From assembly GCF_026571515.1 (NCBI RefSeq), contig NW_026865242.1, forward strand, positions 1 through 64,000: a stretch of 64,000 bases of DNA. The letters are read 5' to 3'. The notes under the pieces were generated by a model. It was not told where the DNA came from and did not search any database. It worked only from the letters and a program-made list of their open reading frames with translations. Shown in pieces: positions 1-64,000 of the stretch. Origin of the DNA: Ruditapes philippinarum (taxonomy: Eukaryota). Position 1 is the first letter of the stretch. Every line of letters starts with the position of its first letter. The position numbers were made by a program, and so were the translations under genes.

Positions 1-7
1 AGTCCAA

Positions 8-203
8 CGAAAAGTTATGTACAGGGAACGTTTTCTTTATTTACATCATTTATATAAAACTCTGTGCATGTTTACTTTTTTCTCTTTTTATTTCTTGCGA
101 AAAAGTGTAGCAATGTTCTGTTGCATTATTAACCCCCAACATTCAGAGTTTTTGTAGTGGTTACAGCACTTTTTTCACTTTTGAACCAATTTTAAGTTAT
201 AAT
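8..203. repeat. ~195-bp non-coding block, near-identical to 10353..10547
   Basis: Direct match from cgaaaagttatgtacagggaacg to ccaattttaagttataat with only a few differences. Both copies lie 3' of a MACPF gene. Confidence 0.9.
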
Positions 204-755
204 CATTGTAACATAATTTAAGAAAAAATTACTTTTAGTTGACCTTAAACTCATGTCATTATGGACGTATTGCTGAAACCTTTTGATACTATTTCATTAT
301 TATTTCTCACATTATAGTACATTTGTATTACAAAATAATTTTTTGTTATAGAATTAGGGTTTTCCAAAACATTACCAAGCAAACATTGGTCTGTCGTTTA
401 TTTGATATTATACATGTACATGTATAAATAAAGTCAGAACGTTGAAAATATGAAAGCCATTACGATGGAAATTAAAAAGAGAAGTGCTTTTTGAGAAAGG
501 AAAGTTTTGAGATTTAGTAAAACAACTACAACATATGTATCTTAGAAAAAACAATAGACTACATAAATATAATTTATATAGATAGGACACAATTTCTAAT
601 AATGATTAACACGGGAAGCGTAATTAATTAGCAGCTTGGTTATGACTCCAATTGTTATCTCAGTGCTTAAACACAGGAGAAGAAATGAGTAGAAATAAAA
701 TAGATTCAATCAATAATTTTTTTCATGCATTCAGCCCGAGACTGCTGTAATGAAT

Positions 756-3700
756 TTAAGTTGGAATGAAAAATGTGTCCGTGTCTGTTGCTTCCGGCTG
801 TAATCCGTTCATTTGCTCCTTTCCGTACATTTTGCATCTTGACACTGTATCAGCCGACTCAGTATAAGAGTATGCGGAACAATAAGCGTCCTCAATGCAC
901 AGTTGTTGACATTTCTTCGAGTCTGCTTTCTTGTCCTCCTCATTTTCGAATCCCCGCGGAACGCCAATAATACCTGTACTGTTGACCACAAGCTGCAAAT
1001 CGATCTTTCCCGGAAACACGTTAGTTTGCCACTCAGCGTTTTCATCATCGGTCTTTATACTTGTCAAACTGTCAGTATTGTTTTCTGCGATTAAATGACA
1101 CGTTTTGTAGTCACGGTTTTTAGCCGAGCAAGTGGTACAAAACGAAACTGCTACACAAGGGATGTCGTCCAGACATATCTCAATACAGTCTGACACAGAC
1201 GACACCGCCTCCTCTTTATAATCTCCAACAATTCTTGTATTCCGTAATTCAATGCCCGCAGCAAGATCTTCGCAAGATTCTATTTCACCTTTCTTTTGAA
1301 GGAATAAGCAATAGTTTTGCTTGTAACTTACGATCTTCTTGAATATTCCATTGTAATCAACACCCAATGACTTCATGTATGTTGCTGTAAATAGATTTTC
1401 TATAGATGAGAGCTGGTATGAAGACGGTACTGGGTTTTCTTTCACCTCGGATGCCCAGGCATTAGCACCTCCTTCTTCCGGCGGCGGAGCCCCAACGGTC
1501 ATTGTCTTAGTCTCCACATTTTCTCGGAAATCTGACATGGCTTGTTCCTGATGGTGTGACAGCTTAAATTTTGCCTTGGTGTACACCCCATACAAGAGAG
1601 CAGACGCACTTGTTTCTACGTTAATTTTTTGTCGCATTTGTTTCTCATAGAATGTTGATGTCATCTTAAACTCGTTTGTATATCTCGCTCCAAACGTTAC
1701 TTCAGTTACAAAATGTGTCCCATAAGTTTGAAAGAATTTAAAGTATAGCTCTTCATCCGACTGAGCTCCATTCAGCTTACGTATCCATTTAATGAATACA
1801 TCGTCAAATTGTGGGGGATTTTCAGTTAACATTTTACTGAAGTAATAATTACATTTGGCTGTGGACAAAACGTAAACGTATTTACCCGAGGACATTTTTG
1901 AAGAAAATCTTTTAAAGCCAAAACTTGCAGAAAATTTAAATCCCCAAGATCTGGCGCTAAATTTTGCATACGTTGATAATGCATTGGAAAATTCGTACTT
2001 GGTTTGTATGGTAGTGGATGAAAATGTCGTAACACAAGACACGTCTGGAATGACGACAAGTCCTCTTGGAACCGAGTATCGACAGTCGGCTGTTTGTTTT
2101 CCGGCGGAATAATCTGCTTTAAATATGGGATACGTAAAACCTGGGTCATGTCCGACAGCGAGCGGAAATCCCTTTAATATGTTGTAGCCCAAAAGTGCGT
2201 AATCTAAATCAGGAAAGGACTGTTTCAACTGTGGACCTTTGCAGTCTTGATAACTTGGCTGCTTTTCTGAAATAAGATCATAAGTGTAAATTTGAAATCA
2301 TTATAGAAATAGAGGTTAACCTTTAACCTCATATAGGCGTCTTTTGACGGCTTTTCGCCCCCCTCCCCTTCTTTTGAGGCCTCAAACAGTGAAATATGTC
2401 CTATTTAGGTCCCAAACTCCGTTTTTCATGTGAGAATTGTTGTTAAAGAAGTGATCACTTTTTCGGCGCCACTTCCCATCATTTAGTCACATCAGGGGGT
2501 TGCCAGAAGGGGGTTGTGCCCCCTTCTGTCTGAGGATTTAAAGGAGGCGGCAGCCAACCCCCCCCCCCCCTCATCGCCAAGAAAATTCTTGACATGTGAC
2601 AGGCTAAAAATGGCATCAGGTCGATCTTACCAACGCTTAAAAGCATTTTACTTTATTTCAATCCATTGAGAAGTTGCAGCACCCCGTTGCCAAGGTAACA
2701 GGAAATTAAAGATTGAGCATGCTATTACAGAGGCTATGGTTCAGTCAACATTAAATTTTGTGCCAAGTTTCATCAGTATTGAAGCATTTTTCATAGTTTC
2801 ATAGCAGTTTGAACTTGTAACAGGAGGCTTTTCAATGAAAACGGCCATTTTTCACAATATGCTCATGCGGTAAAAGGTTAAGTCTTTAGAACTTGAATAG
2901 CCGCGGTCTATATACTTTCTATTGAAATGAATGTTTTGCCTAATTTTTTGATTCCAGCACTTTTAATGGTGTGATTTGAAGGCTTGGAATATGACGCATG
3001 TACCTTTATAAAATCATGGACTGCCTCTTTGACACAAAATTGTCTGCGAATATTTGTTTTTTGTTTCAGTTGCGTTCTCGGGAATACCTTTTCCATTTTT
3101 AGACAAAATGAAACGAAATATCTTATAGTTCTGTGACATGGTTTTTTAAAATGTAATCTTTCTTACAATTTTGTTCAAAAATAGATATGAGCCATGTCAC
3201 GACAAAACCAACATAGTGCGTTTGCGACCAGTATGGATCTAGACCAGCCTGCGCATCCGCGCAGTCTGATCAGGATCCATGCTGTTCGCTATCAGTTTCT
3301 TTATTGTAAGCGAACAGCATGGATCCTGATCAGACTGCGCGGATGCGCAGGCTGGCCTGGATCCATGCTGGTCGCAAACCCATTATGTAGGTTTTGTCGT
3401 GTCGCGGCTCATATATGATCTGATAACTGAATGGCAAAGTGTTTTATTACCTAAATGCATTTCTATTGCATATGCAGAATTGTGATCACCAGTTTGTCGT
3501 TCAGCTGATGGTGCAACCAATGCTTCCAGTGTGCTTTAAAAGTACAAAAATATATATTGTCAACAACACACTGACACAAATCACCCAAGTTTAGTCAAGT
3601 ACTATTGATTTTGTATTTTGTAAAGTAGGAAAATACAACATGTAATAATACAACCTCTTTTTTATTTCATTTTTATTTCAAAGCTGACAAGTAGCATAAA

Positions 3701-4449
3701 ATTGATAATAATTTATTTTTAGATCTTTATTTTGTTTTTCATTTATTATGTTATTTATTTTTATCATTTCTTCTTATTATTTTTGAACGAAAATATGAAT
3801 TTCATAATCATAAATTTCCTAAATTGATTTCATTTTGTTTAACACCATCTTTATTGTATATATAATAAAAGACACCAGAAGAAAACAAAACAGTAATATT
3901 CACCTGTCTTGCTTTATCTGTGTAACAGAGTAGACAACAATGGCAGTCACAATAAGTAAGCTGATGACCATAAGCTTAACACACCCTCCTGAAACCTGTA
4001 AAGCAAAAAAAAAAACCCTTATGTACGAATATAACAGTTTTCTGATTATTCCAACACCAAACTCATCACAGCGGTTACGTCACACTTTGCTTCTTTAACT
4101 GTACTGATCAGGGGAAGTAACCGCTGCGGGGAGTTTGATTATCACGTATGCTTAAAGTGGATTGGTCTACAATGGTCACATGATCAACAAGTATTTCAAA
4201 TATTTTTCAAAACAATATGCCATTTGGATATTCTTACAAAGTATTTCTTGTTAAAAAAATGTTGATCGAGTTCGAAGTGATTTAGTATGAAAATATTCGT
4301 ATGATGTATAATAATATTTTGTTCTAGAATAATTTTTTATCTGTTATATAAAGATGTGTAATATCACATCATGTATCTCACATCTACCAACGACAACCAT
4401 ATCTAATTTTCTCATAATTATAGTTTTTGTCAAGTATTATACTAAATAC

Positions 4450-4510
<61 letters not shown>

Positions 4511-7267
4511 TCTTTATTTAAAGAAGGTTACACATTAAGAACATACAATAACAATCATATATATCTTATTTCCAAAGTGGCCTTCTGAAAAAGAAAACAA
4601 CAACAACAACAGGACATGCATAGGTAGAAAAATGAATGTATAATATGTAATTTTTAGAATAATACAACTCATATACTTTCGACAGGCACTCAACAATTTT
4701 TGTTTAAACATATATGTATATTGCATCATTTGTTCGTTCGTTCATTCGTTCGTTCATATATTTATTCATTCATTCATTCATTCACTCACTCATTCATTCA
4801 TATGAACATCAAGATATGCTTTGTATTTTTCTTTAAAACATTTAAGGTTATTAACATTACGAATATTTAAAGGTATATTGTTCCAAATGTTCATGCCATA
4901 ATAAGTAAATGTGTCTTTAATATAATTTGTTTTAGGTCTTGTCCATAATACAATATCTTTCCGTGACCTAGATCTTAAGTTATATATTTTGTTGTCGGAT
5001 AAAGTCATCAGTTCTGTCATATACGTCGGTGCCATGTTATTTAAAGTTTTAAAAACAAGCACCGCCGTGTGGTATTTACATCTGTCAAGGAACGGTAACC
5101 AATTAAGAGTTTCGAATAGATTTGTTGACGGAGATCTTTGAGGTTGCTGTAAAATGTTTTAGCAATTCGTTTTTGCGACGGACGCGCCCTCAGGCGCGTT
5201 CAGAGCTAATTCATCTACACATGGGATTTCGTCTGCTACAATCGCGCAGTGTCCTCAACCGAGTAACAGCCCATGAAATAGTACATGAATTTGATCCTTT
5301 AAAACTTACATTCTTTGTCGGGATATCTTAAAATCTTCCATATTTAGCCTTTTCAATTTTCAAATTAAGTTATCCAAGTTAAAATATGAACGTATTTGAT
5401 TGATAAAAACGTTGTAGTCCCGTAGTATTATTGCGCAATATGCAAATTACTGCCGAAACGATTTACAGCTGTCGAAAAAGTAGGACAGCAAATTATACTA
5501 TAATAAAGGTGTAAGCTCTGAGTTCCAAAAAATTATTAGTAGGACATAAATATTTCTACATTATACAAAACATAATTATTAACAAATCAAAGTTTTTCGT
5601 GACTCTAGAATAACTCGCGCATTAATAAAAGAAGAACTATTTTCGTGACTCATACAGCGGGTTTAGCTGAATATTCAGCAGTTATTAATAAATTAGATAT
5701 AGTATAATGGTTAGTATAAATATCTATTTTTGAAAATGCTTGTAACAAGAGAGTTTTTTCAACACTTTACTACCATGTAGTCTTTCATGGTAATCTTTAT
5801 TGAAGGAAGTTATAATATCAGTTCTACTTCCGATTCTTGTGGTTTGTTTACATATTTTTCTAGGTCACGATATAACATTCGCTATTCTAAAAATAGATTA
5901 TGCTTCACCTGCAGGCGATAAGGGTGTACACATTATACATGTAATAAACCAGCGGATACTTACTTTGCTTACATGCAATACTTACAATTGTAAGAAAATG
6001 GAATTTAGTGTGAAATTGAAAAGAACAGCTTAAGTGGCATTTAAATTAAAATAAAAACGATGTGCTCTGGCCTCTACATCTTTACCTTGTAAATAAAAAA
6101 AATCTAAAAAATACACTTTTAATTGCTGATGATTTCAACCAAAAATATTTTTAATTAATGAGACATATCCAAGAGAAATAAAAATACAAATGACTTCTAT
6201 TTTATTGTCTGTATGCCCACTATGATATAACACGAAGCAATTCTAAATAACATTCTCACATGTATAATGTATTATGCTTGAAGTTAATTTGCATGGTTTA
6301 TTTTAGAAATATTTCGTTGACAGTTTTTTCTATTTACATATCATTCCTTGGACACTGATTTACAAGTTTGACCAGAGTTTTTAGGCATAAATTTCATTCT
6401 GTATAAGTAGAAAATCTGAATTACATCAGATTTGGACACATAATATATATTGCTCTACAAATCTCGAACTTGTATGGAACAAATTTTCTCTGTTATATCT
6501 TTTGTGTTGTTTTTTTTTCTAAAAGAAAACCTTAATGTCTCTCCGGTTGCATGTCCGTCGCATTCAGTGCTGCAGCACTTTGATTGTAACTTACAAACAT
6601 TATTTATGTAGTTTGTGTTTCCTTTACCCCATATAATACAACAATAGTCCATAATGGGCAATATATATGCATTGTAAAACAATAATTTCATATCAAAGTG
6701 CAAAAAATACGATATTTTTTTCAATAAGGCAATTTTTCCGTTAAGTTTTTTTACAAACATTGTCAATTTGCAAGTGCCATTTTAAGTTGTTATCTATGCA
6801 AATACCCAAGACTTTTTGATCAGTTACATTTTCAAGAGCTATTTCATTTATCTTAAGAATTAATTTTCTCATAATATTTACTTTTTGTCTTGTTCCTATT
6901 ACCATACATTTTGATTTATCTGGATTTAAGGCCATATTATTTATTTTGCACCATTTGTCAATGTTATTTAAATGATCTTGAAGTTTTATACTATCAACAT
7001 GCATAATTATTTATGGCATTACATACGTTTTATTATGTATCATTTCACTTTAAAACCTTTACTCGACTAAAACTGTCTCGGAAAAAAAATAAAACCAAAG
7101 AACGTTTATTTATTACTTACAAAGTTTGGACATTTATGTTTCGACATTCTCTGGAAGATAGATGGATGTCTGTTCAAACGTTCGTACTGACGTTGTAACG
7201 CTCCATTTTGATCTTGTAAAGTTGTATTCTGTACAAAAATTTCGCTTGGTCTAGCATCTGATGCCAT
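756..7267 (-). CDS. MACPF-domain (perforin-like) protein with N-terminal tail + hydrophobic anchor and two C-terminal PAN/apple-like domains, paralog 1 (597 aa)
   Basis: Coding exons complement(join 7121..7267, 3904..3995, 3490..3533, 756..2266), all GT-AG, intron phases 0/2/1, 1794 nt open. N-terminus MASDARPSEI...CPNF|VSGGCVKLMVISLLIVTAIVVYSVTQIKQDS|TLEALVAPSAERQTE|KQPSYQDCKGPQLKQSFP. MACPF signature variant YGTHFVTEVTFGA. Two Cys-patterned modules (CIEIC..CVAVSF..C; CQQLC..CSAYSY..C) typical of PAN/apple domains. Confidence 0.9.
2320..2877. mobile_element. piggyBac-like non-autonomous element (MITE) in MACPF paralog 1 intron 3
   Basis: TTAA on both sides. Imperfect TIR CCTTTAACCTCAT / ATGCGGTAAAAGG (11 of 13). 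No ORF. Confidence 0.6.
3185..3414. mobile_element. Foldback MITE family A, copy 1
   Basis: ~105-bp inverted arms (atatgagcc...ggatccatgctgttcgct / agcgaacagcatggatcc...ggctcatat). Four copies in the window. Confidence 0.9.
4451..7004 (-). mobile_element. 5'-truncated non-LTR retrotransposon (CR1/L2-group-like) 3' fragment, interrupted by a Helentron-like insert
   Basis: RT C-terminal remnants (KWCKINNMALNPDKSKCM, LGICIDNNLKW, FYNAYILPIMDYCCIIWG, LNWLPF..RCKYHTAVLVFK, YNLRS) with frameshifts, then a 3' UTR, AATAAA and a (TTA)n tail at 4451-4510. Confidence 0.85.
5173..6583 (+). mobile_element. Non-autonomous Helentron/Helitron2-like element
   Basis: Subterminal inverted repeats TGCGACGGAC (5174-5183) / GTCCGTCGCA (6553-6562), 5' hairpin ACGCGCC..GGCGCGT, 3' palindrome AGTGCTGCAGCACT. 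Inserted in a T run with no TSD. Removing it rejoins the LINE codons LQ|KRIAK. Confidence 0.75.
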
Positions 7268-7835
7268 TTTTCTTTCCTATGGTTGCTTATTTTACTCCAA
7301 AATAACACTCATCGTTAATATAAAGCCTTAAACTGTTCTATTTTAGAGGACACGGTTATGGAAAGTCGCCCTACGTGATAACTTTCGACAAATCAGAGGC
7401 ATACAAGGAAATATTTTTAAACTAAAAAATGTTTAGAGACAATTCATTGTAAATAACACCTTTTTCTTTTGCAAAGTTATTATACACCTAATTTGAAACC
7501 TTTTGTTGAATATCTTGTAAATCAGGGAAGTTTTTTTTAAAGGTTTTGTATCAGCGACAGTTTACAAAAACATAAATCCATGGGGAACATTGGTTACTTG
7601 CTCGTTAAATGATGAATTAATTTCCTATTGCATTGATGTGTACGTGACTGAATTATTATTTTCGTCTATTGAATGAAAGAATAAAGAAAATAAATAAATA
7701 AAATAATTTTAATTTCATGTTACGATCTTCATTAAATGGTGGATAATAAGATAAAGATGAAGTACATGTAGTAAATCAATGAAGGCCGACAAGATTTGAC
7801 CAGAAAGAATGATCATTACTATTGACCATGAACAA

Positions 7836-8073
7836 ATGAGCCGCGTCACTACAAAACCAACATAATGGGTTTGCGACCAGCATGGACCCAGACCAGCCTG
7901 CGCATCCGCGCAGCCTGATCAGGATCCATGCTGTTCGCTGTCATTTTCTCCACTTGTAATATAGTTGGTAAGCGAACAGCATGGATCCTGATCAGACTGC
8001 ACGGATGCGCAGGCTGGTCTGGATCCATGCTGGTCGCAAACCCACTATGTTGGTTTTGTAGTGACGCGGCTCT
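7836..8073. mobile_element. Foldback MITE family A, copy 2
   Basis: Same long inverted arms as 3185..3414. Confidence 0.9.
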
Positions 8074-8143
8074 AATACATGTACACCAAAAATGTTGTCT
8101 AAATATTTACGTGTACAATAACATTCTAGTTACTTGAGTTTAA

Positions 8144-8380
8144 GGTAGAACGCGACACTGTGAACTTTCCATTGGCGTTCTGAAAATTGGCATGTATAAA
8201 GTTGATCATATTTCAGATTCCGTCGATTTTATTCCAATAGTTTTAGCCATTTTTTGTACAAATGACGTCAAAGTTGACCACTGAAGCCCGATTTGGAACA
8301 TGAAATCTGAAATATGGTCAACTTTTTACATACCAATTTTCAAGACTCAAACTAGAAAGTTTGCAGTGTCGCGTTCTACC
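8144..8380. mobile_element. TTAA-flanked MITE (Kolobok-like termini)
   Basis: TTAA-GGTAGAACGCGACACTG ... CAGTGTCGCGTTCTACC-TTAA, a 17-bp perfect TIR with further internal symmetry. Confidence 0.8.
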
Positions 8381-8677
8381 TTAAGTATTGCTGTTTGAGG
8401 TCGTTGTACAGTAGACAGTCAATCAAAAGGTGCACTTCATTTTCAATAACATACACATTACATAATAGACAAAATTAACAATAACTTAATTCTTTGTAAT
8501 TGTTTAAGTACCCTCCTGATTTTATTTTCAAGCTATGGCCACTGCATCTAAAATTTGCTAAGGCGCGCTAACATACATAAAGGCATACTCTTTGACAAAT
8601 AGCATTCATCAGAACTATATGTTTTATACATACTGTAACTTATAGCATTTGGCATAAATATAAATATCAGACATTAA

Positions 8678-9024
8678 AGCAGCACGCATCCAGATTCATG
8701 GTAACTTTCCTTAAAAAAATCAAAAATGTATTTAGAAAGTAAATTATTGTAAAGTAAACAAAGAAAGTAATTCACGCATTGCAAAGAGCACTTCCAATCT
8801 ATGAAAGTTACCTGAAATAATTCAAAATACGCAAAAATAGCCCTAACTGCGCTAGTGAAGCAGTAGAAATATGGTGATTAATTCTGCACAATCAGCCACT
8901 CATTGCATATAACATGTAAATAATTTCTTGAATTGTAATAATTTTATCTTTCTTTGAATCATCGTATATTTTTCTCAAAGTTCATTATCTTGCAATTATT
9001 TGGCTCATCTGGATGCGTGCAGCT
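8678..9024. mobile_element. TTAA-flanked MITE (Kolobok-like termini), second family
   Basis: TTAA-AGCAGCACGCATCCAGAT ... ATCTGGATGCGTGCAGCT-TTAA. Related right ends near 30715-30736 and 35199-35220. Confidence 0.75.
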
Positions 9025-10352
9025 TTAACGCTTGTCTACAGCAGTATGAGACTCGGGTCTTAAATGTTTGCATGAATGACCCCGTTGGCCAAGACCTATG
9101 TGAAATAGCATACGTTCAACATAAGTTGCCCGTGTGATTCGCCCTTATTCTTTCAGTTTCTCAGCATGACCTAACATTGAAGGTCCTAATGATGGCTTAC
9201 AAACTTGGACTTACACATTTGTAATAAGGTTTTTAATCTCCCATATTTATTGTCTTGTTTGTATTTCATTACTCCTAATCATTATTAAAAAAGACTTCAT
9301 AAGGCTTTCCAAACTCCTTATTAAAACTTACACAATTTTTAAAGAAAATTTTGCGTACCATAACACTTTCGAAAATATTGTCATTTTTTTAAAAGAAATT
9401 TTCGACCATGCGACCACATACATGCATCGAGGACATGTTTTAATATAAAGTGACCGTGCGACCACATACACGCATCACATGATTCCCCTTCTCTTACGAG
9501 AAAGGGACAAAGAGTTGCCCGTCTTTTTATTAAAGGACAGACTTTAAAAATATGCCATTTCCATTATGTTATAAGGAGGCTAATTTTCACAGATATGTCT
9601 TAAATTGGTTTATATACAAGACTATTTATGCAAACCAAGCGAGTTTTAGTTTTTCGTTCTTTTAAGTTCGCTATGAAATTTTCAAAAGATCATATATAAT
9701 TTCTTGTAAAGTTTGAGTTTACAGGTTTTTTTTTACTTTTCATTCTGTCTATATAATAGAATTCTTTTGCTTTTGCAAAACATGAACGTTTCCAAAACGT
9801 TTTATATGCATTGAATATATATTTCACACTTTGTTTGCAAATATTAACCTGGGGGAATTTTGCTAAAATACGCATTTAGTTTCTATATTCGCCTTATCCT
9901 AGTAGTAATAGAAAAGGTATAGATAATGTGATGGCCTGTAAGAAAAAAAGATGCCGACAAATCTGACACTGGTAGGACTGTATGTATTTGCAAGCCTAAT
10001 CTAAACTTGCTAAATTTGTTAAATGCACTTTTCAAACTTCCATTGTTTTAGATCTATCAATCTTGGAATATTAGATTGAAATTTCTAATGTAAATAAGCC
10101 ATATTTACAGAGCCGGTTCAGTCTGCATGGATGTACAGCCTAGCTTATTCATTTCGGTTCCAGCATACATGTGTAACGTACGCATACATGATAAAAACGT
10201 ACAAATTGTGCTAACATTATAAGTAACGTAGACTTTATCATATGAAAACTATAAACAACGGAAAATCGTGTTCGTGACCATGTTCAAAGCCACGTTTAAC
10301 ATATTTTGTATATTGTGCTTAGATGAAAAAAATAGGTAGAAATGTTTAGTCA

Positions 10353-10547
10353 CGAAAAGTTATGTACAGGGAACGTTTTCTTTATTTACATCATTTATAT
10401 AAAACTCTGTGCATGTTTACTTTTTCTCTTTTTATTTCTTGCGAAAAAATGTAGCAATGTTCTGTTGCATTATTAACCCCCAACATTCAGAGTTTTTGTA
10501 GTGGTTACAGCATTGTTTTCACTTTTGAACCAATTTTAAGTTATAAT
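10353..10547. repeat. Second copy of the ~195-bp block at 8..203
   Basis: Direct sequence match. Lies ~145 bp downstream of the paralog 2 stop codon. Confidence 0.9.
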
Positions 10548-10689
10548 AAATTTTAATATCAAAATACTATCATTTGTGCAAGCAGACCTGGCACTAAAAT
10601 GGTGGTAAAAGCTAATCACTTTCGCTTCCAAGAGGCTAATGGCTAGGATCGAAACAGTTCATCAATGTATTCAGATATAGTTATTATAT

Positions 10690-13600
10690 CTATAAAGTTA
10701 CGTCAATGTTGCTGGGTAGAAAGAAAGTATCCATGCCAACCATTTTCTCAAGGGCTGTTACAAGCTTTTGATCGTAAAGTTTACATAGAGTGGTATTGCC
10801 TGAACTGTAACTAAACGTGTAAACTGAACAGTAAGCTTCAGTAATGCAGAGCTGTTGACAGCGGTCAAGATCTGCGCGCTTATCATCTTCATCGTCAATA
10901 GAGATTTCTGGACCAATAACAGAAACATCGCTTAATTTCAGTTGGGTGTCCATTTTCACTGTAAAGATATTACTCTGCCAAAGAGGGTCCGGTTTTTCTG
11001 TTTTGACAGCTGAAATTGCCGAGTTATTTAGTCCCCTCAGTAAAAAACACTTCTTGTAACCGGGATCTTTACTCAAACATGAAATGCAGTAAGTTGTTGC
11101 TTTGCAGAGGACATCTTTCAAACATTTGTCGATGCATCCAGATATCGAGGTGACGGCAAGTTCTTTGTAGTGTCTTAATAGTTTTGTGTTCTGTAAGATG
11201 ATTCCAGCGCCTAGATTTGCACAAGATTCCACTTTACCAGCTTCTTGCAGAAAGGAACAATATTGGTACTTTAAGCCTATTATATGACCACGCATCTTTT
11301 GATAGTTGATTGTCATGTTTTCCATAAATGTATCTGTAAAAAGGTCTTCGATCGATGAAAGTTTATACTCCGTCGGTATTGGGTTTGACTGAACCTCTAA
11401 GGCCCACGATAGCGCCGTTCCATTTTCTGCTGGGGCGATACCAACAGGAATTACTTTTGTTTCAACATTCTCTTCGAATTCGGGGGCATATCTCTGAAGC
11501 GTAGTTGACAAACTAGCATCAAGAGATAAACGTTTTGCCCCTACGTAATCTGATAAAATATTCACGTTGACATTCCGCCTCTTTAATTGATTATAATATT
11601 TTGACGACATTTTGTGTTCAAATGTATATCTAGCTCCAAATGTAACTTCTTTTACGAAATGTGTGCCGTAAGTGTCAAAAAGCTTGAAGTAAAGTTGAAT
11701 GTCAAGATCCGCTTCATCGAGTTTGTTTAAGAGATTAAGAAAAGCCTCGTCGAATTGTGGAGCTTCCTCCTGTACCAACTTACTAAAATAATATTTGCAT
11801 TTTACTGTGGAAAACACGTAAACAGTTGCACCGGATGATAGTTTTGACGACGTTTGCTTATACCCAATGCTTGCAGAGAAGCTTTCACCCCATGGGTTTT
11901 CTGAAGTGTCTTCGGTGTTCTTCGGTGCTTTCGCGTCATTGTCTCCTTGTTTTCTGTCTTCACCTTCTATGTTAGTGTGTGCTTCAAGAAGTTTTGAATA
12001 TTCATATTGTGTTTGAACTGTCTGAGAGGTTACTGAAAGGAAACATGAAACATCAGGGTTGACAACTAGTCCATCGGGTACAAAGAAACGGCAATCAGCG
12101 GATACACCATTTGAGGAAAAATCGGCAGCAAATATAGGGTAGGTGAACCCTGGGTCGTGACCATCTGCCAGCGGAAATCCCTTCAGTATATGATACCCGT
12201 ACAACGCGTAGTCGATGTTTGGAAAGGAACGCTTGAATTTAACATTGCCGCAGTGTTGAAAGGCGTGCTTCGAACCTAGATATAAGCATAAAATATTCAT
12301 AAAATATAATCTCGAAATATCTGCTGTCTTTCTATTTTATATCGGAGACAATTAATTGTGTATCTAAACTAAATATGCTATTTATTACTGCAGTATCAGA
12401 ATTAGTTCCTTGCTGATATTCNNNNNNNNNNNNNNNNNNNNNNNNNNNNNNNNNNNNNNNNNNNNNNNNNNNNNNNNNNNNNNNNNNNNNNNNNNNNNNN
12501 NNNNNNNNNNNNNNNNNNNNNNNNNNNNNNNNNNNNNNNNNNNNNNNNNNNNNNNNNNNNNNNNNNNNNNNNNNNNNNNNNNNNNNNNNNNNNNNNNNNN
12601 NNNNNNNNNNNNNNNNNNNNNNNNNNNNNNNNNNNNNNNNTCTTCTTCTGTTCAATACATCATTACATAAATACATGAAATACGTATAACTTATTTATAA
12701 TTTTTTGGGTAGAAAAAAAGTATCAGTTTTACAAATCATTAAGTGCAATGAGTGCACCACTCACCTATATTTAAGTCTATGTCGTCATACGTATTGGCTA
12801 CCGGCTTCATCTCCGACGCTAGGGAAACCAGTGAATCTATTGCACTAGAGTACAGGAAGATAATAATATTTAATTCATAAAAGTTCTTTTTAAGAAATGT
12901 TATTAAAACCATGTTTTGGAATTTTAGGTACAAATTTAATTTATCTTATTGAAGCATTACTTATTGTAATGTTATGTAATGTAATAATAATAAAATTAAT
13001 GCCGGAATTGGGAAAATAAATAGCCGGGATCAAGCCCTTGATTTCCGCTGTTGGTTCAAATCCCGCCAGGGACTTCGGAGGAAGCAAAGCTATCTAGCTA
13101 GCTTCCGGAACGTTGGTGGTTCTACTCAGATGGCCGCTCGTGCCTGAAATGGCGCATTGAGGGGCACCTGAGGTCTTTCTCCACCAGTAAAGCTGGAAAG
13201 TCAACGTATGGCCTTTGAAAAGTGTCGGTGTGGCTTAAAACCCAACGAAATAAACAAAACATTAAAGATATACTATGCTCAAATTTGATATTATAAAATT
13301 TTGATAATTGCTACACAGTTTCTTTGTAAATATAAAATAAACATGTTTTGACTTCAGGGTTTTTTTAAAAGAAAAGACCAACTTTACTTGACCTGTTACC
13401 GTGAACGCAGCTTCACGTGCATTGTTTACTCATTCTTGTAATCAAAGTAGACATATTCAGTAAGAATTTCACAAATTTCAATAGATCTATGCAGTTAAAA
13501 TACTTTAATTAAGGATGAGCATAGTATATCTTTAGAAAAACAAACGTTAATCTTAGCTTTAAGAAAAAGAAGAAAGAAAAAACACCTTCCGCTTACTTGT

Positions 13601-14915
13601 TTTCTTTGATGTGCGTAAGTGTATATGCTACAACTGCTCCACTGACTATTAAAAACACTGCCATATACTTCAGCGCTGTTTTGATTCTCTATAAAACATT
13701 TAAACATTCATGATTTGCATCAATGAACATTTTCAAATATATTTTAACAGTTATTTTCACCTGAAGCCGAAATAAATAAACAATTTTAAGAATAATTTCT
13801 AAACTTCATTTTTTTTGTCTGTAGTGTTCAATATTTTTTGTTTGTTCAATGGCCTTCTTTCTATGGACGAGCTTTTTGTTAATCTTATGCAATTGATTAA
13901 TGATAAGAATGATTTTACAATAAAGCTGAGGTTTTTTTTCGCTGAAGATTTTGCAAACTTATAGTTTGCAAATATGTTATATGCAGTGGATGAACTATAT
14001 ACATCGTATTGTACCAATTAAAGATATATATAGGATCTCACATGAGATGTAATATAATTTTATAAGGTTATTACACATTGCTGAGTTCAATATTGAATTC
14101 TAATGGACTATTACTCAGTTGTGAAACCTATATCGGACGATGCACCAGCTCACTCAACCTCTTTATTTCACACCTCCAATCGTTTTACATTTCGACAGAA
14201 CTTTTTTTACTTTGGATACAATATGAAATTCATATGGATTTGGACAAACGACGCTAGATTGATAAAACTGGTTTCAATTATGATTGATATTGGAACATCA
14301 CGTGGTGCAAACGCTAAATGTTAACTGGTAACATTTCAAACGATGCGAAATAAAAAGAAATACGTCATGGAAAACAGACGTCATGTGATAAAACAAGTTA
14401 TCACATATCCGTGCCGTTTTTGCGTCTCCGTAAATATGGTGTTGCACGGCCGTGCACATATTTTGACGTGACGTCATTTTTGCGGTATATAAACATACAG
14501 TAGCGTTAAGACGTGCAAAATGTTAGCGTTACACTATAGGCGCATCAATGAAAAATGGTTCTTTTTGAACTCGCTGAATAAAATAATTTTATTCAACTCG
14601 TTCAATAAATTCAGAATTAAACTTACACTCATTCAATATCCTCTATATAATGTTTGATGTTAGTTTTCGATTCAGCCTGGTAAATTAATAATTACTTAAA
14701 ATCTAAACTTTTAAGAACCCCATTTAATTTTCCTGGCGTCACAAATCTTATTAAATGAAAAGACTTACCAAGGATTTGTACCTGGGTTCAGGTGTAGTCT
14801 TATATTCCGACTGGTGTAAACCACGGCGTTCTTGTAATCGAGGTAATATCTCACTATGATCTCTAAGCGGAATACCATCAGTTTCTATCTCCCTCGGGCT
14901 GAGTATGGTTGCCAT
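10690..14915 (-). CDS. MACPF-domain protein with N-terminal tail + hydrophobic anchor and two PAN/apple-like domains, paralog 2 (634 aa)
   Basis: Coding exons complement(join 14769..14915, 13597..13688, 12765..12844, 10690..12275). The first two exon sizes (147, 92 nt) and the intron phases equal paralog 1. N-terminus MATILSPREI...RYKSL|RIKTALKYMAVFLIVSGAVVAYTLTHIKENN|AIDSLV...LNIG|SKHAFQHCGNVKFKRSFP. Motif YGTHFVKEVTFGA. The N gap lies in the last intron. Confidence 0.88.
12422..12640. other. Assembly gap (N run)
   Basis: 219 N bases. Confidence 1.
13020..13258 (+). mobile_element. tRNA-derived SINE, degenerate 5' end
   Basis: B-box GGTTCAAATCC. Body (agctagctt..gtggttctactcag..ggggcacct..ctccaccag..aagctgga) shared with the copies at 31950 and 54833. 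A-rich tail. Confidence 0.75.
14028..14648. repeat. Interspersed palindromic repeat family ending in ...CACTCATTCAATATCCTCTATA
   Basis: The right half matches the reverse complement of ~30291-30630. Related pieces at ~19520-19650, ~20020-20190 and ~37200-37275. Class not determined. Confidence 0.6.
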
Positions 14916-15845
14916 TATATATGCGATGAATATTAAAATAGTAAATTAGTTTATTTTAACCATGCAGAAATAAACAAAATGTGTAGGTATGATATGTCGA
15001 TCATAGTATGATAATGGAAATTCAATACAGAAAACTTTGCTATTGAAAACATTGGGTGTTTGGGTGTTTGTTCCTTTTGTCCGAGCCACACAAGGAAGTT
15101 TAGTAGTCATGTCGCTATCGCCGTGGTTTCGAGGTGGTTAAAGCTATTTTTAGTGTCATATTTTGTTAAAAACATAGATATATTGATAGGGCATTTGATT
15201 TCTAAAGTTTAAAAACTCTTATGTGTACAATCGAATTTTACACTGCTACGATGAACCTTAAATGAAGATAGTATCAAGCCTGGATCTTCCTGATTGTAGG
15301 AAATCATCAGAATTGCGTTGGAATTTCTGACTGTTCATTGGAATTTCTGACTGTTCATCGGAATTTCTGACAGTTCAAACATGCGTTTCTCTCTGCGGAA
15401 AATTCCAAAAAGCATTATATTTATCCTTACTCATTAGAATTCCAGACTTTTTGCTGTATTTCACAAAAAATAAAAATGAAAAGCTATCAGTATTAAAGAA
15501 ATATCCTTTATTACTGTTTTTTCCCCGCCAAACTCTAATCTCAAAAACTAACGTTGCGGGTGTGATTTGTTTTGGGTAGAACATAATATGTGCATTTTAT
15601 CAGTTGAAAATTTATGTGTATGGGTATAATCTAAGCACCTTACTATGATAAAACTAAACGTCGAGTGGCATTTTATGTAAAATTCAAATATTTCCACTCG
15701 AAGAAAAAACACAAACTAATTAATTGACTTTTTTCTGCGTATTTCGAACTTAACGAAAGTAAATCGCATTGATATGCCAAATACATTTTGAGTGACACTT
15801 TCACTCAAGTCAAATATATTGACTGACACTTTCACTGAAGTCAAA

Positions 15846-15998
15846 ACACTTAAAGTTGGAAATCATTACAGATCCAGAAAGTGATGCAACCTTGTTTAGA
15901 AGAGCTTGGGAAGTAGAGCGGGTGCGGCTTTTAAAGGAGGGGTGGGTGCGTCCAGATGCGTCCTTTAATGGAGAGTTTGTGCGTTCTAAAGTGGAGTA
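15846..15998 (+). repeat. 153-bp direct repeat (left copy of putative LINE target-site duplication)
   Basis: Matches 23005..23157 with one mismatch (ttgtttag vs ttgcttag). Abuts the LINE tail. Confidence 0.92.
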
Positions 15999-16377
15999 TA
16001 TTATTATTATTATTACACTTTATTTCCCATTTTCATAGATTTTAACATAATAGAAGAAAAAAAACATATATATATATATAAATGTACAATCACAATCATT
16101 ACAAGTTATACAATAATTCAACATAGAAAATATAGGTCATGGTGTAAACATAGGTTAAGCACATAAATTTATATGCATCATAATATAATTTATACATATT
16201 TACATTTGTAACAAAAGATGCTGCATGTGATATATATATATATTTATATATATAATTTATTGTCTAGAATTCCATTTAAAATTAGTGCTTTAACGAAACG
16301 AAAACAAAAACACTAAAAAATGGATTAACATCTAGGTACGCTTATTGTTTGATATGACACAATTTGTGAAATATATT

Positions 16378-18177
16378 TCAGTTAGTTTCTCTGACAGTAA
16401 ACTTGTTGCCTACAACAAGTTTTATATAAGCAAACGACTGGAATAAAAAGGAGTGGTACTCGTTTGGGTTTATTGCACATGTGTTTAAAAGAAGAGATCC
16501 CATCATAGCGTCAAGTTTTAAAGGATTTGAAAGATTATGTATGTCTTGTATAATATTGATATTTACAATGGAATTGAGTTGATCAAAAAAGTGTGATCTT
16601 TCATTGTTGTTAGATGGACATTCTAAACATATATGTGTCAATATATCACTTGTTTGAACGTTACATTTTAAACACATCTGGATTTTTAAGTATGATACAC
16701 TTGCCCATAATTTTGCAATGTACATACACAAAGTCAACTCCTGAGCATTACGTGGTATTTCGTAAATTATAGCAGGTTTAAGGTCCAGATGTAATCTTCT
16801 GAAACGAATAAAGTCTTCATCTTCAAAGATATTTTTTCTCCATTCAAAAACTGTAAACGATTTAACAGCTTTTTTAACAATTATTTTCCACATCCATTTA
16901 GATGCAAAACGACCACTTTTGGCATAGTTGTATAAGTAATCTGTTAAATTATATTTTCTTAGAATTCTAAATATATCTGGTATGAATCCTTTCTGAATAG
17001 TGAAATTTCCATTTATAAACAGCTGTAATCTAAGATCGAAAATTTGTCTTGCCAGTAGATATGTTGGTGTTGTGCATAGTTTTTCGAGAAAAAGTAATTT
17101 TCTTTTGTCAATATTTGACTCCATTGATGACCAACCAAGCATACTTAGTGCGATGTCCGTTCTTGTTCTTTGACTGAAATTTTGTATACGTTTGGCACAG
17201 AATCTAACAAACTTTTCTACGATATTTGAATCATTCAATGTCATGCTATTCCATAGTTCACAGCCGTAAAGAGTCGTAGGGAAAACTATTTTTTCAGTCA
17301 TATTTGCTAGAATCATTGGATTTATTTCAGAGTCTTCATTTCTTAAGTCCAATATTGAAAATAAGGAACCTCGGCCTTTTGAGCACCTAGTTTCGATTGA
17401 ATTAGTACATTTTAGTGATGGCACAACATCAATACCGACGTGGCGAGCACTATATACACGTTGTAGATTCGTTGATGCTATCCGAATCATCGGTGGTATA
17501 TGTGGGTTTCTTTTAAAGCTGCATATCAAAAATTTGCTTTTTTCTCGATTAAAAAGGAACCTCCATTTACATGAGTATGAATATGCAATATTAAGAGATG
17601 ACTGTAGAGAATTTGCATCCGGGCAAATAAGAGTAATATCGTCTGCCATTGTAGGCGCGGAGCAGTTTAATTTTCCCACAAAACAACCTATTTTATTGTT
17701 TTCTAGTTCATTCAGAAGATCATTTATGTAGATTAAGTAGTAAAAACTTGACAACACTCCTCCCTGTCTTGTTCCTTGGTGCAATAAAAACGCATCTGTG
17801 ACAGTTCCATTCACATATATCATACTCGTCATTCCGCTGTAGCATTTCATTATTATTCGTAGAGTTTTTGATGGTATGCCGATTTGTTTGAGTTTGTAAA
17901 ATAGTCCATTGTGCCAGACTGTGTCAAAGGCTGACGAGGTGTCTAAAAGACCAACATATGGTTCTGAACCATTTTCGCAATAATATGACACGGTTTCTCT
18001 CAGGACGAATGAAGTTGTTAATGAACCAAGATACTTTTGATAGCCATTTTGTAATTTATTCGGAAATTGCATTTGTGTCTCACATAACCATTTTTGTATT
18101 CTGTTCATTTTAACTTTTTCAAACAGTTTATAAATAACTGGTAAAAGTGACACTGGTCTATAACTCGTAACTTTCTT
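16378..18177 (-). pseudogene. LINE ORF 3' half (reverse transcriptase + CCHC finger)
   Basis: Continues in frame as KKVTSYRPVSLL. The joined ORF is 3546 nt, 1181 aa, without stops. Confidence 0.9.
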
Positions 18178-18185
18178 AGAGCACT

Positions 18186-21100
18186 GTAAGGCCACATGTG
18201 TCACAAATCACATTCGTCACAATTGTGAAGAATGAGATCACATTCGTCACAAATTTTGTGATGCATGTGATCCAATGTTTTAGACAATCACATTCGTCAC
18301 GAGTTTAAAATCACAAATGTCACAAATTTGAGATAAATATTGTTTCTTCAATGCTTTTCACTGAGTCACAAACGTCACAAATTTTTAGGACTGAAATCAA
18401 TTATTGGAACTAAAACTACAGACATTTTTATCCCCTCCCCGCTGATGAAATCGGGAGTGATGGGACTGTTTTAGCGTGTTCGTCCGCCTGTCAGTCCAGA
18501 TTTAGTTTCCGCACTATCCGGCCATTGATTAGTTATTATACACTGTATATGGAATCATTTCGTTTCCACGCTATTTTTTCAGCAACTTCTGGATGGATAT
18601 CGATGCTGCAACTTTGTAGGAACCTTCATTCACAAACCAGTTGCACATATAACCAGCATATCTCCATTTCTTTTTTAAAAAACAGACTTATTGCCCCTTG
18701 TTGTTGTTGTTATTTATAAAACACTGTATATAGAACTATTGCTTTTCTGCGCTCTAGGAATTTCAACGAAATTTAGTTTAATATAAAGAGGAGATGCGCA
18801 TCTCGAAAAATCTCGACGGGACACTAAAGGATTTGGTCCGACTTGAGGGTACGGTCGCTTATATGGGCTTTCCGGCGGCGACTTTAGATAAACACATAAA
18901 CAAACAAACAAGATGTGCATATCATCATCATCATCATCATCAGTATTTCCCGTTTGGCCGTTTAATACAGAGTTATGATCCATAATTTATTATCATTTAT
19001 TGTTCATAGAAAATCTTCGCGGCGAAGAAACGAAACAAAAAAGACACGGCGTAAATCAGCAACAAAGTGTTTTATTGAAACCGTGTGGACATATAACACA
19101 ATTCGTAATGTTTGATTATGCGTCCTTTTCAATATTTTGAATTGCTACACGATAATATTACATTACATTACAACTTACATGCTATCCTACTTGATATGTT
19201 TAATAACGTTCTGTACTATACAGTCGCGCAACAACATTCTGTATTACACAACACTTTTCAGCATTTAACTACAAAATAATTATTTATCACGTTTGAAGTC
19301 GCGGGAGTGGAATAAAGCCATTACATATTTTCCATATTACACTAGTGTAATATCGTTTTGACGTGCTCTTCATGTATACTGAAGGAAATAAAATATCTAT
19401 CTACGTTAGCGGACGTTGCTTAATTTTACCGCGCTTATAAGGGAAAATAACGACAAGTTTTCGCTTTTTCGGCGGCAAAAGTTTACCTGTGATAAAAAGA
19501 ATATTACATTCGTGTCTTTTAACATTGAATTTATTAAACTCGTTGAATAAAATAATAAAATGCTCGGCAGAGCCTCGCAATTTATTATTTTATCAAACTC
19601 GTTTAATAAATTCAATATGAAAAGACACTCATGTAATATCCTATATTTATTTGATGCTAACTAATGAAATACTGTTCTATCAATGAAATATATTCATATT
19701 ATATCAGTCACAGTGTGGTGATATAGATTTGGGTGATATAAGCCACGCCCACTCTGCGTACGTATTTATAAGTCTGGATTCCCTAAACATGCATTAAAAA
19801 TAACTGTTTAATTTCATTCTAAATGACATATTTCTCGATTCAAATGTCCGTAATTTTGTAAGATTGTTGACAATGAGACCGCAAAAAGAAATATAAATAA
19901 ATAAGGATTATTTTGCTTGCAGCGTTAACGTTTGCCGTCATATTGTTTACGCGCGCGTAGTCTCCGCGCTTCAGTAGTAAACGGTCTAAAAGCACTTTTC
20001 AAAAGGCACATAAAATAAAAAGAAAATGTGTTTGCTTTTCGTGAATATGAACTATATCTCACATCGAAGTGAGAAAATGTTCATATTTTCACTCGCGCTA
20101 CGCGCTCGTGATACATATTTCATTTTTTTTCTCACTTCTCAGTGAAATATATTTCATATTCACTCAAAACAAACAAATATCCTCTATAAAATTCACTAAA
20201 CACCGTCGTTTGAAACTATCTAATCATAAAAGGCGAAAAAAGCTAAGACGCGTCGAAACGATAAAACGGCCCCGCCACAAAGACACGATCTGTTTAAACG
20301 AATTAACTATATTATTATTACTAGTGGAATAGATATGGAAAGTTCCATAGAGCGTCTGCAAGCAATTGGCACAGACTTGCAAAATCGTCTCAGGAAAGAA
20401 GGTTCCTAGATGTCAAAATGTCATACTCTTTAATTGAACCAAGATTCCTGAAAGTCTGCGGAAGTCAAAAGTCTGTCAGACCAAAAAAGGTTCATTGATG
20501 TCAAAAGGTCCTAATCTCTAATTAGATATCCTGAAAGTCAACGTGGGTCTCAGCTACTTCCCAAACAATCATATATGGTCTCATTGGTGTAAATATGGTC
20601 ATAATTTGTACTGAAACTAAGATTAAGTCTGTGAGATTCCTTTAGACTGTCGCTGTATGGTGGGAAGAAATTTGAGGTTCACAGAGGTAAAAAGATCACT
20701 TCCAGTTGAAGTCTGATACTATGCCGTGCATTGTCACCAAAATTTTTTGAAGGTTTCGAGAACGTAAGACGACTTGATAGCAATACCATTACGACAATGC
20801 GACAGTTCTATGAAGACAATACAATGCCGACGATACGATATTGCAACAAGTTAGTACGATGGCGATAATGCAATGGTGGTGAAAAGATATTGGTATCGTG
20901 ATGTCGACATCACAATATCGATTTATTGCATTGTCGCCCTTGTACTATCGCACTGATATAACCACGATTGTCCTTATGATATTCCGTGTATCACATATTG
21001 AAAAATAAACTTGTGACATTTGTGATTCGCCTGTTTAAAAATTCTCAATTTTGCTTGTGACGTTTGTGATTGGCATTTTTACCCGATTTTGGTCAATCAC

Positions 21101-21197
21101 ATTCGTCACAAAAGTCATTTGTGACGAATGTGATCACATTCGTCACAAATTCATAAAAACTTGTGACGAATGTGATTTGTGACACATGTGGCCTAAC
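18186..21197. mobile_element. Non-autonomous TIR DNA transposon (~3.0 kb) inserted in the LINE ORF
   Basis: TIR GT(A/T)AGGCCACATGTGTCACAAATCACATTCGTCACAA. Subterminal arrays of ATCACATTCGTCACAA at both ends. Flanking duplication AGAGCACT (18178-18185, 21198-21205). No transposase ORF. Confidence 0.9.
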
Positions 21198-32920: not shown

Positions 32921-34576
32921 TTTAAAACAACAGTAGTGTTGTTGACCTTTCTCTTCTTAATACTTGATCTGTTAAAAAAAAGGTTGAAAAAACTGTGGAC
33001 TTCAATCATGTCAATTCTCACCTCTTTTGTTTATACAAAGTTTTTTAAATGGCTCTTTTAATATGCATTTTGTATCCTACATGAAAAGTCTTTTTAGATT
33101 TAAATGAAAAGCGTCTAATGAAATATCATAAAGTGAAATTTTAGTAGGCTTTACATGATTTCTTGGATGAGATTTATTTAAATCTATAAAATGGCAACAC
33201 ATTTAAACATTTTTTTTTATTACATGATATTTTATTAACAGGAAAATGGCAAAGTTTCTATCGATGTAACATTTTATATGAAACATATGAAATATAAAAA
33301 ATACATATGATGGTTGTATTAAATTGAAAACAAGCGAAGTCATGTGATAAATGTACATTTTGTTTTCTCAAGTTGGTTCATCAATGAGGTTACCCTTTCC
33401 ATAATATGTATTTGTCGGACTAGCAGTCCAAAGATTTCTTGGGTTCAAACCCCATCTGAGGCAAGTTGTTGTTTTCACGAGTTAGAAACTTTACACTGGT
33501 TGCTTTGTACTGGTTGTTTCCAAGAATGGGTCGGGGAGTGTTTCAATAAGCTTATAGCTTCCTTCACAATTTAACTAAAATTAAAACATATAAATTAATA
33601 TGACTGTATTGAAATATTAGACATGTTAATTTGATATTGATAGGGCTATCTTTCATTTATTTTCAAAGCACGTGCACAATTGATTCTAGGTTGTTTATAG
33701 TATTGTAGGTATATACCTAGTCAATATTTTGTTAGCCTTTTTTTTAGATTTCACCTTAAATGGATTCTACTGAGGTTTTTTTAACATGATTTGTTGATTT
33801 GTTTACGGATATTATATTTTTAGAAACAAACATTTTTGCATTATAAATAGCTCTCTTGACGCTGTTTTAAGGAAAGCTTACACTGTGTTATGATGTACTT
33901 TTTCTAAGATATGAAATAAATCTTTGTTAAATATTCTTTACTTTTTTCCAGATTTAAAAATGATTTGTCAAGAAATCAAAGAGTTTAATTACTTCCTGAA
34001 CTAGAAAATCAATCTGGTTTGATTGTCTTTGACAATATGTTGGTTTGCAGTAACTTTTCATACCAATTAATAAAATATTCTATACATTTTAATGCTATTT
34101 TGGTCAAAAATAATTTTTTCTTGATCTGATATTGACAATGTTAAAAAACAAATATGCCATTGCTAATTTATTATTATTCTTATTATTATTGTATAATTGC
34201 AATAGTGTCAAAAAAAATCCAGTGTGGATTTGAATTTCTAAAAGTTTTAATGTAGTTAATCAGGCAGCTATATTAACCTACTATATCAACCCATGTTTGT
34301 TATTTTATGCTGAAATCTCAATTTTTGTTTTCTTTTTTCACTCTATTTTATGCCTGCTGTGATCAGAGTAGTTTTATGTATGTGTCCAAAGTGTAAGTGA
34401 AGATAGAATAGAGATTTTAATACTTTACTGCTGTCACTCAGTAAACTTTTACCTTTACCTTTGTTGTGTAATTGACTTAACTGAATTAGAATTCCATTTT
34501 TACTTGAGATATTTTAAGAGTATAATTTTTGAATTTGAGTAGCTAATAGAAAAGAGTAGTGTTAGACTGTGACTCT

Positions 34577-34835
34577 GGCAGTACTTGGAAGCATTTTCAG
34601 GGTTGAGTGCAGACGTTTGCAATAATTTAGAGCATTTTCAAGGCCTAATGTAGAATCTGGCTGTAATTTTAAGCATTGCAAGGGCTAATAAAGACTATGT
34701 CAGTAGTTTGAAGTATTGCAAGGGTTAAAAGTAGACATGTCAGTAGTTAAGTATTGCAAGGGTTTAAAGTAAACTTTGGCAATAGTTTGAAGTATTGCAA
34801 GGGTTAACTGTAGACTATGGCAGAATTTTGAAGCA
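34577..34835. repeat. Degenerate ~41-bp minisatellite (~6 units)
   Basis: Recurrent gcagtagtttgaagtattgcaagggtt..gtagact. Confidence 0.7.
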
Positions 34836-35570
34836 GTTTAAAAAGAATTAAAACTTACTTGTCAACCAAATTTTATCCAAAGAAAATGCTGTATATATCT
34901 TGATAAAATAAAAATTAATCATATATTCTGGGGTTTGATTATGAAATATTTCTCTAAGCTTAAATAAGCTTAAACAGGCAGGTTGAAAATGTGGTGATGA
35001 AAATGATAAAATTTGCCATCTTGTCACCTTGATGCAGTAATGGATTAACTAATAATGATAGGAGTTAACCTGTTAATGCACTAAGATGACAATATTCTGC
35101 ATTTACATGGTTTTTCTAAATGTCAATATTTATACATTCCTTAGACTCAGATAATGTGGGTTTTTTAAGTTTGATGTTTTGTAAAACTTCAGCTGCTAAT
35201 CTGGATGCATGCAGCTTTAAAAGCAGACTTTTTGTAAGAGAACATCACCTTGATGAAATACTGATCATGTTTCTCTATATTCTGTTGAGATTTTTACAGT
35301 GTTGTATATCTCATTTTCTCATTTTTGTACTGTGTATATAAAGTATACTTGGTTTGCATAATTGACATAATACTTGATTTGCATAATTGACAAAGAGTGA
35401 TGCTAATATATTAAAAAATGATCTTGTAATCAATAATCTTGATTCTGTGCCAAATTATGTACCAAATGTACCTATTGTTAATTTGAATATTTTTATAGTA
35501 TTCAAGTATGTTCCTGGGTCTTAAAATGTAAACAATTGAAAAGTCAAAGAATTGTAGATGCAAATAAGAA

Positions 35571-35811
35571 ATATGAGCCGCGTCATGACAAAACCAACAT
35601 AATGGGTTTGCGACCAGCATGGATCCAGACCAGCCTGCGCATCCGCGCAGTCTGATCAGGATCCATGCTGTTTGCTTACCAACCCTATTACAAGTAGGGA
35701 ACGTGATAGCAAACAGTATGGATCCTGATCAGACTGCGCGGATGCGCAGGCTGGTCTGGATCCATGCTGGTCGCAAACCCACTATGTTTGTTTTGTCATG
35801 ACGCGGCTCAT
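35571..35811. mobile_element. Foldback MITE family A, copy 4
   Basis: Same inverted arms as the other copies. Confidence 0.9.
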
Positions 35812-38634
35812 CTGTATACTGAATGCTTGAGTATTTTGGTACATTATACATGTACAACAATGGGCAGAATATTTTTGAGATTAGAAGGTAGTTAGTTATA
35901 CAATCTGTGAAAATTTGACTTCATAGAAATGGTTTAAGTTACCAGAATTATGAAAAGTAATGGTATTTCAACTCCTTAAATTTCTAAATTACACTGCAGA
36001 TAAAATGACTTCTTTATGCCAGATAAGTCAGCACGTCCCTGCGGTGTTATCAGAATGCTCTGTTATGTAATATTGTCTGACTTAAAGTTGCTAATTAATG
36101 ATATTTGAAACCCCTATAAATTAACATTGGACATTTCCAGCTTTTAGACAGAGAAATTTCATTAGACAAATTTATTTGTTTAGAGGTGAAAACATAATAT
36201 TTGAGATTATGGATAATGTGCCTTCTTTTATATTTGTTGAATACATTTACTAAAATGTCTTATTCTGATACACTGATCTACATTGTTAGTTGTATTTTGG
36301 GGGGTTATTTAAGGGTAAGAGGGGATTTTGGAGGGAGGGTAAGGGGGGAGGGTTTGGTATACTGTTGTTGTTTATATATATCTATAACATTCCATGTAAC
36401 TTATCCATATTATTTATATAATAACTGTTGTATCACTGTGATCAGGGTGTTAATTTTGTTACTTTTATCCTAAATAGTCTGTTATAATAATAAGTTGTTG
36501 TTTTTTGTTTAGAGTGCACTAATACACGTTTCCCACTGTGACAAATACACATTATATGTATTATGTATATCATGTTGGTAATTATAAATCACTAATTGTA
36601 CTTTTTTCTATGTAATCTTTTTACTAAATATATAACTATTTACTGAATATTTCATCTTTGATGTACAATTTGTATTTTTTTGTGTGTTTTTCCTTCGTTC
36701 ATGTACACAGTAAAAAAGAAAGAAACTAAAAGAATATTTTTGTCTCACATACATTGGATCTGAAATGTATAAGTGTAGTATTGTGTGCCAATAATAGCAC
36801 TAATAACTTATTTTAGACTTTCATGTTCCTGTATTATGTTTGTAAGGTTATGAAAAATGTTGAAGGCTTCAGTGTGAAACAAGCCTATGATAATTATAGA
36901 GATAACTTGAATGTTATGACTGACAAAGACTAGTTTTCAATTAAGCATTTGATACTATGTACAGGGAGTTGATATATATTATACATGTGTAATAGGACAC
37001 TACATAGAGACATTTGAATGAGATTTAGAAATGTAATGTTTTAATTTATCAAAAAAAAATTCATTTATCATAAACAACAACAAAAACAACACGATACAGG
37101 AGTGTAACAAAACAATAACATACTAACTTCATTTAATAATAATGATATTACACTAGAGTCATAACACTTTAACAATTACATGATGTCATTTTCGTTATAT
37201 TCATGCATATAAACATAGCGTTAAAGAGTACTAATCTTATCCTTACACTATAGGCGCATCATTGAAAAATTACTCTTTTTAACCGTTAACAGTTTTTATT
37301 TTAGATATGTGATACCTAGAATATTATATTTGTATAGATTCAATACTAAATGAATATCATTAGTGATCTAAATATTTGCTTGGTCATCAGAGTTTGATGC
37401 TAAATTTAAACTGTTTTATTAGTGAAACAAGTTAAAGGGTTTTTGTTTCGATATAATATTATGTCTTTTCTATGTGATGTATCATTATGTGTCAAATGTT
37501 ATAAGTATATTTGTTTCTCTATCTTAGTCATTTGTCCGTCCAATTTCTGAATAATACAATGTACTTGTTTATGTGCTTTCATTCTAGAATAAACAGAAAA
37601 TAGAAGATCACGACTTTGTTAGTATTTTGCAGAAATGACCATGTTATAATATGCAGGCTTAAATCATTTTTAATGCATATTTAATAGTTGTATTTGTATC
37701 AGTCACACAATTACTAAGAGCAGTTAATAAAATAAAGAACCAGGAGATATAAGTTTAGTTTGTAAATAATTTCTTTTGAAAATTAATTTTTTTATGTGAT
37801 GTGAGACAAAAATTAGGCCTACATGTATTTCAAGAAAATTAAACTTGAGAAAAATGGACTAAGATTTAAGAAAGTTTAAAAGATTAAAATTTCAAGTTAT
37901 AATTTAGATGTAAATATGTGCAATTAGCCATTGATTTTGCAGTGTCCATCACCATATTTCTACTGCGTGACTTACACAGTAAGAGCTATTTTCGACCTCT
38001 TTTTAGTTTTTATGTGCATTGTAAGTGCTGTTTGCAATGAGTAAATCACTTTTTTTGTTCACTTATCAATATTTTACTTAGATTCTATCAATACATTTTC
38101 AAAATTTTCCTGAAAATTAGCATGAATCTGGAGGCAAGATGCCAAAAATTTTGTGATCCGTTTGACGTATTAAGTTAAGCTCAAATAATGTTGGGGCGGT
38201 TGATATTCCGATGATAAATATCATATTTTAGGCCTAATGAAGTCCAGCTTAGCATTGTGTCATTGACAAATTACCAGGCCTGAACCATCTGTCTTTATTT
38301 TATTAAAATCTGTATATGTTATATTAGAAAAGAAAAAAAAATGACAGAAGCCGACATAGTGTTGGGATAGTGTATAATTAAGGTAATTCTAGAAAAAATA
38401 TATACTGTTTATTCTGATATATATTATATATACAGTGTATTTTTTTCTAGAATTACTTTTTTTACACTATCCCAACACTTGGCCGTGTCCCAATGGCTTG
38501 AAGTACTATACGAGTACGTTGTATTTTGAGTACGAATCATTTGAAATAATTACCGGGAACCAATTACACAGTTCGGGAACCAAATCAGGAAGTGATAGTT
38601 TTGACAGACGAAATTTTCGTGAAAACGGTGAAAA

Positions 38635-41600
38635 ATGAGTGCAGAGAAATTATCAATTTGTATCATAGGATCAGGAAATTGGTGAGTTACTTTATTATTC
38701 GCTCCTGATAATACTTTTAGGCGACTTGTCATATAATCTAGCTCTGATCACGTGTCCATTTTACAGATTTCACATTTCTCGACGTCCTTCACCCTTTGCC
38801 TACTAAACTGATACAGCATGAAGGACATCTGAACTGTAAAATAAGTGTGTCATGAACTTCTTGACATACTGGCACACATCAATGTTATGTCTGAACCAAT
38901 TATTGTCGACTCTTGAATGGAAACTGACTTTTATAGTCTATATGTTCAAAATATTCCAGACAGTCTTGCATTAGTCTAGTAACCCAGTGGTTAGACCTTC
39001 CTTTTGAAAAGTATAATTGTAGAATCTTATTTATCAGGTTTATAGCTATAATAAAAAAATAGCCTGCATGTCACCTGGCATCATAAAAATAAGGGAACGG
39101 CTCAGGTTGTCTATACAAATGTGATTATAAATTAAGGTGTCTGGCCCTATCAACTATTGTGATTTTAGGTTTCATAACTTCAGACACTTGTTTTGTAAAC
39201 AAATATGTTTGAAGTAAAAAAAATATTTGCCAGACTAATGCATCAGTCAATTGGAACATACTATGACAGGCCCCTACTCCTGCTAAGTGTGGACTTCGAC
39301 CCAGCAGGGTAAAATCCCAGCTTGAAGTCACTTCTGTGTGATATGGACATATCTTTAAGTCCAAATATTTAGACGTAACCGCGGATTTGAAGCTATTTTT
39401 TACATTGTGTCAAATCCGCTTTAACCACATTAGAAATTCGCATTTTCTGATAAACATCAAACTGTAAAAAACAGAAAATGCGATGTCTTTCAATGAAGGA
39501 CTAGGACATATCCATGCCAAAATTGTCTACTGTACATTAAACTGGCAGTACATCAGCCTGAGTACAAAAGGTGAAAAGGATTTAAAGGTCAGTTAATTTT
39601 TAAATGCCACTTAATTCCCTGTGACTTTTTCATTGGTGAGAGATGATTCAATAATTTTACTGACCATGTTGTGCAAAGTAATAGTCAGAGCATTTATAAC
39701 ACATACATTTTTAGCTCGACTATTCGCAGAATAATCGAGCTAATGCAGTCACCCATTTGTCGGCGTCGGCGTCCCTGTGGTTAAGTTTTTGCATGTAAGC
39801 TGGTATCTCTATAACTACTGAAGGGAATGGATTGAAACTTCACACACTTGTTCTCTGTGATTATCTAAGATGATTGGCACAAGTCCCATAACTCTGATTT
39901 GCTTTTTTTCATAATTATGCCCCTTTTTCGACTTAGAAATTCTTGGTTAAGTTTTTGTATGTAAGCTGGTATCTCCTTAACTACTGAAGGGAATGGATTG
40001 AAACTTCACACACTTGTTCTCTGTGATTATCTAAGATGATTGGCACAAGTCTCATAACTCTGATTTGCTTTTTTTTCATAATTATGCCCCTTTTTCAACT
40101 TAGAAATTCTTGGTTAAGTTTTTTGTATGTAAGCTGGTATCTCCTTAACTACTGAAGGGAATGGATTGAAACTTCACACACTTGTTCTCTGTGATTATCT
40201 AAGATGATTGGCACAAGTCCCATAACTCTGGTTTGCTTTTTTTCATAATTATGCCCCTTTTTCGACTTAGAAATTCTTGGTTAAGTTTTTGTATGTAAGC
40301 TGGTATCTCCATAACTACTGAAGGGAATTGATTGAAACTTCACACACTTGTTCTCTGTGATTATATAAGATGATTAGCACAAGTCCCATAACTCTGATTT
40401 GCTTTTTTACATAATTGTGCCCCTTTTTCGACTTAGAAATTGTTGGTTAAGTTTTTGCGTGTAAGCTGGTATCTCCATAACTACTGAAGGGAATGGATTG
40501 AAACTTCACACACTTGTTCTCTGTGATTATCTAAGATAATTGGCACAAGTCCCATAACACTGATTTGCTTTTTTACATAATTATGCCCCTTTTTCGACTT
40601 AGAAATTCTTGGTTAAGTTTTTGCATGTAAGCTGGTATCTCCATAACTACTGAAGGGAATTGAATGAAACTTCACACACTTGTTCTCTGTGATTATCTAA
40701 GATGATTGGCACAAGTCCCATAACTCTAATTTGCTTTTTAATATAATTATGGCCCTTTTTCGACTTAGAAATTCTTGGTTAAGTTTTTGCGTGTAAGCTG
40801 GTATCTCCATTACTACTAGAGGGAATGGATTGAAACTTCACACACTTGGTCTCTGTGATTATCTTAGATGATTGGTACAAGTCCCATTACTCTGATTTGC
40901 TTTTTTGCATAATTATGCCCCTTTTTCGACTCATAAATTCTTGGTTAAGTTTTTGCATGTAAGCTTGTATCTCCATAACTACTGAAGGGAATGTATTGAA
41001 ACTTGAAGAGTTTGTACCTTTTCGGACAATTTTATGTATTCATATAGGTAAGCATTATTATACTCAATGAAACACCCTTGTGACAAATTTTCGAATAGTC
41101 GAGCGTTACTGTCCTCCGACAGTTCTTGTTAGCTCGACTATTCGCAGAATAATCGAGCTAATGCAGTCACCCATTTGTCGGCGTCGGCGTCAGCGTCCCT
41201 GTGGTTAAGTTTTTGCATGTAAGCTGGTATCTCTATAACTACTGAAGGGAATGGATTGAAACTTCACACACTTGTTCTCTGTGATTATCTAAGATGATTG
41301 GCACAAGTCCCATAACTCTGATTTGCTTTTTTTCATAATTATGCCCCTTTTTCGACTTAGAAATTCTTGGTTAAGTTTTTGTATGTAAGCTGGTATCTCC
41401 TTAACTACTGAAGGGAATGGATTGAAACTTCACACACTTGTTCTCTGTGATTATCTAAGATGATTGGCACAAGTCTCATAACTCTGATTTGCTTTTTTTC
41501 ATAATTATGCCCCTTTTTCAACTAAGAAATTCTTGGTTAAGTTTTTGTATGTAAGCTGGTATCTCCTTAACTACTGAAGGGAATGGATTGAAACTTCACA

Positions 41601-44600
41601 CACTTGTTCTCTGTGATTATCTTAGATGATTGGCACAAGTCCCATAACTCTGGTTTGCTTTTTTTCATAATTATGCCCCTTTTTCGACTTAGAAATTCTT
41701 GGTTAAGTTTTTGTATGTAAGCTGGTATCTCCATAACTACCGAAGGGAATTGATTGAAACTTCACACACTTGTTCTCTGTGATTATATAAGATGATTAGC
41801 ACAAGTCCCATAACTCTGATTTGCTTTTTTACATAATTGTGCCCCTTTTTCGACTTAGAAATTGTTGGTTAAGTTTTTGCGTGTAAGCTGGTATCTCCAT
41901 AACTACTGAAGGGAATGGATTGAAACTTCACACACTTGTTCTCTGTGATTATCTAAGATAATTGGCACAAGTCCCATAACTCTGATTTGCTTTTTTACAT
42001 AATTATGCCCCTTTTTCGACTTAGAAATTCTTGGTTAAGTTTTTGCATGTAAGCTGGTATCTCCATAACTACTGAAGGGAATTGAATGAAACTTCACACA
42101 CTTGTTCTCTGTGATTATCTAAGATGATTGGCACAAGTCCCATAACTCTAATTTGCTTTTTAATATAATTATGGCCCTTTTTCGACTTAGAAATTCTTGG
42201 TTTAAGTTTTGCGTGTAAGCTGGTATCTCCATTACTACTAGAGGGAATGGATTGAAACTTCACTCACTTGGTCTCTGTGATTATCTAAGATGATTGGTAC
42301 AAGTCCCATTACTCTGATTTGCTTTTTTGCATAATTATGCCCCTTTTTCGACTCATAAATTCTTGGTTAAGTTTTTGCATGTAAGCTTGTATCTCCATAA
42401 CTACTGAAGGGAATGTATTGAAACTTGAAGAGTTTGTACCTTTTCGGACAATTTTATGTATTCATATAGGTAAGCATTATTATACTCAATGAAACACCCT
42501 TGTGACAAATTTTCGAATAGTCGAGCGTTACTGTCCTCCGACAGTTCTTGTTTCTGGTATTGTGAGAATATCTCAGTGTTACTGATAATATATTGCAGTT
42601 ATTCCAATTCTGGTTGGTACCAGTCTGATGTAAATGTACACATGCTTAATGTATGCATAAGTAAGCATCTTCTTACATAATATTTCTCAAAGCTAATTTG
42701 ATTTGTTTTATTTTATAAAGGGGTTCAGCTGTTTCAAAGCTAGCAGGAGAAAGTGCATTGGCTCAAAATGAAAAGTTTGAGAGGAGAGTCAACATGTATG
42801 TGTATGAGGAAAACTATGAGGGGAGGAAACTCACAGAGGTTATCAATGAGAAACATGAGAATGTTAAATATCTACCTGGTATAAAGCTACCAGAAAATGT
42901 GGTAAGCAGTTTATGATACATGATATTTATGATACACAGAGGATATTTGTTTTTGTGTAAGATGAAATTTTGTTTTATTGAATGTGCTTCAAAAACAGTG
43001 TTTTCATAAGTGGTGTATAGTATAATGCATTTACCTTTTGAGTGTATAGTGTTCTTGAGTAGTGTAATGACCCTTGATTTGTGTTGTTTCTTGATTTTGA
43101 AATCCAAAATATTAAGAAAAATATAGATCAAAGCAATTCTACTGGATGTCTGATACTCCCAATGCAACATAACTTCTTTTTCCCAAAATGGTACCAACTG
43201 GGAAGGTTTGCCAAAAATCAAACTGTTTTTACTTCTGAGATAATTTGAACTTGTCTTTTAAACTGTTTTTTTCTTAGAAGTTACTTATGTAATCAAACAT
43301 GTGGACAAAACTTAAATAGGGTAAATCCCGGTAAATACGGACAATTCGGTAAATACGGACGCGAGCAACATAAATATCATTATCACCAGCGCTTGACAAA
43401 CTGTAATGTCTATTAATGACGATGTCGCTTCTTTTAATATTCATGTTCGAATATATTTAACAGTGATGATGTCATAAGGTATGTATGACGTCATTTCCTT
43501 TCTTTTAAACCAACCATCTACGCTTCCAGGCTATTTTTTTCAACATTTAAATCGAAGATATACCAGTCACCTTGGTTTTGAGGTCTCAGTTTTGAATTTA
43601 TTGTATAGCCTTCTCTTTAAATTTGATAGATTTTTCTTAAATTACATTTATTTTTTTGAAAAATGTACTTGCACAAGACATTTTAAGATTAACTAAATAG
43701 ATATTTGCAAAAAATAAATCGTCCGTATTTTTCCTACGACTTTTTCTTCAGTACTGAAAATACGGACAACCTGATCGAAGAGCAATTACGAGATTCAAAT
43801 AAAAAAAATAAAGGCATTTTCTCAATTTTCAATGCATAGAACTGACAATGTTTTATAACAATAAACAACTACTCTTAATCTATGTTATAATCATTGCACG
43901 CGCGCTGAATTTCAAACCTGATCCTTAATATGGGCTATAATTACAAGGCCACTTCCTCAAGGCGACTTCATCATGCTAAATTTATACCATTTTAATCTGT
44001 TTCTAATTAACCTATTATTCAAACATATCTTAATCAAACCTCTTATATCTGAGTCTGTCAAAAGTACATATTTATTTCCCTTTGCTCTTCCCTCTTTGAC
44101 AATTTTCATTATATATAATTATATTATTTCATCATCCCAACCATTACTTCTTTTACAGGATGCCTTAAAAGTATACTTATAAAAATAGGGGGAAAACTAT
44201 GAAATATGAACAAACGTCCCTAGAAAACGCCGTTCGAGCCGTTGAAGCCGGGATGTCGGTACGAAATGCGGCAAAACAGTTTAATGTGCCGAGGTCAACC
44301 ATCGGTGACCGCAAGTCCGGAAAGCATGGTCTGAACACAAGTCATGGCAGACCACCAGCATTACCTGCTACTGTAGAAGCAAAAATTGTAGGTAGCATAA
44401 AGGCAGCTGCTAAACTTGGAGTTGGCCTTAGCCGTAAACAAATCTTGAGAAGAACACATGTGTTGTGCGACCGGCTTAAGATTAAGTCCAGTTATAATGA
44501 CTTCAAAGCTGGAAAAGCATGGTTTGAAGGCTTAAGGTGACAACGGAGTCAATTATCACTGAAAATGCCTAAAATGAGATTTTTTGCTAAGTCGATTTAT

Positions 44601-47600
44601 CAACCTTTTCTGAACACATTCGTGATTTAATTTTGGAAGTAGTTAGTCCAAAAAATGTGTTTTTAAACGTTTTAAAACGGTACCTGTACCATTTTTATCT
44701 GCTATTCGCGTAACCTGTCAATTATCGATAACGCTCCGCCCCCTGTTGAGGCATCAATGAGGGAAATCGGTAGTTCCATATATGCGTGAATTACCGGTCC
44801 ATACTGGTCCATACTACCCGTAATTCATGTATCGTACAAATACCGTACATCTTTTATGAATATCGTCTACCTTTTATTTAGCCTTTTTTTTTTATAAAAT
44901 AAGAAATTGTCGGCCAATGTACGTAACATAATATATGAAACATAAATATATAGCGGCAAATCGCACGACCACGTGGTTGATGCTAAAATATCCATAATGT
45001 GTGAAAATAATTTGTCTGTCCCGTTAATCTGATAGATATTACATTGAGTTTATGGACTTTTGTACGGATTCAAGGGCTTGCTTTACATTCAACCTCGTTT
45101 TCTAACAATGTCAAGTAAAACAACAACAAAACAGACAACATTTTTTATGTGAACGCCTATATGACTTGTGGTAATTTAAGGTGTCCCTGACAAATTTCTA
45201 AACCATTTTAGGTTGTCTAAGGATGATTATTTCTCTATGAATCAATAAAAAAGATAATAAAATACGAGTATATTATCAGTGAATGCTTTGAATAAATTGT
45301 TCGCCAGTAAAACGAACACAGTACTAATAAACCTGGAACAAATTATGGAATTTATTGTATATCCCAGTAGAAACTGGATCTCTATGCCGTGCATAAATGA
45401 TTTTCATGATCATAGAAGTCAAGAAGGTCAGATCATAATGATCGAGTGATACCTTTTATTTCTATTAAAATATGTTAAGCATTTATATCAATTTGGAGGA
45501 AAAAATATATAATATCCCGTTCTACCGTGGATTTTAAAAAGACCGTCAGAAGCTCAGTTTTTTGTTATTTTAATTTATATTTTAACGGAATTTCATACAC
45601 GAATTCACAGACAGAGTGACACTGGTGTAATATAATAATAATGCCGATGATAATAATAATAAAAATAATAAACTTCAAAAGTGAAACAATTAAATACCCC
45701 GCTACGTTCCATTCCCCCCACCGAGTGCCTCAAATTTTACCGAAAGTCACGTGACATGTGCGACCGATATCAGACGGAAGGTAAATCACGTTAAGATTTG
45801 AAGATATTTCTGTTATAAATTGATATTAATCAGCAACTTTTTAATTGGTCAGATGTCACTGGGTCATAAAATGTTGTTAGAGTATGTTACCGCAACTTGT
45901 GACCCTCTCTGGTGCGATATTTGTGTATTATGCAATTATTTAGCGTGAAACGTAGGGGTCCGAGAGAGAACAGCCGATTTATGACACTTCGTTTGATGCG
46001 GGTCGGACTAACTTTGAATCGGCATAACTTTTTTAATAATCAAGCAATTAACATGCGGTTTAAAGCACATGAAAGGGAATTCATTTACGGAGGGAACCGT
46101 GTCAGGGATTTTTGTTTGCTCAATCAGCGACTTAATTATCTTTAATTACGTAATATGTATGGTGAAAAAAGTCGCATAAAATGTTTGACGTTACGTAATA
46201 TTTTTTTGAGAAAAGATAGAAAAAATTTGAGACACGGTTCCCCAGATATTATAAGTATGTTTATTTTCCAAAAGTTTGATGACAAAAAAATAAAAAATAA
46301 CTTTGATATGACGATTTAAAATTTTAGGATTTTTATTAAAATTCAATCATTTACAAAGGCATTATTTTCAAATATGTTATTTTTTATGATGATCAACGAC
46401 ATTTAATGCACAAAGATTAAATAAATAACAATTATTACTAAAATAAGTTGGTTTAAATGACATTTATGTGAGTACCACAGAAAGTGTCTGTTGTCACCTT
46501 AAAGCGCCGATTCCCGGACCTTGTTTTGAGAAAGCCCGAAAAATTGTCTTCCGTAAGGGCACGCATGTTAAATCCAGAAGTGCTTGGAAAGTACTTTGGT
46601 ACACTAGAGTCAGTTGTTGCTGCAAATAATCTGCTGGATAAGTCGCAATACATCTGGAATTGCGATGAATCCGGCTTTAATATGGAGCATAATCCAGTCA
46701 AGATTTACGCTGAAAAAGGAGAGAAATCAGTTGTGAGCAGGACCAGTAACAAGTCATCAAATATTACGTTGATGGCTTGCGTTAACGGTGCAGGTGATCG
46801 CATGCCTCCCATGTTTATTACCAAAGGCAAAACCAAACGGTCTTTACTCGGATTCAATACCCTTGGAGCGCCTGATAATTCTGTATGGACGTTTCAACAG
46901 AATGGATGGATAACAGATGACATTGCTGAAGAGTGGTTTGACACAGTTTTTCTGAAACACTGTGGTCCTGATCGCCCGCAGCTTCTCATAATGGATGGCC
47001 ATGGGTCGCATGAGAGTTTGGCTATAATAGAGCGGGCTATTGAAGAGAATATTGTCCTCCTAAGTTTACCACCCCATTGTACCCATTTTCTCCAACCCTT
47101 AGACCGCACAGTCTTTGGGCCGTTGAAAAAGGCATACAATGATGCATGTTCTTCTTTTTTGCAGGAAAATGTTCTACATGTAGTTGACAAATGGACATTT
47201 CCTGCTCTATTCTCACTTGCTTGGGAGAAAGCTGTGTCATCAACGAATGTACAAAATGGTTTTAGAGCCTGTGGTATTGTACCTCTCAATAGACGCGCAG
47301 TGCCAACAAGGGCTTTCTGTCCAAGTAAGCTTACTGATCAACCCGTCACTCGACCTGTTTCAGCTTCAGCAAATGTCTCCTCTGAAGACGTTGTCAGTCC
47401 GCCCGAGCCTGTATTAGCATCACAAAATATGCCCGTTAAACAAGTTGTTAGTTCGCTTAAGTCTGTTATAGTTTCGGAAAATATCTCTTATGTACAAGTT
47501 GTCCCTCCACCAGAGCCTGTTTTAGCACTAGGCATATTTCCATAGAGGAAGTGAGTATGCCGGCTCCGATCAATGAATCCCCCGAAGAAGTCACAATGCC

Positions 47601-50600
47601 TTTTACAAGTGTCTCATTCGATGGTGACAATCTGTCTTCTTCTGGCAGCTCACTTGCTCCAATTTTAGATATAAGTGAACCTGGTCAGTTAATGAGTCTA
47701 CTTGCCACCGGCGATGTCATTGTCATGGATATTATTCCTGAGGAAGAGGAAATTTCTGTTAACAGCAGCATCGACGCACTTTTTCTACCACCACAAATTG
47801 AAAAACGTTCAGAGTCTGTAGAAAAGCGTCGCTCTAAGCCGACAAGTCATAAATTGCTTACCAGCATAGAGGTTTTGGAGCAGAAACGGGCATTGATAGA
47901 GAAAAAATGTCAAAAAGAAAATAAAAAGGCAAAAAGGGGCCGTGCTCTGAAAAAAATTACAAAAACTGAAAAATAACTGACATTTCCATACAGTTTAATC
48001 CTGGATGAATCATAAACAGATTGATAATGAAAAAAACTTCCAAAGAGGTTGTTTTATTATTTTATAATCATACTCTTGTGGTACACTTGTATATTTAAAC
48101 TTTTACCCTGCGAGTGTTTTTGTACAAATAATTAAATTATTTGTGTATTTGATATTTAAGTCTAACAGGCATATATGAATTACTTTGTCTATAGTAATAA
48201 TTGTATTTAACGGACAAATTAATGGGAATTTATACTATAGATGTTAATATTTGAGTAAATAATACTTTAGTAAATGCACAAAATTTTTATGTTCTAACAA
48301 ATTTTTTATTGTCAATGAAATTATATATCTCGTGAATATACGTTGATGTGTTCTTTTTTCTATTTCCTATTTTTTTTAAAACGACCAATGTGTCCGTATT
48401 TTCCCTATCGCTAAGTACTATGTCCGTATTTACGTAACACCTGTCCGCATTTTCAGTACTGTGTCCGTATTTACCAATTTCTACACGGAGCATAAAAAAT
48501 ATTAATACCGCAACGTTTTGGTCCAGAAACGTATTTGTTCAAATGAAAATGACCGAGGAATATGTATTTACAAATAGTAACATCAACGAATAACAGATAA
48601 CGTAACTCTTCTGCCTATCAGAAAGCTTCTAAAGAATGTCATTCAAAATCTGTCCGTATTTACCGGGATTTACCCTACATGTGCATGGTAGTTTTTTCAA
48701 CTTTATAGAAATTTCTCTAATTTTCAAAAATGCCACATAGTTTGTCCCAATTTAAATCAGGTGCCTTTATTAAGAAATAGCTGGAAAAGGTTCTGTAAAC
48801 AGTGGAAATAGCTCCAGATTCAAAACAAGAAAATTCCTTAATATTATTAATCATCATCAATGGCAGAGAAAAATTCAACATTTTTTTATAAATTTAAAAG
48901 TCTCTTTATTGCAGGGACTGTTCTGTTCTGTTGATTTTACAATTTCATGCATTGACAGGTAGCTGTTCCAGATGTTGTTGAAGCCAGTAAGAATGCTGAT
49001 GTTCTTATATTTGTAATGCCCCACCAGTTTGTGAGGAAAACATGTCATCTTATGAAGGAACATATCAAAAAGACTGCTTTAGCTGTTTCTCTCATCAAGG
49101 TAACCTTGAAAATTTAAAATATCATTTAGGCCATCCTTAAAAAATGTTTGTTTGCAGTAACCCGACCCAGAATTTTCAAGGTGGGTAGGTAGGTCGATTT
49201 TTTTTTTTTTTAATTGAACTGTACTCCCAAATAAACATGGAATTTCAAAATGCTTGACAATATATGCTTTGATAATCTGGTAACAATTAATAAATTGATA
49301 ACTGAATTCTAATTTAATAAGACCTACATTTTATTTCTTCTATTAACCTTTAAAAGAACGAAAACAAAGCACAAGGCATAATTTTCTGATTAAAAAAAAA
49401 AAATATTTTTTATCCAGACCATGAAAAAAGATTTTGAGTAGGGGCAAATTTGTGAGTCGGTCGCGTTACTGCAAACGAACATTTTTTTAAGGATGGCCCT
49501 ATTGCAGGATGTAGAATTTAGTAAACTGTAAAAGTTTGATAATGAATAAAAATGATTAATTCATATTGTCCAAAGATGCTCTTATTGCTTTTGCTTGTTT
49601 GAAATAGAGCTGTAACATATTTTTTTAAAGACAATGTATTTCAATGTTTGATAGTAAAAGTCTTGACTAGATGTCTTGAACTCAACATGAAGTCCATGGG
49701 TTATACATGTATTAATGTTGTAACAGTATCTGTTAATCACTTGATAATATTGGTGTGTTTTCTTTTTTTGTTTGTTTTGTTTTTAGCTCGACTATTCGAA
49801 GAATATGAGAGCTATTGTAGTCGCCCCGGCGTCGGCGTCGGCGTCAGCGTCCGCGTCGGCGTCTGCGTTGGTTAAAGTTTTTTGTAAAGTCAAATATCTC
49901 AATTATTACTTGTGATATTCAATTGAAACTTACAATAGTTATTTATAGTAACAAGGTACATCAGATTGACAAGTTGGATAACTCTGCCTACAATATTGAC
50001 AGAATTATGCCCCTTTTTAACTTAGAAATTTTGGTTAAAGTTTTTTGTAAAGTCAAATATCTCAATTATTGCTTGAGATATTCAATTGAAACTTACAATA
50101 CTTATTTATAGTAACAAGGTACATCAGATTGACAAGTTTGATAACTCTGCCTACAATATTGACAGAATTATGCCCCTTTTTAACTTACAAATTTTGGTTA
50201 AAGTTTTTTGTAAAGTCAAATATCTCAATTATTGCTTGAGATATTCAATTGAAACTTACAATACTTATTTATAGTAACAAGGTACATCAGATTGACAAGT
50301 TGGATAAATCTGCCTACAATATTGACAGAATTATGCCCCTTTTTAACTTAAAAATTTTGGTTTAAGTTTTTTGTAAAGTCAAATATCTCAATTATTGCTT
50401 GAGATATTCAATTGAAACTTACACTACTTATTTATAGTAACAAGGTACATCAGATTGACAAGTTGGATAACTCTGCCTACAATATTGACAGAATAATGCC
50501 CCTTTGGAACTTAGAAATTTTGGTTAAAGGTCTTCAAAGATATTTACTTGAAACTTTACACATGCATGTAGGGTCATAATTGGAGGGTCATAATTGTATG

Positions 50601-53600
50601 TCACTGACCAAGTTCCATAACTCTATCTTGCATTAAGGCTGATTCATATCCCCTTTTCTACTTAGTCTCTTGGTTAATGTTTACATGCAAGTTTACATAT
50701 CTCAATAACTATTAAAGATATTTATTTAAAACTTCACATATGCATTTAGAGTCATAATTGTAGTTCACTGACAAAGATCCATAATTCTATCTTGCATTTA
50801 GGCTGATTTTTCTCCCCTTTTTTAACTTAGAAATTCATGGTAAAGTTTTGCTTGTAAGCTGTTATCTCAATGACTACTGAAGGGTTTTTTGCCTTTTTTG
50901 GGACAATTTAAGCATTAATAATAATAAAGCTGTGATTTACTTAATAAAACATCTTAATAACAAGCCTTTGTACCTTTTCTGTCAAATTTATGTATTCATA
51001 GGTAATTAGTATTATTATACTCAATAAAACACCCTTGTGACATTACCTTCCGAATAGTCAAGCCAATACTGTATAATTAGACTCTCTCCAAGGCCTATAA
51101 CTTGAATTTATAAAAAAAAATTAGCCCTTTTGTGAACTTAAAAAACTTAACATTATCAAGGCTCTTTTACTATCAAGCACTTAGAATAGTCGAGCGTGCT
51201 GTCCTTCGGACAGCTCTTGTTTTCTTTGCATTAACTTTTGTTGTCATTTCATAAATATTTTCTTAACAACATTGCCTTCAACAAGGAATGTATTGTACAT
51301 TACTTGGCTACAATTCAGTACTTAACAATTTTCAGACTTTCATTTAAGTGGAATGAATGACAAACAATATATGGCAATGATCATGGATATAACGAATTTG
51401 GTGTACAAAACAGACTACATGCTCATGCCATGAAAAATAGACTAAACAAATTGCAATACATAATGATTCCACCATCATTCTGTTTGCCTCTTTTTCTTCA
51501 TAATTTTCGGCACTTTTTTTCTCAACATTTCGGGAATGCCACCAATACCACTTGAATTGGGGAAAAATGTGTTGTTAAAAGTTCAAATTTGTAATTTCAG
51601 AGTAACTAATGGAAGTAACTGAACTTGTCTTGAATAAAAGAATAGTTTTTATTTTTGTTAATAGGGAATTTATGGTTTTCTAAACTAGGAAGAAAACATA
51701 AGTTTTGGCACTGGGAAAGCCTCCATTTACCATTTGTAGCTTTATATAGAAAATTAAATGACCGGTTTACAAAAAAAAAATTACTGGGTTTATAAAATCA
51801 TAATTTATTTCAGGGTTTTGATTTGCATCCTGAGACAAAAGGTAAAATAGCAATGATTTCCAATTTGATCGAGGACATTCTTGGTATAGATTGTTGTGTT
51901 TTAATGGGGGCCAATGTAGCACCAGAAGTGGCTAAAGAACAATTTTGTGAAACTACTATAGGTAAGTTTTTAATTCCATATTTATACAAAGGCTAACAAG
52001 TGCATAATATAAACTCACTGACTTCAATAACTTCATTATTTTGATTGAATATTTTATTTTATATACTCAAGACTTACGAGTATCTTTCTATCTTACAATT
52101 TAACTAGGCACCTCTTTCAAGGTTGAAAAGTTTTTTTTATGCTGGAATATATATTTGCCCTTGTCTCTCTGTCATATTGGTTAACCTGGACTGACAAAAC
52201 ATGGAACTGTTTTGTATTTTAACAATTTTAAGGTAATAATTGAGATAATAAAAAATTTAATACAATTTCTTTTTACATTCATTATAGGATGCAAAACTAA
52301 AGAGCAGGGATATCTCCTTAGGTCTATTTTTGAGAAGCCATATCTACGAGTAAAACTTTGTTTTGATATAGATACTGTAGAAATGTGTGGAGCTCTTATA
52401 GTAAGTACAACAGCGTAACTGTTACTAGATTACGGTGTAGATAATGTTATATCTCTCATTTTTTTGGAAGTATTTTGCTGTTTAAAATAGTGACTTCAAG
52501 TTTATTTGAAGAAACTTAAAGCTGTGAGACTTATGTAAGTGTTTTGTTTTATTTTGAAAAACTATAGTTATTATTTATTTGAAACTTTAGAAATGTGTGA
52601 TATACTCAACCAGTTTCAACTTGCAGATTTTATAGGACAGGATTTATAATCTTGATATCGTATCAGACTCTACCCAGTCAGTAAGAGAGTAAGTGCTATC
52701 CATGCACATTTTGAACAACACAAATTTTGTTTGTTTTATAGTATGATATAACATGAACTGTATCATCTGTCGGTGTATTACAGAACGTTATAGCTATTGG
52801 TGTGGGTATAGTTGATGGTATGCGTCAAGGTCACAATACTAAAGCAGCTGTTTTACGACTCGGTCTCATGGAGATGGTGAAGTTTGGGGAACTATTCATA
52901 CAAGGTACACACTGTATTTGATGCTATAAGATATGTATTTGTAGATTAAATTTGTTTTCTTTTTCCCTTTATTTTCTTATCTGATAAATGTCCTTTCAGT
53001 TGCTTTGCTCTCAGCAGGTTGATATTAAATTAATTTCAAAGTAAATGAATAACAATGAATAAGAAAATGTGTCTGGTAATTGTCTTTAGATTGCTATTAA
53101 TGAAAATCATTTTTCTTTAGTTTTCAAGGTTTTATTACTTTATCATTATGATGGATTTTAGATTGTCAGAAGATCACATTTTTTGAGAGTTGCGGAATGG
53201 CTGACCTTGTAGCAACATGTTATGGTGGCCGCAACAGAACATTAGGAGAAAATGTTGTCAATTCAGATAAGGTATGTTTAATTATGCCCCCGCCATGGGC
53301 AATTAGTGTTACCCTCTTCCGTCATTCCGCCATTCTGTCATTCCGTCATCATCAGTTTCCGTTCATTAGTAACTTAGTAACGGTTGCACACATTCAACTG
53401 AAATTTGACATATGGATATGTCATGAGAAAATACAGTTCAAGTTCGAATTTGGTCATGGTTTGATGATTTTTTGGCAGAGTTATGCCCCTTTTACTTTAA
53501 AATAATATGAAATTTTCAGTTTCCGTTCATTATCTCCCCAACGGTACAACACATTCAACTCAAACTTGACATATGGATATGTCATGATAAAATACAGGTC

Positions 53601-56600
53601 AAGTTCGAATTTGGTCATGGTTCGATGATTTTTGGAAGAGTTATGCCCCTTTTACTTTGAAAATAATATGAAATTTTCAGTTTCCGTTCATTATCTCCCC
53701 AACGGTACAACACATTCAACTCAAATTTGACATATGGATATGTCATGATAAAATACCAGTCAAGTTCGAATTTGGTCATGGTTAGATGATTTTTGGAAGA
53801 GTTATGCCCCTTTTACTTTGAAAATAATATGAAATTTTCAGTTTCTGTTCATAATCTTCCCAACGGTACAACACATTCAACTCAAACTTGACATATGGAT
53901 ATGTCAAAGGAATGCGCAGGTCAAGTTCAAATTTGGTCATGGTTCAATGATTTTTAGCAGAGTTATGCACCTTTCACTTTGAAAATAATATGAAATTTTC
54001 AGTTTCTGTTTATTATCTCCCCACCGGTACAACACATTCAACTCAAATTTGACATATGGATATGTTTTTGGAATGCCCAGGCCAAGTTCAAATTTGGTCA
54101 TGGTTCAATGATTTTTGGCAGAGTAAAGCCCCTTTCACTTTGAAAATAATATGAAATTTACAGTTTCTGTTCATTATCTACCCAACAGTGTTACATATTC
54201 AACTCAAATTTGACATATGGATATGTCAAAGGAATGGGCAGGTCAAGTTGGAATTTGGTCATGGTTCGATAATTATTTGGCAGAGTTATGTCCCTTTCAC
54301 TTTGAAAATATAATAGATACATCTTAGGAATAAGCAGTTTAAGTTTGAATTTGGTCGTGGTTCAATGATTTTGGACAAACTTATCTTTCTTGAATGTTGG
54401 AAAAATTTTGAACTTCCAGTTTCAGCACTCATACTTTTGTGGAAATGTATGTAGCCATTATTTTGCTACAAATATGAAATATGCTATTTTCAAAAGGTTA
54501 AGACTGAATAATTTCAGTGCCTTGAACATTGTATGGAAATGGTTTGTGTTAACATTGAAAAGTTTTAAGGGCTTTGAACTTAAAATGAAAAAAATAATTT
54601 GTGCAAACAAATTTGGAACTAAATATTATAACATCTGAAATTTTGGCTGCATGCGGGGGCATCTGTGGCATGATGACACATTTCTAGTTAGATGACATTC
54701 AAGATTTCTTACAGTGATGCTTCAGTCACATGAAGTTGTTACATAACTCATTCTGATTTGATCTACATGTCAAACCTGTTGATGAAGACACATATTTGGA
54801 ATAGTGTTCTTTGTTGTCCTTTGGTGCCGTAAGGGTGTCCATTGCCCAGTGGTTAACTTGGTTGACTTCAAACCACTTGCCCCTCACTGCTGTAGGTTCA
54901 AAACCTGACGGGGACTTTAGGTTCTTTCATGGTAGGAAGCCATCCAGCTAGCTTACAGAATGTCAGTGGTTCAACTCAGGTCCCTGTATGTGCCTGAAAT
55001 AATGCACAGAGGAGCACCTTAGGTCCTCCTCTGCCAGTAAAGCTGGAAAGTTGCAATATTACATGATTAACTGTATTGGTGCGACATAATTCCCAACCAA
55101 ACAAATATAATAAAAATAGTGTTATAGCCCTTTTGCACTAAACCTTTGATTTACTATTTGACTGTATATGTTGTAAAAGAAGCTTACATAGTCAGAGGAA
55201 TAAGCTTGTGTCCTAGTCTAATTATTAAGGTCAAATGGATAAGTTTTACTGTAGGTGAAAGTCCCTCACTGCATCATTTCTGGCAGGAGGTTGAACTCAC
55301 TGTATAATTTCCTAAAATGAAAGAATTGAAAATCTCTTGTTGAATTTGAACCTAGAGGACTGATGGACTGGTAAGTGATTTGCAAAGTCCACTAAGGCCT
55401 TAGAGGTCCCTTTCTCTTTTCTTTTCAAAATTTGAAATAAAATTTTATCATTTCAGTCTATAGATCAACTAGAAAAGGATATACTCAGAGGACAAAGTTT
55501 CCAAGGTCCTTTAGTAGCCAAAGAAATTCATGAAATTCTTGTTGAAAGAAATATAGTGGACAGGTAAGAAATTGATAAAAAAAACTTGTTTGAAATTTCA
55601 TATATAAAGTGGAATTTCCAGAATTCTAAAGATTATTGTAAGGATTATGACAAAACATGACTTATATTTTATTTGGGAGTTTAAAAACTTGAAACTTATT
55701 GGAACAAATCCCTTGTCTGCTTGCTGGAACAAACCAGTACTGATGTCATATGAGGAAACATGGCTGGGATCCCAATAGGGCTTGGACCCATGATCCCTGT
55801 GTTGATAGGCAGACACCTTAATGACTGGACCATTGCCCTTTATATTTTGGAGTGTCACATATATTCATGTGTCAATTCAAGAGATGATAAGGGATTTTTA
55901 CAACTGATTTTCATATATTTATCTCCCTTGATATGCAATTACTGTCTTAAAGTAAATTTCTTGGTACTACAGGATATGATGGTGATTATTAGTAAAGGTC
56001 AGATCTGAATTATAAGATTTAAATTCAAATTGACAATGCTCTTTTGGAAATTTTTCATTTCTAAAGCTAATGAAAGACAGAATCCTTTTTGAAAAGCAAT
56101 TCATAGCACACACTTTTATGTTTTTCTTTTAAATTGTACATTTCAGATATGTTAAAATTGATCTATTTACAAACAAATCAAACAAAATATAATTTAGATG
56201 ACCTTTCACAATAATGGTTGTCATGATTTTTTGAATTAAATGACCTCTATCACTGATGACCCCTATATTTGTGGCTTTAATCAAATATGATAAATGACCT
56301 TAAGCACTGGTGCCATTAAAATTGATAGCTTTTATTGGTTTGTACAGAATTTATTTTAGTTTGATTGTGTAGAAAGCTAATAGCTTACAGACACAAACTT
56401 AATTATTACCTCCTGAAACCAACCATTATTAAGCAATGAGTGTAAAGTTTCTTGCTCTGCTCAAGGAAAGAACAGCTTGTCCCTGATGGGGTTTGAACCA
56501 ACATGGCGAGTGATTCTTGGACTACTAATCTGATGCTTTAACTTCTTGACCATGCAGCCGAAGCTCACTTGGCCATGCCAAAAACAACAGCCATAGAAAC

Positions 56601-56910
56601 TTTTATCACTGATGAGCTTGTTATGTATGACCTATTTTTTTGTTGACCTTTATCATTGACGACCTTTGTCATAAATGACCTTCATCACTAATGACCTATA
56701 TATTGATGATGTTTGTTTTTTCAGATTTCCCCTGTTTACAGCTATTTACAAGATCTGTTATGTGTTTGTTATTTCAGATTTCCCCTGTTTACAGCTATTT
56801 ACAAGATCTGTTATGAAGATATGAAGCCTACAGAGTTTATAGACTGTCTTCGTCATCATCCCGCTCATAAATTCTCCAGAAAATCTCGCCCTTCTATTTT
56901 CTTCTATTGA
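38635..56910 (+). CDS. GPD1: Glycerol-3-phosphate dehydrogenase [NAD+], cytoplasmic family (366 aa), with catalytic Lys replaced by Ile
   Basis: join(38635..38681, 42721..42901, 48959..49099, 51814..51961, 52288..52400, 52784..52904, 53162..53271, 55457..55563, 56778..56910), all GT-AG, 1101 nt. Motifs [89 protein letters not shown]. Confidence 0.93.
39711..41130 (+). mobile_element. Helentron-associated (HINE-like) element carrying 7+ copies of a 166-bp repeat, first of a tandem pair
   Basis: subTIR CTCGACTATTCG / CGAATAGTCGAG, (GTCGGC)n microsatellite, central array with units at 39779, 39945, 40112 ... 40943, 3' hairpin CTGTC-ctcc-GACAG, TT ends. Confidence 0.88.
41129..42552 (+). mobile_element. 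Second, head-to-tail copy of the same HINE-like element
   Basis: Junction CTTG-TT-AGCTCG shares one TT. Same unit number and unit-specific variants as the first copy. Confidence 0.88.
44160..47976 (+). pseudogene. Disrupted pogo-type transposase (HTH_psq + CENP-B-like HTH + DDE_1)
   Basis: [26 protein letters not shown]|[38 protein letters not shown] (35 residues between the last two D). Lesions: TAA at codon 3 from ATG 44160, a 1963-bp insertion, and a frameshift near 47530. Confidence 0.9.
44536..46498. mobile_element. TTAA-flanked non-autonomous element (Kolobok-like GG..CC termini) nested in the transposase
   Basis: TTAA-GGTGACAACGGA ... TCTGTTGTCACC-TTAA. Removal restores GGC TTA AAG CGC (GLKR). 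Confidence 0.88.
49129..49498. mobile_element. MITE with ~40-bp TIR (PIF/Harbinger-like termini)
   Basis: GGCCATCCTTAAAAAAATGTT.GTTTGCAGTAAC.CGACC inverted at both ends. Flanks TTA / CTA. Confidence 0.8.
49783..51221 (+). mobile_element. HINE-like element carrying 163-bp tandem repeats
   Basis: TTAGCTCGACTATTCG start, (GGCGTC)n, ~4 homogeneous 163-bp units plus diverged units, end GAATAGTCGAGC..CTGTC-cttcg-GACAG-CTCTTGTT. Confidence 0.85.
53282..54688 (+). mobile_element. HINE-like element of a different family carrying ~6 copies of a 161-bp repeat
   Basis: subTIR ATGCCCCCGC / GCGGGGGCAT, TTCCGTCA microsatellite, tandem core, 3' hairpin TGTG.CA..TGACACA, end CTAGT. Confidence 0.82.
54833..55105 (+). 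mobile_element. tRNA-derived SINE, full length, in GPD1 intron 7
   Basis: Colinear with the 31950..32217 copy (A-box-like TTGCCCAGTGG, B-box-like GGTTCAAAACC, shared body). Confidence 0.8.
56709..56815 (+). repeat. 53-bp tandem duplication spanning the last GPD1 splice acceptor
   Basis: tgtttgtt.tttcag|ATTTCCCCTGTTTACAGCTATTTACAAGATCTGTTATG occurs twice, with exon starts at 56725 and 56778. Confidence 0.95.
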
Positions 56911-59900
56911 TATGTTGTGTCCGTCCATGCTATATATAGATATTTATATGTAGAAGACTTGTCCGTAGCATACAGGGTTTTGCTTCTAATTTTAGAATGG
57001 CTTTCTAAGAAGTCCTAAAGATGCGTTATTTTTTATAGCAGTGTTCTAACCAAAAAGTTTATCAGAGTTATCAAATTGTCATATTTGTGATACATTTAAT
57101 CCACCTTGAGAAGGTAAAGTTGTAAAGAGGAGATATCTAGAAGTAGAAAAATTTTATGGATATTTGGGAAAAAATCGTCATCGAAAATTGAACATTCAAA
57201 TTAATTGGTAGGAGGAATGTATAGAAATAGCATGAATAACTTTATACTTTTAAGTTTATTCTGCATCTTGGACATTCAAATAGTATCTTCATAACTAGAT
57301 ATTGTCTATTTTGTGTAAAAAATAAACTGTACAATTTGTTAAAATCTTAAAAACAACAACAGTTTAATCAATAAACATAACTCCGAACTGACAAGCATCC
57401 TATTGTTGAGATAATTGATGATGTATTTTTGAATGTTGTTAACACAAATTGCACATGCACATTATACAGTTAAAGTCTGTGTAAAACCTAATTTTGTAAT
57501 TTTTGGACAACTTTGCTGATACAGAATGTCCCATTGTTTAAAGGTAATATTATTCTGATGTTATTAATTAAGATACTGTTTCATTTACAAATAAATGTAC
57601 ATTTGTATATTTAGGTAGATTATTTTATCTATAATTAATAAAGTGATCTTTTATACACAAATGGATATGGTTTTTAAAGGTATATTTGTAAATTTATATA
57701 TTTATGTTATTGTTGACCAGTTAGTTTACATTTAAGTGTCATATTGTATAGTGCTATTGTTCCATTTATATTGGAAGGGCCTTTGTTTTTAAGGTCACTG
57801 TCCTCAAATCCCCTGCATCTCTTTCTTGTTGGTTTAAATCTCCACAGGGATATGGATTTCTTTTTTATCTATGTTAATGTACTGATTTTCCTGAACTAGT
57901 TTTGCTGAGAAGACAGCATAAGAGCTTGGAAAATATTTTGTTTTACATGAAACCAGTTACACAGCACCCCTATGCCATATTCCCTTCATGTTTCTGTTGT
58001 TATGCAAAGATCCTTAGAGTTTCAAATCTTAACTTTTATATTTTGTACATGTCTATAATGTGACTGATACATAGGCATAAATGAGATAAACAGACTTTTG
58101 TTATTTTTTCCTTTCTCAAAACCATTTTTAAAGCAATTGGTTTGTTTGAACATGTAGAAGCAAGAATGTTTGTAGCTCTATGCAAGTGTGACTTGAAGTG
58201 TAGATGGGGAAAAGAGGATTGTCTCCCTTTGTTAAGACTGAGTAAATTTAGTAAATTTGTATAATGTACTTGTCCAGCTTTGAGTGAAGAAATGCCCATT
58301 ATATTTAATTTTAAGGGTTTGAATATGAAAAAGGTACAGACAGGCTATAGAGCTTATGTGAATGCTCTGACGTGGTTTGGAACTTGGCATGGTAATGTAC
58401 ATGTATACTAGTATCATAAGTGTTAATAGCGCTTAACTGGTTAAAAAACAAGCTTGAAAGTTGAATTGAAACATGTTTGTTGAATTTGTGCTTTGTTAAG
58501 TTTAGCAAAACATGCAGTGAAAGTTGAATTGAAACATGTTAGTTGATTATTTGTTCTCTGTTAAGTTGAGCAAAACCTGTGTTAATTAAAGATAAAAATT
58601 TGCTCTCCATAGAGGTGCCACCTACATGTTAGGTCTTACCTAAGAATACTTTTACTGTTCAGTAATGAAATATAAAAAAAGTCAGAATTACTAGAATTTT
58701 GTAGGGGTTTTGAGTGTGTAAAAACAGATTTTTTATTAGCTGTTTAGAATTGAGTTTTTGTGATCACAAGATTTTCATCATTATCCACAATATCTTTAAT
58801 AATATCATTTTGTGTGAATAAATTATGTATCCAAGGTGAGCAACTCTTAGGCCATCATGACTCTAACACACTCTGATACACAAAATCTGTTGATAATAAT
58901 TATATTAGTTGACATATTATATCTAAGATGTTGATGGGTGAATCATGTTAATTTTAGATTTTATTGGTGTTATCTGCCCTTGTTTTTCAATGCCATGTTA
59001 AAACAAACTATAGGTATACTTTCACTGTTTTGTCATGTTTATATCACTTTGATAGCCTTACAAGGTTCCATTTATTTGAGCTTTTTTGCCAGAAATGTTT
59101 TCTACACACTTTTTAACAGCATTTACTTTATTTTTAACTTGTCGTGCTTAAAGAATTATTTGTTGTCTTAAGTCTGTCAGCCATGCAGCTATTTTATTTT
59201 GTGTTTTTCTTATGTCAGACCCATTTATGAATTACTGATTTAATTCTGTTACATCCGATCTGAATCAATTATTTTTAAAAGTTGCAGGTGAAGATATTTT
59301 CTGTTTTGGACAATACATTGGTAAATAACCTATTTATTTCTAAATCCAAATGAAAAGTATTGAAGCAGCACAAAATTCTAGACTACTAAATGATATATTT
59401 TTGTAAGTTGCTGTCAATGCTGTATTTCGATAGTATTTTCAATATTTTTTTCTTTTAACGACATTATATCTTGCTTGGTATGGAAAAGCTTATATGGACT
59501 CGTTCACTGTCCAATTTTAAAAAAAATATTGCCTTCTGCAGATTATATTATAGGAAATATTGGCTTGTCACAATGTAATGATTCAAAAGCAGGGATCATG
59601 TATAGGTAATTGTTATAGAATAACATATACATGTATTAATGTTTTGAAAATCATACTGCATGGTTTCCTTTTTTATCAAATTAGTATATATGAAGTATTT
59701 TCTATTTTCAATCTAGAGTATTTGTAAAGTGTATTTATAAGTATGTTTTTTTTTACTCTTTTGAATTCATAAATTTTAGTTTATTGTTTTTTGTTTTTTT
59801 TGGTGCATTTTTATGTTCCTTGTTTTTGTCATATTAAATCTACTTCCCCATTTTAAACAATTGTTGATAGATTGAAATAAATCACTTTATATTAACGGCC

Positions 59901-60006
59901 TTGTTTTTATTTGCTTGAATTTGAATTTCCTAAAAACAAAAGGTACATTGTAGATGAATACAGAGAAGCAAGACGATATAAATATAAAATAACTACACAT
60001 AAAACA

Positions 60007-61140
60007 TTTTAGCTCTTCTTTTTCGGAGAAAATGTCTTTCCTGTTGCCATCAAGAAACTTTAACATTGGCCATTATTTTTTTATTTGTTAATAGATTTTT
60101 TTCATTGACTTTTAAAAATGACCTTGACCTTGAAGGTCAAATGTTTAAATTTTGTTTCATTTTTGCTATAATTGGCTGTAAGTTTGTTATTTATGAATAC
60201 TAGTAGATTGTGTTCATACTTGGACACAAGAATCCTTTGGATAAAACCTGCAATTAAACCAAATTGATAATGACCTTCGCTCAATATAATGATGTTGGAG
60301 GTCGAAAATTTAGCTTGAATTTTGCTATAAAAAGCTATTACTTTGTTATTTTATAAAAAGATTATCTGTATATTTGAGCGCAACTACCATCCTTAGGACA
60401 ATGTTTTAAAGATGATAAATTAGAATTTGACATTGACGCATAAATGTCATGGTCAAAGAAGGTCAAAATATTGTAATCTCAAGTTTTTGCTTTAACTTTG
60501 TAAGTAATGAATGTATTGACTTCCTACTTTGACACAATAAACATTAGGAAAACATAAAAGTAGGTTTAATTTAACTTGACCTTGACCTTAATTTCTTAAT
60601 TTAACATTGACACTTCAGGTCAAAGTGGAGTATGCTTCAAGTGTTCATAACTTTGTTATTTATGTATAGATTTGATTTATACTTGAAAAAAAGAACACAT
60701 ATGACAAAAGCAACATGTTGAATTATTCTGTTATGACCTTGACCTGTATTTGACCTTCATCATCAAGGCCAAATTATTAAAATTTGCTTGAATTGTCATA
60801 TGTTGTTATTTATTTACTGACTTGATTTATACTTGCCAAAAAAACAACATATGACAAAACAGACATGTTGAATTATTCTGATATGATATTGACCTTTACT
60901 TGACCTTGACCAAAGTCAATTTTTTGAAATTTGCTAAAATTGTCACGACTTTTTTATTTATATACAGATTTGATACAAAAGAACACGTGACCTGGTAGAA
61001 ATGTTGAATTATTCTGATATGACATTGACCTTTAATTTACATTGACTGTCAAGGTAAAATTATTTAAATTTGCTTGATTAAAAGAATACATATGGCAAAT
61101 ATGAAATATTTTGATACGACCTTGATCGGACGGTCTAGTA
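60007..61140 (+). repeat. Degraded tandem-repeat element rich in TGACCTTGACCTT (old HINE-like copy)
   Basis: Starts TTTTAGCTC, has recurrent ~120-bp units with tgaccttgacct/aaggtcaa, ends near GGTCTAGT. Confidence 0.55.
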
Positions 61141-63193
61141 ACGTTGATTTTGTGTAAATCTAGAATATCTTGATAATCCACCGTAGTTGAAGTTTATAAG
61201 CTGCGTACTATTGGGTGTTGAAAGAGATTTGCCTCGGCTTGTAGTCACCCTGACGTCATCAGAATAATTATGATCGTATATAGACCACTTTAACAGGGCT
61301 TCAGGTATTATAAATTATAGAAATAATTTACAACAGTTGACTATCAATATATCAATAACAATCTTAAAACGTTATCGAAGTACACGTCATTTTATACCTT
61401 TGTTTAGAGTTAAATTTCAATATCTGTCGCATCTACTCGACCGTTTCCGTCAAACTTCGGACAAGGACATATGAATAATAGCCGAGGAGTTCTGATTGGT
61501 GTCAACTTTAAAAGGAAAGCAATTGGAACAGCTGACTTAATTAAGCTTCAATGTTTAGTCGTATACTATTGGCACGATAATGACAATATTGCTTACTTGT
61601 ACAAATATTACAAAGTAAATACTAGTATTCCAGTTACCATTCTTATTGCTAATGGTCATGTTTTGCACACGTTGTATACAATTAGAAAACATTGCTGTCA
61701 ATGGTTATGGACATATACATTATGCCAATAAACAATTTGATTGAAAGGATTATATAATATTTGTATGGTCATACTTATATTGATAGCATTGACCGCTTTT
61801 ATATACCTATACTGTACAATCCGATTATATCATTGTACTTTCTCGCAAGGATTTGTTTTGTACTTGGCTATATAAATACAAGATGATATCGGGTTATTGA
61901 ACCCGTTACCTTTAGCAACCAAAATGCTTTAATCTACTCACGCTTTCGATATACATGTAGTCTGAAAGTCTCGTATTTTAATACTTATCTTTTTTGTTTT
62001 TACTTGTGTTCCGTATGGGCTCTTTCTTTGCTGGATAGAAAGAAAAGGGGATAAGGGTCAACAAGTACGGCGATACAAAGACGAAACTTGAAATGAGGAA
62101 CATTTTGCATTTTAATACGTTGTTCATTTTTACTCTTTGTTAATAACATGGGCATATCTTTTATTTCCCTGAAAACTGCTACAAAGCACTCGTATACTAG
62201 TATTTGAAATTATGAGAATTTTTTGTTGAAAAAATTTAGAACTGAGGATAATTATGTACATGACTAAAATCGATCGTAAATTCAAACATATTTTTTCAGT
62301 TTGTTTAGATAAACGATTTGATGTAAAAGCGGTTCATGTCTTAGAAGTGTTTTATTTGCCTAGCAGCTTTGTAAATAAGTATATAATCATTGATATATTA
62401 TACCGTCTCAGTTTGAACCTTGACCTTCGCCTACCATTTACAAAAATATATTCAAATTAACTAACGTGTCTAGATTTTTTGTGACCAAGTTTGTTATTTT
62501 TCTTACATGTCTTATTTTTTTAAATCAAGATGTAGTGAGAAACGATCGAGTGTCATATTGTCTTTGATTTGTTGACGACTCTTTACGTGAATTACGAGGG
62601 CCGTATTACGCTATATGTGATTTAACAGCCTTTAAGTATTAAAATGACGGTATATACAATTCACATTTTACTTTGCATCAATCGAATAAATGTTGTTTCT
62701 TTTTCAAATTCGTAGTAAAGACAATTACGTGATATTTAGTTTTATTATATATTGCGTAGGATGTCTAAACACTGTTGTGTCTAAGTTTTTACGTGTTGAT
62801 GAATGAACATTAGAAAGCATGGCTCAAGATATTTTTTAACTCGAAACCAATTTCAAAATCTGAAAATTATCGGAACATTGTACAGTACTGTAGATTAGAC
62901 TGTATAACATACTACGGAAATAATCCGAAAATCAAGGTCATACATGTATATGGTACTATTTATGACATTGTTAATCTTTATTAAATATGTATAAATATAG
63001 CACGATGACGAACTGACCATAACATAAACAGTCGGTCACTATGTTTATATTGATTACAGGCCGGTTGGCATGATGTCAAAGTTTTAAACCATACAGGTAT
63101 TCCTCCCACTTATATATGATATATATTAGCCATAAATCAGTAAGAACTGCGGGAGAAAGGTGTACTAGACGCTCAAAGTTACTAAATTTAACA

Positions 63194-63290
63194 ATGGCAG
63201 GAATCAAAGCTTTAATTGGAGATGAAGTTCAAGATAAAAGTGGAAAAATGTGTCCAGTTGAGGAAATATGTGCAGGCAAAAAAGCTGTCG
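63194..63290 (+). CDS. First coding exon of a probable nucleoredoxin/tryparedoxin-like thioredoxin-fold protein (continues beyond window)
   Basis: ACAATGG start context. MAGIKALIGDEVQDKSGKMCPVEEICAGKKAVG then phase-1 donor GTAAGA. Resembles the nucleoredoxin N-terminus that precedes LYFSAxWCPPC, but that motif is not visible here. TATA-like stretch ~80 bp upstream. Confidence 0.6.
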
Positions 63291-64000
63291 GTAAGATAGT
63301 TTCATTTCTCGAGTTTAAATCATTTTGATGTATCACCAAGGTATGAATATGTTACGATACAGGTACGTTCGACAAAAAAAGGCACTTAATTAAAGAGTAC
63401 ATATAAGTTTAAATGAAGTTAAATTGTTGCACTTTAAACAAAGATTTTTAAAGTGCGACTGTCATATTTATACTAAGTTTGTCTATACATATATACAGTT
63501 ATATCGGACGAAACAAGTTTGTACAAGGAGTATGTCAAGGTGACATTTTTTTACAATGATTGTTGCGTGAAATGTTTAAAATAGATAAGACAACCTCATT
63601 GAAAGTTTATATTTTAGAACTATAAATATTATATACGCACATATACTTCATATATATGTGTAATCTATTCATGCATTTAACATTTAAAATTATCTTGCGG
63701 CAAGGATAGCTGTGTAAAAATTAACATCTTTATGAAATTAACATATGATGTACATCGATCGTAATTCAATTTACGCGTACGACGACAAGTCGAATACTGT
63801 ATACCTGTTGGTCTGATGTATATATTTTTTCTGAACCAGAGTTATATTAAAAGAGTCTGTTATTAATCTGGTTACAGGTTAGAAATTAATAACTCTTTTG
63901 TAGCTACCTATTCAATAATAAATGATGAAAAGTGTGTAAAAAATAAGGAGTCCTACCATTTTATCTTTGTTAAACATATTCTTTGGTAAATAAAACGTCC

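What the first reader, a model, noticed from the sequence alone, without database searches (positions are those of the whole stretch)
756..14915. Tandem pair of MACPF-2xPAN genes predicted to be type II membrane-anchored (N-terminal cytoplasmic tail + signal anchor)
Seen: three small upstream exons per gene, not recovered as parts of these genes by the ORF track, splice in frame with matching sizes (147 and 92 nt) and phases in both paralogs. They add a ~57-aa hydrophilic tail (shared MA, P.EI, L.D, L.R..ER, H.S) and one 17-aa hydrophobic stretch preceded by basic residues. Known: perforin-1 and complement C6-C9 are secreted, perforin-2/MPEG1 is anchored by a C-terminal (type I) helix, and PAN/apple domains bind proteins or glycans. 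Inference: these proteins are tethered at the N-terminus with MACPF and the PAN domains facing the lumen or exterior. This is the reverse of the MPEG1 topology and could be an independently evolved tethered pore-forming or recognition system. I cannot confirm novelty without a search.
Basis: partly seen in the sequence, partly recalled or inferred. Interest (0 to 1): 0.8.

Follow-up and report, generated by a model that had tools for sequence, protein, structure and literature searches.

The report
N-terminally anchored perforin-like gene pair
Two neighbouring clam genes encode perforin-like proteins that seem to be pinned to the cell's own membrane by their front end, a layout shared by unstudied relatives in molluscs and cnidarians.

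Summary
Both minus-strand genes have four exons with canonical GT/AG sites: 147 + 92 + 83/80 nt, then one large exon. One 2175-nt contig spans all four exons. The N gap lies in intron 3 and is bridged in frame. Gene A (756-7267) rests on homology only. My model is 610 aa, not 597, and its expression was not tested.

Exons 1-2 give a 56-aa hydrophilic tail and an 18-aa uncharged core, with net positive charge on the N side. The large exon folds confidently as MACPF plus two apple domains.

The layout is a family trait, not a local oddity. Seventy-nine of 126 retrieved relatives with a complete-looking N-terminus have an internal helix. A short tail motif recurs from hydrozoans and jellyfish to clams.

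The best reading is a type II signal-anchored MACPF-PAN protein. Whether it stays tethered or is later shed is unknown. [quoted passage not shown] Six literature searches found no description of this animal family. The one look-up of earlier scan notes (near this window only) showed nothing related.

The parts
7121..7267 (-). Gene A exon 1: start codon and 49 aa of the hydrophilic tail
   Evidence: It is the first ATG after a stop. The donor is GTAAGT. It is 57% identical to the N-terminus of Mercenaria P0002 by tblastn. No RNA test was made.
7214..7240 (-). Gene A tail motif (family motif of the form hydrophobic-F/Y-x-E/Q-N-x-x-L-K/R/Q)
   Evidence: Regex match in e1. The same motif is in 33 of 79 relatives with an internal helix. 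Shuffled tails gave a mean of 0.03 matches among 35.
3904..3995 (-). Gene A exon 2 (92 nt): basic residues plus the transmembrane segment; uncharged core at 3921-3974
   Evidence: AG acceptor and GT donor. The core is 18 aa with mean Kyte-Doolittle 2.52 and flanks of +3 / -1. It is 48% identical to P0002 residues 59-83.
3451..3533 (-). Gene A exon 3 (83 nt): juxtamembrane and linker segment
   Evidence: tblastn with P0002 residues 84-111, 46% identity, E 0.002. Canonical splice sites, and the frame closes into exon 4. It rests on homology only.
756..2266 (-). Gene A exon 4: MACPF fold (about 1272-2225), PAN1 (1017-1253), PAN2 (768-992), stop at 756-758
   Evidence: Pfam MACPF 1.7e-31, PAN_1 7.6e-08, PAN_4 4.4e-07. 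AF2 model pLDDT 90.1, pTM 0.82. Foldseek top hits are TgPLP1 and MPEG1, and FXI/prekallikrein apple domains also match.
14769..14915 (-). Gene B exon 1: start codon and 49 aa of tail
   Evidence: An in-frame stop lies upstream at 14946-14948 with no ATG between. The joint 13688/14769 is seen in X1 and X2. The X2 contig reaches 14939.
13597..13688 (-). Gene B exon 2 (92 nt): transmembrane segment; uncharged core at 13614-13667
   Evidence: Both of its joints are seen in spliced contigs. The core is 18 aa with mean KD 1.88 and flanks of +4 / -1.
12765..12844 (-). Gene B exon 3 (80 nt): juxtamembrane and linker segment; it holds the Met at which the RefSeq model P0025 starts
   Evidence: Joints 12844/13597 (X1, X2, X3) and 12275/12765 (X2, X3). 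P0025 residues 1-16 match at 100%.
12422..12640 (.). Assembly gap, inside intron 3 of gene B
   Evidence: Position read. Contigs of X2 and X3 join exon 3 to exon 4 across it. P0025 and P0014 align without a missing piece. Its letters were not sought.
10690..12275 (-). Gene B exon 4: MACPF fold (about 11221-12234), PAN1 (10966-11202), PAN2 (10720-10941), stop at 10690-10692
   Evidence: Pfam MACPF 2.2e-21, PAN_1 7.8e-08. It is 99.6% identical to Ruditapes philippinarum LOC132728328 (P0025). It is covered by contigs of X1-X3. Coordinates come from the alignment to gene A.
11899..11961 (-). Gene B: 21-aa charged insertion (4 K/R, 7 D/E) at the predicted tip of the first membrane-inserting hairpin (TMH1)
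   Evidence: Alignment A1. An insertion at the same place, with a different sequence, is in P0014, P0019 and P0023. It is absent from gene A and from the 7 other rows shown.

Best explanation
Both genes encode single-pass type II (N-in, C-out) membrane proteins. They belong to a MACPF-PAN family shared by Cnidaria and Mollusca that I found described in no paper.

Predicted layout:
- About 56 cytosolic residues, carrying a short conserved helix motif. It is clear in gene A and degenerate in gene B.
- An uncleaved signal-anchor helix.
- A flexible stalk of roughly 30-50 residues.
- On the luminal or extracellular side, a perforin-like MACPF domain followed by two PAN/apple domains.

Inferred mechanism, step by step:
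1. The anchor inserts the protein co-translationally, with the disulfide-rich ectodomain in the ER lumen. This is predicted from hydrophobicity, charge bias and family conservation.
2. The conserved tail directs sorting, or brings copies together, on the cytosolic side. This is inferred from conservation only.
3. The tether keeps the pore-forming module on the producer's membrane during trafficking. This is an analogy with TgPLP1 and MPEG1.
4. The apple domains bind a glycan or protein target. The MACPF domain then oligomerises, either while still tethered or after proteolytic release. This step is speculative.

Gene A keeps plain alternating TMH segments. Gene B's clade carries a charged insertion at the TMH1 tip and may be a poorer or non-lytic partner.
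For: Gene structure: canonical splice sites and closed frames in both genes. For gene B there are three spliced joints in contigs of three studies, and one 2175-nt contig covers all four exons.

Anchor: 56 hydrophilic residues precede an 18-aa uncharged core. Flank charges are +3/-1 (gene A) and +4/-1 (gene B).

Family level:
- Among the first 120 hits, 35 have an internal helix of 19-29 aa starting at residue 23-143. The N-minus-C flank charge is above 0 in 33 and equals 0 in 2.
- Over all 287 proteins retrieved, the counts are: 79 internal helix, 13 hydrophobic at the extreme N-terminus, 2 short N with a hydrophobic stretch, 32 long N with none, 115 with a short N-terminus and 46 N-truncated.

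Tail motif: found in 14 of the 35 tails it was defined on, against a mean of 0.03 in shuffles and 0 in 20,247 other residues of the same proteins. It was then found in 16 of 26 new internal-helix proteins that were not used to define it.

Full-length Mercenaria orthologue P0002 (AF2): helix 19-36 over the motif, helix 57-93 over the anchor, and pLDDT below 50 at residues 38-55 and 93-116.

Ectodomain: Pfam MACPF and PAN. AF2 pLDDT 90.1. Foldseek finds TgPLP1 at E 1e-16 with TM 0.68 by target, then MPEG1, perforin and C8, plus FXI/prekallikrein apple domains. The profile against PDB sequences gives TgPLP1 2.7e-31 and factor XI 2e-6.

Precedent for the logic: TgPLP1's signal anchor (PMC5618198, passage), and MPEG1's helix and tail used for trafficking with proposed shedding (PMC7593815, passages).
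Against: - No experiment and no dedicated topology or signal-peptide predictor was available. Hydrophobicity and charge rules are heuristics.
- Gene A has no RNA evidence here. No protein at 90% identity or more to it was among the hits (best 72%, candidates limited to about 270-857 aa), whereas gene B has a 99.6% RefSeq match. Gene A may be unannotated, rarely expressed, or absent from other individuals.
- The raw-read RNA run X24 gave only depth 0-4 on gene B's exons and no joints. X3 did not cover exon 1.
- The RefSeq model of gene B (P0025) starts in exon 3 and lacks the tail and helix.
- Of the 287 proteins, 161 have short or truncated N-termini and say nothing. Thirty-two have long N-termini without a helix, 13 have a hydrophobic stretch at the very N-terminus and 2 more have a short N-terminus with one. 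Either some members are secreted or many models are wrong.
- Gene B's tail does not match the motif.
- The family's MACPF signature reads G-A where the recalled consensus has G-G.
- Pore formation is untested. The beta-amphipathicity scan was weak for gene B.
Confidence: 0.7

Rival explanations
1. Transient anchor. The proteins are made as type II pro-forms, but the tail and helix are a propeptide. It is cut off in a post-ER compartment, so the working molecule is a soluble MACPF-PAN protein in granules, haemolymph or mucus. This differs from the main reading only in the final state.
For: The closest solved relative, TgPLP1, does this according to the review PMC5618198 (passage). Shedding is also proposed for MPEG1 (PMC7593815, passages). 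AF2 gives a low-confidence, probably flexible stretch between the helix and MACPF in P0002 (residues 93-116), which would be accessible to proteases.
Against: I saw no conserved dibasic or furin-like site in the stalk of genes A and B (sequence read; no formal scan was made). The conserved cytosolic motif fits a sorting signal on a propeptide equally well, so it does not discriminate.
Confidence: 0.35
2. Plain secreted protein. The hydrophobic stretch is a signal peptide removed co-translationally by signal peptidase, and the 56 residues before it are irrelevant or mis-modelled.
For: Fifteen of 287 relatives have their hydrophobic stretch at the extreme N-terminus or on a short N-terminus. More distant MACPF-only relatives have classical-looking signal peptides.
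Against: The ATG of gene B is fixed by an upstream in-frame stop, and the transcript contig covers it. A 56-residue n-region and an 18-29 aa core are typical of signal anchors rather than signal peptides (recalled rule). The tail motif is conserved between cnidarians and molluscs.
Confidence: 0.08
3. Non-lytic receptor. The proteins are cell-surface recognition, adhesion or developmental molecules that use the MACPF fold without making pores, as is discussed for astrotactins.
For: They are membrane anchored and carry two protein- or glycan-binding apple domains. Gene B's clade has a charged 21-37 aa insertion at the TMH1 tip. The signature has G-A instead of G-G. Astrotactin-2 appears among the structural matches (ranks 28 and 30).
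Against: Gene A and most of the family keep alternating hydrophobic/polar TMH segments. The best sequence and fold matches are proven pore formers: TgPLP1, MPEG1, perforin and C8/C9. The family is expanded in tandem arrays, which is more typical of immune effectors (recalled generalisation). A mussel contig named after perivitellin-2 67 kDa rose 42-fold after Vibrio (PMC7772429, one table row), but whether it belongs to this clade is unknown.
Confidence: 0.25
4. Gene A is not a working gene. It is an unexpressed recent duplicate or a presence/absence variant, and its upstream exons are relics.
For: No near-identical protein appears. No RNA test was made. Pseudogene fragments of the family exist elsewhere in the genome, one of them 81% identical to gene A with two stops.
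Against: The reading frame is open over all four exons. All family-invariant residues are present, because gene A is the reference row of A1. Splice sites are canonical. Its terminal branch is short (0.16).
Confidence: 0.15

Closest known systems
Toxoplasma gondii perforin-like protein 1 (TgPLP1; PDB 5OUP/5OWN)
   Same: It is the best match by sequence (E 4.5e-15 with the single sequence, 2.7e-31 with the profile) and by fold (Foldseek E 1e-16). [quoted passage not shown]
   Different: It is apicomplexan and microneme-secreted. Per that review its anchor is a cleaved propeptide. Its C-terminal membrane-binding domain is a different module (recalled, not checked here), not PAN/apple. I did not look for the animal tail motif in it.
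MPEG1 / perforin-2
   Same: It is a membrane-tethered animal MACPF whose helix and cytosolic tail serve trafficking, and whose ectodomain faces the lumen or exterior (PMC7593815, passages). It is the second group of fold matches.
   Different: It is type I: signal peptide, MACPF, MABP domain, then a C-terminal helix. The sequence relation is weaker (1.4e-09 by profile). It has no PAN domains.
Astrotactin-1/2
   Same: The MACPF fold is anchored from the N-terminal side (two N-terminal helices; PMC13090629 introduction, passage).
   Different: It has two helices, EGF repeats and an FNIII domain, and it is vertebrate and neuronal. The match is weak (E 0.002-0.006 by profile; Foldseek ranks 28 and 30).
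Perivitellin-2 67-kDa subunit of apple snails (the source of the automatic names 'perivitellin-2 67 kDa subunit-like' and 'PV21-like')
   Same: It is a molluscan MACPF. Databases name some family members after it (P0016, P0116, P0088).
   Different: PV2 is a secreted egg toxin whose MACPF chain is linked to a lectin (abstract of PMC12031178 in the listing; further details recalled). I saw no PDB sequence of it, so I could not compare directly.
Apple domains of coagulation factor XI / plasma prekallikrein
   Same: The two C-terminal domains match them by profile (2e-6) and by fold (ranks 46-50). Four cysteines per domain are conserved in the family (seven invariant, one nearly so).
   Different: There are two domains rather than four, with no protease domain, in a different protein context.

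Membership tests
MACPF/CDC superfamily (Pfam PF01823) | Profile match above the curated threshold | tested here: met
   110.5 bits (gene A) and 77.4 bits (gene B) against a cut-off of 21.5.
MACPF/CDC superfamily (Pfam PF01823) | Bent central beta-sheet flanked by two helical clusters (TMH1, TMH2) | tested here: met
   AF2 model with pLDDT 90.1. Foldseek probability is 1.00 to TgPLP1, MPEG1, perforin, C8 and C9.
MACPF/CDC superfamily (Pfam PF01823) | Signature Y/W-G-T/S-H-F/Y-x6-G-G (recalled consensus) | tested here: inconclusive
   Y-G-T-H-F-x6-G-A in both genes. G, T, H, F and the first G are invariant in A1, and A replaces the second G in 90% or more of rows.
MACPF/CDC superfamily (Pfam PF01823) | Oligomeric pore formation | not testable with these tools
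   Only alternating TMH patterns are visible, and the amphipathicity scan was crude.
PAN/apple domain (PF00024 clan) | Profile match and conserved cysteine core | tested here: met
   PAN_1, PAN_4 and PAN_2 hits for gene A. Gene B has PAN_1 and PAN_2 on the second domain only. Cysteines C360, C364, C370, C389, C452 and C477 are invariant and C456 and C462 nearly so. Apple-domain fold matches appear. Gene B's first PAN is assigned only by alignment to gene A.
Type II (signal-anchor) membrane protein | One internal hydrophobic helix, no cleavable N-terminal signal peptide, net positive charge on the N side | tested here: met
   The core starts after residue 56, is 18 aa long, and has flank charges of +3/-1 and +4/-1. 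The same pattern holds in 35 of 35 relatives examined for charge, with a difference of 0 or more. This is a prediction only.
Type II (signal-anchor) membrane protein | Demonstrated N-in/C-out orientation and retention in the membrane | not testable with these tools
   It needs tagging, protease protection or glycosylation mapping.
MPEG1 / perforin-2 | Signal peptide, MACPF, MABP domain, C-terminal type I helix | tested here: not met
   There is no hydrophobic stretch after the PAN domains, and the protein ends 3-27 residues after PAN2. There is no MABP hit. The anchor is N-terminal.
Apicomplexan perforin-like proteins | MACPF plus the apicomplexan C-terminal beta-rich domain | tested here: not met
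   The MACPF is the closest match, but the C-terminal part is two apple domains.
Astrotactins | Two N-terminal helices, EGF repeats, MACPF, FNIII | tested here: not met
   There is one helix and no EGF or FNIII hit.

The most novel reading that the evidence does not exclude
Animals have a second, independent tethered-perforin system besides MPEG1. It would be a pre-bilaterian family of type II anchored MACPF proteins whose conserved cytosolic helix motif (roughly L-F-E-E-N-x-R-L-K in cnidarians) couples sorting or clustering inside the cell to a luminal or surface pore-former. That pore-former would be aimed by swappable recognition domains: PAN in most members, and a VOMI domain in some clam paralogues. 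The family was retained and expanded in molluscs and cnidarians. It was not seen among named hits from other phyla.
Probability: 0.35. Interest if true: 0.7.

Novelty: new variant of a known kind. Interest (0 to 1): 0.55.

Why it matters
MACPF proteins are central immune and developmental effectors. How a cell protects itself from its own pore-former, and how it aims that pore-former, are open questions. A conserved family that ties the MACPF domain to the membrane by its N-terminus would offer a natural comparison to MPEG1 (C-terminal tether) and to TgPLP1 (a transient N-terminal anchor).

The family has a cytosolic motif shared by jellyfish and clams and exchangeable recognition domains. It is also likely to be missed by surveys that require a signal peptide. 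One anthozoan MACPF survey did require this (PMC11090067, methods passage). In practice it also shows that the public gene model of gene B is truncated at its 5' end.

Tried and rejected
With e3 = 83 nt the frame gives 610 aa.
- Direct splicing of e2 to e4 is out of frame in both genes (worked out), so a third small exon is required. It was found by tblastn for gene A and by RNA joints for gene B.
- Raw-read RNA run X24: too shallow on this gene (about 4 in 100 reads sampled; depth 0-4) to show joints.
- The very high depths at 12986-13569 and 14300-14737 are intronic repeats, not exons.
- PV2 as the closest characterised relative: I could not test this. No PDB sequence of it appeared, and a term search in PMC12031178 found nothing.
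- Oyster MACPF paper (PMC13090629): it describes MPEG1-like and ApeC-bearing proteins only, not this layout.
- Literature: six searches gave no paper describing a tail-helix-MACPF-PAN protein. Only the top 15-25 of each listing were seen. Subscription journals and supplements are not covered, including supplementary table S1 of PMC11090067, which lists the anthozoan sequences.
- Taxon range: ten unnamed proteins were looked up and only one got an organism name (Sanderia malayensis). Named hits are all molluscs or cnidarians, but most hits are unnamed, so absence from other phyla is not shown.
- The beta-amphipathicity scan was too crude to decide pore competence.
- ESM Atlas only returned the family's own cluster (MACPF plus PAN_1, mostly Mollusca).

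Full report
**What is there.** Two large open frames lie on the minus strand, at 756-2228 and 10690-12300. Both carry Pfam MACPF plus PAN matches. Reading the minus strand upstream of each and checking by script gives two four-exon genes.
- Gene A: 7267-7121 (147 nt), 3995-3904 (92), 3533-3451 (83), 2266-756 (1511).
- Gene B: 14915-14769 (147), 13688-13597 (92), 12844-12765 (80), 12275-10690 (1586).

All introns are GT..AG and the phases are identical in both genes. The products are 610 and 634 aa. Exon 2 cannot join exon 4 in frame, so the third small exon is needed. For gene A it was located by tblastn with the Mercenaria proteins P0002 and P0003.

Every search used exon 4 alone, and the small exons were handled one at a time.

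**RNA evidence.** The run search gave no holder on record as RNA. It did give 20 runs holding about half of gene B's words, and one raw-read RNA run. I laid X1, X2 and X3 (Logan contigs, three studies) and X24 (raw RNA reads) on 10650-15000.
- Joint 13688/14769: X1 and X2.
- Joint 12844/13597: X1, X2 and X3.
- Joint 12275/12765 (printed 12273/12763, cut +2): X2 and X3.
- All have CT..AC ends, which is GT..AG on the minus strand.
- One X2 contig of 2175 nt covers 10650-12273, 13597-13688 and 14769-14939. The 82 record letters between the first two pieces fit exon 3.
- Unique intron bins have zero depth, so these contig sets behave as transcriptomes although their label is a guess.
- The only length changes in that contig are outside the coding part.
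- X24 was too shallow (depth 0-4, no joints). X3 did not cover exon 1.

**The gap.** The N run at 12422-12640 lies in intron 3 of gene B. The exon 3-exon 4 joint bridges it. The RefSeq protein P0025 (Ruditapes philippinarum LOC132728328) matches exon 3 from its Met and then exon 4 at 99.6-100% without a break. No coding sequence is missing, and I did not look for the gap's letters. P0025 also identifies the organism as Ruditapes philippinarum or a very close relative. It shows that the public model lacks exons 1-2.

**The N-terminal part.** In each gene, 56 hydrophilic residues precede an 18-residue uncharged core (mean Kyte-Doolittle 2.52 and 1.88). The 15-residue flanks are net +3/-1 (gene A) and +4/-1 (gene B). 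By the positive-inside rule (recalled) this puts the N-terminus in the cytosol. An n-region of 56 residues is far longer than in cleavable signal peptides (recalled).

**The family.** A search with gene A's exon 4 gave 193 proteins at E of 0.001 or less, of which 120 were listed.
- Of these 120, 93 contained the landmark motif I used.
- Of the 93, 46 had 45 or more residues before it.
- Of the 46, 35 had an internal hydrophobic helix of 19-29 aa, 4 had one at the extreme N-terminus and 7 had none.
- The N-minus-C charge difference was positive in 33 of the 35 and zero in 2.

A profile search of 1.84 billion representatives gave 3953 proteins at E of 0.001 or less and 544 at 1e-30 or less. A further search with a Hydractinia member was also made.

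Over all 287 proteins held, the classes were as follows:

| Class | All 287 | 178 reaching PAN2 |
|---|---|---|
| Internal helix | 79 | 61 |
| Hydrophobic at extreme N-terminus | 13 | 7 |
| Short N-terminus with hydrophobic stretch | 2 | 0 |
| Long N-terminus, no helix | 32 | 13 |
| Short N-terminus | 115 | 65 |
| N-truncated | 46 | 32 |

Many short models start at a Met inside the last exon. This is what an ORF caller does with a gene of this structure.

Named members are bivalves (Mercenaria, Ruditapes, Dreissena, Mytilus, Potamilus, Sinanodonta, Pinctada, Mya), the gastropod Batillaria, and cnidarians (Stylophora, Montipora, Dendronephthya, Hydractinia, Clytia, Rhopilema, Sanderia). Most hits are unnamed.

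**A conserved tail motif.** The tails share a short motif of the form hydrophobic-F/Y-x-E/Q-N-x-x-L-K/R.
- It occurs in 14 of the 35 tails on which I defined it, and in gene A's exon 1. Shuffled tails gave a mean of 0.03, and there were no matches in 20,247 other residues.
- Because the motif was drawn from those same tails, the better test is the later set. Of 26 new internal-helix proteins, 16 carry it.
- Gene B and its Mercenaria orthologue have a degenerate version.
- In the AF2 model of the full-length Mercenaria orthologue P0002 (pLDDT 82.9), the motif lies in a helix (residues 19-36) and the anchor is a long helix (57-93). The segments 38-55 and 93-116 have pLDDT below 50.

Conservation of a cytosolic-side motif across such a distance argues that the tail is functional. 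It does not look like a discarded leader.

**The ectodomain.** Gene A's exon 4 folds with pLDDT 90.1 and pTM 0.82. Foldseek against the PDB puts the TgPLP1 MACPF domain first (E 1e-16, TM 0.68 by target), then MPEG1, Mpf2Ba1, perforin and C8. Apple domains of prekallikrein and factor XI match the C-terminal part. Sequence searches agree.

The family signature reads Y-G-T-H-F-x6-G-A. Gene A and most of the family have plain alternating TMH1 and TMH2 segments. Gene B, P0014 and two unnamed relatives carry a hydrophilic insertion at the predicted TMH1 tip. In gene B it is 21 aa, with 4 K/R and 7 D/E.

**Evolution and copy number.** In a quick ML tree, gene A groups with an unnamed protein and the Mercenaria pair LOC123559988/987 (SH-aLRT 95). 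Gene B groups with Mercenaria LOC123559990 (99), and the two groups are sisters (100). The duplication therefore predates the split of the two clam genera. The neighbouring LOC numbers on one Mercenaria contig suggest a conserved tandem cluster, but I did not test that.

The window's genome is 1.41 Gb in 15,874 contigs. It has 33 matches to gene A's exon 4, about eleven of them full-length and open. Five lie on one contig, and there are several fragments with stops.

**Comparison with what is known.** MPEG1 is a type I protein whose helix and tail guide trafficking and whose ectodomain is thought to be shed (PMC7593815, passages). Astrotactins have two N-terminal helices (PMC13090629, passage). 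[quoted passage not shown] That anchor is sufficient for microneme targeting, is later cleaved, and may prevent self-lysis (PMC5618198, passage). An N-terminal anchor on a MACPF protein therefore has a precedent, in the closest solved relative.

I found no paper on the animal tail-helix-MACPF-PAN family in six searches. [quoted passage not shown] A mussel gill contig named after perivitellin-2 67 kDa rose 42-fold after a Vibrio bath (PMC7772429, one table row). Whether it belongs to this clade is unknown.

**Verdict.** The topological inference is the best-supported reading (about 0.7), and it extends to a family shared by cnidarians and molluscs. Supplements were closed.

Noticed in passing
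window 11899-11961 (gene B); same column in P0014, P0019, P0023: The gene B clade carries a hydrophilic insertion of variable sequence at the predicted tip of the first membrane-inserting hairpin. It is absent from gene A and from the other family rows shown. It may mark a non-lytic or accessory paralogue.
   Followed up: partly
window 12765-12810 and P0025: The RefSeq model of gene B (Ruditapes philippinarum LOC132728328, 543 aa) starts at a Met inside exon 3. It therefore lacks the tail and the membrane helix that the transcript contigs show.
   Followed up: yes
window 12986-13569 and 14300-14737 (introns 2 and 1 of gene B): These stretches have summed contig depths in the thousands, hundreds of raw RNA reads with loose ends, and many odd internal joints. 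They look like abundant, transcribed interspersed repeats. They were not classified.
   Followed up: no
window 16378-18204 and 21093-22943 (minus strand): Two long ORFs (608 and 616 aa) look like the reverse-transcriptase and endonuclease parts of a LINE (my reading; no family scan was run). The scan's note s1-804696 describes a LINE insertion at 15846-23157.
   Followed up: no
window 6455-7004 and 4790-5062 (intron 1 of gene A, minus strand): There are retroelement-like ORF fragments, and an (ATT)n microsatellite at about 4455-4520, inside the 3.1-kb first intron. Gene B's first intron is 1.08 kb.
   Followed up: no
window 44199-44540 and 46484-47976 (plus strand): These ORFs resemble a DNA-transposon transposase, with a helix-turn-helix part followed by a DDE-like part. 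This is my reading only.
   Followed up: no
P0098, P0109, P0128 (Mercenaria, Ruditapes): Some relatives pair the same MACPF with a VOMI domain (PF03762) instead of PAN. P0098 and P0128 also have an internal helix. This suggests that recognition domains were swapped on one anchored chassis.
   Followed up: partly
G000:C12098 (five open copies at about 16.6, 58, 79, 104 and 135 kb) and G000:C8764:51-856: A further tandem array of the family lies elsewhere in the genome. There is also a fragment 77-81% identical to gene A with stop codons.
   Followed up: no
P0008 (Mercenaria LOC123538976 isoform X2): An annotated isoform has a 37-aa N-terminus without any hydrophobic stretch. It is either an alternative first exon giving a protein with no entry to the secretory pathway, or a modelling artefact.
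   Followed up: no
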